A DNA stretch of 64,000 nucleotides from Candidatus Anderseniibacteriota bacterium (GTDB taxonomy: Bacteria; Patescibacteriota; Andersenbacteria; UBA10190). Shown here one piece after another: positions 1 through 64,000 of the stretch (the first letter of the stretch is position 1; every line of letters begins with the position of its first letter). The translations under genes were made by a program, and so were the position numbers. A model generated the notes under the pieces. The model was not told the origin of the DNA, made no database searches, and was given only the letters and a program-made list of their open reading frames with translations. The DNA is taken from the NCBI GenBank assembly GCA_021414205.1, contig JAIOOW010000003.1, positions 48 through 64,047 on the forward strand, written 5' to 3'.

Positions 1-478
1 CTCGAATTTGTCCTTCAGGAGGGAATGGCTTGTCGGTAAGAGGACCGTAATCCTCATTCTGACCAGGACGAGGGACGATACAGATGACGTCGTTGGGGGT
101 TTCTCGCTTTGCAAGATCGGAGGTAATACTATCAAGCTTCTGCTGGCTTGGTTTCCCCGTAAAATTATTAGCGGGGTTTACAGGATCTTGAAAGGCTGGT
201 GTCATCTCTGGTGTGCCAGCAGGAACATCTGCGGGTTCAAATTTTCCTGTTGTCGAATTGAATTTATTTGATACTCCATTTATGTTTTCGTAAAAATCAA
301 TCTTCCCAGCCTTTGCCAGATTTAGCATTGTTGGATCAGAAAATTTACAATATATGCAATAATCGGCTGTAAAATATGCAGGATTACCTGCTGCAGAAGC
401 ACGACTAATATACAAACCAGTACCAGCAATAGCAATGATCACAACTACGAAGAAGCTACTAAGAAGCCCCTTAATCAT
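1..478 (-). CDS. Hypothetical secreted/membrane-anchored protein. It is 3'-partial and continues beyond the window start.
   Basis: The minus-strand frame is open from an ATG at 478-476 to position 2 with no stop (translated by hand). The N-terminus MIKGLLSSFFVVVIIAIAGTGLYISRASAAG is a signal anchor. It is co-oriented with the downstream secreted-protein genes. This ORF is not in the supplied track because it runs off the window edge. Confidence 0.45.
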   Translation of the reverse strand, partial: MIKGLLSSFFVVVIIAIAGTGLYISRASAAGNPAYFTADYCIYCKFSDPTMLNLAKAGKIDFYENINGVSNKFNSTTGKFEPADVPAGTPEMTPAFQDPVNPANNFTGKPSQQKLDSITSDLAKRETPNDVICIVPRPGQNEDYGPLTDKPFPPEGQIR

Positions 479-482
479 ATTC

Positions 483-1208
483 CTATTGAACCGTTACTGC
501 TGTGCATGCCGTCGTAGAAGCATCGACACACATCTTATAAACTTTCTTGCTTGCGAATCGGAAAACCTGAGACGTCTTCGTAGCTATGTTATTTCCATTT
601 AATGAATGGTCCGCAGTATCTGTGTTAATCACAAGCGCGCAATCGCTTTGAGAAAGTGTAAGGGTTGATGGGTATGGCTTTGTTACAGCAGGAGATGCAG
701 TGGTGTCTTTTACGATAAACAGTGATTGAGAACACGATGGAGCCGGGGAAGAACTTGGGTTCGGAGTAGGTGTGGTGTAGTACGGACTATTCGCAGCAAC
801 ACTAGCAGGTCCTCCCGCACCTGGTGCAACATACTGCTCATCAACCTGCCCTGTCTGCGGCGTACTTCCTGCTCCTCCGCCCGCACCGCTTGCAAGACCG
901 CCAAGCATACTAGTAAGCAACCCAGCCATCGCGAGGCCCATATTACCGGAGAGCAATCCTGCTAATGCCAAAAATTGCCCGACCTGTGCAACTCCGCCGC
1001 TTCCGCCAGAACTAGTGCCTCCGCGTCCGCCTTGCATCATCATCATCATTAACAACGTATTTTGATCTATTCCGCCCGTACCCGATGTCTGCGCGAATGC
1101 GAGACTTGGCGTCACAATAAACGTAAATAATAATACGATACTAGCAATTGTATTGAAGGAGCGTGTGTTCATAAAGATGAATAAAATAAGTTGACTATAT
1201 TGTAACAC
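483..1208 (-). CDS. Hypothetical secreted Gly/Ser-rich low-complexity protein.
   Basis: N-terminal signal peptide (LLFTFIVTPSLAFA), a Gly/Ser/Ala-rich core, an unusual MMMMMQGGRGG run and a Thr/Pro-rich tail. No recognisable catalytic motif. Confidence 0.45.
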   Translation of the reverse strand: MLQYSQLILFIFMNTRSFNTIASIVLLFTFIVTPSLAFAQTSGTGGIDQNTLLMMMMMQGGRGGTSSGGSGGVAQVGQFLALAGLLSGNMGLAMAGLLTSMLGGLASGAGGGAGSTPQTGQVDEQYVAPGAGGPASVAANSPYYTTPTPNPSSSPAPSCSQSLFIVKDTTASPAVTKPYPSTLTLSQSDCALVINTDTADHSLNGNNIATKTSQVFRFASKKVYKMCVDASTTACTAVTVQ

Positions 1209-1232
1209 ACATCGCGTGTGAGTTGTTGAAAA

Positions 1233-2351
1233 CTAATTTCCCCCTGCGATCGTTTCTACTGCTTGTCTGAGCTGCGCTAACTGCGTTACATAACTTGGAA
1301 GCGTGTTCTGCATCGCAAGCAGAGCGCTTGCTGCAACTTGCTGATTGGTTGTTGCATTCTGCTCGATTGTTTGCAATGTTTGTCCTAGGAACGTAATCAA
1401 GGAAACGTATAACTGATGATATTGGGCTGCATTTTGCGGAGCAGGGACGCCTTTCAATGCCGTAGCGAATTGCTGAATTCTTTGCCGAGCAGCAGTAAGT
1501 GGAGCAGTATTTCCGGAAGCGGCGCTTTGAATTGCGTTTGTAATCGTAGTTCCGTCAGATAATTCTTGCGGACGCAACGAATCTATTTGCGATAAATACG
1601 CCTTCATATCCGCCGCCGATGTTTTACTCGTGATATGTAATTCCGACATCGAAACGAGCACGATACTGTTCGATCCTCCCGTATTCGTGCCACCACCTGC
1701 AGTTGGCTGAGGGGTTGGATTCGACCCGCCCGTAGCAGGCGTCGGCGTAGCGTTATTATTCGGAGAATACGTTGGCAATGGAGTTGGATTTCCCACAGGG
1801 ATCGGGGTAGGCAGTCGATCGCTCCCATGCCCGTCACCTCTTTTCGTCGGATCAAACCCAGCTTTCACTTCTGCGCCATCAGTAAATCCATCACCATCGG
1901 AATCCGGATTAAACGGATCTGTATGCCAAACCGAGCACTCGACGTCGTCTGTTAATCCGTCGTGATCACTATCCAGCTTTGCAGAAGAATTAGGATTGAG
2001 CGGATCATGACCTGTTCGCACTTCTGCGCCATCAGAATACCCATCGCCATCGGTGTCCGGATTATTTGAATCCGTTCCGTAAATAGCCTCTACAGAATCC
2101 GGCATACTATCGCCATCAGTGTCTTTCTGCCCAACCCAAGTATCCGGACACACGCCTCGAAATGCAACGGGGCTGACGCTCGGATTTGGAGCGGTGGAAT
2201 TAATCGGTAACCCTCCAGTAGTAGGCGCCGGAGTTGGTGTTGCAGTCGCCTGTGGTTGCCCTCCGCCAAGAAAAATAAACCATATACCAAAAGCAATTCC
2301 TGCAATTGCAACAACCCCTGCGACTACTCCCAAAAGAACCCTCCAGTTCAT
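1233..2351 (-). CDS. TM-anchored Thr/Pro-rich protein with thrombospondin type-3-like calcium-binding repeats.
   Basis: N-terminal TM segment, then about four tandem 23-aa DxDxDGxxDxxE repeats (DTDGDGYSDGAE, DSDHDGLTDDVE, DSDGDGFTDGAE) typical of TSP3/OmpA-like Ca-binding repeats, then PT-rich linkers. Confidence 0.55.
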   Translation of the reverse strand: MNWRVLLGVVAGVVAIAGIAFGIWFIFLGGGQPQATATPTPAPTTGGLPINSTAPNPSVSPVAFRGVCPDTWVGQKDTDGDSMPDSVEAIYGTDSNNPDTDGDGYSDGAEVRTGHDPLNPNSSAKLDSDHDGLTDDVECSVWHTDPFNPDSDGDGFTDGAEVKAGFDPTKRGDGHGSDRLPTPIPVGNPTPLPTYSPNNNATPTPATGGSNPTPQPTAGGGTNTGGSNSIVLVSMSELHITSKTSAADMKAYLSQIDSLRPQELSDGTTITNAIQSAASGNTAPLTAARQRIQQFATALKGVPAPQNAAQYHQLYVSLITFLGQTLQTIEQNATTNQQVAASALLAMQNTLPSYVTQLAQLRQAVETIAGGN

Positions 2352-2355
2352 AGCA

Positions 2356-2598
2356 TTAATGACTCGCCCCTCCTAAAATTGCTCCCGTAATTCCAGATGC
2401 AGCATTTTGGATATCAGCGGAAGATGCAAATGGAGTACCGCTCGGCGACGGGGATGGATTATTTGCCTGTGTTTTCACTTGATTACTTGTGGAAGAATTT
2501 GTTAAGAGCAACGTCGCCCCTGCAACAGACCCAACAATCGCCACGAGCACGATCATTCCCGTCCACACTTCAAACGCCATTTTCTCGTTCAGAGTCAT
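2356..2598 (-). CDS. Small membrane protein (hypothetical).
   Basis: 80-aa ORF with a single N-terminal TM helix and a Ser/Pro-rich tail. First gene of the leftward secreted-protein operon. Confidence 0.35.
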   Translation of the reverse strand: MTLNEKMAFEVWTGMIVLVAIVGSVAGATLLLTNSSTSNQVKTQANNPSPSPSGTPFASSADIQNAASGITGAILGGASH

Positions 2599-2602
2599 AC
2601 GC

Positions 2603-3736
2603 TTAGTGTATCACAAGTTTTTCGTCTCTCTTTGCCTGTTCAATGATCGCTTTATACACGTATGCGCTGGGGCGAATCGTTCGCTCTTGAGTTGCATAAT
2701 CTACGGCAACTAAACCGAAGCGAGGCCCAAACCCCTCCGCCCATTCGAAATTGTCCAATAAAGACCAATGCAGGTAACCACGAACATCGATACCCTGCCG
2801 TTGCACGTTTTCAATCGCACGAAGGTGAGAACGAATAAATTCCGCGCGATTATTGTCTTGCGCATCAGCAATTCCATTTTCTGTCACATATACTGGCTTA
2901 TGATACTTTTTCAGACTGAGCAGCACTTGCTCAAACCCTTCAGGAGAAACAATCCAGCCCAGATCACTTCGGACAGTATCGGCGTTGTTCGAATATTCCG
3001 CGAAATAATAATTCACTCCGATAAAATCCTGCTTATTCTTTATTAATGAAAAAAATCGATGATTAAAAAACCAGTGCTTGAGTGTTTGGTTGGGAGCAAA
3101 TGCAACCATGCTTTTTGCAATGCCGACTGGTGCATGCGGAGTAATACGATGCAATGTTCGATATGCAAGCACATGGGCTTTTGCAAAATTATTTACCACA
3201 CGTAGCATGGTGAATACATTCTTCTTTTGCGGGGGCCATACTGCTTTGGCATACGACTGCACCGCGTACACCATTGGCTCATTGATAGTAATCCAAAAAT
3301 CTACCAGGTCGCCCAAATGTTGGGCGCAATAGGAAACGTATCGGTTAAATAGCTCAGCAGTTTCAGAAGATTCCCAAGAATTTCGTTTTTCCAGCCATAA
3401 CGGATTCGCAAAATGATGCAACGTAACAAATGTTTTTATATTATATTTTTTTAGCTCTAATAGAACATCGCGATAATGCTGTATAGCAGTTGCATCAAAT
3501 ACGCCTTCCGTAGGTTCGATTTTGCTCCACTCCAATGAAAGCCTATGCGCCGTATGTCCAAGTTGGTGGGCGAGCGCAAAATCTTCTTTGTATCTATTCC
3601 AGTGATCACACGCAATGCCGGACCGAAATTCTTCGGGACGCCCCTGCTCCCACTTCCACCAATTATTATTTACCGAATTACCCTCCACCTGATGTGCGCT
3701 TGTAGCAGCGCCATATAGGAATACATGCGGTTTCAT
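2603..3736 (-). CDS. Glycoside hydrolase family 1 (beta-glucosidase-like), compact form.
   Basis: N-terminal LYGAATSAHQVEGN matches the GH1 signature 1. TLHHF..NEP contains the acid/base region and YVTENG contains the nucleophile. C-terminal WSLLDNFEWAEGF..RFGL matches the GH1 C-terminus. At 377 aa it is shorter than typical GH1 enzymes. Confidence 0.8.
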   Translation of the reverse strand: MKPHVFLYGAATSAHQVEGNSVNNNWWKWEQGRPEEFRSGIACDHWNRYKEDFALAHQLGHTAHRLSLEWSKIEPTEGVFDATAIQHYRDVLLELKKYNIKTFVTLHHFANPLWLEKRNSWESSETAELFNRYVSYCAQHLGDLVDFWITINEPMVYAVQSYAKAVWPPQKKNVFTMLRVVNNFAKAHVLAYRTLHRITPHAPVGIAKSMVAFAPNQTLKHWFFNHRFFSLIKNKQDFIGVNYYFAEYSNNADTVRSDLGWIVSPEGFEQVLLSLKKYHKPVYVTENGIADAQDNNRAEFIRSHLRAIENVQRQGIDVRGYLHWSLLDNFEWAEGFGPRFGLVAVDYATQERTIRPSAYVYKAIIEQAKRDEKLVIH

Positions 3737-3773
3737 GCATTCATCATAACACGACGCCCTGCATGCTAGCTGG

Positions 3774-4640
3774 CTATCGAGCCTTTCGAAATGATGCCCG
3801 ATGGCGCAATCTCTCTAACGCAACGTTTTGCAACTGGCGCACTCGCTCCCGACTGATATGGAAACTCTCGCCGATCTCTTCTAGTGTTTTCGGATTATTA
3901 TCCGTTATACCGAACCTGGCATCAATAATTTCCCGCTCTCGAACAGGAAGCCCAGCTAAGGCACGCGCAACTTCCAACCTATCTAAAGAGTCTTGTGCTT
4001 GCTGAATAGGTGAGACAGCATCCACGTCTTCTATCATATCCTGAAGGGTTCCTTGTTCATCGTCATCATTTCCGCCCCCGATCGAGCGTTCCAAGGAAAT
4101 AATATCCGTAGAAAATACTTCAAGCTCTCGCACAATTTCAGGCTCAATCCCCATTTCAGCTGCAACTTCATTTGCATTCGGAGTGCGACCTAACGCTTGC
4201 GATAACTTTGAGCGAATTCTCTGCATCGCAAGAACGCGATCAAATACATTCTCAGGCAGTCGAACAAGACGACGAGCTTTTAATGCGCGCAGAATCGCCT
4301 GGCGAATCCAATACACACCATACGTAGAGAATCTCGTATTATAGATACTCTTAAATCGATCGACGGCGCGCATTAAGCCAATATTCCCTTCTTGAATTAA
4401 ATCCATCAATACTTCAGAGTCGTTTCCTGGAACATACTGCTTCGCAATGTTTACAACCAAGCGCAAGTTCGCGAGCAGCATTTGCTGGCGCGCTTTCGAA
4501 TCCCCTTTTGCGATCCTGTCCGCAAGCTCGCGCTCCTCTTGCGCGGTCAGTAAAGGAGTTCTTCCTATCTCTTGCAAGTACCTTGTAAGAGAAGATATTG
4601 ATGTTGAAAAAGTGGTTGTAGTCATACCAAAAGAATGCAT
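3774..4640 (-). CDS. RNA polymerase sigma-70 family sigma factor (RpoD-like, compact).
   Basis: Region 2 motifs (DLIQEGNIGLMRAVDRF, FSTYGVYWIRQAI) and a region 4 helix-turn-helix (TLEEIGESFHISRERVRQLQNVALERLR). Confidence 0.85.
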   Translation of the reverse strand: MHSFGMTTTTFSTSISSLTRYLQEIGRTPLLTAQEERELADRIAKGDSKARQQMLLANLRLVVNIAKQYVPGNDSEVLMDLIQEGNIGLMRAVDRFKSIYNTRFSTYGVYWIRQAILRALKARRLVRLPENVFDRVLAMQRIRSKLSQALGRTPNANEVAAEMGIEPEIVRELEVFSTDIISLERSIGGGNDDDEQGTLQDMIEDVDAVSPIQQAQDSLDRLEVARALAGLPVREREIIDARFGITDNNPKTLEEIGESFHISRERVRQLQNVALERLRHRASFRKAR

Positions 4641-4806
4641 TAAAACATATGAACTTTTTGTGAAGCGTAACTATCGGAAGTGATACCGGATAACACCGGT
4701 GAAGATGCGGGGGTAAGTTAGCACTCACAACACCCGACTGCTAACAATGTACATCTGCTAGCAATAAAAAGCAAAGGGAGTTTTCCCCCATTTTGTCAGT
4801 ATTTTT

Positions 4807-5370
4807 TTACGCGCGCTCCAGGTAATCTCCCGTTCGAGAATCAACCAAAATAAGGTCCCCTTCTTTAATGAATAGCGGCGCACGCATATGAACCCCACCT
4901 TCGATCACAATATCCTTCGTAACGTTAGAAGATGTATCTCCGCGAACCCCCTCAGGAGCTTCAATGACCTTGCGCTCAATTTTAATAGGCATATCTACAG
5001 AAACAGGATTGCCCTCAAAAAGCATGACTTGAACCTCTTGCCCCTCCAATAAGAAGCGAGCAATATCTCCAATAACATCTTCTGCAATCTCAACCTGCTC
5101 ATATGTTTCGTTATTCATGAAGACATATTTTCCGTCTTGAAGGTAAAGATACTGATGTGGAGACCGCTGAACGTCAGCTTCTTCAATGCGATCCGACTGT
5201 TGAAATGTATGCTCTCGCGTTTGACCAGTACGCAGATGCTTCAAGATAGTATTAATAGTAGGACGGCGCATTTGCTTGCGTAAAAATGCCGCAGAAGTAA
5301 TAACAAACGGCTCGCCATCAAGCACAATAATCTTTCCCTTCCCTTTTCGTATGTCGTTAAATTCAAGCAT
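4807..5370 (-). CDS. efp: Translation elongation factor P.
   Basis: 187 aa. The N-terminal KOW-like region (FNDIRKGK.I..DGEPF.I) and the OB-fold domain II/III pattern are typical of EF-P. Confidence 0.88.
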   Translation of the reverse strand: MLEFNDIRKGKGKIIVLDGEPFVITSAAFLRKQMRRPTINTILKHLRTGQTREHTFQQSDRIEEADVQRSPHQYLYLQDGKYVFMNNETYEQVEIAEDVIGDIARFLLEGQEVQVMLFEGNPVSVDMPIKIERKVIEAPEGVRGDTSSNVTKDIVIEGGVHMRAPLFIKEGDLILVDSRTGDYLERA

Positions 5371-5376
5371 AGTACA

Positions 5377-5574
5377 TTAGTTAGCAAATAGATTATGTAT
5401 CGGAACGGCTATTTTTTCAACCTGAGTGCCAGATTCGGCACTCGGAAGAAGGTTTGGTGCATACACCACGGCAGGATTCTTCATTGCGTCCGGCAAGAGC
5501 AGCAAGGCAACTGAAAACCCCAGAATCAGCACTAACAATCCCATTATTTCTCGAAAATTATCAAAAGTTACCAT
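5377..5574 (-). CDS. Small membrane protein (hypothetical).
   Basis: 65-aa ORF with one TM helix (IMGLLVLILGFSVALLLL), directly downstream of efp. Confidence 0.3.
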   Translation of the reverse strand: MVTFDNFREIMGLLVLILGFSVALLLLPDAMKNPAVVYAPNLLPSAESGTQVEKIAVPIHNLFAN

Positions 5575-5682
5575 AACGGAACACTATAGAGGAAAGTAAA
5601 TGGGTATGCAATCCCCTTGTGCGCTGGTATGCTAGGAGCAGAACGTATCATCCACTAACAACACTTGAAGGAGGTGATTTAT

Positions 5683-5820
5683 ATGGTAGGAACATGTACA
5701 GGATGCGGAACAGAGAACGTTGAATTAAACGAAGCTGGCCTATGCGCAATGTGCGCAAGCAAAGGAGAAATGCCGAGCACGGATACTCCAGCTGAGCCAA
5801 TGGGAGGATCAGCAATGTAA
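5683..5820 (+). CDS. Small zinc-ribbon protein (45 aa, CxxC...CxxC).
   Basis: ATG at 5683 preceded by a perfect Shine-Dalgarno GGAGGTG (5670-5676) at 6-nt spacing, which is rare in this window. It encodes MVGTCTGCGTENVELNEAGLCAMCASKGEMP... with two CxxC pairs. Below the 60-aa cutoff of the supplied ORF track. Confidence 0.5.
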   Translation: MVGTCTGCGTENVELNEAGLCAMCASKGEMPSTDTPAEPMGGSAM

Positions 5821-5837
5821 TTTCATTGTTGACTACA

Positions 5838-5872
5838 TAAAACCTCGCTATAAAGAGCGGGGTTTTATTTTA
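5838..5872. terminator. Putative bidirectional intrinsic terminator between convergent genes.
   Basis: Hairpin AAAACCTCGCT-ataaag-AGCGGGGTTTT followed by a T-rich run (ttttattttatt). It lies between the zinc-ribbon gene stop (5820) and the convergent YgjP-like gene stop (5865). Confidence 0.45.
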
Positions 5873-6575
5873 TTACAAGCGAGCCGCCGTACTGTTTTAA
5901 CCAGGCTCGCGACGATGCGTAATTTGGATTCAGCTGCGCGACAGCTTTCCAGAATCGCGCAGAATGATTCGCATGGATAATATGAGCAACCTCATGAGCC
6001 GTCACGTATCGAGCAACATGTTCTGGAGCAAGAGCTAATCTCCAATTAAAGGTAAGCGTGTGGGTTCTATGATTACAGCTTCCCCATTGCGTTTTCATAT
6101 CTATAACGCGCACTCGAGGAATGTTCTTGCCGATAATTTGACCATATTCGTGCGATTGCCCAATAAAATACTGCTTAGATTGCGCAATATAAAATCGAGA
6201 TACAGCTAAGCGCAGTTTGCTTGTCTCTGGAATATGCGCAATAAGTTCCCCACTTTTTTCTTCAACAAACGACCTTGTCCGATCAGACTCTATAGATACC
6301 CGCAACAGCAGAGTGTCCCCGAAAAAGGGGAGCGACGCCCCGTTCTTCAATTCCGTAACAGGCATAACGCGAACGGCGGATTCCTGCTTTTTCAATATTT
6401 GAATAATCCAATCTTGTCGTTCTGCTAGAAATGCTATGCCCAACGCTTCAGATGCGCGTTTCGGCAACACCAGCTCTACCTGCCCCATAGCCTCCACATG
6501 GATTGCCATGCGGCGCGCTCGTGAACTCCTTCTCACAGAGACTGGGAATGGGAATAAGTCTAATTGCGCTTTCAT
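5865..6575 (-). CDS. YgjP/DUF45-like metal-dependent hydrolase (HExxH zincin).
   Basis: C-terminal motif HEVAHIIHANHSARFW matches the DUF45/YgjP HExxHLxxxNHSxxFW signature. Confidence 0.7.
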   Translation of the reverse strand: MKAQLDLFPFPVSVRRSSRARRMAIHVEAMGQVELVLPKRASEALGIAFLAERQDWIIQILKKQESAVRVMPVTELKNGASLPFFGDTLLLRVSIESDRTRSFVEEKSGELIAHIPETSKLRLAVSRFYIAQSKQYFIGQSHEYGQIIGKNIPRVRVIDMKTQWGSCNHRTHTLTFNWRLALAPEHVARYVTAHEVAHIIHANHSARFWKAVAQLNPNYASSRAWLKQYGGSLVIK

Positions 6576-6598
6576 AGGATATCACCCATGCTATATCC

Positions 6599-6949
6599 AT
6601 GTTCAATATTTGGAAAAAGAAATCAAAAGAAGAAGGGCAAACAGTGCCGTCCACCAATCCATCATCCAAGCCTGCAGGCCAGTTATCATGGGATAATTCA
6701 GCTATTACAGCGCTCGCACAGGCAGTTTCCCAAGCTCCCGTACCATCCATGATGAAAGGGCGCATCAAACAAGAACTTTCAAATGCTGCGGAAGAAGCAG
6801 CCAGGAAAGAAGGAAAAACTACCGTTACGGCTCAACACTTGATGGCAGGCATCCTCTCCCGCTTACCTGAGAATATGAGAAAGAAAGTAGAAGACGCTGC
6901 CAAACAAGGTCCCGCAGGACTCAAAAAGCTCCAGGAAGAATTGAAATAA
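6599..6949 (+). CDS. Stand-alone Clp N-terminal-domain-like protein.
   Basis: 116 aa. The two-repeat pattern (ITALAQAV...; TAQHLMAGILS) resembles the Clp_N repeat [T.HLLLALL]. Confidence 0.45.
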   Translation: MFNIWKKKSKEEGQTVPSTNPSSKPAGQLSWDNSAITALAQAVSQAPVPSMMKGRIKQELSNAAEEAARKEGKTTVTAQHLMAGILSRLPENMRKKVEDAAKQGPAGLKKLQEELK

Positions 6950-6953
6950 CCGG

Positions 6954-7763
6954 CTACTCTCCTCGCTCTTGCTGCAAATCGCGATAGATTTTTTCTGCTC
7001 GGATAAAGTCGGCCGGCTCGTCCAAATCAGTGCTTGTACGAGGATCTAAAACAAACCCATGGAGGTTTTCTCCCCAAATATTTTCCAATTCCAGCGCTTC
7101 CGGGCGCAATACAAACTTTCTGCGCGTAATATCAACTTGGCCGTCTTGGAAGAATACCGGGAACATCTGTTGAATTTTCTGCCGAGGCTGGTCTGGCCCA
7201 TGCTGACGACGAAACTCGTTATCAAATACGGGAATCAGTTTTCCCGATGACCCAATTTCAGGCGAACCCTCTAACTGCCACATTTTGTATGGATGTAGAG
7301 GGGTGGGGATGACGCTTTTCAGTCCATCCGCTCCTGAACTCTTTATGTGTTCAATCATTCGATCAATATCTTTGGCGAATCGGAGCGGACTTGTCGGCCG
7401 CAGATTCACTAAAAACTCCGGAGTCCAGCCGTGCTCCTGCTCCATCCATTTTACGGCATGGTCGTAAAATCCGGCATCACCGGATGTCGGTTGAGAAAAT
7501 TCTTGCGGACGCGGAGCAACCAGTGCCCCGAATTTTTTCGCCTCTTCTGCAATTTTTTCGTCTTCCGTAGATACGATAACAACATCAACATTTTTAGCTT
7601 CAAAGGCAACTTCAATAGCCCACTGGACCAAGCTTTTTCCGCCCAATGTTTGAAGGTTTTTATACGGCACGCTTTGCTGTCCAGCACGAGCCGGAATAAT
7701 AACTGCCACATCAACTGGTTCGCGTTTTGGATTCGATAGATTATTCATACCCCCATGATACAC
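6954..7763 (-). CDS. Acylneuraminate/CMP-sugar cytidylyltransferase family (NeuA-like).
   Basis: N-terminal VAVIIPARAGQQSVPYKNLQTLGGKSLVQWAIEVA is the CMP-NeuAc/CMP-Kdo synthetase family signature. Confidence 0.75.
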   Translation of the reverse strand: MYHGGMNNLSNPKREPVDVAVIIPARAGQQSVPYKNLQTLGGKSLVQWAIEVAFEAKNVDVVIVSTEDEKIAEEAKKFGALVAPRPQEFSQPTSGDAGFYDHAVKWMEQEHGWTPEFLVNLRPTSPLRFAKDIDRMIEHIKSSGADGLKSVIPTPLHPYKMWQLEGSPEIGSSGKLIPVFDNEFRRQHGPDQPRQKIQQMFPVFFQDGQVDITRRKFVLRPEALELENIWGENLHGFVLDPRTSTDLDEPADFIRAEKIYRDLQQERGE

Positions 7764-7770
7764 TAAAACA

Positions 7771-8241
7771 ATGCTTTACGGTCAATACAATAAACCACAT
7801 ACATATAACAAGCTCTTAACCCATCCTGTTTGGGAAACTGCACTATCCTGGATCCAAGCCCATGCCATCAACCTTCCGGACGGCGAACACGAAATACAAA
7901 ATCTGGATATCTATGCCAATATCATGTCCGTTACCACGCTAAAACCAGAAGACACATTCTTTGAAGTGCACGAAGAATATATTGACATTCACTATTGCTT
8001 GAGCGGTGGAGAGGCTATTGGATACGCTCCAATAGGAGAGCCCACAGAAAAAGAGCTTAACAAAGAAAAGGACTACCAACTCTTTCTGCCAACAGAAAAA
8101 ATGAGCCTCTGCATCTTGCAACCCCATAATTTCGCGGTCTTTTTCCCTACAGAACCGCATATGCCGAAGCTTCAAAATGGCATGGATACCACAGTAAAAA
8201 AGGTTGTTATTAAAATAAAAAAGAGCATGCTTGAGATATGA
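7771..8241 (+). CDS. YhcH/YjgK/YiaL (DUF386, NanQ-like) family cupin protein.
   Basis: 156 aa with a length and motif pattern (H..nLPDGeHEI.nLDIYANI...EVHEEYIDIHYCLSGGEAIGY) matching DUF386 sialic-acid-inducible proteins. Divergent from the NeuA-like gene. Confidence 0.6.
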   Translation: MLYGQYNKPHTYNKLLTHPVWETALSWIQAHAINLPDGEHEIQNLDIYANIMSVTTLKPEDTFFEVHEEYIDIHYCLSGGEAIGYAPIGEPTEKELNKEKDYQLFLPTEKMSLCILQPHNFAVFFPTEPHMPKLQNGMDTTVKKVVIKIKKSMLEI

Positions 8242-9173
8242 AAAACGTACTAGGAAAAACTGGGTTGAAAGTATCTCGAATTGGACTTGGGACCGTTGAA
8301 ATCGGCTTGGCATATGGCTTAAAAAATGAAGGGTTACCATCTGAACAAGATGCTATCACTCTACTAAAAACAGTTGTCGAAATAGGCATCACATATATCG
8401 ATACGGCCCGTGGATATGGGTTGGCGGAAGAAAGAATCGGCAAGTCTGAAATTGGAAAAAACGATCAAATAATAATAGGTACAAAATTCGGACAATTCAT
8501 AAAAAATGAACCCAACTTGCGTGGCTCAGATCTTGAAAAACGGATCCGAGAAGACATCGATTTGAGTCGAAAAAAATTGAATAAAGAAACACTCCAGCTC
8601 GCTCAATTTCATAACGAACTAGAAGACTACACTAACTTTTCTGAAATTATCGAAATTGCCGAAAAACTTAAAAACGAACAAAAAATCCAGCATGTCGGAA
8701 TCGCCGTTCGCGGAGAAGCAGCTGCGCTCGCCGCGATTAAAACTGGCTTTTTTGAGACCATTCAACTTGCGAACAACATAGTTGATCAAAGAATGGTACA
8801 AAATGTTCTGAAAAAAGCTCGTGAAAACAACATTGGAATCATCAATCGATCAGTCCTATTAAAAGGCGCTCTCACGCCTGCTCGAGCATCTTTACCTGAT
8901 GCGTTAGCGGAATTAAAGCAAAAAGCAGACAAGGCAGAAGCGATTGCCAAAAATCTCGGTGTAGACCTGCCCACTCTGGCAATTCGCTACGTATTATCAC
9001 AATCTGCCGTATCAACTGCCTTAATAGGGACTGTAAAAGCAAATCGCATAGAAAGCGCCCTGCAAGCACTTACCCAAGGTCCATTGCCAGAAGAAGTACT
9101 TATACAGTTTCAAGAATTAGCAATTGCAGACTCCGCCCAGATTGACCCTGCCAAGTGGCCCAAGGTAGACTAA
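8238..9173 (+). CDS. Aldo/keto reductase family oxidoreductase.
   Basis: GLGTVEIG and IDTARGYG motifs in an approximately 310-aa protein are typical of the AKR superfamily. ATGA overlap with the upstream gene. Confidence 0.8.
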   Translation: MKNVLGKTGLKVSRIGLGTVEIGLAYGLKNEGLPSEQDAITLLKTVVEIGITYIDTARGYGLAEERIGKSEIGKNDQIIIGTKFGQFIKNEPNLRGSDLEKRIREDIDLSRKKLNKETLQLAQFHNELEDYTNFSEIIEIAEKLKNEQKIQHVGIAVRGEAAALAAIKTGFFETIQLANNIVDQRMVQNVLKKARENNIGIINRSVLLKGALTPARASLPDALAELKQKADKAEAIAKNLGVDLPTLAIRYVLSQSAVSTALIGTVKANRIESALQALTQGPLPEEVLIQFQELAIADSAQIDPAKWPKVD

Positions 9174-9177
9174 CGCT

Positions 9178-9912
9178 ATGACACTCACTAACAAAGTAGC
9201 GCTTATCACAGGAGGAAATGGATTTTTAGGACAATATTTCGTTACTGCACTTAAAAATGCAGGAGCAACGGTAGTAGTCACTGATCGCGATAATGCTGAA
9301 ATTAATTTAGACGTTACCAGCAAGTCGTCTATTACAGATGCATTTGAACAAGCAATTTCTAAATACGGAAAAGTAGACATTGTTATTAACAACGCCGCAC
9401 TTGATCCGAAATTCGATGCCAACGCAGAGCAAAATGCGAAACTGTTTGAAAATTATCCCGAAGAATTAATTAAACAGAGCCTCGACGTAAATTTGCTTGG
9501 GTATACTTTAGTAGCTCAAGAAGCAATAAAACGAATGCTCGCTCAGGGATCCGGAAATATTATTAACGTTTCATCCATTTATGGCGTTGTAGGGCCAGAC
9601 CAGAGCATTTACCCGGAAGGCACCCAAAAACCAGTTGATTACTTTATCACAAAAGGTGGCGTAGTGATGCTCACAAAATTCTTGGCAACCACATACGGAA
9701 ACAAAGGCATTCGAGTAAATACATTAACGCTTGGCGGTGTATTTAAAGGGCACGGAAAAGATTTTACCGACAAATATGGAGCACGAACACCGATGGGTCG
9801 CATGGCAAATCCTGAAGAGGTAGGTGGGCCATTAGTGTTTCTCGCATCGGATAACAGCAGCTATATGACCGGTGCCAACCTCATCGTCGACGGCGGATTA
9901 ACTGCGTGGTAA
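9178..9912 (+). CDS. Short-chain dehydrogenase/reductase (SDR) family oxidoreductase.
   Basis: N-terminal Rossmann ALITGGNGFLGQ, NNAA, the YxxxK region and a PG-containing C-terminus. Confidence 0.75.
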   Translation: MTLTNKVALITGGNGFLGQYFVTALKNAGATVVVTDRDNAEINLDVTSKSSITDAFEQAISKYGKVDIVINNAALDPKFDANAEQNAKLFENYPEELIKQSLDVNLLGYTLVAQEAIKRMLAQGSGNIINVSSIYGVVGPDQSIYPEGTQKPVDYFITKGGVVMLTKFLATTYGNKGIRVNTLTLGGVFKGHGKDFTDKYGARTPMGRMANPEEVGGPLVFLASDNSSYMTGANLIVDGGLTAW

Positions 9913-10704
9913 TTAGTTTTTCCTCGCAATCACAACCATTCCCGCAGAAGCGAACCAAGGGGAAATGGCGTTTGAAATCGTCTTTACGATTTTTCCGAGA
10001 ATATTGAGCTCGTATGGCTTTGCACCACGAAGTATAGGCCAGTTGGAATACAGTCCGAAGTGACTATTAGCATCGGGCAAATCATGCGCAACTACTTCTT
10101 CTATCACAAAACCTGCCCGCATAAGCATTGCTTCAAACTCTGATTTTCCAAATAGATAATATGCAAAACTTGGCCTTCGGCCGAATATGCGCATAAACAA
10201 CCCTTCGATTCTTTTTAGGGGAATGTATAAAATTGTACGGAGCGTATTTGCTAGTGGAACTTCAACGCATACAAACCCATCTTTTTTTAGAACGCGATAA
10301 AATTCTTTAAGAGATTCTTCAACAGCGCCTTCAACATACTCGAGCGACCCGATAGAAAGGACTCCGTCTAGTGAATTGTCCATTGCCGGAATAGCGTCGC
10401 TTCCTGCAATTTTTACCGAAAGGTCCGGGTCATACTCCGTCATTGCGCGCACTGCCTGCGGATGTGCATCTATTCCAGATACGGCATACCCTTTGTTAGC
10501 TAGAAATAAAATCCACCCGCCAATTCCGCACCCAGCATCGAGATACGTTCCATTTTTCTGCAATTTCTTTTCCAGCATAGGCCAAAACGACTGCTTCTCG
10601 TACTGGGAAAAGTCGTTAATTGCGCTGTACATTTCTCGATAGCGATCATCCCACATTTTCGAGCGGTCAAAATTCTTCGGGTCAAATTTGTAAATAGGAA
10701 TCAT
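9913..10704 (-). CDS. Class I SAM-dependent methyltransferase.
   Basis: Motif I YLDAGCGIGGW and a post-I acidic residue (VSGIDA). Confidence 0.7.
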   Translation of the reverse strand: MIPIYKFDPKNFDRSKMWDDRYREMYSAINDFSQYEKQSFWPMLEKKLQKNGTYLDAGCGIGGWILFLANKGYAVSGIDAHPQAVRAMTEYDPDLSVKIAGSDAIPAMDNSLDGVLSIGSLEYVEGAVEESLKEFYRVLKKDGFVCVEVPLANTLRTILYIPLKRIEGLFMRIFGRRPSFAYYLFGKSEFEAMLMRAGFVIEEVVAHDLPDANSHFGLYSNWPILRGAKPYELNILGKIVKTISNAISPWFASAGMVVIARKN

Positions 10705-10719
10705 AGTATTAACCGTATG

Positions 10720-12600
10720 CTACTTCATGTATCGCTTCAAATGCTCCATGGCCTGCAAGAACCCGCGCCCGCCATGCAAATGCCCCTGCCAAATCTCCGG
10801 AACCATCGTTTCAGAATATCCTGCAAGCGGATCGAGGATCTTTTTAAAATCAACCGTTCCTTGGCCAATTTGCAGCCCCTCTTCACCAGTACCAGAACCA
10901 TCGGCAACATGAAGATGATGAATAAACGGTTTTAGCTCCGTAATCATTTCAACCAAATCTTCTCCGTACTGGTTACAGGAGAGCGCTGCATGAGACGTGT
11001 CAAAGCACATGGAATACCCAGTTTCTTCGAGGAATTTTTTAATTTCATCTTTTAACATGAAAATATTCGTAACCCATTCACCTCCGAACACCCATGGGCG
11101 AGGTGGAAGATTTTCCGGAAGCATTTCAACACCATCCGTCTTTAATTGCGATAATGTATCTGCGAATAATTCCAGTAGCTTTGCAGGATGCGGGGATCGG
11201 GTAAGCGTAATTCCTCCAGGATGAATAATAAATTTCGGCGTTCCTTGAAACGATTCCCCAAGCTTACGCGCAACATCGACGCTTCGCTGCAAAATCGCAA
11301 TAACTTGCTTGCGCTCATCAATATCTTCTGATGCTGGGTTCAAATATACACGCTTCATGTATTCCGGCGCATGCACGACAACTTCTTGCGAAAAAGATCC
11401 CGTTGGAATTTCTTCATCCAAATCTTTATCGCTCAAATGAAATTCGAACAAGTCGGGTTTAAATTCCAAATAATTTCGAAAATCCTTCCATCGAACAACG
11501 GGGCCCCATTTCCAAGAAATGTCCTCTGAAGAAAATGTTTTCGCAAGAGAAGCTCCAACTACATCGTCCTCCGTAAGAGCATCGCCAGCAGGAATATCCC
11601 TACAAGCAGTAACGCCAACTAATTCGTCCAGTCTCTGTGGGGATAATCCTTTTGCAGGACTTTTTGTGGTGAGCATATCGCGCGTAATGACGGTTCCGTC
11701 AGCAATAAACGTCTTTGCAACAACGCTCTTGCCTAACAGTTCTCGATTCATAATCTCCCCTCGAGAAAGTTTTTTTACGCCCTCCCCAACCGCCATTTCA
11801 ACTTCGCGAATTCCTGCAACCATGTCCTTAAATTCTTGCGGGAGCAGGGAAGCTTTGTGGTCCGGTCCTTCCAAATTTCTATCCGTGGTAATGTGTCGCT
11901 CAATAATGCACGCGCCCCGAGCAACTGCTCCGATGGAAACGGCAATTCCGCGTTCGTGTCCGGAATATCCTACCGGAACGCCATACACGCTCAGCGAATC
12001 CATATACTTCAAATTAATTTCCTTGAACGGCGCCGGATATGTGCTATTGCAATGCAAAATGGCAAACGGAACACCCAATGTCTTAATAAACTCTACGCCC
12101 GCTTTAATTTCTTCCTCCTGAGCCATTCCAGTAGACACGATCATCGGCTTTTTTGTCTTCGCAATATATTCCAAAAGCTCGTTATTCGTAAAATCAGGAG
12201 AACCTACTTTGTATACCGGAACATGGAGAAGATTTTCAATCATATCGCAGCTTTTCTTATCCCACGGATTCACCATGAAAATAATATTTCGCTTTGCCGC
12301 ATATGCTTCCAATTCCAAATAAGCATCGTCAGACAGCTCAAATTCTTTGAGTAGGGGGATTAAATACTGATACTTCTGCTCTGCACTATTCGGATTATCT
12401 AATATCTTTTTTTGATACACTTCCGCCAAATTTCGTTTTTGGAATTTTACCGCATTCGCTCCGGCATCTGCAGCAGCATCAATGAGCTCCCGTGCACGAT
12501 CGACGCTGCCGTTATGGTTTAGCCCGGCTTCCGCAATAATAAACGTAGGGTTGCCTGGTCCGATCTTTATATCACCCACTAGAAGAGGTTCAATTTTCAT
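10720..12600 (-). CDS. N-acylneuraminate (nonulosonate) synthase NeuB/PseI/LegI-like with SAF domain, fused to a C-terminal xylose-isomerase-like TIM-barrel (sugar phosphate isomerase/epimerase) domain.
   Basis: The N-terminal part (IGPGNPTFIIAEAGLNHNGSVDRARELIDAAADAGANAVKFQ) is the NeuB signature and is followed by a SAF-like segment. The C-terminal approximately 250 aa carries FEFHL, VVVHAPE, IIHPG, ENLP, CFDTSHA and HLHVAD..GEEG motifs of the AP_endonuc_2/xylose-isomerase-like fold. The start is chosen at internal Met39 (MKIEPLL, 12600) by alignment to NeuB N-termini. The ORF is open upstream to 12714. Confidence 0.72.
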   Translation of the reverse strand: MKIEPLLVGDIKIGPGNPTFIIAEAGLNHNGSVDRARELIDAAADAGANAVKFQKRNLAEVYQKKILDNPNSAEQKYQYLIPLLKEFELSDDAYLELEAYAAKRNIIFMVNPWDKKSCDMIENLLHVPVYKVGSPDFTNNELLEYIAKTKKPMIVSTGMAQEEEIKAGVEFIKTLGVPFAILHCNSTYPAPFKEINLKYMDSLSVYGVPVGYSGHERGIAVSIGAVARGACIIERHITTDRNLEGPDHKASLLPQEFKDMVAGIREVEMAVGEGVKKLSRGEIMNRELLGKSVVAKTFIADGTVITRDMLTTKSPAKGLSPQRLDELVGVTACRDIPAGDALTEDDVVGASLAKTFSSEDISWKWGPVVRWKDFRNYLEFKPDLFEFHLSDKDLDEEIPTGSFSQEVVVHAPEYMKRVYLNPASEDIDERKQVIAILQRSVDVARKLGESFQGTPKFIIHPGGITLTRSPHPAKLLELFADTLSQLKTDGVEMLPENLPPRPWVFGGEWVTNIFMLKDEIKKFLEETGYSMCFDTSHAALSCNQYGEDLVEMITELKPFIHHLHVADGSGTGEEGLQIGQGTVDFKKILDPLAGYSETMVPEIWQGHLHGGRGFLQAMEHLKRYMK

Positions 12601-13204
12601 AAGAGGAAAGTACCGCACGAGCAGGGACGCCGTCAATACCAGGTATAGATAGCGGCAAACACATAAGTTGATATGGGCCCGGCTGAATATCGGGCAGATA
12701 CAACCCTTCAACAATGACTATATTATGCGTCAGCAATATTTCATGCACTCGATCCTTTATGCCCTTTTTCTTAATAGAGAGAGCATCAAGGCCAACTAAT
12801 ACTATGCCAAGCTGGGCAATTTTTTCCGCAGCGCTTTCATCGAGCGCAGTAAAGTCTGCTCGAAATTCGTCAACAGAGAAGTTTGAATTGGCAGTTTTAA
12901 AAATAATTCGCTTACTGCCTGTTTCAGGAATGTGAGCAGATGTTATCACTGCAACGTCTGGGGGAATTTCCACAACCTCGCAATCGCCCACATATTGATC
13001 TAGGCTAAATGACTCTATTCCGGAATTACTAGCATTAATATGCGAAAGTGCATCTATATGGGTACCCGTATGAGATCCGAGAGAGATAGCAGTAAGACCG
13101 CTCTGCTCCACGCCTGCTTTTTGAATTTGTAATAGCTCAACGCCTGGATTGCCGGGATATATTGCCATAGCAGAGTGAATAGGTCGCGAAATATCAATCA
13201 GCAT
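12590..13204 (-). CDS. Cyclase-family protein (kynurenine formamidase-like).
   Basis: HTGTHIDALSH matches the putative-cyclase HxGTHxDxPxH metal-binding motif. Confidence 0.6.
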   Translation of the reverse strand: MLIDISRPIHSAMAIYPGNPGVELLQIQKAGVEQSGLTAISLGSHTGTHIDALSHINASNSGIESFSLDQYVGDCEVVEIPPDVAVITSAHIPETGSKRIIFKTANSNFSVDEFRADFTALDESAAEKIAQLGIVLVGLDALSIKKKGIKDRVHEILLTHNIVIVEGLYLPDIQPGPYQLMCLPLSIPGIDGVPARAVLSSYEN

Positions 13205-13356
13205 AGAATTATCATATACTGTACACTATTTGCATACATCTATGACACTTATCCTTGATCATATCTTGCTGTGGGGAGCATTCTTTTTACTAGGTATCGC
13301 CCTCGGATACTTAATGACTACTATTCTTATTTGGGGGTCGAAAGTGAGATTCTAAT

Positions 13357-13587
13357 ATGGATACTCCTTTTCTCACAACCCTTGCGGGCATATTACGAAA
13401 TACGGCAATTGTATTGCTCTATTTCGTCACAGGATTCGGGCCGGGGTTCTGCATTGGATTACTGCTTGCTAATAAGTTTGCAGGGAAAGACAACCAGCTA
13501 AGAATGGACAAACACAACGAGAATATTCAAAAGGCAGGCCAGCACAACAGCCAATGGCATCCAGATAATCCTAGATGGAAAGAGTAG
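13357..13587 (+). CDS. Small membrane protein (hypothetical, weak call).
   Basis: 76-aa ORF with one TM helix in a 366-bp intergenic gap. There is no strong RBS. Confidence 0.2.
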   Translation: MDTPFLTTLAGILRNTAIVLLYFVTGFGPGFCIGLLLANKFAGKDNQLRMDKHNENIQKAGQHNSQWHPDNPRWKE

Positions 13588-14980
13588 TTCCTTCGTGAGA
13601 ATACGTAGTCGCAACGCTTGGCAGTGCCTCGCCCAGCTTTTCACGGAGCATCTTTGCCTCTTGCTCTTCTCCGTGCACTAATGCGATGTTTTTCAAACCC
13701 TTTATCTGTTTTGCAAAATCAACTAATTGCCCTTGATCTGCGTGGGCAGAAAATTCGTTAAACAAAAATAATTCCGAACGAACAGGGAACCACTCCCCAT
13801 GCAATTCGATATTTTTTGCACCGGATAAAATCATTCTCCCTGTCGTACCTCGTGCCTGGTACCCCGTAATAAATACAGCGTTATTTGGATTACTAATAGT
13901 ATTGCGCAAATGATGGACTACGCGACCTGCAGTCATCATCCCTGATGCAGAAATAACCATAAAGGGCCCCTTCTTGCCGTTGAGCGCCTTAGATTCTTGG
14001 ACAGTGCGGATGTATTCAAGATTTCGGAAGGCGAGAGGTCGATCATCTTCACGCTCAAAATCGGCGCGCGTTTCAGTGTCGTACACATCAGCATGGTCGC
14101 GATACACTTCGGTAATATCAGTGGCAAGAGGTGAGTCTACGTAAATAGGAAATCGCGGAATTGCGCCACTATCTATCAACTTATGAATGATGTAGACCAA
14201 CATTTGTGTTCGGCCAAGCGAAAACGCAGGCACCACCATCACCCCGTTTCTGTCGCACACCTTTTTAATAGCCTGCGCTAATTCTATCTTCGCCTGCTTA
14301 AGGGGAATATGAGCTCTATTCCCGTACGTACTCTCCATGAGCAACACCTCGATTTCCTCTTTTGGAATTTCAGGATCGTGAAGAAGAGGAACCCCCTTGG
14401 GGCCCATATCACCCGTATATGCTATACAATGCGCTACGCCATCCTCTTCATATCTCAAAACAATAATCGCTGACCCCAGAATATGCCCGGCGTCATAGAA
14501 TTTAATAGAAACCCCTTCAACAATTTCATGCCACGCATCATCATCGTCGCGAGCATACGGCAACGACTCGAAATGCAACATAAGCTCAGTAACGTCTTTA
14601 AGCGTAACCAACGGTTCTCTATCATCAGGAGAACCAAGGTGGTGCAGGGCCCTATATTCGGCATCCTGCGCCTCAATTCCTACCATATCTTCAAGCATGC
14701 GCTGGGCCACATCTTTTGTTGCGGACGTAGAAAATATTTTTCCCACAAATCCTCGCTTTACTAGTAGCGGCAACATTCCGCAATGATCCAAATGTGCATG
14801 AGAAAGAACTACCGCATCTATTGAATCGGGAGGGAAAGAAAATGACCTGTTCCTCTCGCGCACATCCGGCAACCCCTGAAACGTTCCGCAATCAAATAGA
14901 ATTCTTTTTCCGGCAACTTCAACTAAGTGTTTACTACCAGTAACACTTCCCGCTCCGCCAAAGAAGGTTATACTAGCCAT
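13571..14980 (-). CDS. MBL-fold beta-CASP family ribonuclease (RNA-metabolising metallo-beta-lactamase).
   Basis: Canonical N-terminus MASITFFGGAGSVTGSKHLVE and the HxHxDH motif (SHAHLDHCG), with beta-CASP downstream motifs over approximately 470 aa. Confidence 0.75.
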   Translation of the reverse strand: MASITFFGGAGSVTGSKHLVEVAGKRILFDCGTFQGLPDVRERNRSFSFPPDSIDAVVLSHAHLDHCGMLPLLVKRGFVGKIFSTSATKDVAQRMLEDMVGIEAQDAEYRALHHLGSPDDREPLVTLKDVTELMLHFESLPYARDDDDAWHEIVEGVSIKFYDAGHILGSAIIVLRYEEDGVAHCIAYTGDMGPKGVPLLHDPEIPKEEIEVLLMESTYGNRAHIPLKQAKIELAQAIKKVCDRNGVMVVPAFSLGRTQMLVYIIHKLIDSGAIPRFPIYVDSPLATDITEVYRDHADVYDTETRADFEREDDRPLAFRNLEYIRTVQESKALNGKKGPFMVISASGMMTAGRVVHHLRNTISNPNNAVFITGYQARGTTGRMILSGAKNIELHGEWFPVRSELFLFNEFSAHADQGQLVDFAKQIKGLKNIALVHGEEQEAKMLREKLGEALPSVATTYSHEGTTLSI

Positions 14981-16843
14981 ATGCTCAGTATACTCTACGA
15001 ATGGATCACGGCCATCATTGCGATCCTTGTCCCCGGATGGATGGGCATCGCAATAATTTCACGCCTCAATATTCTTCAAGAAAAAACATTGCAGGTATCG
15101 ATAGGGTCGATACTAGGTATTTCTGTATTCGGCACAATATTGTATTACCTTGCGCACATCGTGCCTATCTACGCACGGGTATTGTGGCCCATGATTGGGC
15201 TATTTTTGTTCATAGCGATTTTTTCTCATTTTTGGAAAAAAAATCATAAGCACGCAACAACACTAGATAAAACCGCTCTCTTTATTTTCATGCTGGCGCT
15301 CATCCTCTTTTCAATAATAGGATCAAAACTACTTATTCAGCGCACCGACGGATTATACACGGGGATCATAAATGCATACGGGGATATCGGATGGCACGCA
15401 GCCCTCATTACCCAGTTAGCACAAACAAAAACATTACCTTTGCAAGACCCCATTTTCGCCGGAACAAACCTCACGTACCCATTCCTATCAAACGCAATGA
15501 GCTCCGCAATAATGATCATGGGATCCTCGCTTTCCGCAAGCGTAGACGTCCCTGCAATTATTCTGTTGCCGATTATTATCGTACTTCTTTACCATTTCGG
15601 AAAAACATATGGCGCATCTCGAGGAGCTGGAATACTTGTAATGCTGCTATTTTTATTCGGAGGGGCAACATTCGGATGGACAAGAATTGTCGCCGACATC
15701 AGTCAAAGCAATACATCCCTCGTACAATTTTTCACCCATCTCCCTAATAGGGATTATTCCGGAGTTGGAGGAGATACGCAGGGATATGATTTTCTTAACC
15801 CTGTAACATCACTATTACTTCCTCAACGTGCCATGCTGTTCGGCCTGCCCATTGTGCTAGCTGTCCTCATCCTCCTATCTCCGACTATCATCAAGAAAAA
15901 ATATTCTGCAATTATTGCAGGGCTCTTATCTGGGATGCTCCCGCTATTTCATGCACACGCGTGCATAGCACTTGCGGCAGGCATTACTGCACTTATTATT
16001 ACGAATCCAAACAAAAAATACTGGCTGCAATTTTTTATCCCCGCCTTTGTATTAGGCATTCCAGAATTGCTATTTTATACACATGGCAGTGCCGGTTCTG
16101 GGTCATTTTTCAGATTTGAACCGGGATGGATGAAGGGGGATATCAACTTCTTTGTATTCTGGGCGCAAAATACGGGAATAATTATCCCGCTAAGCATTCT
16201 GGCGTTGTTTATCAAAAAATGCCCAAAACCTGTACGCGCACTAGCGATCGCGGGCTTATTCTTATTCTGCATTTCCAACCTGTTTTTATTTGCTCCATGG
16301 GCATGGGATAATTTTAAAATTCTAGTATTTTGGTATTTATTTGCACTACCAATTGTTGCCTGGGTATGCGTTCGAATGTGGCAATCTCACGCAAAACATC
16401 TTATCCGACCACTCATTATTATCATTCTTTTTGTCCAAATCTTTTCAGGTGCTCTCGATATATGGAAACTTTCCCTCCCCACAGCAACGACGTGGCAGGA
16501 ATGGGATGCCAAAGCAATTATATTCGCTCAATACATTCAGCAATTCGTCCCAGTACAAGATCCTGTCGCAACAGCATCGGTACATAACTCACCAGTGGTA
16601 TTAGCGGGTCGCCTTTTATACCTTGGGTATCCTGCACACGTATGGAGCCACGGGGTATTACCATGGACAAGGGAAGCAGGCGTAAAGGCATTCTATTCAG
16701 GAGCATCTCAAACAATCAATAATGAAACCCCAAAATTTATCGTAGTGGGTCCTCAAGAGGTATCCTCATTTCCTACCCTAGTTATCCAACCAAGCTGGAT
16801 AAAAACAGTACAATACGGCCCCTATATACTATTTCGCCAATAA
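14981..16843 (+). CDS. Large polytopic membrane protein (function unknown, possibly a GT-C-like glycosyltransferase).
   Basis: At least 12 predicted TM helices. Adjacent to GDP-6-deoxyhexose genes. The start codon is uncertain. The ATG at 14981 abuts the divergent gene's start, and alternatives are the ORF start at 14927 or Met at 15041. Confidence 0.45.
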   Translation: MLSILYEWITAIIAILVPGWMGIAIISRLNILQEKTLQVSIGSILGISVFGTILYYLAHIVPIYARVLWPMIGLFLFIAIFSHFWKKNHKHATTLDKTALFIFMLALILFSIIGSKLLIQRTDGLYTGIINAYGDIGWHAALITQLAQTKTLPLQDPIFAGTNLTYPFLSNAMSSAIMIMGSSLSASVDVPAIILLPIIIVLLYHFGKTYGASRGAGILVMLLFLFGGATFGWTRIVADISQSNTSLVQFFTHLPNRDYSGVGGDTQGYDFLNPVTSLLLPQRAMLFGLPIVLAVLILLSPTIIKKKYSAIIAGLLSGMLPLFHAHACIALAAGITALIITNPNKKYWLQFFIPAFVLGIPELLFYTHGSAGSGSFFRFEPGWMKGDINFFVFWAQNTGIIIPLSILALFIKKCPKPVRALAIAGLFLFCISNLFLFAPWAWDNFKILVFWYLFALPIVAWVCVRMWQSHAKHLIRPLIIIILFVQIFSGALDIWKLSLPTATTWQEWDAKAIIFAQYIQQFVPVQDPVATASVHNSPVVLAGRLLYLGYPAHVWSHGVLPWTREAGVKAFYSGASQTINNETPKFIVVGPQEVSSFPTLVIQPSWIKTVQYGPYILFRQ

Positions 16844-17760
16844 GTGAGAATATCTTCAAGAGATTGCTCAAGCAATATTACTGACCTCCATCCAGTTTTT
16901 TCCGTAAGCCTTGATGCATCACCAATCATCACCGGATTGTCAGACGGCCGCATTTTTAAAGGATCCTGCCGAACTGTAACCTTCGCACTGCTTTGCGCTA
17001 ACAAGTTATCCAAAATTACTTGAATAGACGTACCCTTCCCACTAGCAACGTTATAAACCTGGCCAGTTTCTCCGTATTCCATAAGCAGTCGATACGCACG
17101 AACAACGTCGCGAACATCGGTAAAGTCTCGAATTGCCGTAAGGTTACCTACTGATATAACAGAATCTTGCTTGCCTGCCTCAATGCCCGCAATTTGCGAA
17201 GCAAAATCCGCTGTCACAAACCCCTTTTTCTGATTCGGTCCAATATGAGGAAACGGTCGCACTCGAATGCACATATCAGAATAATCCTTCTCTATGATTT
17301 GCTCCATTTCTAATTTACTTTGCGCATACGGATTAGCAGGGTGGCAATCCGCTAATGCTTTTTCGGCAATAGGAACACTATCACCATGACCATATATATC
17401 AGCACTGCTTACCACGAGCACTTTTGTATGCGGAGAAATTTCTCTCACATGGCCTAGCAGCTTTTCTGTTCCGACCACATTTACTGTTCGCGTAATTTCT
17501 GGATGATCAATCGCAAAGCCAACGGAACTCACCGCTGCCAAATGAATAATCCAATCAGGCTTTTCAGATTTTAAAACATCGATATAGGTTTCCGGTTTTG
17601 AGATATCGCTTGCGTATTTCGTAACAGAATCCGGCATCGATTCGATGTTCGTATCAAGAGCAATAATGTTGCTTTCAATCCACTCCTTACGTAATTCAGT
17701 AACGAGATGGCCACCAACAAACCCTCCAGCGCCTGTAATGAGAACGGAGGGTGATTGCAT
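16822..17760 (-). CDS. NAD-dependent epimerase/dehydratase family protein, likely a GDP-4-keto-6-deoxymannose reductase/epimerase partner of Gmd.
   Basis: VLITGAGGFVGGHLV Rossmann motif and the extended-SDR architecture. Immediately downstream of gmd in the same operon. Confidence 0.65.
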   Translation of the reverse strand: MQSPSVLITGAGGFVGGHLVTELRKEWIESNIIALDTNIESMPDSVTKYASDISKPETYIDVLKSEKPDWIIHLAAVSSVGFAIDHPEITRTVNVVGTEKLLGHVREISPHTKVLVVSSADIYGHGDSVPIAEKALADCHPANPYAQSKLEMEQIIEKDYSDMCIRVRPFPHIGPNQKKGFVTADFASQIAGIEAGKQDSVISVGNLTAIRDFTDVRDVVRAYRLLMEYGETGQVYNVASGKGTSIQVILDNLLAQSSAKVTVRQDPLKMRPSDNPVMIGDASRLTEKTGWRSVILLEQSLEDILTYWRNSI

Positions 17761-17775
17761 ACGCTGCTATTAAAA

Positions 17776-18744
17776 TTACTTAGATGCTTCTACAAGCTTC
17801 ATTTCCGATTCAACCATCATTGATACCAACTCAGGGAATGAAACGCTCGGCTCCCACCCAAGAACGCTTTTTGCCTTTGAAGGATCCGCAATAAGAAGGT
17901 CCACTTCAGCCGGTCGCATAAATTCTTCAGCCTGCTCAACATAATCCTTCCAGTTAAGCCCAACGTGCTTGAATGCTAGATCTAAAAACTCCTCAACAGA
18001 ATGCGTCTCTCCAGTTCCGATAACAAAGTCCTGGGCAGTATCTTGCTGAAGCATCAACCACATTGCACGAACATAGTCTCCCGCAAAGCCCCAATCGCGC
18101 TTTGCATCAACGTTACCCATAATAAGCTTCGTATCCAATCCTGCCTTAATGCGCGCTACGCCATTTGCAATTTTCCTCGTGACGAATTCGCGACCTCTGC
18201 GCGGAGACTCGTGGTTAAACAGCATCCCAGAACATGCGAATAAATTGAAACTCTCGCGATAATTAATCGTCGCATAATGACCGTATACCTTCGCAACGCC
18301 GTACGGACTTCGCGGATACAAAGGGGTTGTTTCTTTTTGAGGAACCTCCATAACCTTCCCAAACATCTCACTGCTACTTGCTTGATAAAAACGAGCATCG
18401 GGCTTAATAATTCGAATTGCTTCAAGTACGCGCGTAACACCAACCCCTGTTGCGCTGCCAGTTAGCTCAGGGATATCCCAGCTCGCTTTTACAAATGACT
18501 GCGCAGCCAAGTTATACACCTCATCGGGCATGGATTGCTGAACGGCGCGAATAATGGAAGATGAATCCTCTAAATCACCCGTAATCAAGTGAATATCTTT
18601 TAAAATATGCTCTATATTCTCAAACTGATAATTAGCGCTTCGTTGCACCAATCCATACACCTTGTACCCTTTTTCCAATAATAGCTCCGCAAGATACGAA
18701 CCGTCTTGTCCGGTGACCCCTGTTATTAATGCTGTTTTTGACAT
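17776..18744 (-). CDS. gmd: GDP-mannose 4,6-dehydratase.
   Basis: [46 protein letters not shown] is a near-textbook Gmd N-terminus. It is 322 aa with the catalytic S/T...YxxxK region. Confidence 0.9.
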
Positions 18745-18764
18745 ACAACAATACTACAGAACAT

Positions 18765-19670
18765 ATGGATATAAATACAACCCCACTACGAGGAGGGCTA
18801 CTTATCAATAAGCCAGTAGGAATAACGTCGCATGATGTTATTTATCAACTTCGAAAAATGCCCCAATTGCAAGGCATAAAAATCGGCCATAGCGGAACCC
18901 TCGATCCGTTTGCGACAGGAGTATTACTCGTACTTATTGACGGGGCAGCGCGCCTGCAAGACGAACTTCACTTATTACCAAAAACATATAAGGCGGAAAT
19001 TATGTTGGGCGCAAATACGGATACGGACGACGCGACAGGCGAATTTCTTCCCCAAGTAAAAGAACACAAAGGAGTGTCCGCACCATCACAAGAACAAATC
19101 CTCGCTGCACTTGACCACATTAAACAGCAAACAACCCAGATTCCGCCTATATATTCCGCAATTCAGGTTGGCGGCAAAAGAATGTATAAACTGGCTCGAG
19201 AGGGGAGAACGGTTGAGCAAAAGCCACGAAATATAACTATTCATGATATTACTTTGGAGAATTATTCGTATCCCACGCTCACCATTACAGCAACGTGCAG
19301 CACTGGCACCTACATCCGAGCGATTGCACGCGATATCGGAACAATGCTTAGCACGGGTGGATATTGTTCCCAGCTCGAACGCACAGCTATCGGAAATTTC
19401 AAAATAAAAAATGCGATTACTATCCAAGATATTCCAGAGAACATATCTAGTGTTCTTATTCCGCTCGAACAATTAACGGAACATCTGCACTCAAGCTCGT
19501 TCTCAGATTCCAATGTCGCAAAATTAAAAAATGGCAGGGAAGTGGAAATACCGGAAAACAGCCCCCAAGACATACCTATAAGATTATTAACTAGCAATAA
19601 AAAGGTATTCGGGATTGGAATACGGCAATCTAGCGCCCTTTTCATCACCCCAAAAAAGATATTCCTCTAA
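18765..19670 (+). CDS. truB: tRNA pseudouridine(55) synthase.
   Basis: Catalytic-Asp motif GHSGTLDPFATGVLLVLIDGAARL and a PUA-like C-terminus. The start is taken at the internal ATG at 18765 to avoid overlap with the divergent gmd. Confidence 0.85.
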   Translation: MDINTTPLRGGLLINKPVGITSHDVIYQLRKMPQLQGIKIGHSGTLDPFATGVLLVLIDGAARLQDELHLLPKTYKAEIMLGANTDTDDATGEFLPQVKEHKGVSAPSQEQILAALDHIKQQTTQIPPIYSAIQVGGKRMYKLAREGRTVEQKPRNITIHDITLENYSYPTLTITATCSTGTYIRAIARDIGTMLSTGGYCSQLERTAIGNFKIKNAITIQDIPENISSVLIPLEQLTEHLHSSSFSDSNVAKLKNGREVEIPENSPQDIPIRLLTSNKKVFGIGIRQSSALFITPKKIFL

Positions 19671-19719
19671 CGCCCTATCAGGTATACCTCCCTCACATAA
19701 AAACATATATAATATAAAA

Positions 19720-20364
19720 ATGAATTCGCCTACCGCCCCATTAACGCCATCCTCAGAGCTAGGAAAGGATATAGAGAAACGAACATTTGGAGCAATTAAG
19801 CTTCATCCCACTGATAAAATTTATGAGAACTTAGAAAAGGATGAAGAAATCGTACTTTGCCTCGAGCGGCATTGGTCGCAACTTTTACGACCTGCCATTA
19901 ACGCACTCGTAATGAGTGCGCTTCCAATCATAATCATAATTGCCTACACAATCCTCGGTTTTTCATATCCAACAATTCCACAAATTATGGTTGCAACGTG
20001 GTTTTGGTACTGCCTTATTTTTTACTACTCCCTTTCCAGAATCATAGAGTGGCGTTCCGACGTATATATTATAACGGATGAACGAATCATAGATTTTGAC
20101 ACACGGGCATTCTTTTCAGAAAAAGTTACCGACACAGATCTTGATTCGATACATGAAATTCATTATGAAACTGGTGGAAATTTATTATCCGGGAGTATGA
20201 ATAAGGGGAAAATTATATTAAAAGACGTGAGCGGGAGTGAAGTCATAATGAATAATATCCCCCACCCAGCAGACGTGGCGCTGGTATTGGGCGAACTCAT
20301 AGAAAAAATTAAGGATGAGGCCCTGAAAACAAATACCACGTCCGCAGAAGTTCCATCAGTATGA
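19720..20364 (+). CDS. Membrane protein with a bacterial PH-like (YdbS/YdbT-type) domain (hypothetical).
   Basis: Two TM helices followed by a segment resembling bPH_2 (IITDERIIDFDTRAFFSEKVTDTDLDSIHEIHYETGGN). Confidence 0.4.
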   Translation: MNSPTAPLTPSSELGKDIEKRTFGAIKLHPTDKIYENLEKDEEIVLCLERHWSQLLRPAINALVMSALPIIIIIAYTILGFSYPTIPQIMVATWFWYCLIFYYSLSRIIEWRSDVYIITDERIIDFDTRAFFSEKVTDTDLDSIHEIHYETGGNLLSGSMNKGKIILKDVSGSEVIMNNIPHPADVALVLGELIEKIKDEALKTNTTSAEVPSV

Positions 20365-20594
20365 ACTCAGCAATCCTTACCGCTACCCTCCTCCAAACGA
20401 TTCCAAATACAATTATTGTAATAGTTCTTTGCGTATATACCCTCTTTGCATTTGTAGCCTTTATTAAAATAAAACGATTAGAAAAGTGGCTCCTAAGCCT
20501 ACGCGCCTACAATTTTCCTCGCTATGCATTCATTCATCTCATATTGGCAACAATCGGTTTATTGATGGCCTTCATACTATTATTTTTTCTTTAA
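20361..20594 (+). CDS. Small two-TM membrane protein (hypothetical).
   Basis: 77 aa, entirely hydrophobic with two helices. ATGA-type overlap with the upstream gene. Confidence 0.3.
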   Translation: MNSAILTATLLQTIPNTIIVIVLCVYTLFAFVAFIKIKRLEKWLLSLRAYNFPRYAFIHLILATIGLLMAFILLFFL

Positions 20595-20600
20595 TCATCT

Positions 20601-21518
20601 ATGGCAGATATATTCACAATTCTCCTGACAATTTGCGGATTAGCACTCTTTGAAACAATCAGCAGCATTGATAACGCCATTATTAATGCAGAAGTCCTAG
20701 GAACAATGAAGAAAGCCTCTAGAAAGTGGTTTTTAACATATGGCATGCTCTCAAGCGTTTTTGTTGTGCGAGGGTTACTTCCATGGCTTATTGTTTGGAT
20801 TGCTACGCCGTCTCTTAGCCCCCTCAAAGCTCTTACTGCGACATTCTCAAGCGATCCGACAATAGTCCAAGCAATCGACTCTTCTTCTCCGATTCTTCTT
20901 ATAGGTGGTGGCGTATTCCTCATTTCCCTATTCCTTCATTGGCTTTTTCTAGAACCAAAAAGCTACGGCCTTCCAAGCGAACGCTTTTTTGAAGCCCAAG
21001 GAGTATGGTTTTTTGCAATCTTATCAGTAATTCTCGCTAGCATCGTATGGCTCTCACTGAAAATAAGCCCGATGATGGCATTCGGGGCCGTAATAGGATC
21101 CACTATATTTTTTATCACGCACGGATTCAAGCAAAATGCTGAAAAAAATGAACAAGGACTTATCGGATCGGGACTATCTGATATAAGCAAATTATTCTAC
21201 CTAGAGGTAATTGATACGACCTTCTCAGTAGACGGGGTCCTTGGCGCATTTGCATTCACACTGGCAGTACCCCTCATCATGATAGGAAGCGGTTTAGGAG
21301 CGATCATAGTAAGACAACTTACAATGGGAAATATTGAAGCAGTTAAAAAATATGTTTTTCTAAAAAATGGCGCAATGTACTCAATATTGGTTCTAGGTAC
21401 AATCATGCTAATGGATAGTTTCAATCTCCATGTGCCAAGCTGGCTATCCCCAATAGCAACATTCGCAATTATTGGCTTTTTTTACCTAAAATCATTCAAA
21501 CAAGAGAGGGCCTCATAG
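20601..21518 (+). CDS. DUF475/TerC-like integral membrane protein.
   Basis: Multi-TM protein with an early SSIDNAIINAEVL motif resembling the TerC/DUF475 SxDNA signature. Confidence 0.45.
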   Translation: MADIFTILLTICGLALFETISSIDNAIINAEVLGTMKKASRKWFLTYGMLSSVFVVRGLLPWLIVWIATPSLSPLKALTATFSSDPTIVQAIDSSSPILLIGGGVFLISLFLHWLFLEPKSYGLPSERFFEAQGVWFFAILSVILASIVWLSLKISPMMAFGAVIGSTIFFITHGFKQNAEKNEQGLIGSGLSDISKLFYLEVIDTTFSVDGVLGAFAFTLAVPLIMIGSGLGAIIVRQLTMGNIEAVKKYVFLKNGAMYSILVLGTIMLMDSFNLHVPSWLSPIATFAIIGFFYLKSFKQERAS

Positions 21519-21538
21519 TAGCACTTTGGGTCAGGTTA

Positions 21539-21567
21539 TTGACTTTATTTTGAACTTTTGTCATACT
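21539..21567 (+). promoter_or_regulatory. Putative sigma-70-type promoter for rpsT.
   Basis: TTGACT (-35) at 21539-21544, a 17-nt spacer ending in an extended-10 TG, then CATACT at 21562-21567. The -10 element is weak. Confidence 0.3.
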
Positions 21568-21574
21568 TCCCTTC

Positions 21575-21838
21575 ATGCCACAACTATCCGCTGGAAAGAA
21601 AGCTTTACGAAAAGACGCACGACGACGTGCTGTTAATGATGTTTGGAGAAAAAAGATTCGAGAAGCTAAGAAGGCTGTTCGAGAAGCCATTGCCTCTAAT
21701 GATGCAAAAAAGATTGCAGAAGTAGCAGTGCAGGCTGAAAGCATCTTCGACCGAGCTGCAAGACGGAATATCATTCATCCGAACGAAGCAGGCCGACGAA
21801 AAGCTGGATTACGAAAGCTCCAAATAAAGGCGAAATAA
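21575..21838 (+). CDS. rpsT: 30S ribosomal protein S20 (bS20).
   Basis: An 87-aa basic protein. MPQLSAGKKALRKDARRR...IHPNEAGRRKAGL follows the bS20 pattern (SAxKrxxqxxkRRxxN...IHKNxAARxK). Confidence 0.88.
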   Translation: MPQLSAGKKALRKDARRRAVNDVWRKKIREAKKAVREAIASNDAKKIAEVAVQAESIFDRAARRNIIHPNEAGRRKAGLRKLQIKAK

Positions 21839-22780
21839 TTACGACGCCAAACCAATAACGAGCATTGTAACGATGGACCGAGGGTCCATCGTTTTATTAC
21901 TGTTCATGGATCGCTCTACGCCCGCAATACGAACCAAAGCATCTTGGATAACAGGCACAGAAAGCCTTCGCACTATTGGAGTCGCTTTCTGCACGGCAAT
22001 TGGATGAAACTTTGATTGCTTAGAAATAACGCTGGCGCTTTCGTTATTATCGATACCCATTCGTACTGCCAAAAACAATCTGAATTGATACGCAATCATC
22101 GATGTAATGAACCTCTCTGATGCACCGCCTGCAATCATTGACTGCAAAATATTCGTGGCAATAATGGGCTTCTTCGCCGTAATGGCTTCCAAGAGCGGAA
22201 AGGCACTAGGCACTGCGCTGCTGCGTTCCGGAACTATACTTTCAACATCATCTTTTGTTACCACCTCTTTATATGCTACCAATTTTTGCAGCTCTGATGC
22301 GAGCGCATACGTATCAAATCCAACCCTCTGCACCAGCGATATCATCGCATCCTGCTCTATAGCATCGTCTTTCATGCCCCCTTCTTTTATATAGTTCTGT
22401 ATCCACCGTACGCCCTGTTGAATATCACCAATTGCCGGAAACTGCTCAACCTCTGCATTCTTTTTGAGAAACTTATGCACAGCAGATCGAGCATCTGCGC
22501 CCCCTCGTTGCCAAAAGATACTATCACCCTTCATATTTTCAGGCGTGCAATATTCGATAATTTGAGTACGAACTGCTTCGGAATATGATAATGGATCCCG
22601 GAACACCAGAAGAGACACTCCAAATAGCGATCCTTTTGCGCTATCAAAGATAGCTTCAATAGGAGAATTCCTCATATCATCTTCATCCACAAAACGAACC
22701 TGCGCATGCGACTTATTCGCATACGCAGCTATCTTCGCTCGCGCCGTTCGTGTATCTTCCCCGAAGAAATATCGGATCAT
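21839..22780 (-). CDS. holA: DNA polymerase III delta subunit-like protein.
   Basis: Length of approximately 313 aa and an N-terminal FFGEDTRTARAKI pattern like the delta subunit. The genomic context also fits. Similarity is weak, so this is tentative. Confidence 0.45.
   Translation of the reverse strand: MIRYFFGEDTRTARAKIAAYANKSHAQVRFVDEDDMRNSPIEAIFDSAKGSLFGVSLLVFRDPLSYSEAVRTQIIEYCTPENMKGDSIFWQRGGADARSAVHKFLKKNAEVEQFPAIGDIQQGVRWIQNYIKEGGMKDDAIEQDAMISLVQRVGFDTYALASELQKLVAYKEVVTKDDVESIVPERSSAVPSAFPLLEAITAKKPIIATNILQSMIAGGASERFITSMIAYQFRLFLAVRMGIDNNESASVISKQSKFHPIAVQKATPIVRRLSVPVIQDALVRIAGVERSMNSNKTMDPRSIVTMLVIGLAS
21870..21898 (+). terminator. Intrinsic terminator for rpsT, embedded in the 3' coding region of the convergent holA-like gene.
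   Basis: Perfect 10-bp stem ACGATGGACC-gag-GGTCCATCGT followed by TTTATT. Confidence 0.5.
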
Positions 22781-22799
22781 GAATATACACTACACGCTC

Positions 22800-23933
22800 C
22801 TACTTTCCTGTCCAAGTCACTGAAATAGTCGGCTCAACCGCAGTTACCCATACCTGTCCGCGAGTAAACGTAATCGGTTTTCCTTGTGCGTCCAAGAAAT
22901 GCACAGGGTCTTTCTTATTATTAATATCTTTTGTCCACTTCCCCGTAATTGCTTTTCCGTCCTCGTATACCGTTAAGTCTCCAGTTCCTTCGATGGCAAC
23001 ATTGTTGTATCCGCCAGGTCCATCCATGTACGTATTCGTTGCGCGCATCACCGCAACTACACTTGGGGCAATCACTTTCTTGTCGTACCCATCGACCTGC
23101 TTTACTCCTGCCCAGTATCTTACATATCGATTCGTTGCAGAATCATATTCATAGCTCACCTTAAATGCGCCAGGCCAATTGATCGTAAGCGTTCCCCCTG
23201 TAGGCCGGTCGCTTGCAGGAGCATCGTCTTTAAAATCATACCCCTTGAACTGAGTCTCTGTTCTGTACCCGAGCTTTTGCAACGTATCCCACAATCGCGC
23301 ATATGTAGTAAACCCATTATACGGCGCAGGCAAGTTATCCTTTCTGAAGAAGGCATTATTCGGATTTTGCAGAGCATTCATTGTTTGGAATTGGCCTGCT
23401 GCAATCATATTAAGCGCCCAGTAGCTTCCTCCCCAGTGAGCCATGATTCCATCAATACCGTCGAGCAAGTACAAGTAATCGTGTCGAGCAGAACGCACTG
23501 ACCCCATTTCAGGAGCCTCTCCGCACTGATACACGGCAGTAAGTCGCGTAACATCGCTCACAAGCACCGGCAACTCAAACACCATGTCTGCCGTAGAAAA
23601 TCCTGAAAGCGGACGATTAATTGGATCTCCTGCAAGCATTACGCCAATCGGCCTTCGGTTAGGATGATCGCATGGCATTCCAGACAATCCGCTCGTATCT
23701 CGATTTACGGGCGCAGGCGTAGGAGATGCATTTTGTCCAAGCGGAAGATTGCCGTACATAGAAGTGCTCCCAGAACCTTTAGATTTGGAATGAAGCCCCG
23801 CATATGCGCCAACTGCAATAACAATAACGCCCACAACTACCGCGATTATAATTGGAAGCATCTGCTTCTTTTTAGAAGAGGGCGAATGCATCCCTGCTTC
23901 CGGATTAGAATGTTGAGGCTCTTCTTCAGACAT
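22800..23933 (-). CDS. TM-anchored secreted protein, DUF3048-like.
   Basis: N-terminal TM helix, a Ser/Gly linker and a conserved core (PCDHPNRRPIGVMLAGDPINRPLSGFSTADMVFELPV) resembling the YerB/DUF3048 family. Confidence 0.4.
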   Translation of the reverse strand: MSEEEPQHSNPEAGMHSPSSKKKQMLPIIIAVVVGVIVIAVGAYAGLHSKSKGSGSTSMYGNLPLGQNASPTPAPVNRDTSGLSGMPCDHPNRRPIGVMLAGDPINRPLSGFSTADMVFELPVLVSDVTRLTAVYQCGEAPEMGSVRSARHDYLYLLDGIDGIMAHWGGSYWALNMIAAGQFQTMNALQNPNNAFFRKDNLPAPYNGFTTYARLWDTLQKLGYRTETQFKGYDFKDDAPASDRPTGGTLTINWPGAFKVSYEYDSATNRYVRYWAGVKQVDGYDKKVIAPSVVAVMRATNTYMDGPGGYNNVAIEGTGDLTVYEDGKAITGKWTKDINNKKDPVHFLDAQGKPITFTRGQVWVTAVEPTISVTWTGK

Positions 23934-23981
23934 GATAATTATGCTAGAAAATAAATGATTCCTTTATAATACCTCACTGCC

Positions 23982-26468
23982 CTATCCAATATCAAAAAGG
24001 GACTCGCTCATGTATGAATCGTGTTCCACTTTATCGCTTTGTTGATTAGGTTTTACTCCTTCAAATCGAGATGTAATCTCTTGCTCAACATCAGCGCGAG
24101 ATCTGCCATAGAGCGTCCGCGAATTCTCTTTTATCTGCCCTGCGATATCAGGATCTCCAATTGCAGGAGGAAGCGGCACAGCAATACTGCATGCGCGCTC
24201 CGGCGTACTGTTCACAAGAGGTCGAACAACGGCAGTAAATCGTCTCAAGTTTACTAAATCATATTGCGTAAACACGGGTGCAAATTGTTTTTCCATAAAC
24301 TCCGCATCCTCAACGCCAATGCGATACGAAACAATCGTACCAACGTTTCCAAATACGGCATCTGCAATCGGCTCGTCAAGCTGATTAATAAACTGATGTG
24401 CCAAATTAAGATTCAAACGATACTTTCTTGCTTCCGACAATATCGTCGCGATGCTGTCGGTTGTAAAATTTTGAAACTCATCAAGGTACAAATAAAAATC
24501 ATTACGCTCGTTTTCCGGAATATCTGCGCGACCAAGAGCAGCTATTTGAATTTTAGATACCAGTACAAATCCCAATAAATCAGAATTCATATCGCCTAAT
24601 TCCCCTTTCGATAAATTGCAGAGCAGAATTTTCTTCTGATCCATAATCTCCCTCACATCAAATGATGATGTTGCCTGCCCGATAATATTCCTCACTGTGT
24701 CGTTACTAATAAATCTACCAAGCTTACTAATGATATAGCTGAGCATATCCGCAGACATTTGTCCGCGCTGGGACTGTGCAAATTCTTGGTTCCAAAACTG
24801 CAACACAACAGGGTTTGTAACTTTGCTCAATATTTGCTTCCTGAATGGCTCATCCACAAACATGCGAGGCACGTCGAGCAATGTTGCCTGCGGATCTTCA
24901 ACAAGCGCTAATAATGCATTCCTTAAATAATGCTCGAACATCGGCCCTATCGATTCCGGATTTAACCTTGCGGCAAGCTTTTGCAAAATTTGCACTACCT
25001 CATTTACAACTAAGTCCCTCTGCTCAGAATTCTTTGATTCTAAAATATTAAACCCGAGTGGGCGGTCTTTATCTCGCGGATCAAACAGCACAACATCCTT
25101 CAATCGATTCTGAGGAATGTGGTGTAGAATATCTGAAATTAAATCGCCGTGCGGATCTACAACGCCGACGCCATTCCCTGCCTGAATATCCTGAATAATC
25201 ATGTTTAAAAACATCGTCGTTTTTCCAGTTCCAGTTTGGCCCAATAGATACATATGGCGTCTCCTATCAGACTGGCTGATATGTACAGGCGTATCGATTC
25301 CCCGATACTGATTAACACCAATTAACACGCCATCTTGAGGAAGATTACTTGGCGCAGGCGCAGACTTAGCTCCTCTCCAAACTATATTAGGAGTAGATGT
25401 GGTAGGAAGAGGAAAGTGATACATACTAGATATTTCAGCAGTGCCAAACACCGATGCGGAGGATTCATCAGGAACTCGAAATACCATCTTCTCAATAAAC
25501 TTCTTCTTGTTTTTAGGTTCCTTAAACACAAGCTGATTTAAGTCGGGAAAATCATACTGAGAAAATGCTGATGCAAGGCCATGGAATACGCGCTCCGCAT
25601 CGTCCCGCTTTCGCACAGAAACGCCCACGCGAATATTTACAGAGAACTGCTGTTGTACCATTTTCGCTTCTACCAACTCAATACGTTGTTGCATCCGAGT
25701 TGTCATCTTGCCTGCTCGCTGCTCGTCCGTATCCCTATCCGACTTTGTTTTCGTTACTGCAGATAAAATTGAGGAAAAACCAAACGAGGAGCTCGAAAGG
25801 TCCGCTTGCTTCCCGAGCATCGTACGTTTTGTGGCTTGCGATGCCTGTATAGATGACGATCTCGATGCCGGCGTAAGAATGTACTGTATTAGTGCGGAAT
25901 CAGTGCTTTGCATTTTTGCCAATGCGCCCGTAAGCGGCTGCATCGGATCAACTTCCAACTCTTTATATGTTGCAATTGGCAAATATTCTTTCCGTCGTAA
26001 TCGGAAACTGGCCACACGAACAGCATCCCCTTCCGCAAAAATGGTAAATTCTGGAGCATCCTTAACTTCCGCTTCTGGATAATGCGCATAAATCTGCTTT
26101 TCCAAATGCTGAATATACTTCCGTTCTGTTCCTGCAAAAAACAAAATTCCTTGATCTGGGATACTGGCCATCTCAAACACCACGACTGGCTTACCATATA
26201 GAAACTGCTGTTTCCAGGATGATGGCAAAGATGAGAGCGTAGATAAAAACTGCTCTCCAACCGCGATACGCTCCTTGATTGACTGCCCAATACCTTCCTC
26301 CCTATCTTCCTTCTGCATATCTTTCGGCAACAGCACTTGGAGCATTTGAATATCTAGCGATCGAGACATTCGCGCACGTTCACGAAGAAGCAGCGCTATC
26401 GCAAAAAGTCCGGCGCAACAGAGGCCCAACATAATAACTAGTAACAAAAACCCGATAAAAGAAATCAT
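23982..26468 (-). CDS. TrwB/TraD/VirD4-like type IV coupling-protein-family ATPase with an approximately 400-aa N-terminal extension.
   Basis: N-terminal TM segment. Walker A YLLGQTGTGKTTMF followed by VVDPHGDL matches the TrwB_AAD_bind pattern (GxTGxGKS...VDPnGD). Walker B is LYLDEFQNF. The 370-aa region before the NTPase domain includes Ser-rich low complexity. Confidence 0.55.
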   Translation of the reverse strand: MISFIGFLLLVIMLGLCCAGLFAIALLLRERARMSRSLDIQMLQVLLPKDMQKEDREEGIGQSIKERIAVGEQFLSTLSSLPSSWKQQFLYGKPVVVFEMASIPDQGILFFAGTERKYIQHLEKQIYAHYPEAEVKDAPEFTIFAEGDAVRVASFRLRRKEYLPIATYKELEVDPMQPLTGALAKMQSTDSALIQYILTPASRSSSIQASQATKRTMLGKQADLSSSSFGFSSILSAVTKTKSDRDTDEQRAGKMTTRMQQRIELVEAKMVQQQFSVNIRVGVSVRKRDDAERVFHGLASAFSQYDFPDLNQLVFKEPKNKKKFIEKMVFRVPDESSASVFGTAEISSMYHFPLPTTSTPNIVWRGAKSAPAPSNLPQDGVLIGVNQYRGIDTPVHISQSDRRRHMYLLGQTGTGKTTMFLNMIIQDIQAGNGVGVVDPHGDLISDILHHIPQNRLKDVVLFDPRDKDRPLGFNILESKNSEQRDLVVNEVVQILQKLAARLNPESIGPMFEHYLRNALLALVEDPQATLLDVPRMFVDEPFRKQILSKVTNPVVLQFWNQEFAQSQRGQMSADMLSYIISKLGRFISNDTVRNIIGQATSSFDVREIMDQKKILLCNLSKGELGDMNSDLLGFVLVSKIQIAALGRADIPENERNDFYLYLDEFQNFTTDSIATILSEARKYRLNLNLAHQFINQLDEPIADAVFGNVGTIVSYRIGVEDAEFMEKQFAPVFTQYDLVNLRRFTAVVRPLVNSTPERACSIAVPLPPAIGDPDIAGQIKENSRTLYGRSRADVEQEITSRFEGVKPNQQSDKVEHDSYMSESLFDIG

Positions 26469-26947
26469 AGAGAATATACAAAAACTATGACCGCAACAAC
26501 AATAGCAGCAAACAATGCGAAAATGCCAAACAATACTTTAGGGGATACATAGTGCTCATTCACGCGATCAGCAATCACAGCGTCGTACAACCTTCCCGTC
26601 AATACGTCATGGAGCAAATCAATATTTCGTGGAAAATATTCGCTCGTTTTCGCTTTTGCAATCGCTACATCAAGCCCATCCGAAAACGCCGTTTCAACCA
26701 ACGCCTGAACTTCTTTATGCTCTTCAGGAGAATGTTCCCATGGCTCCCTGATAGGAGTAACGCCAACACCTTCGTGCTCAAATACTTGCACTAATTCCTC
26801 ACCCAACAATTCCTTATCGCGCTTTGTACCGGGTACTGCATGCTTTTCGACGCGTCGTTCGTACGACTCCTGAAATGAGCGTGCTTGTTCTGGATTGCGA
26901 AAAATCAACGACTCGCGCACCCCTCCCTTGCGAGATTCCAATGACAT
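26465..26947 (-). CDS. Hypothetical protein with a C-terminal TM anchor, translationally coupled to the downstream coupling-protein gene.
   Basis: 160 aa with a C-terminal hydrophobic helix (VLFGIFALFAAIVVAVIVFVYSL). The stop overlaps the next gene's start (ATGA). Confidence 0.4.
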   Translation of the reverse strand: MSLESRKGGVRESLIFRNPEQARSFQESYERRVEKHAVPGTKRDKELLGEELVQVFEHEGVGVTPIREPWEHSPEEHKEVQALVETAFSDGLDVAIAKAKTSEYFPRNIDLLHDVLTGRLYDAVIADRVNEHYVSPKVLFGIFALFAAIVVAVIVFVYSL

Positions 26948-26965
26948 ATGCCATAAGTATATCAG

Positions 26966-29674
26966 TTAACCTACGCTCTGAATATCGCCCCAACTCGGTC
27001 CAATTCCAACGTCCACGACAAGAGGGGCGTCGAGCACAACTACGCCTTCCATAATACGCTTCATATCTTGAGCAAACAGCCCCGCATCTTCTTTTCTAAT
27101 TTCACACACAAGCTCGTCGTGAACAGTAAGGACAATGGCGCTTTGCACATACTGTTTTTTCATATGGTCATACAGCATAATCATTGCCTTCTTTATAATG
27201 TCCGCCTCAGCACCCTGGATTGGGAAATTAAATGCTGCACGCTCCGCACCTGCCCGAATGGCCGGGTTATTGGAATGAATTTCAGGAATATATCGCTTGC
27301 GCCCGAACATCGTCTCAACAAACCCATTTGCACGAGCACCCTCCACAATGTTCTCAATGCATTGCACAATACCTGTATATTGATGCTGATACCGATCAAT
27401 AAATGAGCGTGCCTCTTCAACACTCACTCCCGCAGAACGCGCAAAACTTTGTGCGCCCATCCCATACAGCACGCCGAAATTCAGGGTCTTAGCCTGTCTA
27501 CGCATATGATCAGTCACCTCTTTAACAGGGACGGAAAACACCCAGGCAGCAGTAGACTTATGAATATCCTCCCCCGCCTTAAATGCGGAAATCAATTTTT
27601 CATCTTGCGATACGTGCGCAGCAATTCGTAATTCAAGTTGCGAATAATCTGCCTTCACCAGCACAAATCCCTCGCGAGCAACAAATGCATTGCGAATTTC
27701 CTGCCCAACCTCAGTCCTAATTGGAATATTCTGCAGATTCGGGTTCGTAGACGAAAGCCTGCCAGTTGCCGCTATTGTCTGATTAAAAGAGGCATATATC
27801 CTATTCGTCTTGCTATCTACAAGAGGCGGTAGAGCATCTAAATACGTGCTTTTCAGCTTGGATAACTCTCGATATTCAGATAAGAACGCAATAATAGGGT
27901 GCTTTCCTGCCAATTTCTCCAATTCATCCGCACCAGTGGAGTATCCCGATTGTGTCTTCTTAATTCCAACAGTTGGAAGGTTCAAGTTCACAAATAATAT
28001 TTCTCGTAATTGCTTCGGGGACCCGATATTAAAATGCACACCAGCAAGTGACCATATTTGTTGTTCAATTATATCTATTCGCTCAGAAACTTTTTTACTC
28101 AGCATCGTAAAGATTTTTTTATCAATTGCCACCCCGGTCATTTCCATATGAACTAACACATCCAACAACGGGAGCTCAATTTCTTGCAGCACGTCCAGTA
28201 ATTTTTCTTCAATGATTTTCGGCAAGAAAAAATCATACAGTCGAAGCGATACATCAGCATCTTCAGCCGCATATCGAGCAAGCTCCATGAGCGGAACTTC
28301 TTTCATGCTTTTCTGATTTTTTCCGGAGCCGATTAAATCAGTGATCGGAATTGGCGTGTAGTTTAAAAATTCTTCAGCCAAGTCGTCCATGCCAAAATTT
28401 CGAGATCCCGGACGAAGCAAATAGCTCGCAATCATAGTATCAAAAACGACACCCTTCATATGAATACCCGACTGGGCCAATACCTCCATATCGTACTTTA
28501 AATTGTGGCCTGTTTTCTGAATTGCTGAATCTTCAAAAAAATCCTTCCAAAGTAAAACGGAGGTCGAATCAGTCGGCACATACCACGCCTGAATACCAGA
28601 CTCGGCGTGACAGGCGAAGCTCATCCCAATGATCGGACTCATCCTACCACCCAATCCATCCGTTTCTGTATCAAATGCGATAATCTTTTTGCTTTTTAAC
28701 ACTTTTTGCAAATCCAACTGCTCTTCTCTCAATTGAGCTATAAAATATCCGTCCGGCAGAACAATCTTTTCCTCATTTTTCATACCGAGCGTAGGCTGAA
28801 ATCCATCTTGACTTTTCGGAAGACGGCTAATTAAACTTCGAAATCCAAGCTTCTGAAACTCCGACCGAACTTTCTTTTCGTCATACGTAATAAATAGCGC
28901 ATCTTCCAATTCGACCTCTATAGGAACTTGCTGATGAATAATAGCCAATTTTCGAGAAAACAATGCGTCTTTTTCATGGCCCACAATATACTTTTTTGCC
29001 CGAGATGGGAGCTCTTCCTCGTGATCAAAAATAGACTCGAGCGGTCCAAAATTACCAACTAAATCCTTCGCAGTCTTAACACCAATCCCGACAACGCCTG
29101 GAATATTATCCGATGGGTCGCCAGCCAATCCCTTATAGTCAGGGATATATTTGGGCTCAAATCCGTACTTCTCTTTTACCAATTCTGGGGTGTATAAAAT
29201 CGTATCTGAGATACCTTTCTTGAGTGTAAATACTGATGTTTTTTCTGAAACTAATTGGAGCGTATCCATATCCCCAGTAACTACCACAACAGGAATTCTA
29301 TCTTCCAGCTTCCTCACAAGAGTCCCAATAATATCGTCTGCCTCAAACCCTTTTTTCTCCAATATGGGAATAGAAAATGCGCGGACCACATCGCGCACGA
29401 TATCGAACTGAACAATTAAATCGTCATCTAGCTCTTTTCTATGCGCCTTATAATCCGCATATTCTTCGTGTCGAAACGTGGGCCCCTTCATATCAAACGC
29501 AGCAATAACATGAGTAGGCTTCAACGTGCTGATCATTTTCATAAGCATTGTTGTAAACCCATACACCGCGTTTGTAGGAATACCATCCTCAGAAGTCATG
29601 GGCGGCAAGGCGTGATATGCCCTATGAATAAGGGCGTGCGCATCTATAATTGCCAGTTTTTGCCGTTTTGCCAT
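26966..29674 (-). CDS. polA: DNA polymerase I.
   Basis: 902 aa. N-terminal 5'-3' exonuclease (IIDAHALIHRAYHAL, GIGVKTA), a middle 3'-5' exonuclease-like domain, and C-terminal family-A polymerase motifs (DYSQLELRIAAH, KTLNFGVLYGMG, VHDELV). Confidence 0.95.
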   Translation of the reverse strand: MAKRQKLAIIDAHALIHRAYHALPPMTSEDGIPTNAVYGFTTMLMKMISTLKPTHVIAAFDMKGPTFRHEEYADYKAHRKELDDDLIVQFDIVRDVVRAFSIPILEKKGFEADDIIGTLVRKLEDRIPVVVVTGDMDTLQLVSEKTSVFTLKKGISDTILYTPELVKEKYGFEPKYIPDYKGLAGDPSDNIPGVVGIGVKTAKDLVGNFGPLESIFDHEEELPSRAKKYIVGHEKDALFSRKLAIIHQQVPIEVELEDALFITYDEKKVRSEFQKLGFRSLISRLPKSQDGFQPTLGMKNEEKIVLPDGYFIAQLREEQLDLQKVLKSKKIIAFDTETDGLGGRMSPIIGMSFACHAESGIQAWYVPTDSTSVLLWKDFFEDSAIQKTGHNLKYDMEVLAQSGIHMKGVVFDTMIASYLLRPGSRNFGMDDLAEEFLNYTPIPITDLIGSGKNQKSMKEVPLMELARYAAEDADVSLRLYDFFLPKIIEEKLLDVLQEIELPLLDVLVHMEMTGVAIDKKIFTMLSKKVSERIDIIEQQIWSLAGVHFNIGSPKQLREILFVNLNLPTVGIKKTQSGYSTGADELEKLAGKHPIIAFLSEYRELSKLKSTYLDALPPLVDSKTNRIYASFNQTIAATGRLSSTNPNLQNIPIRTEVGQEIRNAFVAREGFVLVKADYSQLELRIAAHVSQDEKLISAFKAGEDIHKSTAAWVFSVPVKEVTDHMRRQAKTLNFGVLYGMGAQSFARSAGVSVEEARSFIDRYQHQYTGIVQCIENIVEGARANGFVETMFGRKRYIPEIHSNNPAIRAGAERAAFNFPIQGAEADIIKKAMIMLYDHMKKQYVQSAIVLTVHDELVCEIRKEDAGLFAQDMKRIMEGVVVLDAPLVVDVGIGPSWGDIQSVG

Positions 29675-29678
29675 ATAT

Positions 29679-30134
29679 TTATTCTACTCTACTTACTACA
29701 ACAATTCGCCCGCTATTATCGATACTAGTAATGGAAATATTCCAATGCGGCTGCAAAATTTCGCTACCCAGCTTTTCCGGCCATTCAATAAGAACGACTG
29801 CTTTTTGATCTTCCGCAGTTCGCAGTATTTCATGAACATAATTAGTGTCCATTGATTCTCGGTATGCATCGATATGAATAAGCTTTTTAATTCCCCGAGA
29901 AATATCGGATATGTCGTACTCGGCCATGATTGTATACGTAGGAGAAGTTACAGGATCTAATATTCCCAAAGCCTGCGCAACGAACTGCACAAATGTCGTC
30001 TTGCCGGCGCCTAAATCGCCTTGTAAGCACACAATATCGCCTATGCGAAATTGCTCGGTAACGAGCGTAGCTAGCAACTCAAGCTCCTGCAGGCTGGATA
30101 TAGTATGGGTTCCAAGTAATTTTTTATCACTCAT
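29679..30134 (-). CDS. tsaE: tRNA threonylcarbamoyladenosine biosynthesis protein TsaE.
   Basis: 151 aa with a P-loop (GDLGAGKTTFVQ) and the YjeE/TsaE family pattern. Confidence 0.82.
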   Translation of the reverse strand: MSDKKLLGTHTISSLQELELLATLVTEQFRIGDIVCLQGDLGAGKTTFVQFVAQALGILDPVTSPTYTIMAEYDISDISRGIKKLIHIDAYRESMDTNYVHEILRTAEDQKAVVLIEWPEKLGSEILQPHWNISITSIDNSGRIVVVSRVE

Positions 30135-30231
30135 ACGACTATCCTATCTGAATTTTTTGAAAATACATATATTTTCCACATATGCACAGTTCCTTTTATT
30201 TATAAGCCGAGATACGATAATACGATTTCCT

Positions 30232-31383
30232 ATGAGTATCCCTGAAACCCAACAAGCGCTATCCGTGATTACACGAGCGAACAATATTGCATTGTTTGTA
30301 CCGGAGAAGCCTTCTATTGACGCTTTTTCATCCATGATGGCTCTATCCCTTGCGCTGTCTGCTCAAACTAAAAAGACTATATATAGCATTAGCCCTGTGC
30401 ATGTTCCAAATGAGCTACAGTTCTTACCAGGGTCGTCCCAAGTAGAAATGAAACCACGCCTACAACCAACCCTTGTTATAGATATTGCAGGAATTTCAAC
30501 TATCGCCAATATTGAACAAGTCTCAACGAAGGACGGCATAAAAATCCACCTGGAACTCCCCGCGAATACAGACATGAGCGCCGACATGGTTGAAACGCAC
30601 GTACGCCAACTTCCGTATGACTGTGCAATCTTGTTCGGTGCCTCGGACCTGGCTGATCTAGGGCCAATGTTTACAGATTTTGCAGACTTCTTCTACAACA
30701 TCCCAGTTATCAATATTGACCACAAACCCACGAATGAGTATTTCGGCACTATTAATATGGTTGATATTACGGCTTCTTCTATTGCAGAAATTACTCACGA
30801 GCTCATAACAGCCCTTTCCCCCGAAGCTGTCACCCAAGACGTCGCCACGGCATTATATGCGGGCATTGTTGGAGCAACAGAGTCATTCCAAAAACCTTCA
30901 ACTACGCCAAAGGCGTTTCAACTATCAGCAGAATTAATGACCAAGCAGGCGCAAACAGACGTTGTTATTCAGCATCTGGTGAAAACAAAGCCATTGTCAT
31001 TATTAAAGATTGCGGGACGCACATATGCTCGACTTCGACATGATGAGCACGGACATCTGTTCTGGAGTATTTTACGCGAACTGGATTTTCAGGAAAGTCA
31101 TGCAACAGAAGCTGATATCCCGCTTATTATGCACGAATTAACCAATAATATTTCCGGGTATAACGCGGCCTTCATCCTGCATGAAAATGAGAATAAAGAG
31201 CACGTGATATACATAACGCTTGGCAAAGGACTGGCAAAAAAACGACAAGAAATTCAAGAGCAACTTTCCGCAAAGAAACAAAACGGTATGCTAGTGGTCA
31301 CGCTTCCGCCGTCATCACTAGAAGATGCCGAGCTTTTAGCTGTACAAAAAATCAGGCAAATACTTCCGCAATTTCACTCCTGA
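30232..31383 (+). CDS. DHH/DHHA1-family NrnA-like phosphoesterase homolog with degenerate catalytic motifs.
   Basis: The architecture aligns to NrnA. Motif I reads PEKPSIDAFSS instead of H..PDGDA.GS, and motif III reads INIDHKP instead of IDHH. A DHHA1-like C-terminus is present. The start is taken at the internal ATG at 30232, because the ORF's 5' extension overlaps tsaE. Confidence 0.55.
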   Translation: MSIPETQQALSVITRANNIALFVPEKPSIDAFSSMMALSLALSAQTKKTIYSISPVHVPNELQFLPGSSQVEMKPRLQPTLVIDIAGISTIANIEQVSTKDGIKIHLELPANTDMSADMVETHVRQLPYDCAILFGASDLADLGPMFTDFADFFYNIPVINIDHKPTNEYFGTINMVDITASSIAEITHELITALSPEAVTQDVATALYAGIVGATESFQKPSTTPKAFQLSAELMTKQAQTDVVIQHLVKTKPLSLLKIAGRTYARLRHDEHGHLFWSILRELDFQESHATEADIPLIMHELTNNISGYNAAFILHENENKEHVIYITLGKGLAKKRQEIQEQLSAKKQNGMLVVTLPPSSLEDAELLAVQKIRQILPQFHS

Positions 31384-33056
31384 GATACGCGCTCCACTTC
31401 ATCGATAGTGGTTTTCTTATCAATTACTTTCAAATACGCATCCTGGGCAATAGTCGTCATCCCCGCTTGCAATGCAACTTTTTGAATATCGGCACTGCTC
31501 ACTCCCTCCAAAATTAACTTCTTCATTTCTTGATCTACGGCAAAAATTTCAAATGCGCCCAATCGACCGTGATACCCTGTATTGCCGCACACTTGGCATC
31601 CAACTGCCCGCATAAACCGCAACGCCGGATCATCAAGTACGACTGGATCAAAAATATCTTTTCGTATGTTCTTCATTGATTCCTTTACCTTATTTCTCAG
31701 CGCTACATCAGGATCATACTCCTGGGCGCACGAGGTGCACACCACGCGAACCAACCTCTGCGCAATAACAAGATTAAGAGCCGGAGCAAGCACATACGGC
31801 TTGATACCCATATCAATAAGGCGAGGAATAGCTCCTGCGGCATCATTTGTGTGGAGAGTAGAGAACACCAAGTGACCAGTAAGCGCTGCATGCACGGCTG
31901 TTTCTGCAGTTTCCACGTCACGCATTTCACCCACCATGATGACATCCGGATCTTGACGCAAAATACTGCGCAATCCCGCCGCGAACGTATACCCAGCGTC
32001 TGGATCCACCTGCGTTTGCTCAATACCCGGAATGCGATATTCAATAGGATCTTCTAATGTAATAATCTTCGACCCCGTAACGTTCACATCTCGCAAAAAC
32101 GAAGCCAGTGTTGTTGTTTTACCAGATCCGGTTGGTCCTGTGATCAATATCATGCCGTTTACCCTCTTAAGCTCTGCATTCACCACATCCAAGTCCCTGT
32201 TTTTCATACCAAGCTCTTTCATCGCAACTGCTTCAGCGTCTCTATTCAATAAACGAATTACAATGTTTTCCCCGTATCCGCCAGGCAACGTCGAAAGACG
32301 CATATCGTACGTTTCCTCTCCAATACGAAGCACGAAGCTTCCGTCTTGCGGCGCATCGTGGATATTCAGTTTTAATCTCGCCATTACTTTCACGCGAGAT
32401 AGCACAAGCGACCATCCGTCCCGCTCAAATTCAACGATATCCTGCAATACGCCGTCAATACGAAACCGGAGGCGCGCACTCTTTTCCTTTGGTTCTATGT
32501 GAATGTCCGACGCCCGCAACCTTACTGCGCTTATAGCAATTGCGGTGAGAATTTCAGTAGGAGGCATGGTAGTGATTCGCTTCCCCAGCTCTTCCAAGTT
32601 CTTTAATTCGGTCGCAAACGTATCTGCCTCTTTTTGGCCAATTTTTAATTCATCTTGCGGAACATCCTCGAGAGCGGCGTCTCTTCGGTATCGAGCAATA
32701 CCGGCAAGCAAGCTTCGCTTTGAAATAACATACATGTGCGGATCATATCCAAGATCTTCCTTTATTTTCGCAACCAAACTAATCGTTGCAGGAGCAGTGG
32801 GGTTAACTGCCCCAATGCGAATATCCCCTCCCTGTTTATAAAATAGCAACGCCTCAGCAGTCATCGCATCCTGTTTTGACACTCTCTCCAAAACATCGGA
32901 ATCAATAGGAAATACTACGAGATTAATATACGGAATCCCCAATTGCTCAGAACGGTGCTGCGCCAATCGCTCCTCTTGCCCCTGAGAAAACGTGACGAGT
33001 TTTGCGCCCAACTCTTTGTGGCGCTCAGATTCAGATACTGCCGGATCAAATACCAT
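31374..33056 (-). CDS. pilB: Type II/IV secretion-system ATPase, PilB/GspE family (type IV pilus assembly ATPase).
   Basis: Walker A LITGPTGSGKTTTL, Asp/His boxes and a tetracysteine C-terminus (CTSC...CQVCGNTG). The N-terminal domain is GspE_N-like. Confidence 0.85.
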   Translation of the reverse strand: MVFDPAVSESERHKELGAKLVTFSQGQEERLAQHRSEQLGIPYINLVVFPIDSDVLERVSKQDAMTAEALLFYKQGGDIRIGAVNPTAPATISLVAKIKEDLGYDPHMYVISKRSLLAGIARYRRDAALEDVPQDELKIGQKEADTFATELKNLEELGKRITTMPPTEILTAIAISAVRLRASDIHIEPKEKSARLRFRIDGVLQDIVEFERDGWSLVLSRVKVMARLKLNIHDAPQDGSFVLRIGEETYDMRLSTLPGGYGENIVIRLLNRDAEAVAMKELGMKNRDLDVVNAELKRVNGMILITGPTGSGKTTTLASFLRDVNVTGSKIITLEDPIEYRIPGIEQTQVDPDAGYTFAAGLRSILRQDPDVIMVGEMRDVETAETAVHAALTGHLVFSTLHTNDAAGAIPRLIDMGIKPYVLAPALNLVIAQRLVRVVCTSCAQEYDPDVALRNKVKESMKNIRKDIFDPVVLDDPALRFMRAVGCQVCGNTGYHGRLGAFEIFAVDQEMKKLILEGVSSADIQKVALQAGMTTIAQDAYLKVIDKKTTIDEVERVSQE

Positions 33057-33080
33057 GCAGGTAAGTATATAACACTTTAT

Positions 33081-34130
33081 TTATGCAAGATACGAGGAAA
33101 ATATTTTTCTCATCTCGGCATCATCATGAACCAGCACAGGACGAGGGACGCTATCACTCGCTTCTTGTTTTGCTTCAAGGAGACGAACAACATTATCTTG
33201 GATCAATTCATATGCGTGCCTATCGTCAATAAAATCCACCCAACTCTGCCCCTCAACAAGAGATATTGGCGCTCTCCCGGAATTTGCAATAACGGTATCC
33301 ACAGGTCTGCCGATATAGGATTCATATACCCGCACGAAATCTTCCCCTGACCAACCCACTGTATGCAGCGGAGTCGTAAGAAGCGTCATCACAACGCAAA
33401 TCTCCGCCTTACTATCGCGAAGCGCGGAAGAGCCTCCTATCGCAAGCGATGCTAACGTAGGCAAAATGGATCCAAACGTATGGCCAGGAGCAATAATAAT
33501 ATGCGTCGCATTATCAAGCGCTTTCTTTGCCCGAGGATTCAGCTCAGCATTTTTTTCAGCAAACGTAACCTTGATATCCCCAGGTTTCCAAGTTGGATCT
33601 GCCTGTGCATCCACATTCCAGGATATAAAATGCTGCCCACTTCCTAATAACTTTTCCTGACCATCTTTTTGCAATACCACCTGTTGAGTTAACGCTTCGA
33701 GTGTTGTTGGAATAACTCCGGCAAATTTTGGAACCTGCAATACTCGAGCAAATGTTGCGATTGCCGCGTCAAGATCACTCGTAAGCTCAAGCGCAGTTAA
33801 TAGAACGTTTCGAAGCGTATGCCCAGAAAAGTCACCATTTGCGAATCTGTATTCAAGAGCTTTTAAAAACTTATCCCCACGAACATCACCGCGAAGAGAG
33901 CTGAGAGCGAGCAAACATTTCGTAACATCCCCCATAGCGCCAACATCGTATTGTTCACGGAGCCTCCCCGTCGAACCACCGTCATCCGCCATATGAATAA
34001 GCGCGTGGAGCGATGCTATCGATCCATGTTCTAACAATGGAAGAAGTGCTGTAAGCAGTCGAGAAGTGCCGTTTCCCCCGCCCAACACAACGACTCGCTT
34101 TCCCTTTTTATTACTCAGAGCAAATGCCAT
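33081..34130 (-). CDS. YvcK/CofD-like (UPF0052, gluconeogenesis factor) family protein.
   Basis: N-terminal RVVVLGGGNGTSRLLTAL is the YvcK/CofD signature. Confidence 0.78.
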   Translation of the reverse strand: MAFALSNKKGKRVVVLGGGNGTSRLLTALLPLLEHGSIASLHALIHMADDGGSTGRLREQYDVGAMGDVTKCLLALSSLRGDVRGDKFLKALEYRFANGDFSGHTLRNVLLTALELTSDLDAAIATFARVLQVPKFAGVIPTTLEALTQQVVLQKDGQEKLLGSGQHFISWNVDAQADPTWKPGDIKVTFAEKNAELNPRAKKALDNATHIIIAPGHTFGSILPTLASLAIGGSSALRDSKAEICVVMTLLTTPLHTVGWSGEDFVRVYESYIGRPVDTVIANSGRAPISLVEGQSWVDFIDDRHAYELIQDNVVRLLEAKQEASDSVPRPVLVHDDAEMRKIFSSYLA

Positions 34131-34133
34131 AGA

Positions 34134-35843
34134 TCAATTAAACCAGATTTTCTCCTTTCGCGATATGCCAGATATAAGCTGCCAACCTGCGCAAAGTATT
34201 CCGAAAGCCATGAAAACCACTTGTTTCTGTTTATTTGGATTTGGAATATTACTATTACCATATACGGTCCGAACAACATTATGGGATACCAACCCCGGCC
34301 AATCAGGAGGAGGTGTCGGCTGACTCACCATAGTCACAGCACCGGCAACCCTTGGCTGTGACGCTGGGACCTTTTTACCCCTTACTTGCTTCGGTGTCGG
34401 CAATACTTCTTCATGAACACATATTATGTTCTCTTTCCCAGGTGTCACAATATCGGTCCATTGATACAAACCATCATCAGTCCTACTTAGCGACTGGCCG
34501 GCATATGTTTTTTCGTATGCAAGAATCGCAACGACTTTTCCTTGAGGGTCAATAAGCCTTGCACTGTCATCGCTATTATTTAATGCAATTTTTGTACTAT
34601 TTTTATCAAGAACAATAATCTTTGTTGGACCAATTTTATCACCGAACTTAAAGCGGTATGGCTTACTTCCACCATCCTCGTCATCAACAGTCCAACCAAC
34701 TAAAGACACTACTCGATTATCAAGGTTTTTTATCTCTATAAACTCATTATTTTTATCATCTTTTATAGTATTTGGGTAAAGCTCGTTAATAACGATTTTT
34801 GATGAGAAATCATATGTAGTAGAGGTGGTAGTCGGCTTCGGCGTTGCCAGTGGTTTTGGGGTTGAGGTGGTAGTCGGATTTGGAACCTCGATAATGTTTT
34901 CCTCGCCAGGAGTAGGACGCTCGCTTTGTTGAAAATCGCCATCGTCCACATGATTATACGAATACCCCTCCTTACTACTAACGTATGTAATATCCTCTCG
35001 CACAATATCATCCGAACTGATCAATCTCACATGTTCACTATCATTGTTCAAAGATAATTTTGTCTGACTGCTATAAAAAACTATGTACCCTTTTGTGGGA
35101 ATGCTTGTATCGTCAGGTATTATAAACGGCGGACTTCCCCCATCGGCAATATCATCTAATTTCCATCCCGATATATCTACAGCGTCAGCAGAATCATTAT
35201 ATAACTCGATAAACTCCAGCGTCGCGTCATCGCCTGCGGGATTTGGAATAAATTCGTTGATATGAGCATGCTCCGAATATTCCACAACTGGCGATGAACT
35301 TGGGCTCGTACTAGGAGATGGAATTGTCGTCGGGGTAGGGCTGGGCGTAGGCGTAGGGTCCAGTATGTTTAAAGCGTTTGGAGTTGGAGTAGAACTCTTA
35401 CTATACGTACCGTCATCAAGCCTATTATATGAATAGCCTGAGGTGCTTCCATTATATGAAGCCGTTTCATGTATCGTCGCGCCTGGATCTATAAGAGAGA
35501 TACTTCTCTCTCCCGTGTTTGCCAACATACTTCCTGTTTGCGAGCTATAAAATGCCATGTATCCATCAGCATCAATATGCACACCACTTGATATAATAAG
35601 CACCTTCCCAGACGCGTTTTTTAAAACCCAACCAGACAGATCAATAGAATTATTGGAATTGTTATGCAATTCGATAAACTCCAACGTATCATCATCTCCC
35701 ACTGGATCTGGAAGAAATTCATTTATATGAACTTCATTTGAATACGTGGGAATTTGAGCCCGTGCGCTCAAAAAAGCCCCCGCAAAGCATGCTACGGAAA
35801 AGAGGGTAATGAGTCTACCTCGCCATGTGAGCTCTCCCAGCAT
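34134..35843 (-). CDS. Secreted protein with three lamin-tail-domain (LTD) repeats.
   Basis: Signal peptide, then three modules each starting I/VNEF(L/I)PxPxGDDxTLEFIEL(H/Y)N and separated by Pro/Thr/Ser-rich linkers. Confidence 0.6.
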   Translation of the reverse strand: MLGELTWRGRLITLFSVACFAGAFLSARAQIPTYSNEVHINEFLPDPVGDDDTLEFIELHNNSNNSIDLSGWVLKNASGKVLIISSGVHIDADGYMAFYSSQTGSMLANTGERSISLIDPGATIHETASYNGSTSGYSYNRLDDGTYSKSSTPTPNALNILDPTPTPSPTPTTIPSPSTSPSSSPVVEYSEHAHINEFIPNPAGDDATLEFIELYNDSADAVDISGWKLDDIADGGSPPFIIPDDTSIPTKGYIVFYSSQTKLSLNNDSEHVRLISSDDIVREDITYVSSKEGYSYNHVDDGDFQQSERPTPGEENIIEVPNPTTTSTPKPLATPKPTTTSTTYDFSSKIVINELYPNTIKDDKNNEFIEIKNLDNRVVSLVGWTVDDEDGGSKPYRFKFGDKIGPTKIIVLDKNSTKIALNNSDDSARLIDPQGKVVAILAYEKTYAGQSLSRTDDGLYQWTDIVTPGKENIICVHEEVLPTPKQVRGKKVPASQPRVAGAVTMVSQPTPPPDWPGLVSHNVVRTVYGNSNIPNPNKQKQVVFMAFGILCAGWQLISGISRKEKIWFN

Positions 35844-36834
35844 CAGTCACTTCTCGCCCCCTTGGCGTACGCACAAGAAATCCGCATTGTACTAAAAATG
35901 GCTCTATAACGTCCTCAATAGTCCGCTCTTCTTCTGAACACACCATTGCCAGCGTCTGCAAACCAACGGGACCGCCATTAAATTTTTCAATAATTGTAGA
36001 TAACACCATTTGGTCAGACATATCCAATCCCATTTCATCGATATGCAAAAGTTCGAGTGTCTGAGCGACTACGTCACTTGTTACAACTCCGTGCCCGCCA
36101 ACCTGCGCAACATCCCGAACGCGTTTTAATAGCCTGTTCCCAATACGAGGAGTCCTTCTGCATCTGCGAGCAATCTCAAACAGAGCATCTTCCTCTATCT
36201 TTAACCCCAGCAATTGTGCGGAACGAGCCAAAATCACCTTCATTTCATCAACATCATAAAAATCCAAGCGATACGTCATACCAAATCGATCGCGAAGCGG
36301 AGCCCCTAGCATCCCAACCCGCGTAGTAGCTCCTACGAGCGTAAATTGAGGCAAGTCGATACGAAGCGTTTTTGCGCCCGGCCCTTGCCCAACAACCAAG
36401 TCAAGCGCGAAGCTTTCCATTGCCGGATACAAAACTTCCTCTATAGAGCGGTTCAATCGATGAATTTCATCAATAAACAACACATCACCCTCTTGAAGAT
36501 TCGTTAAAATAGCGGCGAGATCTGCCACTTTCGTAAGAACAGGGCCTGCTGTTATGCGAATACTTGCAGAAAGCTCTCGGGCGATAATCATCGCAATACT
36601 CGTCTTGCCTAGTCCCGGAGGGCCTGCTAATAATACATGCTCTAACGCCTCGCCTCGCTGCTTCGCCGCTTGCAAAAAGACCTGCAAGCTCTTCTTCAAA
36701 TGCTCCTGTCCGGTAAAGTCGCTTAACATCTTTGGGCGAAGCGTTGCATCCAAGTTTTCATCCTCAGGAATACTGACTGCCGTTACAACGCTGGTCTGTG
36801 CCTCTTCAATAGCCATACATCCTAGTGTACCCAT
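35815..36834 (-). CDS. ruvB: Holliday junction branch-migration helicase RuvB.
   Basis: LRPKMLSDFTGQEHLKKSL, Walker A LLAGPPGLGKTSIA, DEIHRL, a sensor and a winged-helix C-terminus are textbook RuvB. Confidence 0.9.
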   Translation of the reverse strand: MGTLGCMAIEEAQTSVVTAVSIPEDENLDATLRPKMLSDFTGQEHLKKSLQVFLQAAKQRGEALEHVLLAGPPGLGKTSIAMIIARELSASIRITAGPVLTKVADLAAILTNLQEGDVLFIDEIHRLNRSIEEVLYPAMESFALDLVVGQGPGAKTLRIDLPQFTLVGATTRVGMLGAPLRDRFGMTYRLDFYDVDEMKVILARSAQLLGLKIEEDALFEIARRCRRTPRIGNRLLKRVRDVAQVGGHGVVTSDVVAQTLELLHIDEMGLDMSDQMVLSTIIEKFNGGPVGLQTLAMVCSEEERTIEDVIEPFLVQCGFLVRTPRGREVTDAGRAHMAR

Positions 36835-36881
36835 GTTGCATTTTTTCTGCCAATACCATATAGTAGCTAGTTATCTTCATA

Positions 36882-36995
36882 GGTAACTGTAGACATTGCT
36901 TTTGTGGGGTTTGAGCCCAGATCGGATTGCGTGGTTCCGCCTTGGCGTGACGACGCATCTCCTCGGCACCTATCCTTCTCATGTCTACAGCTACC
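36882..36995. other. Long-range inverted repeat enclosing an 84-nt GC-rich segment (candidate structured RNA or operator).
   Basis: GGTAACTGTAGACAT (36882-36896) and ATGTCTACAGCTACC (36981-36995) form a 14/15 complementary pair flanking tgcttttgtggggtttgagcccagatcggattgcgtggttccgccttggcgtgacgacgcatctcctcggcacc... It lies in the ruvB / 37026 divergent intergenic region. Confidence 0.25.
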
Positions 36996-37025
36996 TACGC
37001 GGAAAACATGGTATTCTAGCACCAT

Positions 37026-37595
37026 ATGAAATCAGATATTGTCTCGTATCTTATCATCGCCCTATGCGCGGGATGCGTATTTTTTGCGCAGCAACACATT
37101 CAAATTCCTGCAAATCCGCTCATCGCTGTTCCAGATAGCTTGCAACACATCAACTTTCATACACCAGTCATCACAACCGGCCTTGTCCTACCAGCGCATA
37201 TAGCCACCAACATGGTAGTCGGACCAGATCAAGGGACGATTATTATAAATAGCCTGGTTAGCATAGAAAAAAACGCATCCCTCACAATACAACCAGGAAC
37301 CACGCTTGCGGTGAGTGAATTCGGAGGCTTAAACGTATTCGGATCCCTATACGCCGTAGGCACCACAAATAAACCAATATCGTTTATCACCAACGAATTA
37401 AACGAGACAAACCGACATTGGGTGGGCATACTACTTCAAGACTTCAGCACATCACACATAAGTAACGTATCAATCCACCATGCATCTCCCGCAATAAGTT
37501 GCTCCGGTCAAGCGAAAACAAGCATTCAGCACATCACTTTTCTACTTGACGCCGTCGGGAATGCACGCAACACTGCTAACTGCACTATACAATAA
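37026..37595 (+). CDS. Hypothetical secreted protein (beta-helix-like).
   Basis: Signal peptide (IIALCAGCVFFAQQ) followed by Ser/Thr/Asn/Ile-rich repetitive beta-strand-like segments. Confidence 0.4.
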   Translation: MKSDIVSYLIIALCAGCVFFAQQHIQIPANPLIAVPDSLQHINFHTPVITTGLVLPAHIATNMVVGPDQGTIIINSLVSIEKNASLTIQPGTTLAVSEFGGLNVFGSLYAVGTTNKPISFITNELNETNRHWVGILLQDFSTSHISNVSIHHASPAISCSGQAKTSIQHITFLLDAVGNARNTANCTIQ

Positions 37596-37599
37596 TACT

Positions 37600-38112
37600 A
37601 TGTCCGGACATTCTAAATGGAGCCAAATAAAACGAGCGAAGGAAGTTACCGATAAAAAGAGGAGCCAGTTATTCGGCAAGCTTTCTCATGACATTTTGAT
37701 TGCTTCTGTATCCGGGACGGACCCAAAGGCAAACGCTGCCCTGCAAGACGCGATCGCGAAAGCGAGAAAAGGAAATATGCCCCAGAGCAATATTGATCGC
37801 CTTTTAGAACGCCAAGCAAAAAAGGGTACGCAGACAGTAACGTACGAGGGTTTTGGGCCAGGAGGAATTGCTATTCTTATTATTACCCTTACTGATAACC
37901 CAAATAGAACCGTCGCAGAAATCAGAGCAATTATGAAATCGCACGGAATGCAGCTTGGCGTTCCGGGAAGCGTTCAGTGGAAATTCGATGAGCAAAAAAA
38001 CCCAAAGTATCCCGTCCAACTAGAAGGCGAATTGAAAGATGCTGCAGACGCACTTGTTGATGAATTAGAATCACACAACGACACTGTGCAAATCGTTACA
38101 GATATTTTATAA
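37600..38112 (+). CDS. yebC: YebC/PmpR-family transcriptional regulatory protein, shortened form.
   Basis: MSGHSKWSQIKRAK is the family N-terminus. A central YEGFGPGGIAILI..TDNPNRT region and a C-terminal ...LESHNDTVQIVTDI are present. At 170 aa it is about 70 aa shorter than the usual approximately 240 aa. Confidence 0.7.
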   Translation: MSGHSKWSQIKRAKEVTDKKRSQLFGKLSHDILIASVSGTDPKANAALQDAIAKARKGNMPQSNIDRLLERQAKKGTQTVTYEGFGPGGIAILIITLTDNPNRTVAEIRAIMKSHGMQLGVPGSVQWKFDEQKNPKYPVQLEGELKDAADALVDELESHNDTVQIVTDIL

Positions 38113-38119
38113 TATACAT

Positions 38120-38587
38120 ATGATTATCCTCGGACTGGACCCGGGCATTGCTCGGACCGGTTATGGAATTATAAACACCGATGCTCCTTTTCAATTCGTT
38201 ACATGCGGATGTATTACGACGCTCCCCATATACCCACTCGAGCAACGACTAGATATTATTGCGCAAGATGTAACGAATCTTATAGATACGTACAATCCAG
38301 ACATTGGAGTTGTCGAGGAAATATTCTTTGGAAGAAACACAACTACGGCGATGAAAACCGCTCATGTGCGCGGAGTACTCCTCCAAATTCTGCATGCACG
38401 CCATATAACAGTTCAGGAACTCACGCCGCTTCAGATCAAATCTCGACTTACAGGGTATGGGGCTGCAACAAAAACACAAATACAAAACATGATAAAACAA
38501 CAACTACGCTTAACTTCTATCCCTCAACCAGATGATGCTGCAGACGCATTGGCGGCAGCATTATGCGCTGAAAAAATAACACTATGA
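38120..38587 (+). CDS. ruvC: Crossover junction endodeoxyribonuclease RuvC.
   Basis: MIILGLDPGIARTGYGII with the catalytic Asp, EE...FFGRN, and a C-terminal DDAADALAAAL are all classic RuvC. Confidence 0.9.
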   Translation: MIILGLDPGIARTGYGIINTDAPFQFVTCGCITTLPIYPLEQRLDIIAQDVTNLIDTYNPDIGVVEEIFFGRNTTTAMKTAHVRGVLLQILHARHITVQELTPLQIKSRLTGYGAATKTQIQNMIKQQLRLTSIPQPDDAADALAAALCAEKITL

Positions 38588-40122
38588 AACCATTTTTCCA
38601 ACAGACAATTTTAACATCTCTATGCGCAGGAGTAATCTTTGGAACTGCACTACTGGCGCATGCCCAAGACACGCCTCAGAACAAACTATCCGTACATATC
38701 ACCCAAGGAAGCAATCAGTCATTCGTTGGAAAATTAAACAACTTCTCTCTTGCAGATCAGCAAAATCTGGACCCAGCTCACATAAACACTGTCTGGACAT
38801 TTGGAGATGGCACAAAGTCAGAAGGATCTTCCGTGAGCCACGCATATAAACTATCCGGCACATATGCAGTAAAAGTTACACAGACAGACGATAGCGGACA
38901 AATTGCCGAAGATACTACGCAGATTACCGTTTTCACTCACGTAGCAATCCTACTCATCGATAATTCATTCCCAAGCGATCAAATAGAAGTGAAGCAACAA
39001 GAAGCTGCCCGCGAACAAGTTCTTCTTGTCGTTATTCAGCCAAAAACAAACGGACCAGAAACAGTAACAGAAGAAGCGCTTACTAATCAATTACTGGATG
39101 CGCGCGACGCCGTATTAAAAGCGAACTATATCCTCGTTGAAACTTCTGGAAGCGTTGGATCGAGCGCATTATCGAAGCTTGCACAGCACATCAAACAGTC
39201 CTCGGACTTATCGTTTGAAGACTTGGGAATCAAAGATAAGGGTATCTTCATACTATCAAACACCCCCTTTGGAGTCTTGGCGCCCGCAGCACAGTCCGCG
39301 TTCGATCAACTACGACCAAATTACGTCCTGCTTACAAAACCAGAGGCAATGGATTTGATTCTCGAACCGATGACGGCTGAGGAAGCTAAGCAAACTATTA
39401 TCACCTCCCCAATCGACCATCGACTGCTTGGTCCATTTAGTGCACGCACCGTAAAAGACATAGGAATTACTAATTTCATATCATTCGGAATCAATTACTT
39501 AGTAAATAAAGGTGTGCCTATAAATAGCATCACCCTTATCTTAATGCTGCCCGTCATCGCCACTATTCTATCTTTCTCGCGACAAGTAATCGGAATGAAG
39601 GCGTTTGGACTCGTGACCCCAACCATGACAACACTCAGCTTTCTCGTGATGGGTCTTCCATATGGCCTCATTATCTTTTCCGCGGTACTGCTTTCAGGAA
39701 CGCTCACTCGTCTCATCCTCAAACGCCTACATCTCCTCTACTTGCCTCGCATGGCCCTCGTCTTAACAAGCGCCAGTATTGCGATATTGCTCGTATTCGG
39801 ACTTGGCGCGTCTACTGACAATTCGATCCTAGCCTCATTCTCCATATTCCCCATCCTAATGCTCACCTTACTTGCAGAAGAATTTATCGCACTACAATTT
39901 AAGTCTGGAGCAAAAAGCGCATTCACCGTCACTACCTGGACGCTCGTATTATCTATCGGATGTTACTTTATTGTCAGCTGGCAACTGCTTCGAACAATTA
40001 TTGTGTCCTATCCGGAAATTGTCTTGTTGACGCTTCCTCTTAACATCTTGTTCGGCCGATGGAGCGGACTACGCATCACGGAATACATTCGATTCCGCCA
40101 CCTTCTTCGATACATCCAATAA
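38584..40122 (+). CDS. Secreted PKD-domain protein with a C-terminal 7-TM bundle (7TM_transglut-like receptor module).
   Basis: Signal peptide, a PKD domain (WTFGDGTKSEGSSVSHAYKLSGTYAVKVTQTDDSGQ), an approximately 180-aa globular region and seven predicted TM helices in the last approximately 210 aa. ATGA overlap with ruvC. Confidence 0.55.
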   Translation: MKPFFQQTILTSLCAGVIFGTALLAHAQDTPQNKLSVHITQGSNQSFVGKLNNFSLADQQNLDPAHINTVWTFGDGTKSEGSSVSHAYKLSGTYAVKVTQTDDSGQIAEDTTQITVFTHVAILLIDNSFPSDQIEVKQQEAAREQVLLVVIQPKTNGPETVTEEALTNQLLDARDAVLKANYILVETSGSVGSSALSKLAQHIKQSSDLSFEDLGIKDKGIFILSNTPFGVLAPAAQSAFDQLRPNYVLLTKPEAMDLILEPMTAEEAKQTIITSPIDHRLLGPFSARTVKDIGITNFISFGINYLVNKGVPINSITLILMLPVIATILSFSRQVIGMKAFGLVTPTMTTLSFLVMGLPYGLIIFSAVLLSGTLTRLILKRLHLLYLPRMALVLTSASIAILLVFGLGASTDNSILASFSIFPILMLTLLAEEFIALQFKSGAKSAFTVTTWTLVLSIGCYFIVSWQLLRTIIVSYPEIVLLTLPLNILFGRWSGLRITEYIRFRHLLRYIQ

Positions 40123-40127
40123 GCGCT

Positions 40128-41441
40128 ATGGCGGCATTTCTAAACAAAAAATGGGGAGATATTTTGGGCATGAATTCTCGCATGTTGGATTATATTATCA
40201 AATCCAATTCACCTGAATCGATCCGTATTGCAAACAATAAATTAGCTACAAAAAAAGCTCTTCAAAAAGCAGGGTTAGCAACTCCTCGCCTGTTCGCAGT
40301 AGTCCGCAATCGAACTGAATTACGAAAATTCAGATGGACAAAACTCCCCGCTTCTTTTGTGCTAAAACCAACATCCTCCTCTGGTGGAGGTGGAATTATC
40401 GTAATGTTCGGCAGAAACAAAAAAGGTAACTGGGTAAAAGCGAATAAGACGGAAGTTTTTATTCCTGAGCTCAAGGCTCATATTCAAGATATTTTGGATG
40501 GAAACTTCTCAAAAGGAAATGTCCCAGATACCGCCTTTTTTGAACAACGAGTAAAGATTCATGCAACATTAAAGCCCTATTGCGTAAAAGGAATTCCGGA
40601 TGTCCGAGTCATTATCTACAACCAAGTCCCCGTGATGGCCATGCTCCGGTTACCCACCGAAGAATCTCACGGCCGGGCAAACCTCCATACTGGCGGAATT
40701 GGTGCGGGGATAGACATATCGACCGGACTCACAACGTCAGCTATTCGACACCACAAGCCAATAGACAAAACGCCACATAATCACTTGCGAATTTCCGGCA
40801 TCCAAATTCCGTTCTGGGACGACATTCTCTTGCTTGCTTCACGAGCGGCTCAGGCATGCGGACTTAATTATGTTGGGGTTGATATCGCAATCGACAGAGA
40901 CGACGGTCCGCTCGTTCTTGAAGTAAACGCGCGGCCGGGATTAGACATACAATTCGCTAACCTTTCTCCGCTCAAGTCTCGCCTGCGCAGAGTGGAGGGG
41001 TTAAAAATGAAAAGCATCGAAAAAAAAATACAACTGGCAAAAAACTTATTTGGCGCTGAGTTAGACCAGGAAATTGAAGATATTTACGGCCATACCGTGC
41101 TTGGAATTGAAGAAGAGGTCATTATCTTTGATCATGAAGGGCGACAATACCCCGTGCTTGCAAAAATAGATACTGGCGCATACAGAACTACTATAGATGA
41201 AAACCTGGCTATTCGTCTGGGCATCAATTCCCCTGTCATTATCCACAAAGGCGTCCGAGGAGCGCTCGGAAGGCAAACTCGGCCCGTAATCTCCCTGGAA
41301 ATGTCTCTCAGAAATAGGAATATTAAAACACATGCCTCTCTTATTGACCGTTCTCATATGAAATACGATATGATTATAGGAAGGCGTGACATGAAGGGGT
41401 TTTACGTAAATCCTTCTAAAATACGCCAAACAGTCTTATAG
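40128..41441 (+). CDS. RimK-like ATP-grasp alpha-L-glutamate-ligase-like enzyme fused to a C-terminal retropepsin-like (DTGA) peptidase domain.
   Basis: The ATP-grasp core contains FVLKPTSSSGGGGIIVM, VIIYNQ...MLR and NLHTGGIGAGIDISTG (RimK family). The C-terminal approximately 100 aa carries VLAKIDTGAYRTTID, matching the PF05618 retropepsin-like 'Zn-protease' motif (AKxDTGA). The ATG at 40128 lies 5 nt after the upstream stop. Confidence 0.65.
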   Translation: MAAFLNKKWGDILGMNSRMLDYIIKSNSPESIRIANNKLATKKALQKAGLATPRLFAVVRNRTELRKFRWTKLPASFVLKPTSSSGGGGIIVMFGRNKKGNWVKANKTEVFIPELKAHIQDILDGNFSKGNVPDTAFFEQRVKIHATLKPYCVKGIPDVRVIIYNQVPVMAMLRLPTEESHGRANLHTGGIGAGIDISTGLTTSAIRHHKPIDKTPHNHLRISGIQIPFWDDILLLASRAAQACGLNYVGVDIAIDRDDGPLVLEVNARPGLDIQFANLSPLKSRLRRVEGLKMKSIEKKIQLAKNLFGAELDQEIEDIYGHTVLGIEEEVIIFDHEGRQYPVLAKIDTGAYRTTIDENLAIRLGINSPVIIHKGVRGALGRQTRPVISLEMSLRNRNIKTHASLIDRSHMKYDMIIGRRDMKGFYVNPSKIRQTVL

Positions 41442-41444
41442 CCT

Positions 41445-44270
41445 ATGCCTACACGCAAATACAACAGACATCACCATATCGCGACATCGCTCTCGCGTAG
41501 ATTTTTTACAAAAAAAATCTTTTTTCGAGCGCTCTCTGGCATAGGAATTCTGCTCATAGTATTTGCCGGCGTAGTGCTCTGGTGGAGTCGAGACTTACCA
41601 GATCCGAGCAAGCTGCAGCCCGGCCATGTAGCCGAATCTACGAAAATATACGACTCAACCGGCACACAGCTATTGTATGAGGTTGGCGATATTAAACACA
41701 CAGAAGTGCCCCTTGATCAAATATCCAAATTCGCTGTTGATGCCCTGCTAGCAGCCGAAGACGACCAATTCTATAACGAACATGGCATATCTATCACGGG
41801 CATACTGCGCGGCGTTATCTTAAAACCCCTAAGCGGACAGCGAGCTGAGGGGGGTTCTACTATTACTCAGCAACTGGTAAAAAATTCCTTACTCACATCC
41901 GACAGAACCATTCAAAGAAAAGTAAAAGAATTGGTGTTGTCCTTGGAATTAGAGCAGCGATTCTCAAAAGACCAAATACTTTCAATGTATTTAAATAGTA
42001 TTCCATACGGAAGTCGTGCATACGGGATAGAGTCTGCCTCACAAACGTTTTTTGGAAAATCGTCAAAAGATCTCGATATATCTCAAGCAGCCATCCTTGC
42101 AGCGCTCGTTCAAGCACCAAGCCACTATTCTCCATACGGATCATACCTCGATGATTTAAAAACTCGCCAACAATACATTATTGGACGAATGGCGACGCTT
42201 AACATGATAACGAAAGACCAGGCAGAACAAGCAAAAGCAGAACCTCTCGCTTTCCAGCCTCAAACTGACAACATCATTGCGCCACACTTCGTTTTCTATA
42301 TTCAAGACCTCCTCGACCAAGAATACGGCGCGCAAGTAGTTGATCAAGGTGGCTTAAAAATCATCACCACACTTGATATGCGTTTACAGAAAATAGCAGA
42401 GGATACGCTCAAGAAATATCAAGCGAAACTCACTGCGAATGGTGCAAAAAATGCCTCAATCGTCGCAATTGATCCGAAAAATGGAAATATTCTGGCAATG
42501 GTCGGCTCAATTGATTATTTCAATAAGGATATCGATGGAAACGTGAACGTATCTATCCGAAATCGCTCCCCAGGATCATCGTTCAAGCCTTTTATATACG
42601 CACAAGCGTTTGCGGAAGGATATAGACCGGAAACCCTATTAGTTGACGCCAACACTGACTTCGGCCAAGGATACACTCCTCAAAACTACGACCTCAAAGA
42701 ACACGGGATCGTATCAATGAGAACGGCACTCGACAACTCTCTTAATATTCCCGCCGTAAAAACACTTTACTTAGCAGGTGTTAAGAATGTCGTAGCGCTT
42801 GCCCAAAAAATGGGTATTCCAACTCTGACAAACCCTGATCAATACGGGCTATCTCTTGCGCTTGGAGGTGGCGACGTAACCCTTCTCGACATGACGTCGG
42901 CATATGGCGTATTTGCAAACGAAGGGGTCCAATTTCCTCCGCGAGCTATCTTGAAAATCGATCACGGAAGTCAGAACGTATTCGACTCAAGTAAAAATCA
43001 GCCTCAAGGCAATGCAGCACTTGATCCTCAAATAGCGCGGATTGTTACAAACGTACTATCGGACAATAATGCCCGCGGCATGGTATTCGGGCTTAACAGC
43101 TATTTGCAGCTTGGAGCACGCCCGGTTGCTGCTAAAACAGGAACCTCTCAAGACTTTAGAGACGGTTGGACATACGGGTATACCCCTTCCCTAGTTGCTG
43201 GTGTATGGACGGGCAATAATGATAACTCCCCAATGAGAAATAACTCAGACGGGGTCGTAACTGCCGGTCCTATTTGGAACACATTTATGAAACAAGCCCT
43301 CAGCAATACTCCAATAGAACAGTTCACCGCTCCAGAACCTCTCTCGCCGGCAAGCAATAGCATGGTCAACGGACAATTACCGCAAGTCAAAGGAAAATGG
43401 GTTGCGGACACCCAAACACTCTATACCCCAGACTGTCCGATTGACGCGGGAGAAATGAGGACGTTTGAAGAAGTGCACAGTATTCTATTTTATACGAGAA
43501 GAGGTGACCCGAATGGCCCACCTCCTGCCCAAGCAGAGTCAGACCCTCAATTCGCCAGCTGGGAAAATGGCGTATCGGCATGGATAGCTAAGCAGAATCA
43601 AGCAAACCAAGCAGACCCAACGCAGCCAATATACACATCCTCGCTTCCGACCCCTTCGTGCAACATAGGAAGCTCCGATGAATTGCCTCAAGTGCGCATC
43701 ACTTCGCCTGCAGAAACAATTCTTCGAAGCAGTCCCGTAACAGTTACTGCCACCGTCGACTCTAGCCACCCACTCAAGACTGTTCGCTTCTTGCTCGATG
43801 GACAAGAAATAGCCTCATTGCAACCAGGCGACTCTTATAAGGCATCCTTCTCATTCCCTTCATCATTCGCAGGAAGAAAAACACTCGTTATTCAAGCTAT
43901 AACACAGGATAACCTCATTGGAACGGCACACAGGACCTTTATTATCAATCCAGATCCATCAGCTCCAATCGTTACCCTAAACGTCCCTCAAAATGGCTCA
44001 ACCGTGGCATCTCTGCCATACACCATCAAAGTAACTGCAACGGCCCACGCAGGCATAGACTTTGTAGATATTCTATACACAAAAGATGGTGGAAACGGCA
44101 CGCAACGAATTGCGCGAGTAACTGCTCCATCTGCAAGCGGTCCTAATAGATGGGACACCACCTGGCAAGACTCAAGCGGTCCGGGAACATACCACATATA
44201 CGCTGTTGCATACGACAAGACAGGCAACACGACGCAATCAAGCGTAAATACCGTAAACGTTCAGCAATAA
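41445..44270 (+). CDS. Class A penicillin-binding protein (PBP1A-type) with C-terminal Ig-like extensions.
   Basis: N-terminal TM segment, GT51 transglycosylase motifs (EDDQFYNEHGIS, GGSTITQQLVKN), transpeptidase motifs SxxK (SSFKPF), SxN and KTGT, then an approximately 250-aa C-terminal beta-rich extension. Confidence 0.9.
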   Translation: MPTRKYNRHHHIATSLSRRFFTKKIFFRALSGIGILLIVFAGVVLWWSRDLPDPSKLQPGHVAESTKIYDSTGTQLLYEVGDIKHTEVPLDQISKFAVDALLAAEDDQFYNEHGISITGILRGVILKPLSGQRAEGGSTITQQLVKNSLLTSDRTIQRKVKELVLSLELEQRFSKDQILSMYLNSIPYGSRAYGIESASQTFFGKSSKDLDISQAAILAALVQAPSHYSPYGSYLDDLKTRQQYIIGRMATLNMITKDQAEQAKAEPLAFQPQTDNIIAPHFVFYIQDLLDQEYGAQVVDQGGLKIITTLDMRLQKIAEDTLKKYQAKLTANGAKNASIVAIDPKNGNILAMVGSIDYFNKDIDGNVNVSIRNRSPGSSFKPFIYAQAFAEGYRPETLLVDANTDFGQGYTPQNYDLKEHGIVSMRTALDNSLNIPAVKTLYLAGVKNVVALAQKMGIPTLTNPDQYGLSLALGGGDVTLLDMTSAYGVFANEGVQFPPRAILKIDHGSQNVFDSSKNQPQGNAALDPQIARIVTNVLSDNNARGMVFGLNSYLQLGARPVAAKTGTSQDFRDGWTYGYTPSLVAGVWTGNNDNSPMRNNSDGVVTAGPIWNTFMKQALSNTPIEQFTAPEPLSPASNSMVNGQLPQVKGKWVADTQTLYTPDCPIDAGEMRTFEEVHSILFYTRRGDPNGPPPAQAESDPQFASWENGVSAWIAKQNQANQADPTQPIYTSSLPTPSCNIGSSDELPQVRITSPAETILRSSPVTVTATVDSSHPLKTVRFLLDGQEIASLQPGDSYKASFSFPSSFAGRKTLVIQAITQDNLIGTAHRTFIINPDPSAPIVTLNVPQNGSTVASLPYTIKVTATAHAGIDFVDILYTKDGGNGTQRIARVTAPSASGPNRWDTTWQDSSGPGTYHIYAVAYDKTGNTTQSSVNTVNVQQ

Positions 44271-44281
44271 GCGCCCAAAAA

Positions 44282-44992
44282 CTACGATGGATGCATGAAT
44301 TCTTTCCAGCGAAGATACAGCTCCGCCGTCGCGATAATGTCGCGAGCGTTATACTGGGCAATTTCAAATCCGCGCCCATCCTTATACGCCTGGGCCACAT
44401 CTTTACCAGCAATTCCACCGCCCTTTGGGCTCTCAATACCCATTGCAGTTGTCCATAAGTGCAGACTTCCCGCCCGCTGCACAGACCCATAATATCGCAA
44501 TTGGTCATATAAATCGGTGTGTATCATTCCACCCCAAGACTTATTGCCGAATCGATTACTCATCAAATCACGCGATACGTGCACGCCATTAACACCAGAA
44601 CGCGCGATCAAATAAGGAATATCAAACCCGCGCCCATTGAATGTTATACACTCATCGTACTGAGAAACGCCTCCCCAAAACGCCTCTAACATACTCTTTT
44701 CGCTCCTTTGTTTGTAGGTAATATTACCCTCAACAACTTCCCCATGCTCAGCCGTAGGGTCTTGGAAAGAAACAACCCCAGTCTTCTGCTCTAGGTCATA
44801 TACCCCAATCACAACAACCTGCCCCATCAATGGAGAAAACTGCAGTTCCTGGACGCGCTTATTAAACTCCTCATCATATTCGGGGGTTCCTTTCTCAAAT
44901 CCAATATGCTCAAGAATGTCTTTTTTTGTGACCTCGTCAAAGGCATCAAAATCATTCCCAACCGTCTCAATGTCTACAACAATTCGTTTCAT
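44282..44992 (-). CDS. RNase H-like / DEDD-type 3'-5' exonuclease family protein (YprB-like).
   Basis: MKRIVVDIETVGNDFD (acidic DxE), downstream F.NG..FD.PY, and H..LYD are consistent with the RNase_H_2/PolB-exonuclease-like family. Confidence 0.5.
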   Translation of the reverse strand: MKRIVVDIETVGNDFDAFDEVTKKDILEHIGFEKGTPEYDEEFNKRVQELQFSPLMGQVVVIGVYDLEQKTGVVSFQDPTAEHGEVVEGNITYKQRSEKSMLEAFWGGVSQYDECITFNGRGFDIPYLIARSGVNGVHVSRDLMSNRFGNKSWGGMIHTDLYDQLRYYGSVQRAGSLHLWTTAMGIESPKGGGIAGKDVAQAYKDGRGFEIAQYNARDIIATAELYLRWKEFMHPS

Positions 44993-44994
44993 AT

Positions 44995-45267
44995 CTACTC
45001 CAGCATAACGCGAATACTCCCAATCTCACAATCCAGCTCTTTTTTCACCTTCTCACGCACGTCATGCTCAGCGAGAAGCGCCGTCTGGGCAGCCAAGGGG
45101 TCATGAAGACGAATACGAACAATAACCCCCATGCCGCTGACTGCGCAGTACACCGCATCTGTGTGTAATAGCTCGCGATAAAAATGCTCAACGTAATACT
45201 GAATATCGGCATCAGTAATGTCCACTGATCGCTTCTCAAATAATCCAGATACCGACTGAAAAGCCAT
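44995..45267 (-). CDS. DUF721 (DciA-like) protein downstream of recF.
   Basis: An approximately 90-aa protein whose pattern (VVRIRLHDPLAAQTALLAEHDVREKVKKELdceIgsIRV) matches DUF721 and sits in the conserved position after recF. The start is at the internal Met at 45267. Confidence 0.5.
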   Translation of the reverse strand: MAFQSVSGLFEKRSVDITDADIQYYVEHFYRELLHTDAVYCAVSGMGVIVRIRLHDPLAAQTALLAEHDVREKVKKELDCEIGSIRVMLE

Positions 45268-45274
45268 AACAAAC

Positions 45275-46339
45275 CTACGAGGAAGCAAGCGTCCTGATAT
45301 CAATAATAGCAACATCGCTCTTCGCCCGAATTGCTTCTGGAATCGATGTACACGTCAAAATTGTTTGCGATCCAGGAAGGTGACTCAGCAAACTCTCCTG
45401 CCTTACAGGGTCAAGCTCGCTCAATATTTCATCGAAAAGCAAAATTGGATTCCGACCTATTCGTTGCTCTATAAAGGCGCGAGAAGCAACCTTAATAGCA
45501 ATAACAAGTCCTCGAACTTGACCCCGAGAAAGTACCGCATCCGCCGGCCTACCATCTACAGCAACAGCTAGATCATCTCGATGAGGGCCATAAAGCGTAT
45601 GCTTATATTTTTTCTCATACTCCCAAGATTCGTACAAAATATCTCCCAAGGACTCAGTAGATGGTGCGCCTAATGTAAGGGAAACCCGAATATCCCGATC
45701 TTCAAAAAAAAGTTCTTTATACAGTGCGGAAACACGATTATTTAAAAAATCCACAAACTCAAGCCGCTCAAACCAAATCGGCTGTGCATATTCAACCAAC
45801 AAGCTCGTCCAAGCCTGAATATCTTCAAACGTTTTCGCATGCTTAATCGCCATATTCCGCTGACGCAATACTCTATGATATTGAACAATACTAGATAAAT
45901 ACTTCTGAGAACCCGCAAGCGCAGAATTTAAGAAATTTCTCCTTCCGACCGGCCCCCTATTGAACAAAAACGCATCCTCTGGGAGAAAAGCTACGTAAGG
46001 ATACTTCCCGAAAAACGTAACAGGAGAAACGAGGGATCCATTTTCCTGAATACGCATTTTTTTCTGCGCCACAGTGTACTCAACCGACAGCTTTACTAAC
46101 CCCTCCTCCGTATCAACCTGCCCCTGAACCACAAAACTATCCCTTCCCCAAGAAACGCACTCCTCTGCCCGCGAACGAAACGATCTCGCACGAAGCATCA
46201 TAACAATTGCTTCTAAAAAATTGGTTTTTCCGCTTGCGTTTGGGGCCAAAACTGCAATAAGGGGCGCTTCTGGAAAAACAAGCTGATCAATATGATCAAA
46301 ATTCCGAAACTGGTGCGCCGAAAAAGAATAAATTCTCAT
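45275..46339 (-). CDS. recF: DNA replication and repair protein RecF.
   Basis: Walker A PNASGKTNFLEAI at the N-terminus, an SMC-like signature and a C-terminal LLFDEILSELD. Confidence 0.9.
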   Translation of the reverse strand: MRIYSFSAHQFRNFDHIDQLVFPEAPLIAVLAPNASGKTNFLEAIVMMLRARSFRSRAEECVSWGRDSFVVQGQVDTEEGLVKLSVEYTVAQKKMRIQENGSLVSPVTFFGKYPYVAFLPEDAFLFNRGPVGRRNFLNSALAGSQKYLSSIVQYHRVLRQRNMAIKHAKTFEDIQAWTSLLVEYAQPIWFERLEFVDFLNNRVSALYKELFFEDRDIRVSLTLGAPSTESLGDILYESWEYEKKYKHTLYGPHRDDLAVAVDGRPADAVLSRGQVRGLVIAIKVASRAFIEQRIGRNPILLFDEILSELDPVRQESLLSHLPGSQTILTCTSIPEAIRAKSDVAIIDIRTLASS

Positions 46340-46342
46340 ACA

Positions 46343-47443
46343 CTACGCCTGAATAGGCATCACAACATACGTATACACACTCCCCTTATCCTGCTGCCGA
46401 AATACGAGGGGGTCATATTGCCCGGAGAAAAACAACACACATTCACTACTCGTTATATGGGAGATGCCATCAATAATATACTGAATATTAACAAGAACAG
46501 ACATGTCCTCACCCTCGCCAGAAATCGGTAATCTAACTTCACCCTCGCCAAGCTCACCACCAGCAACTTTAGTAACAAGCTCCTGTTCACCAAACTTAAT
46601 AACAACAGACACCCGCCGCGACTCCTTTGGCAGGAAAACAGATACCGTTTTTAATGCTCGAGATAACTCACTCCTCCCCACACGAACCTCGCTCGTGTGC
46701 GTAGTTGGAATAATATCCTCATACCGAGGATACTCCCCATCAACAATTCGAGAAGTTAACTCAACACCATCAGCACTAAATGAAATATAATTATCATGAA
46801 TCGCCACCCGAACTTGCGACTGCCCCGTAAATAACCGAGTAACCTCCTGCGCAGAAGAAAGCGGTAAAATCGCAGAAACATCCCCTTGAAAATCACTCTC
46901 AACTACATATTCAGCCAAGCGAAAAGAGTCCGTTGCGGCAATCCGTAACTTTTTCTCTCTCCACACCAGAAATACGCTGCGAATCTCAGGGCGAGTCTCC
47001 TCACGAGCAGCAGAAAATAGTACGCGACTAAGCCCTCCACATAAATCATCACCAGATAACGTAACAAGCTGATCCCCACCAGCTTCTGGGAGTAGTGGGT
47101 ATTCTTCCGGATCAGATGAAGAAAATTGTGCGCGAAAACCTTTTGTAGAAATGTGCACAAGCTCACCTTTGCGTTCAAGAGTAATTGGGTTTCCAGAAGG
47201 AAGCTGTTGCACATACTCAAAAAAACGCTTCGCAGGAAGCACGCAGCTACCCTCAGCGTCCATTTTCCCACCAATAATGGTCCGTACTCCAACTTCCAGA
47301 TCCGTCGTTGTTAGGATGAGTGTATTTTGCTCTACGCGAAGAAGTATGTGTTGCAAGATTGGTAGTTGAGAATTCTTCCCAGCAATAGGCGCTGTGTTAG
47401 ATACGCCTCGTAATAAGTTTTCCTGCGTGCACGTGAACTTCAT
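46343..47443 (-). CDS. dnaN: DNA polymerase III beta sliding clamp.
   Basis: 366 aa with the three-domain clamp pattern (MKFTCTQENLLRGV...). The dnaA-dnaN-recF synteny supports the call. Confidence 0.9.
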   Translation of the reverse strand: MKFTCTQENLLRGVSNTAPIAGKNSQLPILQHILLRVEQNTLILTTTDLEVGVRTIIGGKMDAEGSCVLPAKRFFEYVQQLPSGNPITLERKGELVHISTKGFRAQFSSSDPEEYPLLPEAGGDQLVTLSGDDLCGGLSRVLFSAAREETRPEIRSVFLVWREKKLRIAATDSFRLAEYVVESDFQGDVSAILPLSSAQEVTRLFTGQSQVRVAIHDNYISFSADGVELTSRIVDGEYPRYEDIIPTTHTSEVRVGRSELSRALKTVSVFLPKESRRVSVVIKFGEQELVTKVAGGELGEGEVRLPISGEGEDMSVLVNIQYIIDGISHITSSECVLFFSGQYDPLVFRQQDKGSVYTYVVMPIQA

Positions 47444-47673
47444 AATTATATATAGTTAGTTATACGTTATTATAGTGAAGAGAAAATCTGTGGATAATCG
47501 AATTTTTATTCTTAGTGTAGAGATTTTTTTTGGGAAAACGTGTGGAAACCGTGATGGATTTCTGTGTATGGATCGGTGTGTATCTACGGGATGCTGTGTG
47601 CATAATCTAATAACTTTTTATTTATAGACAAGTTTTCCGCTCTTTATAGAGTGTTGTGCACACTCTTCCCACA
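47444..47673. promoter_or_regulatory. dnaA-dnaN intergenic region with DnaA boxes and an AT-rich tract (part of oriC).
   Basis: Perfect TGTGGATAA at 47489-47497. Near-consensus boxes TGTGGAAAC (47541-47549) and TGTGCATAA (approximately 47597-47605). An AT-rich run (taacttttttatttatagaca) follows. Confidence 0.5.
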
Positions 47674-49071
47674 TCATGCATAAATCCTTTCTCGCAAGAA
47701 GCTGATCTCTTGTGATAACTCCTCATCATTATCAATAAGTTTTTCTATTTTTTCGCATGCATGCATGGCAGTTGTGTGGTCTCGTCCGCTAAAATGTTCA
47801 CCAATAGATGGAAAGGACATATTGCTTTCTCTTCGAAGGATGTACATTGCAACCTGGCGTGGTCGCACGATTTCTTTTTTTCTGGACTTTCCGCACAATT
47901 CCTCATGGGAAATATTATAGTAAGAGCTTACTGCGGAAATAATTTCCTCCGCGTTTACTGTTTTGCGTTGAGGTTTTTCAATAAGATCTTTAAGTACTCG
48001 CTTAGCATATTCCAGGGTTATTTTTTCGTGATGGAGGTCAAAGTATGCTGCTACCTTATTAAGCGCTCCTTCCAATTCTCGTACGTTGCTTTGAATGTTT
48101 TTTGCTATATAGGAGAGCGCGTCGGAATCGATGTCTATATTTCTGAGGTCTCGTTTTTCTTCTAGGATTGCAAGGCGGGTTTCGTAGTCTGGCCGCTTTA
48201 CGTCAGCTATCATGCCGGCAGATAATCTTGATGATAGGCGCTCTTGGAGTGCTGGGATAGCTGATGGTGGGCGATCGCTGCTTAAAATAATTTGCTTGTT
48301 TTGATTATGGAGTGTGTTAAATGTATAGAAGAGCTCCTCTTGAGTTTTGTCTTTGCCCGCAAAAAACTGAACGTCGTCAATAATAAACATATCCACGTCT
48401 CGGTAGCGCTTTTTAAATTGCTGTATAGTCCCCTCTCGGAGAGATTCGACGAATTCATTCGCAAATTTTTCAGATGCTACATACATAACAGTGAATCCGG
48501 GATTTGCTGCGATAACTGCATTTCCTACTGCTTGTAGGAGGTGTGTTTTTCCCAAACCAACTCCGCCGTAAATAAAAAGAGGGTTATATGTTTCACCTGG
48601 ATGCTCGGCAACCGCTCTGCACGCTGCGTGCGCAATTTCGTTACTTGTACCAACTACGAATGTGTCGAATGTGTACTTTTTATTGAGAGGTATTGAGGAT
48701 GGTGATGGTTGCTTGGTTGGGTATTTTGCGATGTGATCGGATGATGACGGAGTATTTTCGTTTTTTGCGGTATTTTTTTGAGCCACAATGCGAATATTTT
48801 TCTTGGAAATGCGCCGATCGGTATTCTTGGATGCAATAGAGAATTTGATGTCAGATATAGAGTTGTCTATCCCCTGGATTACTTCAAGGATGAGTGGTTT
48901 GTATTTTTTAGATAACCATTCGTATGCAAAAGGGTTTTGAGTTTCGATAATCGCCACGTCGTTTGTACGCTCTTTGATATTTGTGTTTCGAAACCATGTA
49001 AGGAAGTTCCCCTTACTCACGCGGAGCTCCAGTTGATCAAGTGCTACCTTCCAAAGTTGAGTGTCTTTCAT
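47674..49071 (-). CDS. dnaA: Chromosomal replication initiator protein DnaA.
   Basis: AAA+ Walker A GGVGLGKTHLLQA, box VII and sensor motifs, and a C-terminal DNA-binding domain (...MYILRRESNMSFPSIGEHFSGRDHTTAMHACEKI). The start is at Met8 (MKDTQLWKVALDQL), which aligns to DnaA N-termini. The ORF is open to 49092. Confidence 0.93.
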   Translation of the reverse strand: MKDTQLWKVALDQLELRVSKGNFLTWFRNTNIKERTNDVAIIETQNPFAYEWLSKKYKPLILEVIQGIDNSISDIKFSIASKNTDRRISKKNIRIVAQKNTAKNENTPSSSDHIAKYPTKQPSPSSIPLNKKYTFDTFVVGTSNEIAHAACRAVAEHPGETYNPLFIYGGVGLGKTHLLQAVGNAVIAANPGFTVMYVASEKFANEFVESLREGTIQQFKKRYRDVDMFIIDDVQFFAGKDKTQEELFYTFNTLHNQNKQIILSSDRPPSAIPALQERLSSRLSAGMIADVKRPDYETRLAILEEKRDLRNIDIDSDALSYIAKNIQSNVRELEGALNKVAAYFDLHHEKITLEYAKRVLKDLIEKPQRKTVNAEEIISAVSSYYNISHEELCGKSRKKEIVRPRQVAMYILRRESNMSFPSIGEHFSGRDHTTAMHACEKIEKLIDNDEELSQEISFLRERIYA

Positions 49072-49217
49072 ATGCAAGCAGAATCGTATCATGGTTATCC
49101 ACAGCTGTGTACAGTCCGTAAGGTTGAAAATGTGGAAAAGGTGTTGATAATGTGTGTAAAAAATAGTTGATGGTCCTGACTATTGACTTTATAGCGCCTA
49201 TAAAGCATCATTGGGAA
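49072..49217. promoter_or_regulatory. dnaA upstream region / origin of replication candidate (DnaA boxes, divergent promoters of dnaA and rpmH).
   Basis: Perfect TTATCCACA at 49095-49103 and TGTGGAAAA (one mismatch) at 49131-49139. The region is AT-rich. Gene orientation and G/T skew switch here. Confidence 0.5.
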
Positions 49218-49358
49218 ATGCCAAAACGTACCTACCAACCAAGTAAGCGTCGCCGAGCTCGTCGGTTTGGTTTTCTGATTCGCAAGAAAAAGCACCAAGG
49301 AGTACTTGCTCGCCGAAGAAAACGAGGGCGCGCTCGCCTTGCTGTTAAGACTTCCTAA
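49218..49358 (+). CDS. rpmH: 50S ribosomal protein L34.
   Basis: MPKRTYQPSKRRRARRFGFLIRKKKHQGVLARRRKRGRARLAV is a near-identical match to the bL34 consensus. The start is at the internal ATG at 49218. Confidence 0.92.
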   Translation: MPKRTYQPSKRRRARRFGFLIRKKKHQGVLARRRKRGRARLAVKTS

Positions 49359-49360
49359 TT

Positions 49361-49699
49361 ATGTTGCAGCCCCAAAATAGGCTGCGGGACTCAGTTGAGA
49401 TTATGGAAACGCTCCGACAAGGAGCGCGTTTTCATGTATCGTTTTGCGATATCTACATAAAGCCTGCCCCAGGGGGTAAGGCCCGCTTAGCCTGCATTGT
49501 GGGAAAGCGCGTTCACGCATCAGCTGTTAAGCGACACCTGGCTCAAAGAAGGCTTCGGGCAGCCTCTGCACAACTTTTGCCCGCAATACAGGCCCCTTGC
49601 AATATCGTGATTGTGGGCACGGATAGTGTAATATTACATATGGACTTTAATAGTCTTGTACGAGAGCTATATTATGGAATTCTTCAAGGCGTTGAATAG
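49361..49699 (+). CDS. rnpA: Ribonuclease P protein component.
   Basis: 112-aa basic protein. LRDSVEIMETLRQGARFH, GKRVHASAVKRHLAQRRLRAA and the rpmH-rnpA synteny. Confidence 0.85.
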   Translation: MLQPQNRLRDSVEIMETLRQGARFHVSFCDIYIKPAPGGKARLACIVGKRVHASAVKRHLAQRRLRAASAQLLPAIQAPCNIVIVGTDSVILHMDFNSLVRELYYGILQGVE

Positions 49700-49919
49700 A
49701 GGTGTGAGTCGGCTAGTAATAGGTCTGATTGTATTATATCAGCACACTCTCTCGCCAGATCATGGACCATTTAAGTATGTGTACGGTGGGCCGGTATGTA
49801 AGTTTCATCCGACATGTTCCGAATACACTGCCCAAGCTATTCGCGAACATGGAATAAGGGGTCTGTGGGCGGGCTTTAAGAGAGTTTTATCATGTAATCC
49901 ATTTAGTAAGGTGCTATGA
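49674..49919 (+). CDS. yidD: Membrane protein insertion efficiency factor YidD.
   Basis: YQHTLSPDHGP...CKFHPTCSEYTAQAIREHGIRGLWAGFKRVLSCNPFS is the YidD signature. The ORF track start at 49656 is a TTG, and the ATG at 49674 is preferred. Confidence 0.85.
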   Translation: MEFFKALNRGVSRLVIGLIVLYQHTLSPDHGPFKYVYGGPVCKFHPTCSEYTAQAIREHGIRGLWAGFKRVLSCNPFSKVL

Positions 49920-50668
49920 ATATTATCTCCACAATTTATATAGAAGGACTGTTTCGGCCTCTGCTTAATTTATTGATTGGCATTACGAATATTACCCCTG
50001 GCCACGCAGTTGGTTGGGCCATTATTGTGGTCACAATTATTGTTCGCCTTATCTTGTTGCCATCCTTTTTACACCAGGCAAGGGCGATGCAAAAAAATCA
50101 GGAAAAAATGAAGTCGATACAATCTCAACTCGACGAAGCGAAGATAAAGCATAAGGACGATAAGGCGAAGCATGCGGAGGAGACAATGCGTATTTATAAG
50201 GAAGCAGGAGTTAATCCTGCTTCGGGGTGTTTGCCACTCATTATTCAGCTCCCTATCTTGCTTGCCCTCTATAGAGTATTTTTTTCAGGGTTAACCCCAA
50301 GCACATACCATTATTTATATTCATTCGTAGCTCACCCGGCGGTGCTTAGTTTCGCATTTTTGGGGATTAATTTGAATAGCCCGAGCCTTTTGCTTGGCGT
50401 AATTGCTGGCGCGCTTCAATTTATTCAGATGAAATTCTTAGCTCCACAGCAACAGGCGCAACCTGGAGCAAATGAGGAAACTGCCGCAATGATGGCATCC
50501 ATGCAAAAAAACATGATGTATATTTTCCCGGCGATGACTATTTTTATAGCACTTCGCCTCCCTGCTGCACTTGCGCTGTATTGGGCGGTTTCAACGTTGT
50601 TCGGAATTGTTCAGCAGGTTATTGTTCGCAGAACGTTGCACTTAACGACCAATCCGCCGAACATTTGA
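49916..50668 (+). CDS. yidC: Membrane protein insertase YidC (short Gram-positive/Oxa1-like form).
   Basis: 250 aa with five TM helices and conserved GCLPLIIQLPILLALY plus a C-terminal Y..S....Q. Preceded by an AGGTG Shine-Dalgarno. ATGA overlap with yidD. Confidence 0.85.
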   Translation: MNIISTIYIEGLFRPLLNLLIGITNITPGHAVGWAIIVVTIIVRLILLPSFLHQARAMQKNQEKMKSIQSQLDEAKIKHKDDKAKHAEETMRIYKEAGVNPASGCLPLIIQLPILLALYRVFFSGLTPSTYHYLYSFVAHPAVLSFAFLGINLNSPSLLLGVIAGALQFIQMKFLAPQQQAQPGANEETAAMMASMQKNMMYIFPAMTIFIALRLPAALALYWAVSTLFGIVQQVIVRRTLHLTTNPPNI

Positions 50669-50700
50669 TATTTTTAAGGTTTTTGCATACTGTGCAACAT

Positions 50701-51174
50701 ATGCAACCGGATGATTCAGCGGGTATCTTGATAGCGGAACATGTCCGCAGGGTGTTGGAAGTAATGGGGATAGAAGGTGCACAAGTGTCTTGCAGTTTTC
50801 CGGAAGCGGATACGCTTTTGATATCAATTGCGACTGAAGGGTTGGGAAGTATGCTTATAGGAGCGCAAGGTGCTCATCTCTATGCGTTTCAACATGTTGT
50901 GCGCTGTATGCTGAAAAAGAGTATGCAGTCAGATATGCGAATTCTTGTTGATGTAAATGGGTATCGTGCTCGTCGAGAAAAAGGTCTTGCTGGTTTGGCG
51001 GAAGAAACGGCCCGTAAGGCGCAGAAAACAGGTCTTGCGGTCGAGCTTGCACCTATGAATGCCGTTGATCGTCGCGCAGTTCATACTGCGCTTGCAGGCT
51101 ACAAGGATGTGCGGACTGAAAGCTTGGGCGAGGGCGTAACGCGCAGAGTGGTTGTACGTCCAATATTCTTATAA
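50701..51174 (+). CDS. jag: Jag/KhpB-like RNA-binding protein (KH plus R3H domains).
   Basis: A C-terminal R3H-like segment (GYRARREKGLAGLAEETARKAQKTGLAVELAPMNAVDRRAVHTAL...) and the position after yidC. The start is taken at the ATG at 50701. Confidence 0.7.
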   Translation: MQPDDSAGILIAEHVRRVLEVMGIEGAQVSCSFPEADTLLISIATEGLGSMLIGAQGAHLYAFQHVVRCMLKKSMQSDMRILVDVNGYRARREKGLAGLAEETARKAQKTGLAVELAPMNAVDRRAVHTALAGYKDVRTESLGEGVTRRVVVRPIFL

Positions 51175-52608
51175 ATGGCGCAGTCAGTATTGCTGAATAG
51201 CTCAGTAGCGCTTGTTGGCAGGCTTATTACGTTGGTATTGGGTCTTGGGGCGACTGCCCTTATGACTCGCTTGTTGGGTGCTCAGGAATTCGGCCAATAT
51301 TCTTTTATTGCAACGATTGGAACATTTTTGCAATTAGTTGCCGATTTCGGACTGTACCTGACGGCGAGTCGAGAGCTTGGGCACGGGTCGGAGCATACAG
51401 ATATTCGCTTCGGGCATATTATGTCATTGAGAAGTATTTTTTTAGCCGGTGTGTATGTGTTGGGCGCGATTGCATTGCTGCTTATTCCTTCGGCACGATC
51501 GTATCTTCCTCTTTTTATGGTATTTGCTGTTGGATTTTCCGCTCAATCGGTAAGTCAGTTGTTGTTGAGCGTTTTTCAGGCGAGTGGTGTTGTTTGGAGG
51601 GCAACTGTTAGCGATATTGTGGGCAGATGCGCCCAAATAAGCACCTTAATTCTGCTGTTTATGCGAGCTGAGCACGTTCCTGCACATGCAGTTAGTGTTG
51701 CTGGAGCATTCTCACTTGGTCTTATTGTTTCGTGCGGTGCCTATGTTGTCTTGGCCCCAAATAAAAGAATTATTATTCCGGTGGTATCCCCCATTATATG
51801 GAAGAAGATTATTAAAATTTCTTTGCCGGTAGGAGCACTTTTAGTGCTCAATGTAATTTACTTTAGGATCGACACGGTTATGCTGGCCATGTTTCGTGCT
51901 TCCCAAGAGGTTGGTTGGTATGCATTGGCGTATCGTGTGGTAGAAAATACGCTGTTCTTTCCCGCAATGCTGGGGGGGCTCGTATTGCCCCATATCAGTT
52001 CTGCAATACATAAGAAAAATCACGATCTCTCAAGAGGCTTTGTAGAGCAGGCGCTCTTTTTATCTATTTCGCTGGCGTTGCCAGTGGTCGGCATTCTTGC
52101 TCTGTATGCAAATAGTCTTGTTGTTCTTGTTTCGGGCTATGCATTTGCCCCTGCCGGCCCCATTCTCGAGGTGCTTGCTTGGGCTGCCGGGATTATGTTT
52201 GTTGGAAATATATTAGGGTTTGTATTAATTGCGCTGCAACGCCAAAAAGATCTTTTATTCCTCTATGCCGGATTGGCTGTTGGTAATATTATTGCTAACC
52301 TCGTCTTTATCCCCCATTTTGGGGCGCTTGGAGCAGCTTGGATTACGGTTATAACTGAAGGAGTGGCTACTAGTGTCGCATCGTATTTGGTGTATGAGCG
52401 CATTAGATGGAGTATTGCGTCGGCGCAACTGCTAAAGATTGGCGTAATTTGTGGCGTTGCGCTCGTTGTTAGCTATGTATTGCCGGCATCGGTGCCCGTC
52501 ATTGGTAAAATTGTGTGTGTTTGTGCGGTGTATGCAATCCTCGGATACACTAATGGGGTATGGAGTCAGTCAACAACCAATCTTCTCCGCTCCGCAAAGG
52601 GAGTATAA
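51175..52608 (+). CDS. Polysaccharide/oligosaccharide flippase (Wzx-like, MOP superfamily).
   Basis: 477 aa with approximately 12-14 TM helices and an N-terminal LLNSSVALVGRLITLVLGL typical of Wzx/MATE-like flippases. Confidence 0.7.
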   Translation: MAQSVLLNSSVALVGRLITLVLGLGATALMTRLLGAQEFGQYSFIATIGTFLQLVADFGLYLTASRELGHGSEHTDIRFGHIMSLRSIFLAGVYVLGAIALLLIPSARSYLPLFMVFAVGFSAQSVSQLLLSVFQASGVVWRATVSDIVGRCAQISTLILLFMRAEHVPAHAVSVAGAFSLGLIVSCGAYVVLAPNKRIIIPVVSPIIWKKIIKISLPVGALLVLNVIYFRIDTVMLAMFRASQEVGWYALAYRVVENTLFFPAMLGGLVLPHISSAIHKKNHDLSRGFVEQALFLSISLALPVVGILALYANSLVVLVSGYAFAPAGPILEVLAWAAGIMFVGNILGFVLIALQRQKDLLFLYAGLAVGNIIANLVFIPHFGALGAAWITVITEGVATSVASYLVYERIRWSIASAQLLKIGVICGVALVVSYVLPASVPVIGKIVCVCAVYAILGYTNGVWSQSTTNLLRSAKGV

Positions 52609-53513
52609 AAACATGCGATATTATCCTGCCTACGTATAAGAGACCATATGCGTTGCAGGAAGCGTTGCGGGCGTTACAGGGCCAGCGAATTCCGAGTTCT
52701 TGGCAGGTTCGCATTGTTGTGTGTGATGATGGTTCCTCGAGCGCCACTCAAGGGGTGGTGGATGCGTTTTTCTGGACTGGTCAATGGATGCCACCACTAA
52801 TTCTTCCGCTCGCGCACCTTGGGCGCTCTGGAGCGCGTAATGCGGGGATTAAGTGCTCCCAAGCAGATATTATATTGTTATTAGCTGATGATATCCTGTT
52901 GCGATCTCACGCGTTGGCGCTTCATTTAGAATTTCATGACCAACATCAAGGCGCTCAAGATGTTGCCTTAGGATATGTATTATGGGATCCTCGAATTCGC
53001 CCTACGCCATTTATGGAGTGGATGACCCATGGAGGTCAGCAAAATAACTATGATGCATTACTGGGCGCAAAAACGTGCGATCCGGACAGTTTTTTCTATG
53101 GGTCTCACCTATCGATAAAAAGACCCCTCATACAAGAAAACCTATTTTCCGAGAAGTTTACTGCATACGGCTGGGAAGATTTGGAGCTGGGCAGCCGCTT
53201 AAAAGAGAGGGGTGCGCAACTGCACGTCCTTCACAATGCTATTGGGTTGCACCAGCATTTTTATTCTGCGAAGGAGCTCTTATGGCGACAGCAGATTATT
53301 GGGGCTCAAAAATATCGAGTGAACACAAATTCGATTCGAAAGCTAAAACACAGCCTATACTGGTATTCCGGTGCTCGTCTCTGCTCTGTATATATAATGA
53401 AAAAAATGGGCAACAAAGTAAATATTCCAAGAATATTCCAGATTATAATTGCGGGAGAATTCTGGTATGGGGTGTTTCACTCCCCTGGGCTGTTGAAAAG
53501 AAAAACTTTATGA
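52560..53513 (+). CDS. Glycosyltransferase family 2.
   Basis: IILPTYKRPYAL (N-terminal GT-A), VVCDDGSSS and a DxD-like LADD are present. Confidence 0.65.
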   Translation: MESVNNQSSPLRKGSIKTCDIILPTYKRPYALQEALRALQGQRIPSSWQVRIVVCDDGSSSATQGVVDAFFWTGQWMPPLILPLAHLGRSGARNAGIKCSQADIILLLADDILLRSHALALHLEFHDQHQGAQDVALGYVLWDPRIRPTPFMEWMTHGGQQNNYDALLGAKTCDPDSFFYGSHLSIKRPLIQENLFSEKFTAYGWEDLELGSRLKERGAQLHVLHNAIGLHQHFYSAKELLWRQQIIGAQKYRVNTNSIRKLKHSLYWYSGARLCSVYIMKKMGNKVNIPRIFQIIIAGEFWYGVFHSPGLLKRKTL

Positions 53514-54337
53514 AAGGCTCTATAAAGAGAAAAATAACACGAATACCCAACATGTTCACGAAAAGTAGTGGATTATCCACAGACTTATCCACAATAATTC
53601 CACAAAGAAGATCAATAATCGTGATTATTGTCCATTTTGGAAACAAAAAAGATACTAATTCCCTCGTGGATTCGCTGAAGAATAATGCTCGCGTGCCAGA
53701 CGATATTATTGTTATTGATAATGACGTCGACAATAGAGGGTATCTTGGCGGGCTAAAAGCGGGGGTATTTCAGAGCAGGCAATCCGGATATAGGTCAAAC
53801 GACCTCCTCGTACTTTTAAATAACGACCTTCGAGTAGGGGTAGGCTTTATTTCTGAGATTGAAAGATGGTGGGATGAGCAAGGATCTCCTCGCACGCTTG
53901 CCGGCCCTACGGCCGGACAGCTTTCGGTTGTAACTGGGCGTGCCCATGTTAGGTCTTTGCAGAAAAGGGTGTTGCCTAAAGGGTATGTGCACGGTTCGTG
54001 TTTGATTGTGGAGCGCGCTTTCTTTGAGCAGCTTTCTGATATGGAGGATTTCTTTATGTATTGGGAGGATGTTGCGATGAGTTTGCGAGCATTGGCGCTT
54101 GGGGGCAATCTGAAAATTATTCCAAACCTTCCCGTGTATCATGACGATGTTCTAGCGTCGATGTCTGGCGATAAGTTGTATTATTTGGTGCGAAATGGCG
54201 CATACGTTCTCGAGAAGCTTAAGTTCCCTTGGGGCGCTTATTGGCGCATAGGTAATTCGTTGCGATACGCATATCATCGCCTTCTTGGGCACGATGTGAT
54301 CGTTCGTGCCTTACGTGATAGAAAAAGTATTCTATGA
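53510..54337 (+). CDS. Glycosyltransferase family 2.
   Basis: SIIVIIVHFGNKKDT, VIDNDVDN and the GT2 fold pattern. The start at the ATG at 53510 overlaps the upstream stop (ATGA). The ORF's long 5' extension is rejected. Confidence 0.62.
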   Translation: MKGSIKRKITRIPNMFTKSSGLSTDLSTIIPQRRSIIVIIVHFGNKKDTNSLVDSLKNNARVPDDIIVIDNDVDNRGYLGGLKAGVFQSRQSGYRSNDLLVLLNNDLRVGVGFISEIERWWDEQGSPRTLAGPTAGQLSVVTGRAHVRSLQKRVLPKGYVHGSCLIVERAFFEQLSDMEDFFMYWEDVAMSLRALALGGNLKIIPNLPVYHDDVLASMSGDKLYYLVRNGAYVLEKLKFPWGAYWRIGNSLRYAYHRLLGHDVIVRALRDRKSIL

Positions 54338-55104
54338 CAATAGGAGCTGTAATTGTTACATATAATAGTAAGAATACTGTGCGTGCCTGCATTGATAGCG
54401 TGCTCTCTGAGGGGGTATCTGACATTGTCATTGTTGATAGCAATTCAACGGATGGTACTCAATTGGTTATATCGAATCTGGAGGGCCGGGTTGTTGAGCT
54501 TTCCGAGAATAGAGGATTTGGGTTTGCCGCAAATACTGGTGCATATTTATTGAACACTGATTGTGTTCTATTTATAAATCCGGACGCTTATCTAAAACCG
54601 GGAGCCCTATCTTCGATGATGCAAGTAATGCATAGCCGTAAAAAAATCGGCGCTGTTGGTGGAATGCTTGTAGATACGCAGGGCGCCCCAGAGCCATATT
54701 CATTTGGAGAAACCGTAACCCCATTTGGGATCCTTGCGAGGGCGCGGAGGAGGCAAAAGAGTGTTTCTGAGCCGGTTTCAGTGGGGTGGGTTTCGGGTGG
54801 CGCCATTCTGGTAAATCGCAGGGTATTTCAGGGTATTGGCGGATTCGATGATAGTTTTTTTCTGTATTGGGAGGATGTTGATCTATGCAGGAGGATTAAA
54901 GAGTGTGGATTTGACGTCTATATTGACCCAAATGCGACTGTTGTTCATGTTCGCGGAGCGAGCAGTACAGATATTCGAGAAAAAACAGAACTATACGACG
55001 CGTCTGCAACCAGGTACTTTCAAAAGTACTACCCCCCTTTTATATGGAGCACTTATCTTATCGCACGAAAAATATACCGACTCGTGCGCCCATTGGCATA
55101 TTAA
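54334..55104 (+). CDS. Glycosyltransferase family 2.
   Basis: GAVIVTYNSKNTVRACIDSVL, IVIVDSNSTDGT, a DxD and a C-terminal FFLYWEDVDLC are typical of GT2 (rhamnosyltransferase-like). ATGA overlap with the upstream gene. Confidence 0.75.
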   Translation: MTIGAVIVTYNSKNTVRACIDSVLSEGVSDIVIVDSNSTDGTQLVISNLEGRVVELSENRGFGFAANTGAYLLNTDCVLFINPDAYLKPGALSSMMQVMHSRKKIGAVGGMLVDTQGAPEPYSFGETVTPFGILARARRRQKSVSEPVSVGWVSGGAILVNRRVFQGIGGFDDSFFLYWEDVDLCRRIKECGFDVYIDPNATVVHVRGASSTDIREKTELYDASATRYFQKYYPPFIWSTYLIARKIYRLVRPLAY

Positions 55105-56276
55105 TTAGTATTTGTGGAGCGGTTATCGTGGGGCAGATAGGGCGCATCCCCTTAAATAACCAGGGTGGCGGCCTCCTCATAAGTGACATTGTTCTTGTCG
55201 CGAGCCTGGCATGCGGGGTAATTACGATGTTGCTTGGCATAATTCCGCTGCAGGGAGCTCTTAAGGCACCAAGGGTATATGTATATACATCATTGCCATT
55301 TTTTCTATGGGTGTTTGCTGTGCTTGTGTATCGCGAGTACATGCTCGGTGTGCACTCATTTTTGATTGCCTTGTTGTATGCACTTAGGCTGCTTGCGATA
55401 TCCCTCTTATTCCCCCTGCTCACCTGTCTCGTGAGCGCAAGAGTAGCTCAAAAGGCGTTTTTATGGATGTATTACATGCTTATTGCTCTTGGGTATGCCC
55501 AGCTCGTCGTATTCCCATCTCTCGTTGGCAACATAAATGGGTGGGATCCTCATATTCATCGTATGGTGGCAACGTGGTTTGATCCGAATTTTTTTGGAGC
55601 GTTTATTGCAATGGGTATCTTGCCAGCATTGTATTGGTCTCGAGGAAATATAGCCGTGCTCGTCGCATCAATGAGCGCATTGGCCCTCACAGGCTCTCGA
55701 AGCTCTTGGATTGCCGTTATGATAGCTTGTATCGTGGTTTTGTTCGTGTATCTGCTGCGCGGATCGCTCGCACCGCATTGGAAGAAGGGCGTGTGCATTG
55801 CATTATTGGCTGGTGGAATAGTATGTATTGCTGTTGCCGGTATATTTTCCGATCGCATCTCTCATTTTTTCGTGCATGACCCTACCGTAGCATTGCGGTC
55901 AGCCGCATATACGGAAACATGGCATCGCCTGGTTGAACCGAATATGCTTTTTGGGGTCGGATACAATGCGTATCAATTTAGTGCAAAGTCCGCAGGCCTG
56001 ATACGAGATTTTTCCATCCACTCAAGGGCCGGATCCGATAATAGCGGGATAACGCTCCTCGTGACTACGGGAATAATCGGCACTATGCTCTTTTTTCTGC
56101 CGTTTATTGTTGGGGTATATTGGCATGGAAAGCAGTGGTTGTTGCACAAAAGGGGCCAATCGTTACTTTTTCTCTGGTCGCTGGTTGTTATTATTGTGCA
56201 TGCACAGTTTGAAAATAGCTTACTATATCCACACCTGTTGATGGCGTTTATTATTATTGCCGTGGCTACGCTATGA
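55044..56276 (+). CDS. O-antigen ligase/polymerase-family (Wzy/WaaL-like) polytopic membrane protein.
   Basis: At least 10 TM helices and a LTGSRSSWIA motif in a periplasmic-loop-like segment, typical of the O-antigen ligase domain. Confidence 0.58.
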   Translation: MEHLSYRTKNIPTRAPIGILISICGAVIVGQIGRIPLNNQGGGLLISDIVLVASLACGVITMLLGIIPLQGALKAPRVYVYTSLPFFLWVFAVLVYREYMLGVHSFLIALLYALRLLAISLLFPLLTCLVSARVAQKAFLWMYYMLIALGYAQLVVFPSLVGNINGWDPHIHRMVATWFDPNFFGAFIAMGILPALYWSRGNIAVLVASMSALALTGSRSSWIAVMIACIVVLFVYLLRGSLAPHWKKGVCIALLAGGIVCIAVAGIFSDRISHFFVHDPTVALRSAAYTETWHRLVEPNMLFGVGYNAYQFSAKSAGLIRDFSIHSRAGSDNSGITLLVTTGIIGTMLFFLPFIVGVYWHGKQWLLHKRGQSLLFLWSLVVIIVHAQFENSLLYPHLLMAFIIIAVATL

Positions 56277-57454
56277 GCTATAATTCCTTGCTGCTGGTAC
56301 TAGCGGGAATTCTCCCCTTGTATATTGTCCGCTTCTCGATTTTTGGCGTTCCAACAAACGCATTTGAGGTTTCTGTATTATTAGCTCTTTGTATTGGAGT
56401 CTTTTCTATTAACATCAGAAGGAGCTGGGTGTACGCGCTAAAAACGATGCCTCGAGGGATGCAAATTGCCATCGCACTCTTGTTTTTGTCGGCGTGTATC
56501 TCAGCTGCAATTTCTCATGAAATGCGAGTGAGCTTTGGGATTTTAAAGGGCTGGTTTATTGTGCCGATGGTCTTTGGGTTTTTAGTTATGAGCGCAATAA
56601 AATATAACTCCGCCATGAAACCGCGAATACTAGATTCGCTGATGGTATCTGGGGTAGTCGTGTCCGTAATTGGTATGTTGCAAATCGGCTCGATGCCAAG
56701 GATTGCGTCTGTGTATGACGTGCCAAACTCACTGGCATTATTTATAGTTCCTCTAGTAATTATTGCTTTATATAGAGGCGTATTACTCAGAAATCGGGCA
56801 TATCTTGTGTCTGCTGCTATTATAGCTATTGCCATTCTTGCGACGCAATCCGTTGGGGCGATATTTGCGCTTATAGGAACTGGTAGTATCGGCTGGTTTG
56901 CGGGTATTTTGCCAGCGGTTTTCAATTCGAAAGCGCAAAGGTTGAGAGTACGTTTTTTGAGCTGGGTGATAATGGCTGTTATTTTTATCGCTTTTGTATT
57001 GTCGGGTCGGATTCAGTATCTCATCCCCCCGCTTCTTCATCCTGGGGCAACAAATTCCGCAACGGTGCGACTGCAATTATGGGATGTTGGTATTCGCCTT
57101 ATACAAAAGCACTCGATTCTTGGTGTTGGGCTTGGGCAGTTCGAGCCAGCATATCAGGCACAACTTCATCAGCTTTTTACTCAACATGTCCCAGGGTTGC
57201 AGGCAGAATACGTTTTTCGAGATCCGCACAATTGGATTATATCGTTTTGGTTGAACCTCGGTATCTTGGGTTTGGTAAGTTTCGCATATATAAATTACAA
57301 AGCCATTCGTATTTCAATAAAGTCTAAAAACCTAGAAAATAGAGCAATCGCTCTTGCTGGTATTTCTACACTGTTATTTGGGTTAGTTGATACGATCTAC
57401 TGGAAAAACGATCTATCGGTGCTGTGGTGGATGGTAATGGTATTAGCGTTCTGA
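56273..57454 (+). CDS. Second O-antigen ligase/polymerase-family polytopic membrane protein.
   Basis: A multi-TM paralog of the preceding gene (overall architecture plus a QSVGAIFALIGTG segment). ATGA overlap with the upstream gene. Confidence 0.55.
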   Translation: MSYNSLLLVLAGILPLYIVRFSIFGVPTNAFEVSVLLALCIGVFSINIRRSWVYALKTMPRGMQIAIALLFLSACISAAISHEMRVSFGILKGWFIVPMVFGFLVMSAIKYNSAMKPRILDSLMVSGVVVSVIGMLQIGSMPRIASVYDVPNSLALFIVPLVIIALYRGVLLRNRAYLVSAAIIAIAILATQSVGAIFALIGTGSIGWFAGILPAVFNSKAQRLRVRFLSWVIMAVIFIAFVLSGRIQYLIPPLLHPGATNSATVRLQLWDVGIRLIQKHSILGVGLGQFEPAYQAQLHQLFTQHVPGLQAEYVFRDPHNWIISFWLNLGILGLVSFAYINYKAIRISIKSKNLENRAIALAGISTLLFGLVDTIYWKNDLSVLWWMVMVLAF

Positions 57455-57467
57455 TTTGAGGAGATGG

Positions 57468-57821
57468 CTAAGGGTTTTTTTCAAGCGCGCGAACTCGATC
57501 AATTAAATCTTGTAACCTTGCCTCGTCTTTATTTATTTGGTCTTGTAGCTCAGCGGATGCAGTTCCTCCTGGAGGTATCTGGCTTTCTAATGTCGAAATA
57601 TCGTTTGTAATAGCTTGTTCTTGGGATTGGAGGTCCGCAATTTCAGCAGCAGTATCTGTTCCCGAACCCCCAGAACTAGTTGAGGATGTTCCTCCCCCCG
57701 GTGCTCCGCTTCCTACAGGCCCCAAGCTTGGCTCCACTGCATTTTTCCCCAAGAAAGGATTGATGGTGTTAAGCAATACTACGGATATGAATGCAATGAA
57801 TATGCCCAGCAATGCAGACAT
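57468..57821 (-). CDS. Small TM protein with Gly/Ser-rich linker and coiled-coil tail (C-terminal half of a disrupted/recombined paralog).
   Basis: The N-terminal TM MSALLGIFIAFISVVLLNTINPFLGK...GAPGGG is encoded by the 141-bp exact repeat. It is followed by an SSGGSG linker and a coiled coil (EIADLQSQEQAITNDISTLESQI...). Confidence 0.4.
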   Translation of the reverse strand: MSALLGIFIAFISVVLLNTINPFLGKNAVEPSLGPVGSGAPGGGTSSTSSGGSGTDTAAEIADLQSQEQAITNDISTLESQIPPGGTASAELQDQINKDEARLQDLIDRVRALEKNP

Positions 57822-57830
57822 GATCCATTC
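57690..57830. repeat. 141-bp perfect direct repeat, copy B (identical to 58052..58192).
   Basis: Base-by-base identical to 58052..58192 on comparison by eye (cctccccccggtgctccgcttcctacagg...gcagacatgatccattc). It encodes the TM/Gly-rich segment of two paralogous small proteins. Confidence 0.9.
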
Positions 57831-58027
57831 TTTGTATCAAGAAAAGCCCCTACTGGCTGATTCGCGGTAAAGGTTTTTGATCCTGGTAATCCGACTTCGA
57901 AACATCCTAATGCGGATGCTGATGATGGGCAGGGCGCAGATGTTTGTGCGTGCGCGGAATATCCAAAAAGTACCGACAAAAAGAGGCTGGAGGTAGTAAT
58001 AAATTTTTTTATGGTGCTATGGTTCAT
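57779..58027 (-). CDS. Small secreted Cys-containing protein (N-terminal half of a disrupted paralog, possible pseudogene fragment).
   Basis: Signal peptide plus the segment APCPSSASALGCFEVGLPGSKTF, homologous to AQACPSGSTYGCLEVGLPGNSDF in the 58049..58579 gene. Its 3' end reads into the shared repeat out of frame. Confidence 0.3.
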   Translation of the reverse strand: MNHSTIKKFITTSSLFLSVLFGYSAHAQTSAPCPSSASALGCFEVGLPGSKTFTANQPVGAFLDTKNGSCLHCWAYSLHSYP

Positions 58028-58048
58028 GACGCAAGTAAGTATACCGCA

Positions 58049-58579
58049 CTATCCTCCCCCCGGTGCTCCGCTTCCTACAGGCCCCAAGCTTGGCTCCACT
58101 GCATTTTTCCCCAAGAAAGGATTGATGGTGTTAAGCAATACTACGGATATGAATGCAATGAATATGCCCAGCAATGCAGACATGATCCATTCGGTGATAA
58201 CGCCAATGATGACGAGGATTGCGAGGGCGAATTTCACAACGAGGTTAACTAAATCTCTGATAGGGGTGCCGGCATATGCAATTGCGTCAACTTTTGATCC
58301 AGCACTAAAATCGCTATTGCCCGGCAATCCAACCTCAAGACAGCCGTATGTTGATCCGGATGGGCACGCTTGCGCACTAGTAGAGCTAGAACCTGTGTCT
58401 ATAACATCTCCGCCGGGCGCAGGCTTGCCGTTTCCTATTTGCGCCTGAGCGTACATATGTTGATTTCCGAGCAAGAAAAATGTGCTCATTATCACGAATG
58501 CTATTTTCTGTGGTAGCGGCATTAATATTAGTATATCACGCACTACTTTACGTTTTGTAAAGAACCGATGCTTTGGCAC
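58049..58579 (-). CDS. Secreted/TM-anchored small Cys-containing surface protein (intact paralog).
   Basis: Signal peptide (IAFVIMSTFFLLGNQHMYAQA), a Cys-containing domain (CPSGSTYGCLEVGLPG), a hydrophobic helix, then the repeat-encoded TM/Gly-rich segment ending ...GAPGGG. Confidence 0.45.
   Translation of the reverse strand: MPKHRFFTKRKVVRDILILMPLPQKIAFVIMSTFFLLGNQHMYAQAQIGNGKPAPGGDVIDTGSSSTSAQACPSGSTYGCLEVGLPGNSDFSAGSKVDAIAYAGTPIRDLVNLVVKFALAILVIIGVITEWIMSALLGIFIAFISVVLLNTINPFLGKNAVEPSLGPVGSGAPGGG
58052..58192. repeat. 141-bp perfect direct repeat, copy A.
   Basis: Identical to 57690..57830 at an offset of 362 bp. Confidence 0.9.
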
Positions 58580-59046
58580 ATACCCAGCGTTGCTTTATCA
58601 ACTGTCCATCCGGTCCATGTGTCGCAATACCCTTTGAATAGTAAGAAGAATACGATAGTTATCAGAACTGTTCCTAGAAGAATTGCGATTAATGAAGTGA
58701 TAATAATTCCACTGATACCTTTTTTCCCTCCAATGTATCTTCCTAACAGCGCTCCCGCAGCTGTTCCTAGGAATGGAATAACAGATCCAATCCACCCTCC
58801 TGCAAATTCGCCCGCTACCTGTCCCGCCTTCTTATCTGCCATTTTTACGGCTCTATTGCTGGCCATGGATTTTAATAGCGATAGATTTTGCTTGTGAGCA
58901 TATTCTCTATTTGCGGTATCTTGATCCTCTTCGTCGATATTCGTGTTTACTAATTGGGGCTTATAGGATCTTTTTTGTATTTGAGCCTCTATGCGATTGC
59001 GATTTGCGTTTAATTCTGCAAGGCGAGCATGTTCATTGCTTGCCAT
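58543..59046 (-). CDS. Coiled-coil plus C-terminal multi-TM small protein (hypothetical, T4SS-associated).
   Basis: An N-terminal charged coiled coil followed by Gly-rich hydrophobic helices (GGWIGSVIPFLGTAAGALLGRYIGG..IIITSLIAILLGTVLITIVFFLLF). Located directly downstream of the VirB4-like gene. Confidence 0.4.
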   Translation of the reverse strand: MASNEHARLAELNANRNRIEAQIQKRSYKPQLVNTNIDEEDQDTANREYAHKQNLSLLKSMASNRAVKMADKKAGQVAGEFAGGWIGSVIPFLGTAAGALLGRYIGGKKGISGIIITSLIAILLGTVLITIVFFLLFKGYCDTWTGWTVDKATLGMCQSIGSLQNVK

Positions 59047-59049
59047 ATA

Positions 59050-60876
59050 TTACGCATTAGCGCTCAACTCTTTCTTTGCAGCCTCAATGGCAAGGATTTG
59101 TTGCGGATCGGATGTAATAATCTGGTCTTCTGCATAGCTTGCCACAACTTTGATTGCCACGTGCTTGAGCCCCGCAAAGAAAATACCCTCTCCTACGTCG
59201 CTTTCCAGTAACCTGAACTTTTCGTGGTCCGTTAAGTAGAATACTTCAGATAGAGTATCGATTGCTGCCGGAGATTGTCGCAACAAGAGCTGAATAGATG
59301 AATTCGTCACAATCGGCTTGCCGTACTTTGATGCCAAGAAGTCGGAAATGTCTTGCGTAATCGTTGTTACTCCCAAATAGTACTTGCGGGCGCGTTTTGC
59401 CATAGAGAATAAGAATTTCGCAGATTCTTCGTTGCGCATCATGATCCAGGCTTCGTCTACGACGAGGATTCGTCGCTTTAATTGGCTTCGAACACGGTTC
59501 CAAATGAATCCGAGTACTACATACATGGCAATCGGCCGCAATTCTTCTTCCATGTCTCGGATATTAAATACGATGCACGCTTGATCAAGGTCGATATTGG
59601 TTGCTCGGTTAAATACTCCTGCAAATGTACCTTCTACGAAGCGCTGTAAGCGCACCGCAACGTTCTTTCCACCTTCCATTTCTTTCGTAATGTTGTAAAA
59701 ATCTTGCAGAGTTGGTACTTCTGGATTTTTCCAACGCGCACCGCGTGTAATATCTTTTAATGCATACGTTTCCCAAAGACCAGAGTCAACGATGGATTGC
59801 TCCTCTGCAGAAAGTCCATCGACCATCAAGGAAATTAGACCGATTAAGCGCGTAATATTTTCTCGTAAGGCAGATTCCGGATTTTCGTCTTCAGCTAATT
59901 CCGGTAAATCGAACGGATTGATGCGATGATCGGATGCGATAGCGATTTGCAGATACGCTCCCCCTACGGCTTCCGCGAGGTATCTGTATTCTTGCTCAGG
60001 GTCGATGACGATAACTTCGGTACCAAACATCATACTTCTTAATATTTCCAGTTTTACGGTATAGCTTTTCCCGGCACCGGATTTTGCGAAGATGACCATA
60101 TTGGCATTTTCTAGGCTAAACCTGTCGAACAATACCAAGCTGCTGTTATGCAGGTTGATTCCGTACAGCACTCCCGTATTGCTTGTAAGGTCCGAGCTTA
60201 CGAACGGGAAGCTGGTAGAGAGCGGCGACGTGTTCATGTTCGTATTTACGGCCAAGTTATCGTGTCCGAGCGGTAATGTAGAGGTAAACGCCTGCTCCAT
60301 TTGGAATAGCGCCGGCTTTGCGTAGATAAGGCGCCCTTCGAGCAATACCTCAACTTGAGAGAGGATGTCATCCAATTCTTCCTCCGTATTTGCATACACC
60401 GTAATATAGAGGCCGTACTGATAAAAGCGCTCTGTCCCCTGCACTAAGCGGTCTCGGAGCTCTTCAATGTCTTGGTATGCTGTTTCGAGCTGCGGATCGC
60501 GTACCTTTCCTTGCTCCTGCTGCATCGTAATAGATGTAGATACTTGAGTAATGCGCTTTCTAAGCTCTTTTAAGATGGTTGCAGAGTCTTGCGGATAAAT
60601 AAACATTGCAACGTCGAATTCCACGTCAAAATTTACGATAGAGGCAAACCAATTCGTATCTAGGTATCGCGGATAGGTTGTTACGTAGATTGTTGTGGCA
60701 AATTTGCCGTCTATTTCCAACGACTTTGTCTTCACTTTGAATCCTGATGGGGCTATCAGGTCGCGAAGCGATGATACTCCTTTCTCGAATTGATCCATAA
60801 CGGCCTTATCTTCTTTGCTGATCGGGGCAGTTGGTGTACCCGTCTTTTTTTGTGGGAATAGAGAGGGGAATTTCAT
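59050..60876 (-). CDS. VirB4/TrbE/CagE-family type IV secretion ATPase.
   Basis: An N-terminal VirB4-type domain (KSLEIDGKFATTIYVTTYPRYLDTNWFASIV), Walker A IFAKSGAGKSYTVK and Walker B ILVVDEAWIMM (the DEAW motif typical of VirB4/TraC). Confidence 0.75.
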   Translation of the reverse strand: MKFPSLFPQKKTGTPTAPISKEDKAVMDQFEKGVSSLRDLIAPSGFKVKTKSLEIDGKFATTIYVTTYPRYLDTNWFASIVNFDVEFDVAMFIYPQDSATILKELRKRITQVSTSITMQQEQGKVRDPQLETAYQDIEELRDRLVQGTERFYQYGLYITVYANTEEELDDILSQVEVLLEGRLIYAKPALFQMEQAFTSTLPLGHDNLAVNTNMNTSPLSTSFPFVSSDLTSNTGVLYGINLHNSSLVLFDRFSLENANMVIFAKSGAGKSYTVKLEILRSMMFGTEVIVIDPEQEYRYLAEAVGGAYLQIAIASDHRINPFDLPELAEDENPESALRENITRLIGLISLMVDGLSAEEQSIVDSGLWETYALKDITRGARWKNPEVPTLQDFYNITKEMEGGKNVAVRLQRFVEGTFAGVFNRATNIDLDQACIVFNIRDMEEELRPIAMYVVLGFIWNRVRSQLKRRILVVDEAWIMMRNEESAKFLFSMAKRARKYYLGVTTITQDISDFLASKYGKPIVTNSSIQLLLRQSPAAIDTLSEVFYLTDHEKFRLLESDVGEGIFFAGLKHVAIKVVASYAEDQIITSDPQQILAIEAAKKELSANA

Positions 60877-61574
60877 AGAGCGGGTTCCGTTTCTTCTACT
60901 TTTAAATCAGTCACATTGCGCAATTTCTGATTTCGCGATGTTGTTGGGTTGAAGTAGTTGTAAAATAACTCAATTAATTCCTGCGTTTTAAGCGGCACCA
61001 CGCGCAAGCCAATTCCTCGAAGGCCGATTGCGATCTGCTCTACTCGGTGGAGAATCTGTGTCTTATTGTGCTCAAACTCAACGTCGTTCATTTTGAGATT
61101 CCCAGTTGCGCCCTTGGCCCCTTTCGTAATTCTGCCGAATGTCCCCTCTTTCTTGCTCTGGGATACGGAGAATGGAATGGTTACAAAGAACGTTTTGGTC
61201 ATGATATTACTTCCTTTTACGAGTTCTCCGATGAAGTTGATATATTCGGTCATCTGTAAATGCAGTAACTCGTTTTTTTGCAGATCCCTAAGGCGTTTTA
61301 CTTCTTCTAAATAGGCCGTAATATCCATTTTTCGAGAAGAAACGGTGAGCTGGATGGAGAAGTCCAATGAATTAATAAATTCCTGATATGCGTAGATGAT
61401 AGCGTTCTGTTCTTCCTCTGATTTTAATGCGAAATTTACGGAAGAGATCATGAGCACGCTTCGCATTGTTCCGTCGTTCAAAATTAAAATTCCATCTCGA
61501 ATCTCCGAAATTTTAATGAGCGATTGGCTTGCACGCCCTTTGCTCGAAGGATTAAGCATGTCGAAGATTGCCAT
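60873..61574 (-). CDS. Hypothetical T4SS-associated protein.
   Basis: A 233-aa soluble protein whose stop overlaps the VirB4-like start (ATGA). No recognisable motif. Confidence 0.4.
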   Translation of the reverse strand: MAIFDMLNPSSKGRASQSLIKISEIRDGILILNDGTMRSVLMISSVNFALKSEEEQNAIIYAYQEFINSLDFSIQLTVSSRKMDITAYLEEVKRLRDLQKNELLHLQMTEYINFIGELVKGSNIMTKTFFVTIPFSVSQSKKEGTFGRITKGAKGATGNLKMNDVEFEHNKTQILHRVEQIAIGLRGIGLRVVPLKTQELIELFYNYFNPTTSRNQKLRNVTDLKVEETEPAL

Positions 61575-61598
61575 ACGGGTGCATTATACCACAGCCTG

Positions 61599-62042
61599 CT
61601 ATTTGGGTTCTTCGGCTAATGGATCTTCAATATCTTCCGTGCTGACATTTCCTTTTGTATCGAGCGATTGCGCAATTGCATCGAGCGATGAAGATTCCCG
61701 CTCAGCCTTCGCAGTTGTGCGCACGGCGTCCCATTCATCGTCTACAATCTTGAACGGTTCAACCTTTTGTCTGCGCCATACGTATAGCTGGCCTTTTGAT
61801 ATATATGAAAATCCTGCAAGTATGACGGCGCCGAATGATTTGCCGTATATTTTTACATGAGCAAACACTGCTGCAATGCCTAGGACGGGCAGTGCAATCG
61901 TGATAAATAGCGATAAGTCGGAGTAAATATATACTGGCACAAGTAACATGCACGCAACGATGTACATGATGAATTGCTTGAGCGTAAATGGACCGATAAT
62001 CTTGTCCTCGATGTCCGTAAATTGTGGTACTTGAAATCGCAT
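61599..62042 (-). CDS. Small two-TM membrane protein (VirB3/PrgI/TcpE-like candidate).
   Basis: 147 aa with two adjacent TM helices (FIMYIVACMLLVPVYIY / FITIALPVLGIAAVFAHV) and an acidic C-terminus. The size and topology match the small proteins found upstream of VirB4 in Gram-positive T4SS. Confidence 0.4.
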   Translation of the reverse strand: MRFQVPQFTDIEDKIIGPFTLKQFIMYIVACMLLVPVYIYSDLSLFITIALPVLGIAAVFAHVKIYGKSFGAVILAGFSYISKGQLYVWRRQKVEPFKIVDDEWDAVRTTAKAERESSSLDAIAQSLDTKGNVSTEDIEDPLAEEPK

Positions 62043-62045
62043 GGG

Positions 62046-62768
62046 CTATGGTCTACGTGTTGGAGGTAATGGAAACTGTGGCTTCGGCGGAATTGAAGGA
62101 GGTGTAGGCGCCACCCTCGGTAAAGCCGAGGGGCGAGATGGTGTCGTTGGTCGTTGAGATAAATCCACAGTCCTATTCCCCGGCATTAGTTTTTTTTGCA
62201 CTGGCCTTGCCGGCAAATCTTTTTGTTCGGGCCGTGCGTTTAATTCTTTTAAGTCGAGTACATTCTTTGCTCCGCGAAGTCTGGATGGTGTAGTTGGGAT
62301 GGTGTTCACATTAGGTGTTCGATTATTATTTTCAACGTTTTGATTTGGTAATGAATCCAGCTTTTTCTGCGCGGGAGCAGTTGATGGTCCGGATGACTGT
62401 TGTGCCCAAAACGCATCGAGCTCCCCCTGTATCGGGGCAAATAAATCCTGATCGATTTCGGAGGCAAGATTTAGTGCAATATCCATACCTACGCCGGTTT
62501 TTTGGGCAATGAGCGTACTTAAGTCGCTAATATTCTTGTTTCCGATAAATACTTCAAGAATCGAAAGCGCGATTTTGGGCGCATCGTCTGGTGTTATTTT
62601 AGACCCTTTTGTTAACCCCCTGATATATGCTCCAGTATCATCAGAGAAAGCCACGTCTCTAATTTTCTCGGGTGCAGCAATGATTTTACTTAAGTACCCG
62701 GAGCGCCGATCTTCTGGCAGTAATATTACTGAGTTTGCTGGTATTGTTGAGAATAATAATGTGTCCAT
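62046..62768 (-). CDS. Hypothetical protein with a Pro-rich C-terminal tail.
   Basis: 240 aa. The C-terminal third is PxxP-rich (PARPVQKK...PTPPSIPPKPQFPLPPTRRP), suggesting a cell-wall spanning or linker region. Confidence 0.4.
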   Translation of the reverse strand: MDTLLFSTIPANSVILLPEDRRSGYLSKIIAAPEKIRDVAFSDDTGAYIRGLTKGSKITPDDAPKIALSILEVFIGNKNISDLSTLIAQKTGVGMDIALNLASEIDQDLFAPIQGELDAFWAQQSSGPSTAPAQKKLDSLPNQNVENNNRTPNVNTIPTTPSRLRGAKNVLDLKELNARPEQKDLPARPVQKKLMPGNRTVDLSQRPTTPSRPSALPRVAPTPPSIPPKPQFPLPPTRRP

Positions 62769-62777
62769 AGAGAAAAG

Positions 62778-63986
62778 TTATTTTTTGAGATCAGCAACTG
62801 TTTTGGCGATTTTTTCCATAGTCATAGTCTTTTCTTTATCGTTTATGTCCTTAGAGTCAAGTATTGCTGTTTGAAGCTTGGCCATATCTTTTGGTTTTAG
62901 ACTAGCAACGTAGTCTTTATTGCCAGCAATTGCATTACGACGTGATTGGCCACCCTTATTCATAATGAATTCAACGTTTGTATCACCAAGTGCTTTTAAT
63001 ACATGGCCCTTTGAAAGCTCGCTCGGGAGAAGCTCCGCCTTTGTTGTGATGTCGTCGGGCTTCGTAAGCGTGCCTAATGCCTTAATGTCAGCTACTTCCT
63101 TATTCACTTTTGTATTCAGTCCACTTGTTAAGCTATTTCCGAAGCTTGACCCTAGGGTCGACTTACCTTTTAGAAGCTTACCTTCCTTGTCACGCAGATC
63201 GTATCCTAAGCCCTCTCTAATCTTTTTAATCGCGCTATTGCCCTTGAGGTTGTCTTTAGCTGAACCAAGAAAGTCTCCAGCCTGCTGACGCGCTCCCGTA
63301 TACCCCATCTGAGCTAGTCCAGCCCCACCTGCCGCTAGAACACCAGCTCCGACTCCCCCGGTCATTACGCCAACGCCAAGCCCGATTGCCTTCTTCGGGT
63401 TCTTGCGTGCCCATGCGCCTGTTTTATTTGCGAAGCCCATCGCAACATCCGATCCGACTCCTGCCACTCTTTTGCCCGCATAATTTGCGATGAAGAATAG
63501 CGCGATCACTACGATGAAATGCAGCATGGCATTGAATGAAGTTTGCCAAGAAGTGTCGGTAGTTACGTCGCTGGGCAATTCCGGCGAAATATTTTGCACC
63601 TGAATAATAATTAAGAGGAAAAAGAACACGATTGGGCCATATAAAACCCATTTGATAAACATTCCCCACCATGCAGACGCGTATCCAGACGTTTTCGGAA
63701 GGGCAAAGGCAAGGTATGCGAGAGGAGAAACCATGAGGAGCATAATAAGGGCGATATATCGAACGAATAGGTTGATGGCGATGATGCCCATGCCAGCCGT
63801 TAATGCAATCGTAAAGAAACTTTGCTGAATGAGGCGCGACATAATAGCAATAAAATTACTGTTTGTGCCCGGGTCTTGTAACCCGGCCACTTTTTCGTTA
63901 ACAATTTCACTTCTTTCAATTAACTTTGCCGTGAAATTTTTCGCCGTTACTTGCCCTCCACCCATCAAATTTATTTCAACGGCCAT
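62778..63986 (-). CDS. Polytopic membrane protein, VirB6/TrbL-like candidate. The N-terminus may extend beyond the window.
   Basis: At least five TM helices in the N-terminal half with Gly-rich loops (GVGVMTGGVGAGVLAAGGAGLAQMGY) and a hydrophilic C-terminal half. It sits at the head of the VirB4 operon. The reading frame stays open upstream of the Met at 63986 to the window end. Confidence 0.42.
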   Translation of the reverse strand: MAVEINLMGGGQVTAKNFTAKLIERSEIVNEKVAGLQDPGTNSNFIAIMSRLIQQSFFTIALTAGMGIIAINLFVRYIALIMLLMVSPLAYLAFALPKTSGYASAWWGMFIKWVLYGPIVFFFLLIIIQVQNISPELPSDVTTDTSWQTSFNAMLHFIVVIALFFIANYAGKRVAGVGSDVAMGFANKTGAWARKNPKKAIGLGVGVMTGGVGAGVLAAGGAGLAQMGYTGARQQAGDFLGSAKDNLKGNSAIKKIREGLGYDLRDKEGKLLKGKSTLGSSFGNSLTSGLNTKVNKEVADIKALGTLTKPDDITTKAELLPSELSKGHVLKALGDTNVEFIMNKGGQSRRNAIAGNKDYVASLKPKDMAKLQTAILDSKDINDKEKTMTMEKIAKTVADLKK

Positions 63987-64000
63987 AGCTACTCGCGACA

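Follow-up and report, generated by a model that had tools for sequence, protein, structure and literature searches.

A Patescibacteria variant of the Rlo module in which ligase and retropepsin-like peptidase are fused

The three-gene module of a ligase, a retropepsin and a protein with seven transmembrane (7TM) helices was reportedly first predicted by Iyer et al. in 2009. It is now known as RloABC, the retropepsin-like osmotic stress tolerance operon of Pseudomonas aeruginosa, for which genetics, structures and poly-Glu cleavage have been reported (Lormand et al., mBio 2025, PMC12239564). In Pseudomonas, Rlo has effects on tolerance to antibiotics, biofilm formation, cell shape and survival of osmotic stress; residues R114 and R137 of RloA are essential by mutagenesis, and 96% of the reported RloB matches are from Proteobacteria (PMC12239564). 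A Shewanella RloB homologue is likewise associated with envelope phenotypes. A related cytoplasmic pair is formed by RimK, a tetramer, and its binding partner RimB, which enhances the synthesis of poly-alpha-Glu by RimK and cleaves Glu runs of 5-6 residues or more (PMC11957791, PMC10092738).

Here we describe a relative of these systems in a window of 64,000 nucleotides from a Candidatus Anderseniibacteriota bacterium (GCA_021414205.1 JAIOOW010000003.1:48-64047). A preliminary description of this DNA called the module functionally uncharacterised, which is outdated since RloABC has been described. No description of the Patescibacteria form was found in our literature searches.

Gene layout and domain composition

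Both open reading frames of the preliminary description are present (Table 1), and the start of gene 2 coincides with that of a 100%-identical database protein entitled 'RimK/LysX family protein [Candidatus Andersenbacteria]'. The array is tightly packed: ruvC and gene 1 overlap by 4 nt, genes 1 and 2 are 5 nt apart, and PBP1A is, as noted before, the next gene, 3 nt away. Extra ATP-grasp, MATCAP or YdjC genes were looked for in the window and none was found. A scan of the window for promoters and terminators gave matches at chance level and was thus uninformative.

Table 1. Coordinates of the genes and protein regions of the locus, counted from the first letter of the window
Feature	Position	Strand	Basis
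yebC and ruvC, conserved upstream neighbours in the same tightly packed array	37546..38587	+	Pfam
Gene 1, RloB-like 7TM membrane protein with PKD and alpha/beta ectodomain, 512 aa	38584..40122	+	ORF, Pfam, homologues, AF2 model
Predicted signal peptide, residues 1-27 (...ALLAHA/QD)	38584..38664	+	hydropathy peak at residues 9-27, AxA motif
PKD domain, residues ~39-117, extracytoplasmic	38698..38934	+	
Alpha/beta (flavodoxin/CheY-like) ectodomain, residues 119-285	38938..39438	+	
7TM bundle of PF14402/RloB type, residues ~298-490	39475..40053	+	Pfam, NCBIfam, modelled helices
Cytoplasmic C-terminal helix W-x-G-L-R-x-x-E-Y-x-R-F-R, then variable basic end	40054..40119	+	conservation
Gene 2, ATP-grasp ligase fused to retropepsin, 437 aa	40128..41441	+	ORF, Pfam, NCBIfam
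RloC/RimK-type ATP-grasp amidoligase domain, residues ~11-310	40158..41057	+	TIGR02291, conserved residues, Foldseek
Flexible acidic linker, residues 311-323 (...AELDQEIEDIYG...)	41058..41096	+	pLDDT <50
Retropepsin (RloA/RimB-like, PF05618), residues ~325-431; DTGA at 41169-41180	41100..41420	+	Pfam, NCBIfam, PDB alignment
Class A PBP (PBP1A; transglycosylase, transpeptidase and Big_7), conserved downstream neighbour	41445..44270	+	Pfam

Gene 1, which has more than 100 full-length homologues (53-98% identity), had been read as a PKD domain followed by seven transmembrane helices, and both parts were recovered. Pfam PKD_4 matches residues 51-116 (E 6e-13), the PKD score (PF18911/PF00801) exceeds the gathering threshold, and the region is modelled as a beta-sandwich. 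The 7TM_transglut family PF14402 matches residues 315-507 (E 6e-27, 95 bits versus a cutoff of 25), and the AF2 model has seven TM helices followed by a C-terminal amphipathic helix, with low confidence in the 7TM part (pLDDT 46-69). The same model contains a domain that had been overlooked, an alpha/beta fold at residues 119-285 with pLDDT >90, which could be assigned to no family. Residues 2-24 are modelled as a helix, and the signal peptide would be cleaved at AHA/Q. The NCBIfam RloB model (NF052267) aligns only to the C-terminal half of the protein (positions 313-507), with 61.4 bits versus a curated cutoff of 900. The inactive transglutaminase domain PF14400, the N-terminal part of RloB, was not found in the domain test. 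The idea that a PKD domain stands in for the transglutaminase-like ectodomain is incomplete, as there is also the alpha/beta domain, and as most relatives carry no ectodomain at all (see below).

For gene 2, a fusion of a RimK-type ATP-grasp ligase and a retropepsin had been proposed, and profile searches identified both domains. The best Pfam match of the ligase is ATPgrasp_ST, a 'sugar-transfer associated' ATP-grasp family (residues 19-290, E 7e-66); RimK matches too, and TTL weakly. TIGR02291 aligns residues 11-309 to model positions 11-314 of 317 (E 3e-79), with a score of 266.3 bits that is below the curated cutoff of 314.2. Scores were 63.4 bits for rimK_fam (TIGR00768, cutoff 143.4) and 27.7 for PRK10446 (cutoff 331). 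Judged by these profiles, the ligase resembles RloC (TIGR02291) more than it does rimK_fam. The catalytic and Mg/ATP residues of ATP-grasp enzymes (K38, K80, E139, R160, R174, N185, D252, E265 and N267) are intact, and all nine are kept in at least 218 of 230 relatives. Foldseek searches with the structure model gave RimK and cyanophycin synthetase, both polymerising ligases, as top matches. The gene 2 product is a putative glutamate ligase. It has neither a signal peptide nor a TM or hydrophobic segment. The model of the fusion has a pTM of 0.55, with pLDDT <50 in the linker.

The peptidase domain matches Zn_protease (PF05618) at residues 356-431 (E 1e-8), as well as Asp_protease_2 and gag-asp_proteas in Pfam and PDB entries 9g58/9g59 in profile searches. 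Among the NCBIfam models, RloA3 scores 36 bits (E 5e-9, cutoff 210), RloA2 25 (cutoff 250), RloA1 20 (cutoff 280) and RimB 15 (cutoff 200). Together, the Pfam and NCBIfam matches of the two genes confirm the suspected kinship with the ligase/retropepsin/7TM module. The catalytic DTGA motif corresponds to residues 348-351, and D348, T349, G350 and A351 are invariant in 53 homologues from Andersenbacteria. In the alignment with RloA, K346, R385 and R408 correspond to K46, R114 and R137, i.e., to three of its four poly-Glu residues (K46, R92, R114, R137); the R92 position is not conserved in RimB. The three basic residues are retained in about 118-119 of 170 fused proteins, and the catalytic Asp or basic residues are lost in about 20-30% of the distant ones.

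Conservation among Patescibacteria

The gene pair had been regarded as an insertion between ruvC and PBP1A. It is not, because yebC-ruvC-7TM-ligase/retropepsin-(accessory genes)-PBP1A is a gene order shared by 80 reference genomes, whose titles point to many Patescibacteria lineages. The fusion of ligase and peptidase is real, but it is not special to this locus, as previously thought: it was found in 80/80 genome loci examined and in 89 of the best 150 cluster representatives. The Patescibacteria form is a variant of the known Rlo module, located beside PBP1A in most of the related genomes that were examined.

The expected co-conservation of the two genes was also observed: in 74 of 76 loci, the fusion gene is immediately preceded by the 7TM gene, mostly at a spacing of -26 to +50 nt. 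The 7TM gene in turn comes immediately after ruvC in 59 of 71 loci. Of 51 loci, 44 have PBP1A downstream at a distance of 6 kb or less (with the same strand in 41), and 7 with enough sequence have no PBP1A in that range. When the linkages were compared, ruvC (50/57) and yebC (47/57), which are probably functionally unrelated to the module, were linked to it as strongly as PBP1A (39/46). The link to PBP1A is therefore only suggestive, and the proposed coupling possible.

An ectodomain is present on the 7TM protein in 11 of 74 loci, and the remaining 63 have none; the commonest form among relatives is a bare 7TM protein of ~220 aa. The combination of PKD and alpha/beta domains occurs in Andersenbacteria and a few other lineages. 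Across 79 sequences, conservation of the 7TM module is concentrated in the cytoplasmic face, where R333, Q334, R376, Y386-L-P-R389, E432 and Q438 cluster, and in the C-terminal helix (G491, G495, R497, E500, R503 and F504 kept in at least 75 of the 79). The positive-inside pattern, in sequence and model, places the C-terminus of the 7TM protein in the cytoplasm.

Five independent proteins, one of them cyanobacterial, are natural fusions of 7TM protein and ligase. In these, the ligase starts directly after the conserved C-terminal helix motif of the 7TM part, which argues for a physical complex. A seeming triple fusion of 7TM protein, ligase and retropepsin (ORF of 689 aa) was rejected as an artefact of a masked N run.

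Accessory genes in other lineages encode further RimK-like ligases, with up to three more ATP-grasp genes in a row, and MATCAP-type carboxypeptidases; 37 of the best 150 representatives also have a MATCAP-family (PF08014) domain fused to this core. These additions fit a scheme in which peptides are built and trimmed. In several lineages, the ligase has YdjC-like domains fused to it or encoded beside it. Together with the 'sugar-transfer associated' label of the Pfam family, they point to a sugar amine as a possible acceptor, rather than to a pure peptide product.

Candidate mechanism and alternatives

The locus is a compact version of the envelope-stress system Rlo, a membrane protein beside an enzyme that probably builds and trims short acidic peptides. 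We give roughly even chances to its being a minimal version, in Patescibacteria, of an Rlo/Rim-type module for the ligation and trimming of peptides that works as follows. The cytoplasmic ATP-grasp domain would consume ATP to build a chain of an acidic amino acid, most likely glutamate in alpha linkage, yielding either a free oligopeptide or a chain on some acceptor. As retropepsins act as dimers, the fused peptidase would be turned on when the ligase oligomerises, and by cutting poly-acidic chains would restrict product length and relieve product inhibition. The fusion would then be the covalent equivalent of the RimK-RimB complex. The enzyme would dock, via Arg-rich loops and the C-terminal helix, to the cytoplasmic face of the RloB-type 7TM protein, which would either export the product across the membrane or gate the ligase according to envelope state. 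The PKD and alpha/beta ectodomain, seemingly gained in a few lineages including Andersenbacteria, probably recognises a ligand on the surface or in the wall, and the physiological output would concern the cell envelope. Since the peptidase is part of a cytoplasmic enzyme without signal peptide, the trimming site would differ from that in Pseudomonas, and export is not required by the data. The conservation of the module in many reduced CPR genomes, beside the main wall synthase, suggests that it may help to build or maintain the envelope.

As an alternative, the ligase, aided elsewhere by its paralogues and a YdjC deacetylase, could place amino acids on a peptidoglycan precursor, a lipid-linked sugar or an envelope glycan held by the 7TM protein, and PBP1A would polymerise the product. 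ATP-grasp enzymes such as Ddl and the enterococcal D-Asp ligase provide a parallel. The proximity of PBP1A, the YdjC-like domains and the Pfam family of the ligase would all fit, and rows of additional ATP-grasp genes are as predicted for stepwise synthesis. Moreover, the invariant Arg residues clustered on the cytoplasmic side of the 7TM protein could be the binding site of a lipid carrier that bears phosphate, rlo mutants have cell-shape and beta-lactam phenotypes, and the Rlo authors themselves put forward a peptidoglycan hypothesis (PMC12239564). However, ruvC and yebC are linked to the module just as tightly, so that shared ancestry of gene order suffices as an explanation, and PBP1A is absent from the vicinity in several loci. 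The retropepsin retains poly-Glu residues of RloA, and stem peptides offer no obvious task for an endopeptidase that cuts long acidic runs. The window also lacks a YdjC gene and an extra ligase. We regard modification of wall or glycan as unlikely. Similarly improbable, in our opinion, is a signalling role, in which the 7TM protein would sense envelope or osmotic state, by its ectodomain or by membrane tension, and activate the ligase. A cytoplasmic protein would then be polyglutamylated, as S6 is by RimK, and the retropepsin would reset the mark, without any export. The cytoplasmic location predicted for both enzymatic domains agrees with this, RimK-RimB is a precedent for reversible protein polyglutamylation, and the MATCAP-type carboxypeptidases fused to the core act on protein C-termini in eukaryotes. 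A constant 7TM core with variable ectodomains (none, PKD plus alpha/beta, or transglutaminase-like in Proteobacteria) would also resemble receptor evolution. Yet most relatives have no ectodomain for sensing the outside. Furthermore, the Pseudomonas peptidase is periplasmic and its loss is suppressed by loss of rloB or rloC, which implies that an RloBC-dependent product reaches the periplasm. The window offers no candidate acceptor: no S6 gene, ORF with acidic C-terminus or poly-E run was found in it, a weak negative in the case of S6.

The 7TM tail is not a plausible acceptor either. The preliminary description had envisaged that the ligase adds Glu/Asp to this tail and that the peptidase trims it. 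The strict adjacency of the two genes, the cytoplasmic location of the tail and the action of RimK on a protein C-terminus would be in accord with such tagging. However, beyond the conserved helix the C-termini vary in length and sequence and are mostly basic; the last residue is Lys in 31 of 78 sequences and Asp/Glu in only 5, the others being non-acidic. The natural 7TM-ligase fusions lack a free C-terminus at the tail altogether. From tail sequences and fusions, we consider this target highly improbable.

The peptide-ligation and trimming model can be taken further. The 7TM protein and the ligase-retropepsin could constitute a widespread, origin-proximal envelope module of CPR bacteria, making an acidic non-ribosomal peptide (alpha-polyglutamate-like, and lengthened by extra ligases in some lineages) that is passed by the 7TM protein to the surface, there to decorate or regulate the peptidoglycan that PBP1A makes. 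We rate this extension as distinctly unlikely; if true, it would mean that bacteria without teichoic-acid pathways have a new polymer or regulator of the wall, and would reveal the molecular function of Rlo systems in pathogens.

In any case, the Patescibacteria versions amount to natural experiments by which the Rlo mechanism can be narrowed down. They indicate that the peptidase can act in cis with the ligase and on the cytoplasmic side, that the transglutaminase-like ectodomain is dispensable, and that the core recruits additional ligases, carboxypeptidases and a sugar deacetylase. With only two genes, the version in the window is a small construct, tractable for biochemistry.

Comparison with known systems

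Two systems resemble the locus by analogy. PgsBCA/CapBCA combines membrane-associated poly-gamma-glutamate synthesis with export, a dedicated peptidase and an envelope or capsule role, but its ligase is of the Mur-ligase and not the ATP-grasp type, the linkage is gamma and not alpha, and the membrane components are unrelated; no homology to it was seen among the matches of our searches. In the tubulin tail cycle, Glu/Tyr-adding ATP-grasp ligases (TTL/TTLL) are paired with peptidases that remove the residues (MATCAP and other carboxypeptidases). The PF08014 domains on the ligase-retropepsin core of many relatives and the weak TTL match are reminiscent of this cycle, which is, however, eukaryotic and has a known protein substrate, whereas gene 2 has no MATCAP domain.

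The RimK-RimB(-RimA) system for S6 polyglutamylation in Pseudomonas and E. coli is closer. It comprises an ATP-grasp alpha-L-glutamate ligase, the best structural match to the gene 2 ligase, and a retropepsin in the cytoplasm that trims poly-Glu and, by binding to the ligase, stimulates it. In contrast to the locus described here, Rim systems have no 7TM partner; the rimK_fam and RimB scores are below their cutoffs, and no link to S6 was found in the window.

RloABC shares with the locus all three families, the TIGR02291-type ATP-grasp ligase (RloC), the PF14402 7TM protein (RloB) and the PF05618 retropepsin (RloA), as well as the DTG motif, the basic residues of the substrate channel and the adjacency of the genes. 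The differences are that two genes take the place of three, that the host belongs to the Patescibacteria, and that the proteins in the window score under the cutoff of every NCBIfam Rlo model. The 7TM protein carries PKD and alpha/beta domains instead of the inactive transglutaminase (most CPR relatives carry neither), and the peptidase, secreted, stand-alone and periplasmic as RloA, is here fused to the ligase, free of a signal peptide and predicted to be cytoplasmic.

Composition of the two proteins

Gene 1, encoding a 7TM protein with PKD and alpha/beta ectodomains, and gene 2, encoding an ATP-grasp ligase fused to a retropepsin, were found exactly at the coordinates of the preliminary description (see table). 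The model TIGR02291 ('alpha-L-glutamate ligase-like protein') matched gene 2 over its full length with 266 bits, the cutoff being 314, and an identical database protein (100%) is annotated 'RimK/LysX family protein [Candidatus Andersenbacteria bacterium]'. RimK and cyanophycin synthetase were the closest structural matches of the ligase, and the ATP-grasp catalytic residues are retained by essentially all relatives.

Features of the window
Feature	Position	Strand	Residues	Match
569-aa protein	34134-35843	-		
189-aa protein	37026-37595	+		
Gene 1 (512 aa)	38584-40122	+		
PKD domain of gene 1			51-116	PKD_4 and PKD (Pfam)
Alpha/beta ectodomain of gene 1	38938-39438		119-285	
7TM domain of gene 1			315-507	7TM_transglut PF14402 (Pfam, E 6e-27)
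Gene 2 (437 aa)	40128-41441	+		ATPgrasp_ST (E 7e-66), RimK, retropepsin family PF05618 (Pfam)
Linker of gene 2	41058-41117		311-330	
recF	45275-46339	-		
dnaN	46343-47443	-		
dnaA	47674-49092	-		DnaA of reference locus L001 (phmmer E 1e-183)

The retropepsin domain, with its DTGA motif at residues 348-351, could be aligned with crystal structures of RloA, the Pseudomonas aeruginosa retropepsin in which K46, R114 and R137 coordinate poly-Glu, R114 and R137 being essential in vitro and in vivo (PMC12239564). In this alignment, K346, R385 and R408 of gene 2 are the equivalents. Within Andersenbacteria, K346 is at least 90% conserved and D348, R385 and R408 are invariant; of 170 fused proteins, about 118-119 retain the three basic residues and 134 retain D348. 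Retention of the catalytic aspartate and of the basic residues supports a putative acidic, poly-Glu-like substrate and a presumably active peptidase. Retropepsins work as dimers, and the active site may therefore be put together by oligomerization of the ligase. The linker leading into the retropepsin domain is flexible and acidic (AELDQEIEDIYG...GIEEEV, with E329 invariant) and could be a pseudo-substrate or autoprocessing site for the adjoining peptidase, if this is indeed specific for poly-acids.

Gene 1 starts with a typical signal sequence ending in AHA before a Q. The RloB model of NCBIfam ('osmotic stress tolerance membrane protein') aligned with it only through the C-terminal 7TM half. 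Structure prediction placed an amphipathic helix at the C-terminus after seven TM helices, with low confidence for the membrane part (pLDDT 46-69), and the positive-inside pattern suggests that the C-terminus is inside and the N-terminus outside. Conservation among 79 7TM sequences is found mainly where helices end at the cytoplasm, in the loops on that side and in the C-terminal helix (R333, Q334, R376, Y386-L-P-R389, E432, Q438, R497, E500, R503, F504). In the alpha/beta ectodomain, for which a search for a relative of known function found none, D126, T187, G189, G192 and T227 are invariant and lie at or just after the C-terminal ends of strands, the usual position of the ligand-binding or catalytic pocket in such folds.

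Spread and gene order

Full-length homologues number over 100 for each of the two genes, and most bear the label Andersenbacteria. When 1.84 billion cluster representatives were searched exhaustively with HMMER, 2779 relatives were identified, 433 of them at E<=1e-30. The best 150 comprise 51 proteins with ligase and retropepsin, 37 with an additional MATCAP-type metallocarboxypeptidase (PF08014), 8 with ligase and MATCAP, 5 with 7TM and ligase, 1 with ligase, retropepsin and YdjC, and 48 with the ligase alone. The ligase-retropepsin fusion is thus widespread and modular; a literature search found no description of the Patescibacteria form. All five 7TM-ligase fusions are continuous in sequence without masked residues, and their ligase starts about 10-70 residues past the conserved 7TM tail motif. 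One fusion was verified with Pfam, and one comes from the cyanobacterium Oscillatoria. An apparent 7TM-ligase-retropepsin single ORF (reference locus L034, 8814-10883) was discarded as an artefact, a masked N run having been read through as X.

The pair had been described as inserted between ruvC and PBP1A; it belongs instead to a gene order common to many Patescibacteria lineages. Contigs with homologues at 65% identity have the order of the window, yebC-ruvC-PKD/7TM-ligase/retropepsin-PBP1A-...-recF-dnaN-dnaA. We scanned reference genomes, one per species, found at least 595 relatives and examined the best 80, annotating their neighborhoods with HMMs made from the window proteins. The query match included the retropepsin domain in all 80, and titles include Andersen-, Moran-, Falkow-, Kuenen-, Portnoy-, Kerfeld- and Woesebacteria and the Parcubacteria group. 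A 7TM gene directly precedes the fusion gene in 74 of the 76 loci having upstream sequence, encoding a bare 7TM protein (about 215-230 aa) in 63 of these 74 and one with PKD and alpha/beta ectodomain in only 11; ruvC directly precedes the 7TM gene in 59/71 loci.

In 44 of 51 loci, PBP1A lies downstream at no more than 6 kb (same strand in 41), directly adjoining in only 5. Otherwise, the gap of 1-4.5 kb is mostly filled by 1-3 extra RimK-like ATP-grasp genes, MATCAP-like genes and YdjC, with opposite-strand or unassigned ORFs in a few loci. The window has none of these ATP-grasp, MATCAP or YdjC accessory genes and thus represents a minimal form. Its ruvC and gene 1 overlap by 4 nt, with 5 nt between genes 1 and 2 and 3 nt between gene 2 and PBP1A; this tight spacing is compatible with co-transcription, as are the chance-level signals that a scan for promoters and terminators gave across the array. 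GC skew switches sign at about 48 kb, a few kilobases, like dnaA, from the yebC-to-PBP1A block, which puts the probable replication origin at a distance of about 6 kb from the pair.

Several side observations concern this neighborhood. A gene or domain of YdjC type (sugar deacetylase family) immediately follows the ligase-retropepsin gene in L030, L042, L081, L083 and the database protein P0242, a recurrence hinting at an amino sugar as target in some versions of the system. Thirteen loci (L027, L030, L033, L035, L043, L044, L046, L052, L059, L064, L065, L071, L076), each 43-49% identical to the query, belong to assemblies titled Gammaproteobacteria, Bdellovibrionales, Micavibrio or Pacearchaeota. 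Nine have the typical Patescibacteria yebC-ruvC-7TM-ligase order, the exceptions being L033 and L043 (7TM-ligase only), L071 (without yebC) and L076 (without ruvC). These labels, some of them TPA_asm (e.g., Bdellovibrionales, Pacearchaeota), are probably wrong. The 569-aa protein combines repeats resembling lamin-tail domains with Pro/Thr-rich linkers and has a hydrophobic anchor at the C-terminus; most related Patescibacteria loci have a homologue, often with LTD and PKD domains, beside ruvB and yebC. The 189-aa protein has a hydrophobic N-terminus and no match in a Pfam search (its homologues in L001 and L002 are weakly flagged as Beta_helix_4), and was detected solely in Andersenbacteria-like loci (L001-L006, L011, L012). 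Its ORF overlaps yebC when the listed TTG is taken as the start, and translation of yebC therefore probably begins further downstream.

Possible mechanism

The pair is a real, conserved system and probably active. Strict adjacency, natural 7TM-ligase fusions and conservation on the cytoplasmic face argue that the two proteins form a complex on the inner side of the membrane. Our best explanation, in which we have moderate confidence, is a membrane-docked synthase, coupled to the 7TM protein, that makes a poly-alpha-glutamate-like peptide and includes its own trimming peptidase. The docked ligase would make the peptide, the fused retropepsin would trim it, and the 7TM protein would export the product or gate the enzyme, with an envelope function as output.

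Modification of a wall or glycan precursor by the module seems unlikely. The recurrent PBP1A neighborhood fits the envelope phenotypes of Proteobacteria; outside Andersenbacteria, PBP1A (39/46) is linked no more tightly than ruvC (50/57) or yebC (47/57). Because inherited gene order explains enough, we treat a wall link as a hypothesis and not a finding. A purely cytoplasmic cycle of signaling and tagging is improbable as well. That the ligase tags the 7TM tail, as had been proposed, is very hard to credit: the outermost residues of the tail vary between proteins and are mostly basic, and where the 7TM protein is naturally fused to a ligase, its tail offers no free C-terminus.

Relation to the Rlo and Rim systems

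The three-gene module referred to in the preliminary description is RloABC of P. aeruginosa, since named and studied (PMC12239564). Its RloA proteins are secreted retropepsins cutting runs of at least 8 Glu; triple rloA mutation sensitizes the cells to low osmolarity and to cell-wall antibiotics, impairs biofilm formation and alters cell shape, defects suppressed by deletion of rloB (7TM and inactive transglutaminase) or rloC (cytoplasmic ATP-grasp) (PMC12239564). The authors proposed polyglutamylated substrates or free poly-alpha-Glu, a peptidoglycan link being speculative (PMC12239564). A Shewanella RloB homologue affects membrane-vesicle production. RimB binds RimK, a tetramer, stimulates poly-alpha-Glu synthesis and removes Glu tails (PMC11957791, PMC10092738).

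Unlike RloA, the gene 2 retropepsin is fused and lacks a signal peptide, and it failed the RloA membership tests; gene 1 lacks the transglutaminase domain of RloB and failed RloB membership, and the ligase failed that of RimK and scored under the curated RloC cutoff. The module is a conserved feature of CPR (Patescibacteria) genomes, and its natural fusions and minimal composition constrain the Rlo mechanism. In its predicted operation it would resemble the Rlo and Rim systems, as a peptide ligase with a trimming module, and it is a variant form of these already known systems.

Follow-up and report, generated by a model that had tools for sequence, protein, structure and literature searches.

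The T4SS of Patescibacteria is an MPF-FATA-like system that is frequently found near dnaA, and its genes often lie close to the replication origin (PMC12102498). VirB2-like pilins of this phylum have been recorded in 1,948 assemblies with 441 tandem arrays of 2–11 genes, and tandem VirB2 arrays in 383 Patescibacteria assemblies; identity between the members of an array averages 25% and reaches at most 54% (Microb Genom 2025, PMC12102498). In Ca. Southlakia epibionticum ML1 the pilin array is essential, according to work cited in that survey. VirB2 paralogues that lie side by side and are thought to provide surface variation are also described there for Bartonella and Anaplasma phagocytophilum (via PMC12102498). 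Unlike the locus considered here, these are diderm, host-cell-targeting systems, and the literature consulted describes no homogenised identical core of this kind for them.

Here we analyse a stretch of 64,000 nucleotides (the window) from a Candidatus Andersenbacteria MAG, an ultrasmall (CPR) bacterium. The window contains a locus that belongs to the known Patescibacteria VirB2-like arrays, with tandem PF18895/PF04956-type genes by virB4 and prgI/virB3, an MPF-FATA-like arrangement, a position near dnaA and no relaxase seen nearby. It lies beyond the published range in its internal identity and in the coiled-coil tail of one member. The two predicted pilins, A and B, are 63–65% identical over the shorter protein, their 82–85-aa core is 100% identical in DNA, and copy B carries a C-terminal coiled-coil tail, three features that set the locus apart from the published arrays.

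Two predicted pilin genes beside a T4SS gene cluster

The only family of perfect repeats of at least 40 nt in the 64-kb window is a 141-nt direct repeat, the two copies of which (57690–57830 and 58052–58192) are 100% identical and start 362 nt apart; the lack of any other such repeat excludes a chance origin. Recomputation gave 0 mismatches between the copies and immediate divergence on both sides of each, as the original prediction had stated. Its description of the products, with A fused in frame and B split, likewise matches the minus-strand ORFs.

The upstream of the two genes, A, contains the copy at 58052–58192 (minus strand), which encodes EWIMSALLGIFIAFISVVLLNTINPFLGKNAVEPSLGPVGSGAPGGG, the predicted second membrane helix and Gly-rich end. 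As deposited, gene A (58049–58522, minus strand) encodes 157 aa from an ATG at 58522; this start is likelier than an alternative GTG (giving 58049–58579), and the NCBI annotation (K8Q97_02770) begins at 58489 (58049–58489). The product has a signal peptide, a C-x7-C / GCLEVGLPG tip and helix 1, and ends in ...EWIMSALLGIF...GAPGGG before the stop codon. Gene B is represented by two minus-strand ORFs. Its 5' part (57779–58027, 82 aa, K8Q97_02765) encodes a signal peptide and a CPSSASALGCFEVGLPG tip, and enters the 141-nt repeat in the wrong frame. Its 3' part (57468–57821, 117 aa, K8Q97_02760) starts MSALL and encodes helix 2, a Gly/Ser linker and a tail of ~60 aa predicted to form a two-helix coiled coil. 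Genes A and B are adjacent on the minus strand, with 21 nt between them, two genes downstream of virB4. The deposited NCBI proteins P0001 (146 aa), P0006 (82 aa) and P0007 (117 aa) match these three ORFs exactly. The window therefore reproduces the deposited sequence, in which they lie on a contig of 435,833 bp.

The deposited ORFs match no Pfam family, and PF18895 (T4SS_pilin) does not hit A or either part of B even at E ≤ 1. A homology search nevertheless recovered intact relatives: P0002 (180 aa), an orthologue of A, and P0004, P0005 and P0008 (228–233 aa), which are one-piece orthologues of B. PF18895 scores 29.6–35.1 bits on the intact orthologues P0002, P0004, P0008, P0003, L005-A and L006-A (gathering score 26.6), and 29.0 and 29.5 bits on the 179-aa (A) and 233-aa (B) products obtained when the two gaps in the window genes, described below, are filled from the related locus L001. 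These scores, together with the published VirB2-like arrays in Patescibacteria (PMC12102498), leave the earlier view that the proteins have no obvious characterised homologues without support, and identify A and B as putative tandem VirB2-like pilin genes of a Patescibacteria T4SS, not orphan surface proteins. The TrbC/VirB2 profile named in the original prediction (PF04956) gives 17.1–21.7 bits for intact relatives and repaired genes, under its gathering score of 27.9; the PF04956 signal reflects only a related fold.

Hydropathy profiles contain two hydrophobic stretches in the relatives, as against one stretch of 52 residues in deposited A, and B is split. The replacement of the hairpin by this single stretch accounts for the failure of deposited A to match Pfam. 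An AlphaFold (AF2) model of P0008 (pLDDT 69 on average and 78–86 in the core blocks) has helices at residues 3–21, 68–101 and 106–140. Its successive elements are a signal helix, then a short tip, the helical hairpin, a Gly/Ser linker that is disordered and finally a coiled coil of two helices. Foldseek comparison of the pilin model with the PDB gave nothing at E ≤ 0.001 and returned generic helical hairpins only, which do not discriminate; a profile search of PDB sequences gave 0 matches at E ≤ 1. The wider pilin family comprises 10,911 representative clusters at E ≤ 1e-3. Close Andersenbacteria members have in common an FG(C/N)FEVGLPG tip motif, a GGYMYMTAAGNASQV loop and variable C-terminal extensions. 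Three proteins of 555–820 aa from the representative search (P0037, P0054 and P0114) have 6–8 pilin-like stretches per chain and may be fused pilin arrays.

The placement of the tandem paralogues beside a VirB4 T4SS, also part of the original prediction, is confirmed by the neighbouring genes, all on the minus strand. These encode a VirB4-type T4SS ATPase (59050–60876, 608 aa; P-loop_TraG 87.8 bits, CagE_TrbE_VirB 29.4 bits), a TraC-like protein of the T4SS cluster (60873–61574, 233 aa) and a PrgI / VirB3-like protein (61599–62042, 147 aa; PrgI 31.2 bits, gathering score 27). Between virB4 and the pilin genes lies a gene for a conserved membrane protein (58543–59046, 167 aa), which matches no Pfam family and is present in all syntenic loci. 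The same synteny of pilin genes next to virB4 and virB3/prgI occurs at six related loci (L001, L002, L005, L006, L007 and L009). Some 8 kb from the T4SS cluster are dnaA (47674–49092, minus strand) and yidC (49916–50668, plus strand), a distance that fits the published origin proximity of Patescibacteria T4SS genes (PMC12102498). An 828-aa protein (23982–26468, minus strand) about 33 kb from virB4 contains a TrwB_AAD_bind domain (32 bits), which is of the T4SS coupling-protein-like kind.

Gene conversion of the hairpin-encoding core

For comparison we used four independent SPAdes-type assemblies of the locus: L001 (ENA ERZ27336827, coverage 196), L002 (GCA_964450915.1, the same contig as L004), L005 (ERZ27336817) and L006 (ERZ27336827, coverage 7.6). 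Because L006 is identical to L005 across the aligned pilin region we count it as the same strain, so that the set represents three distinct genomes. All four are colinear with the window at 88–92% identity and have its gene order, with both pilin genes intact, each complete with its own start codon and signal peptide. Their perfect internal repeat is longer than that of the window, at 246, 249, 255 and 255 nt in L001, L002, L005 and L006, with a spacing of ~501–504 nt, and it encodes the entire two-helix pilin core, from helix 1 through the loop and helix 2 to the Gly-rich end. The 141-nt block of the window corresponds to the final 141 nt of this repeat; in copy B (57690–57830, minus strand) the match to the relatives' repeat runs 3 nt further (AAA, to 57833). 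The possibility that it is the relatives' longer repeat that is artefactual was rejected, since a hairpin complete with helix 1, the GGYMYMTAAGNASQV loop and helix 2 is found in every one of the more distant single-copy homologues (P0010–P0028). Only one pilin, of the B type, is present at the syntenic loci L007 and L009, which are more distant; copy A is therefore a tandem duplicate specific to this subclade. A degenerate DNA pattern of the core retrieved L004 alone from species-representative genomes, and nothing from JGI metagenomes.

Across a 240-nt core there are 0 differences between A and B within each of L001, L002 and L005, as against 18–31 differences between genomes. In the 60 nt directly upstream of the core the relationship is reversed: A and B of one genome differ at 27–30 positions, and B orthologues at 6–9. 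This upstream divergence, set against the similarity of the B orthologues, indicates that the duplication is older than the split of these genomes and that the core has been homogenised repeatedly since. Gene conversion between the paralogues, as originally proposed, is thus real and recurrent over the ~250 nt that encode the hairpin, in three genomes and four assemblies. Independent recent duplications as the source of the identical cores were rejected, since the tips of A and B have diverged and the orthologues of each keep their synteny from genome to genome. Bubble popping can slightly inflate repeat identity in short-read assemblies, but it fails to explain 18–31 fixed differences between genomes.

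The conversion tract covers the conserved core only, ending at the variable tip on one side and at the stop codon of A on the other, so the tip and tail remain different while the hairpin DNA stays identical in A and B. Concerted evolution of duplicated bacterial genes through gene conversion is familiar from tufA/tufB. As in that pair, the sequences here are identical within a genome and divergent between species, with sharp tract boundaries; unlike in tufA/tufB, only the central ~250 nt are converted and the flanking coding parts are ~50% different. The identical core suggests a constraint on the two pilins to fit into one and the same filament or assembly machine. Conversion could persist under selection for co-assembly or as a mere consequence of homology.

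Two further observations concern variation around the core. The tip of pilin A (58193–58397, minus strand, compared with L005 3577–3832) has two strongly divergent allelic types even though the genomes are otherwise ~90% identical, Cys-containing in the window and L001 and Cys-less ('SDPYGNFEVGLPG') in L002, L003, L005 and L006, and the blastn alignment of the window with L005 is interrupted precisely across it. L003 (1810–2541 of a Logan contig, SRR8931212) has a single 243-aa pilin gene that joins the signal peptide and tip of A to the tail of B; this one-gene form is either a collapse of the repeat in a k=31 assembly or a real recombinant that lacks the inter-repeat segment.

Two gaps in the deposited sequence

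Relative to every relative, the window has just two gaps, 66 nt in A and 142 nt in B, both of them damaging, and both end at one base, the first of the 141-nt block. At junction A (58192–58193, minus strand; GTTATCACC|GAATGG, with deposited junction word GTTATCACC|GAATGGATC) 66 nt are absent by comparison with L001, L002, L005 and L006, with no microhomology. This gap is in frame and removes IVIGGYMYMTAAGNASQVQTAK, the end of helix 1 and the loop. At junction B (57830–57834, minus strand; GATAC(AAA)GAATGG, with junction words CTTGATACAAAGAATGG and GATACAAA|GAATGG) 142 nt are absent by comparison with the relatives, with the result that the reading frame shifts and the product loses helix 1, the loop and the last part of the B-specific tip. 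Junction B contains a CAAAA microhomology that is short by one A. An intact locus would be ~208 nt longer than the one deposited. Neither junction was found in other assemblies represented in the protein collections searched. A programmed frameshift in B was rejected: the relatives have one continuous ORF of 228–233 aa with 142 more nt at this point, and the fused product would still lack helix 1.

Some numerical details of the gaps may be recorded here. With the repeat delimited as in L001, what copy A retains of its start is exactly 39 nt (58154–58192), and 39 is also among the default k values of MEGAHIT. The gap in copy B, at 142 nt, equals k+1 for k=141; a fourth A in the CAAAA run would reduce it to 141 nt.

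We think it probable that the deposited sequence misrepresents the repeat, through an assembly error over two ordinary pilin paralogues. In the real genome both pilin genes would then be intact and contain a repeat of ~246–255 nt, and the splitting of B and the 141-nt length would be artefacts; these two features are most likely not biological. De Bruijn assemblers produce repeats of k-mer length and break at repeats longer than k, and 141 is the default final (largest) k of MEGAHIT. When the intact L001 and L005 loci are turned into a de Bruijn graph at k=141, it consists of four unitigs, of which the two that exit the repeat begin GAATGGATCATG; their start (GAATGGATC) is the base where the 141-nt block begins and both gaps end. 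The window resembles such a repeat break in that its repeat has the default k as its length, is the terminal k-mer of a longer repeat and carries errors at repeat entry, and differs from one in that the contig is continuous, has no Ns and contains novel junctions. The k=141 contigs leaving the repeat could have been butted onto shortened left-hand contigs in a later joining step, in which case ATCACCATHGTTATTGGTGG and ATHGTTATTGGTGGATA would be expected beside this strain's copy-A tip.

An assembly error is favoured by the fact that filling the gaps restores full-length pilins above the Pfam threshold, and by the state of the remaining T4SS genes of the window, which are intact, of the same lengths as in the relatives and colinear with them, while A and B have no further decay. 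It is also favoured by the absence of either junction from any other assembly and by the reported essentiality of the T4SS and pilin array in the one Patescibacterium tested, as cited in PMC12102498. Against it, the junction words are beyond what a pure de Bruijn assembler makes, because no k-mer is shared at either junction, so a second step (a scaffolder, gap closer, contig merger or hand curation) must be assumed. The left-hand pieces end elsewhere than k=141 unitigs would, and this, like the microhomology at junction B, also counts against an assembly error. A chimeric low-k path as the source of the junctions was rejected, there being no shared word of at least 21 nt at either of them.

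The main alternative, which we regard as unlikely though far from negligible, is that the deletions are real and that the deposited sequence, which encodes precisely such a state, records a pilin pair that was inactivated recently, one or both genes being young pseudogenes. Within or beside the long repeat, slippage or illegitimate recombination would have deleted the loop of A in frame, and from B both helix 1 and the loop, shifting its frame. Recombination is favoured by long perfect tandem repeats, the CAAAA/CAAAA microhomology at junction B is typical of real slippage deletions, the one-gene form in L003 (A tip and B tail) could be a real recombinant, and junctions of this kind are not invented by de Bruijn assemblers. 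However, two independent events would have to end 0–3 nt apart and leave a remainder whose length, 141 nt, matches exactly the final k that a widely used assembler has as its default, which is a strong coincidence. Neither gene is further decayed, the rest of the T4SS genes are intact, both pilins are intact in three related genomes at 88–92% identity, and no second assembly contains either junction. The recombination-generated pseudogene of the original prediction is possible, but less likely than the assembly artefact which that prediction listed among its refutations, given that both copies are damaged, that the two gaps end where k=141 unitigs begin and that the T4SS cluster is otherwise undamaged.

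Programmed variation is far less plausible still. The 141-nt block would here be a recombination site for exchange of tips and tails or for on/off switching (cassette or phase variation), an idea to which the clearly active conversion between A and B, the two very different allelic types of the copy-A tip among close relatives and the view that variable VirB2 arrays serve host adaptation (PMC12102498) lend some colour. The locus has only two copies, however, and in the relatives each is complete with a start and signal peptide, which leaves no silent cassettes; more distant syntenic loci have a single pilin. Neither inverted repeats nor a recombinase gene was found at the locus, and the deposited state has no functional hairpin in either gene and thus offers no alternative expressed form. 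In the antigenic variation of Neisseria pilE/pilS, conversion moves variable segments between one expression site and silent partial cassettes. The loci are alike in that conversion acts between pilin-related sequences; unlike in Neisseria, there are no silent promoterless cassettes here, and the two pilin families are unrelated (type IV pili as opposed to a T4SS pilin). Conversion at this locus homogenises the conserved core and spares the variable parts, the opposite of cassette shuffling, and the cassette-style mechanism that had been proposed for the locus finds no support. We give equally little credence to a combination of real deletions with a recombination hot spot at the start of the 141-nt block, by which a CPR epibiont would switch off both of its T4SS pilins; if true, it would amount to phase variation by deletion, affecting a host-contact organelle that is otherwise essential, and the genes could be restored through conversion with intact alleles carried elsewhere in the population.

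If the gaps are, as we favour, an assembly artefact, then two ordinary T4SS pilin genes lie behind the 'hypothetical proteins' K8Q97_02760, K8Q97_02765 and K8Q97_02770, each of which is a fragment, and surveys would score this MAG as being without VirB2-like pilins.

Proposed pilin assembly and other features of the window

By analogy with the pilin family, both proteins would be exported by means of a cleaved signal peptide, inserted as a helical hairpin and recruited by the VirB4-driven machine. Each would display a short exposed N-terminal tip (FG[C/N]FEVGLPG), with a disulfide pair or none, followed by the membrane hairpin that packs in the pilus. With identical hairpins, A and B should be interchangeable in assembly. 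They may nonetheless give the filament or surface two different faces, because their tips differ (that of A being C-x7-C or Cys-less according to strain) and only B is coiled-coil-tailed: A ends after the Gly-rich stretch, to which B adds a Gly/Ser linker and the coiled-coil tail. An Andersenbacteria subclade with two pilin paralogues whose hairpin DNA is held identical, while tip and tail differ, would fit a filament whose interchangeable subunits present different surfaces.

Scans of the whole 64 kb (1–64000) found neither a tRNA gene nor any Rfam family that reached its gathering score. Elsewhere in the window, a 664-aa ORF (10720–12714, minus strand) combines NeuB (sialic-acid-synthase-like), SAF and xylose-isomerase-like TIM barrel domains in one chain. 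A 372-aa protein (1233–2351, minus strand) has bacterial TSP3 (calcium-binding) repeats, and its gene contains the one other repeat of the window, 75 nt long with 76% identity between its copies (1848–1922 and 2001–2075).

Follow-up and report, generated by a model that had tools for sequence, protein, structure and literature searches.

A type IV secretion system locus near dnaA in Candidatus Andersenbacteria, probably of the Patescibacteria clade

Introduction

The type IV secretion systems (T4SSs) of Patescibacteria have been described as a clade derived from the MPF_FATA type (Quinonero-Coronel et al. 2025, PMC12102498), and that report gives as its features TrsD, PrgI, VirB6, arrays of PF18895 pilins, the absence of a relaxase, a coupling protein (T4CP) encoded elsewhere and a position near dnaA, ksgA, rnpA and rpmH. 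Southlakia requires its T4SS, pilins included, for epibiotic growth (Wang et al. 2023, PMC10633639), and a 2026 preprint describes tubular structures where parasite and host meet, possibly T4SS pili. Here we analyzed a 64,000-nucleotide stretch (hereafter the window) of contig JAIOOW010000003.1 from a Candidatus Anderseniibacteriota bacterium, for which an original prediction made from the DNA letters had proposed that a CPR bacterium carries a T4SS-like cluster of Gram-positive type rather than a conjugative element.

Results

A T4SS-like operon of Candidatus Andersenbacteria occupies positions 57468-64000 of the window on the minus strand and encodes a VirB6-like protein, a Pro-rich protein, PrgI/VirB3, a TrsD-family protein, VirB4, a small membrane protein and VirB2-like pilins. 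The open reading frames (ORFs) lie at the coordinates that the original prediction gave, tightly packed and co-oriented as it had described, with gaps of 3-24 nt and an ATGA at 60873-60876 in which the stop codon of the TrsD-like gene overlaps the start of virB4. Logan contig L087, which comes from an independent assembly, matches the window at 100% identity from 64000 to 58202, and beyond the window edge the operon continues for about 5 kb more, as far as ksgA. The order repeated across strains is ksgA, three secreted or membrane proteins, VirB6, Pro-rich protein, PrgI, TrsD, VirB4, small membrane protein and pilin(s), followed by polysaccharide genes, yidC, rnpA, rpmH and dnaA. Comparative synteny, a check proposed with the prediction, showed the order VirB6-X-PrgI-TrsD-VirB4 in 56/56 related loci covering these genes, some of which are named Moranbacteria, Moraniibacteriota or Paceibacterota, down to 57% VirB4 identity.

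Housekeeping genes flank the cluster, with ksgA/uvrD at one end and the yidC-rnpA-dnaA block at the opposite end, and these flanks are identical in strains covering 57-99% VirB4 identity. The dnaA gene (47674-49092) is 8.4 kb from the cluster and the sign of the GC skew flips there; in GC content the cluster does not depart from the remainder of the window. The flanks were also checked for marks of a mobile element, and no tRNA, relaxase or integrase was found in the window (ORFs of at least 150 aa) or in 10 kb upstream, nor were flanking repeats found in the window or those 10 kb. The operon yielded neither a VirB8-like nor a VirB1-like component, and no com genes adjoin the cluster. The cell-wall hydrolase gene closest to it is of the M23/LysM type and lies about 7 kb upstream in opposite orientation.

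The 608-aa product of 59050-60876 (minus strand) had been predicted to be a VirB4-family ATPase with Walker A and DEAW motifs, and indeed it scores 382.6 bits against its top family, the Firmicutes CD1110-family VirB4 of NCBIfam (cutoff 325), and its Walker A (AKSGAGKS) and Walker B (ILVVDEAW) motifs lie at residues 264 and 470, respectively. It also matches Pfam P-loop_TraG (E 7.7e-25) and CagE_TrbE_VirB, and in the PDB VirB4 (4AG5, E 1e-44) and TrwK (7O41, E 2e-10). The best 120 homologues are 74-99% identical to it, and all the taxon-named ones among them are Andersenbacteria or Patescibacteria; the nearest plasmid or non-CPR relatives come from Firmicutes and Actinobacteria with 29-37% identity, in line with the predicted Gram-positive type. 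The CD1110 alignment covers profile positions 177-733 of 752, so that the first ~175 are missing. The adjacent 233-aa protein (60873-61574, minus strand), originally listed as an unknown, turned out to be a TrsD/TraD-family member that is homologous, as a separate protein, to the N-terminal domain of VirB4, matching in NCBIfam positions 2-145 of the CD1110 VirB4 profile (E 1.1e-8), VirB4_plasma (E 9e-8) and TrsD/TraD (E 4.7e-5). TrsD/TraD and the VirB4_plasma N-terminus were matched by 27/27 family members scanned, and relatives have a precomputed match to Pfam TraC-like PF26593. Judging from these profile alignments, VirB4 is effectively split, and the missing ~175 positions would be supplied by the TrsD-like protein.

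Of the VirB6-like polytopic membrane protein, the window holds only the C-terminal 406 codons (62778-64000, minus strand). The original prediction had set the gene start at 63986, but the reading frame stays open as far as base 64000, and the gene runs past the window end; the full-length protein in L087 (8084-9991) has 635 aa. The portion inside the window contains at least five transmembrane (TM) segments, and its match to Pfam TrbL is weak when taken alone (E 0.008), the window protein itself scoring under family cutoffs for VirB6. The proposed VirB6/TrbL-like identity is upheld at the family level, where 7/30 members match TrbL (best E 6.8e-10) and the family profile aligns with a 779-aa protein that occupies the equivalent position in the T4SS cluster of Pontibacillus sp. 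ALD_SL1 (NZ_CP062975.1, 351801-361354; hhalign 92%, E 6e-7). The small protein predicted to be PrgI-like (61599-62042, minus strand) has two TM segments, passes Pfam PrgI (E 3.2e-7, 31.2 bits versus a gathering score of 27) and resembles a VirB3/TraL-like 116-aa protein of the Pontibacillus cluster (BLASTP E 1e-4).

Between these two genes lies the Pro-rich protein (62046-62768, minus strand), in which an all-helical domain (residues 1-125; pLDDT >90 in the AF2 model) is followed by a disordered Pro/Arg-rich tail (pLDDT <50) bearing short motifs of the NVLDLK type. Pfam and NCBIfam scans gave no match, TM segment and signal peptide are both absent, and a fold search against the PDB gave no match (best E 0.6). 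The family is present in 33 loci, the slot holds an ORF in 56/56 loci, and the family aligns with the positional analogues in Moranbacteria and Paceibacteria (hhalign 90.8%, E 1.2e-6). No name for a family in this position was found in the accessible parts of PMC12102498 and PMC10633639. The protein is apparently cytoplasmic, and it represents a conserved uncharacterised family that is always located between VirB6 and PrgI. Three products (60873-61574, 62046-62768 and 58543-59046) had been put forward as candidate new core components, and only this one stands, as a conserved family without a name; the first belongs to the known TrsD/VirB4-N family and the third is restricted to the lineage.

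This third protein (58543-59046, minus strand), encoded just downstream of virB4, is Gly-rich and consists of a charged N-terminal region, a Gly-zipper-like stretch, a strong TM segment at 119-137 and a Cys-containing C-terminus. It has no family match in Pfam or NCBIfam and is represented by only 24 representative clusters among 1.84 billion proteins. The slot after virB4 is filled in most related loci by a small protein for which a TM segment is predicted, and homology with these was demonstrable only among close relatives. It is a lineage-restricted small membrane protein.

What had been counted as three small membrane proteins is really this Gly-rich protein plus two tandem genes for VirB2-like T4SS pilins. 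Paralogue A (58049-58522, minus strand; the ATG at 58522 is the start called in the related contig L004) lacks 66 nt (22 aa) relative to L004, at the end of TM1 and in the TM1-TM2 loop, and the window copy gave no Pfam match. Its intact orthologue (L004, 12355-12882) passes Pfam T4SS_pilin PF18895 (35.1 bits versus a gathering score of 26.6) and matches TrbC/VirB2 (E 2e-4) and, weakly, the NCBIfam Mbov_0395 pilin-like family. Paralogue B (57468-58027, minus strand), which has a Ser/Thr-rich linker and ends in a coiled-coil tail, is frame-shifted by a 139-nt gap relative to L004 and split here into ORFs of 82 and 117 aa; intact orthologues (233 aa and 228 aa; L004, L005 and L007) pass PF18895 (29.6 bits versus 26.6). 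The two pilin genes thus appear in the window as three ORFs (176, 82 and 117 aa), because both copies miss sequence beside a perfect 141-nt direct repeat (58052-58192 and 57690-57830), which is the shared pilin core, TM2 and the following segment. The repeat reaches 249 nt (100% identity) in L007, a close relative, and 283 nt (95%) in L004, and L087 ends at window base 58202, 10 nt short of the first copy. Most likely, the damage to the pilin genes around the repeat is an assembly artefact; if it is real, the strain would be incapable of a normal pilus.

The coupling-protein-like ATPase and pilB were found elsewhere in the window, as predicted. The former, an unlinked 828-aa VirD4/TrwB-like homologue (23982-26468, minus strand) that adjoins polA, passes Pfam TrwB_AAD_bind (32 bits versus a gathering score of 20.5) and comes close to TraG-D_C (21.5 bits versus 22). 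The protein has a single TM segment, which is N-terminal, and a Walker A motif (GQTGTGKT) at residue 410, and it may be a partner of the T4SS cluster. The T2SSE/PilB ATPase is encoded at 31374-33056.

Discussion

We consider it highly probable that the region is the distal part of a chromosomally fixed, vertically inherited T4SS of Candidatus Andersenbacteria (Patescibacteria/CPR), which falls in the Patescibacteria VirB4 clade and is derived from the monoderm MPF_FATA conjugation machinery. Our results show what the genes are, how they are ordered and conserved, where they sit in the chromosome and that relaxase and integrase are missing in the window and the 10 kb upstream of it. The VirB4 ATPase would consist of two polypeptides, the TrsD-like N-domain protein and the 608-aa motor, and would dock on the membrane via PrgI/VirB3 and the VirB6-like polytopic protein, supplying the energy for the VirB2-like pilins, whose genes end the operon, to be extracted and polymerised. 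We infer that a pilus or conduit forms and reaches the host cell surface, and likewise infer the direction and nature of its cargo: it would serve host interaction or macromolecule transfer, not conjugation of a mobile element. DNA transfer may stay an option because the genome carries a T4CP-like gene. Essentiality is taken from the literature on the homologous Southlakia system.

An unlikely alternative is a DNA-uptake (competence-type) T4SS like H. pylori ComB or archaeal Ced, which would import host DNA or nucleotides. It agrees with the pilus-like component and the absence of a relaxase, with the lack of nucleotide synthesis in these organisms known from the literature, and with class ABY1 T4SSs beside comF, recG and radA reported in PMC12102498. 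VirB4 also weakly matches NCBIfam CedB, but at 47 bits this is far under the 700-bit cutoff, and com genes are absent beside the cluster. Moreover, competence of Southlakia is ascribed to type IV pili and ComEC, and deletion of comEC ends competence while leaving viability unaffected, although the T4SS is still essential (PMC12857230).

Even less probable is a recent acquisition from a Gram-positive donor, in which case the cluster would be an integrated conjugative element's transfer module or the remnant of a decaying one. The best VirB4 family is the ICE family CD1110, the order of TrsD, PrgI and VirB6 matches the Pontibacillus cluster, and a T4CP-like ATPase lies elsewhere in the window. 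However, this reading is largely refuted by the lack of relaxase, integrase, tRNA and flanking repeats in the window and the 10 kb upstream, by the constant housekeeping flanks, by GC content like that of the rest of the window, and by a VirB4 that is 74-99% identical among many Andersenbacteria and at most 37% to any plasmid copy. A reading of the 608-aa ATPase as a HerA/FtsK-type translocase with no part in secretion, amid unrelated membrane proteins, is hardly credible and is refuted: the HerA models that match it (Pfam DUF87, the central domain, at E 2.6e-7; NCBIfam HerA at E 0.0026) do so far less strongly than the VirB4 models and 4AG5, and the PrgI, TrsD, VirB6-like and pilin neighbours are each independently recognised and strictly syntenic.

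Compared with Agrobacterium VirB/VirD4 and R388 Trw (MPF_T), the Andersenbacteria T4SS shares the VirB4 ATPase core and VirB2-, VirB3- and VirB6-like roles, but the outer-membrane core (VirB7, VirB9 and VirB10), VirB5, VirB8 and VirB11 were not detected here, VirB4 is split and the envelope is monoderm. Closer are the monoderm MPF_FATA conjugative systems of the pGO1/pSK41/pIP501 type (TrsC-TrsD-TrsE) and CD1110-type Firmicutes clusters such as that of Pontibacillus. The order in Pontibacillus is pilin-like protein (two-helix, NCBIfam Mbov_0395 family, also shared), then VirB6-size polytopic protein, VirB3-like, TrsD-like, VirB4 and M23 hydrolase; the four from VirB6-size to VirB4 occur here in the same order and each is detectably homologous. 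In contrast, VirB4 identity with these systems is only 29-37%, they normally combine a relaxase and a T4CP with a large VirB1-type hydrolase beside virB4, none of which accompanies virB4 here, and the VirB6-VirB3 slot, empty in Pontibacillus, is occupied by the Pro-rich protein.

The closest match is the Patescibacteria-clade T4SS, including SEML1_0006-0019 of Southlakia epibionticum. The cluster is real but mostly ordinary, typical of ultrasmall Patescibacteria, because the system was already described in 2023-2025 papers (PMC12102498, PMC10633639); the small remaining novelty is the uncharacterised Pro-rich family and the tandem pilins with an identical core. Southlakia has a peptidase or lysozyme gene directly downstream of virB4, whereas none occupies that slot here, and published pilin paralogues are at most 54% identical, whereas here the core is identical over about 250 nt in the nearest strains. 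Both have a VirB4 of MPF_FATA-like type beside a TrsD homologue, as well as PrgI/VirB3, VirB6, tandem VirB2-like (PF18895) pilins and a T4CP homologue far from virB4; both lack a relaxase and have a chromosomal location near dnaA, ksgA, rnpA and rpmH.

Results

The minus strand from 64000 to 57468 carries an unbroken series of ORFs that all point the same way, with 3-24 nt between neighbours except where one pair overlaps at ATGA. The identities of the encoded VirB4, PrgI, VirB6-like and pilin proteins confirm the original prediction of a T4SS-like gene cluster. The gene start placed at 63986 has to be withdrawn; no meaningful start codon is found there, and the frame stays open as far as the window edge. 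A Logan contig that extends upstream (L087, SRR15633504) matches window 64000-58202 at 100% identity and encodes a VirB6-like protein of 635 aa; 5' of its gene, co-oriented and tightly spaced, are genes for a 552-aa protein and then for proteins of 261 and 317 aa, both hydrophobic at the N-terminus. The latter, of 317 aa (L087 4658-5611), is encoded at the head of the operon and contains TSP3 repeats. ksgA and uvrD precede these three genes, and an M23/LysM peptidase gene lies further upstream in divergent orientation. A second TSP3-repeat protein (372 aa, 1233-2351, minus strand), distant from the cluster, resembles the 317-aa protein (phmmer E 1.4e-17), probably owing to the calcium-binding TSP3 repeats. 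Promoter and terminator scans gave counts at or below the shuffle expectation, and an Rfam scan of 47-64 kb detected no RNA family.

The VirB4 ATPase is encoded at 59050-60876 (minus strand). Its 608-aa product scored 382.6 bits with the NCBIfam model of CD1110-family VirB4-like conjugal ATPases (cutoff 325), far higher than with the models of F-type TraC (179 bits), VirB4_CagE (151) and TrbE (28). It also exceeded the gathering score of Pfam CagE_TrbE_VirB, matched P-loop_TraG with an E value of 7.7e-25, and found VirB4 4AG5 (E 1e-44) and TrwK (E 2e-10) in the PDB; the Walker A motif AKSGAGKS is at 264 and the Walker B motif ILVVDEAW at 470. The adjacent 233-aa protein (60873-61574, minus strand) had been taken for an unknown and a candidate new core component, a view we abandon, as profile matches assign it to the known TrsD/TraD family, the detached N-domain of VirB4. 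Because it covers positions 2-145 of the CD1110 model and the 608-aa protein positions 177-733, and because all 27 diverse family members scanned match TrsD/TraD, VirB4 is encoded as two pieces, an arrangement shared with monoderm systems of the pGO1/pIP501 subclass. The 233-aa protein matches the N-terminus of the NCBIfam mycoplasma-ICE VirB4 model as well, and the TrsD-like gene adjoins virB4 in every locus that reaches far enough upstream of virB4. A search of PDB sequences with the TrsD profile yielded nothing significant, and an AF2 model made without an alignment had a pLDDT of 34.

The PrgI-like and VirB6/TrbL-like calls held up, the latter with TrbL support at the family level. The protein encoded at 61599-62042 (minus strand) has two TM segments and matches Pfam PrgI (31.2 bits; gathering score 27). 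The VirB6-like gene runs on the minus strand from 62778 to the window edge; its product has at least five TM segments and alone matches TrbL weakly (E 0.008), and TrbL is matched by 7 of 30 homologues (best E 6.8e-10). An R...SP.A...P...WW region, invariant in the family, can be aligned with a 779-aa protein that fills the corresponding position of a Pontibacillus T4SS cluster (hhalign 92%), and the family profile had no meaningful match among PDB sequences.

Between these two genes lies 62046-62768, rightly singled out as an unannotated candidate component: it belongs to a conserved, unnamed family. The Pro-rich protein, 100% identical to one from an NCBI Candidatus Andersenbacteria MAG, has neither a TM segment nor a signal peptide. 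A single-sequence search with its N-terminal domain returned one match, reflecting a word-index limit, and a profile search 16, including the 100% identical source protein. AF2, with a 16-sequence alignment, modelled residues 1-125 confidently (pLDDT > 90) as a domain of eight helices and the remainder as disordered; this tail is rich in Pro and Arg and carries NVLDLK-like motifs. Foldseek found no PDB match for the domain. Because the family is present in 33 loci, occupying the VirB6-PrgI slot in every locus examined, and matches same-slot proteins of distant lineages (hhalign 90.8%, E 1.2e-6), and because this slot is empty in Pontibacillus, the protein is an accessory component conserved within this clade. 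It may serve the split VirB4 as an adaptor in the cytoplasm, or it may be a substrate that the system secretes. The 167-aa protein (58543-59046), likewise put forward as a new core component, is restricted to its lineage. Nearly every locus has a small protein with a TM prediction in this slot, but the family itself is tiny and fast-evolving (24 representative clusters in 1.84 billion proteins), and the match to same-slot proteins of distant lineages is confined to a 20-column TM segment.

The operon was originally thought to end in three small membrane proteins. The last ORFs are in fact two tandem pilin genes, copy A (58049-58522) and copy B (57468-58027), broken around a repeat. This perfect 141-nt direct repeat (57690-57830 and 58052-58192) lies within the ORFs 58049-58579, 57779-58027 and 57468-57821. 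The nearest strains (contigs L004, L005 and L007; VirB4 99% identical) have two intact tandem genes at the same place, encoding pilins of 175 aa by the gene call (193-194 aa if translation begins at an upstream GTG) and of 228-233 aa, both of which exceed the Pfam T4SS_pilin PF18895 gathering score and match TrbC/VirB2; the window copies as assembled had no match in the Pfam scan. Compared with L004, copy A lacks 66 nt in frame, which costs it the last part of TM1 together with the loop, and copy B lacks 139 nt with a shift of frame. Since both gaps end exactly at the start of the 141-nt repeat, since the independent assembly L087 ends 10 nt short of it, and since the nearest strains are intact, the broken pilins are most likely a repeat-collapse assembly error and not biology. 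The largest default k-mer of MEGAHIT is 141, a coincidence with the repeat length that supports the assembly error without proving it. In the intact genes the paralogues share a core that is 100% identical over 249 nt in L007 (5146-5394 / 5647-5895) and 95% identical over 283 nt in L004 (12597-12879 / 13101-13383) and L005. The core comprises TM1, the loop and TM2, while the exposed N-terminal regions and C-terminal tails diverge, which suggests that gene conversion has shaped the tandem cores.

Convergent with the pilin genes, 55044-57454 (plus strand) encodes two polytopic proteins of the Wzy_C family, followed by GT2 glycosyltransferases and a Wzx-type flippase. Wzy_C genes directly adjoin the pilins in all 22 close (Andersenbacteria-like) loci, compared with 9 of 42 more distant loci. 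The linker of pilin B is rich in Ser and Thr, and this Ser/Thr-rich tail might be O-glycosylated by the adjacent Wzy_C-family proteins.

Beyond the polysaccharide genes follow jag, yidC, yidD, rnpA, rpmH and dnaA (47674-49092). The GC skew changes sign at about 48-49 kb, and oriC is likely located at dnaA, which leaves 8.4 kb between it and the end of the operon. Transcription of the operon runs toward the origin and thus head-on to replication; a dosage benefit of origin proximity has been suggested in the literature, with no mention of the head-on orientation. The same block occurs in strains with VirB4 80-99% identical, among others on contigs 575 and 698 kb long. Among 80 loci fetched from species-representative genomes (VirB4 identity 56-99%), the order VirB6-like, one ORF, PrgI, TrsD, VirB4 was kept in 56 of the 56 loci covering it, and it persists in loci named Moranbacteria or Paceibacteria, where VirB4 identity falls to 57%. 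Most of the 80 are titled Andersenbacteria, Moranbacteria/Moraniibacteriota, Paceibacterota, Parcubacteria or Patescibacteria group, and automated TPA-assembly titles read 'uncultured Candidatus Saccharibacteria' or, in about a dozen, 'uncultured Bdellovibrionales'. The best 120 VirB4 homologues are 74-99% identical, and the taxon-named ones are called Andersenbacteria or Patescibacteria; for VirB4 copies on plasmids, the best matches are from Firmicutes and Actinobacteria at 29-37% identity.

A conjugative T4SS of an ICE or a plasmid would be linked to a relaxase and a T4CP. No relaxase, integrase or recombinase domain was found in window ORFs of at least 150 aa or in the 10 kb upstream, and the T4CP-like gene is about 33 kb away beside polA. 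Neither is there an integration module: the window contains no tRNA and no att repeats, its sole long repeat being that within the pilin genes. A VirB1-type cell-wall hydrolase and a VirB8-like protein, also expected of an ICE, were not recognised in the operon with Pfam and NCBIfam. With housekeeping genes on its flanks, the cluster is not mobile, in agreement with the original prediction, and the operon is vertically inherited in a non-mobile context. A DNA importer of the Ced/ComB type is rejected by scores of 47 bits for CedB (cutoff 700) and 16.7 for CedD (cutoff 600), with no partner proteins detected. The idea that the 608-aa protein is a HerA/FtsK ATPase fails on its above-cutoff CD1110 score and its match to 4AG5.

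The coupling-protein-like ATPase and pilB are encoded elsewhere, as had been noted. The T4CP homologue (23982-26468, minus strand; 828 aa) passes Pfam TrwB_AAD_bind, combines a TM segment at its N-terminus with a Walker A motif, and sits in a housekeeping context between polA and a DUF3048 gene; the PilB-type T2SSE ATPase is at 31374-33056. Residues 1-390 of the T4CP-like protein form a large region without a family match, and an overlapping 160-aa ORF ahead of its gene (joint span 23982-26947, minus strand) has a C-terminal TM segment and no family match, the pair lying immediately downstream of polA. Other window genes include two surface or envelope modules: a 569-aa protein with three lamin-tail domains near pilB (34134-35843, minus strand), and a PKD and 7TM_transglut protein followed by a sugar-transfer-associated ATP-grasp protein (38584-41441, plus strand). 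A 638-aa ORF without a Pfam match (14927-16843, plus strand) lies among nucleotide-sugar and NeuB-type sialic-acid-like biosynthesis genes.

Discussion

The Patescibacteria T4SS is already known from published work, and the cluster analysed here appears to be a typical member of that clade from the class Andersenbacteria. According to Quinonero-Coronel et al. 2025 (PMC12102498), the clade has a VirB4 nested in MPF_FATA, TrsD as the most frequent partner, PrgI/VirB3, VirB6 and VirB2-like PF18895 pilins, often in arrays; relaxases are almost absent, T4CP homologues are far from virB4, and the clusters are near dnaA, dnaN, rnpA, ksgA and rpmH. Our locus has an MPF_FATA-type VirB4 with a TrsD homologue beside it, VirB3/PrgI and VirB6 nearby (VirB6 at the family level only, its own protein being below the cutoff), and PF18895 pilins, seen through the intact orthologues of strains with 99% identical VirB4. 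It has no relaxase and is located near oriC, dnaA, ksgA and rnpA, with the same synteny in relatives. The interpretation as a Gram-positive-type, non-conjugative T4SS is thereby supported by the MPF_FATA VirB4, TrsD, PrgI and VirB6-like proteins and the lack of relaxase and integrase, and the parts list, the split VirB4 and the operon organisation are established in this analysis.

By analogy with the family, PrgI and the VirB6-like protein would anchor the two-piece VirB4, which would drive assembly of the VirB2-like pilins; these might then form a surface filament or conduit for host interaction. According to the Southlakia Tn-seq work (Wang et al. 2023, PMC10633639), the homologous cluster and pilins are essential for epibiotic growth, and protein export or another non-DNA function is suggested. 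The Southlakia T4CP counterpart is non-essential while the T4SS genes are essential (PMC12102498). A 2025 review summarises the Southlakia T4SS findings, and a 2026 preprint describes tube-like structures, possibly T4SS pili, where parasite and host meet.

The exploitation of hosts by ultrasmall epibionts is believed to depend centrally on the Patescibacteria T4SS. Our locus leaves the current picture unchanged; it adds an Andersenbacteria example whose VirB4 is 74-99% identical across many metagenomes, clarifies the nature of the 233-aa protein, and highlights a conserved uncharacterised soluble partner that is testable in tractable Saccharibacteria. Minor leads are the family of the Pro-rich protein, the pilin cores with their identical sequence and a possible connection with the adjoining Wzy_C genes, the first two lying outside the published descriptions consulted. 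That both would hold together, the Pro-rich protein as a Patescibacteria-specific T4SS component and the tandem pilin core as kept identical by gene conversion, seems to us rather doubtful.

Within the published Patescibacteria pilin arrays, identity is at most 54%, compared with 95-100% in the core of the strains nearest to the window. The Firmicute Pontibacillus sp. ALD_SL1 has, on an 898-kb replicon typed as non-mobilizable, a cluster (NZ_CP062975.1 351801-361354) with the same order of pilin-like (Mbov_0395 family), VirB6-size, VirB3-like, TrsD-like, VirB4 and M23 hydrolase genes; it adjoins flagellar genes. Unlike the window, it has no gene in the slot of the Pro-rich protein. Because it carries a pilin-like gene, it shows that VirB2-like pilin genes among monoderm T4SSs are not restricted to Patescibacteria.
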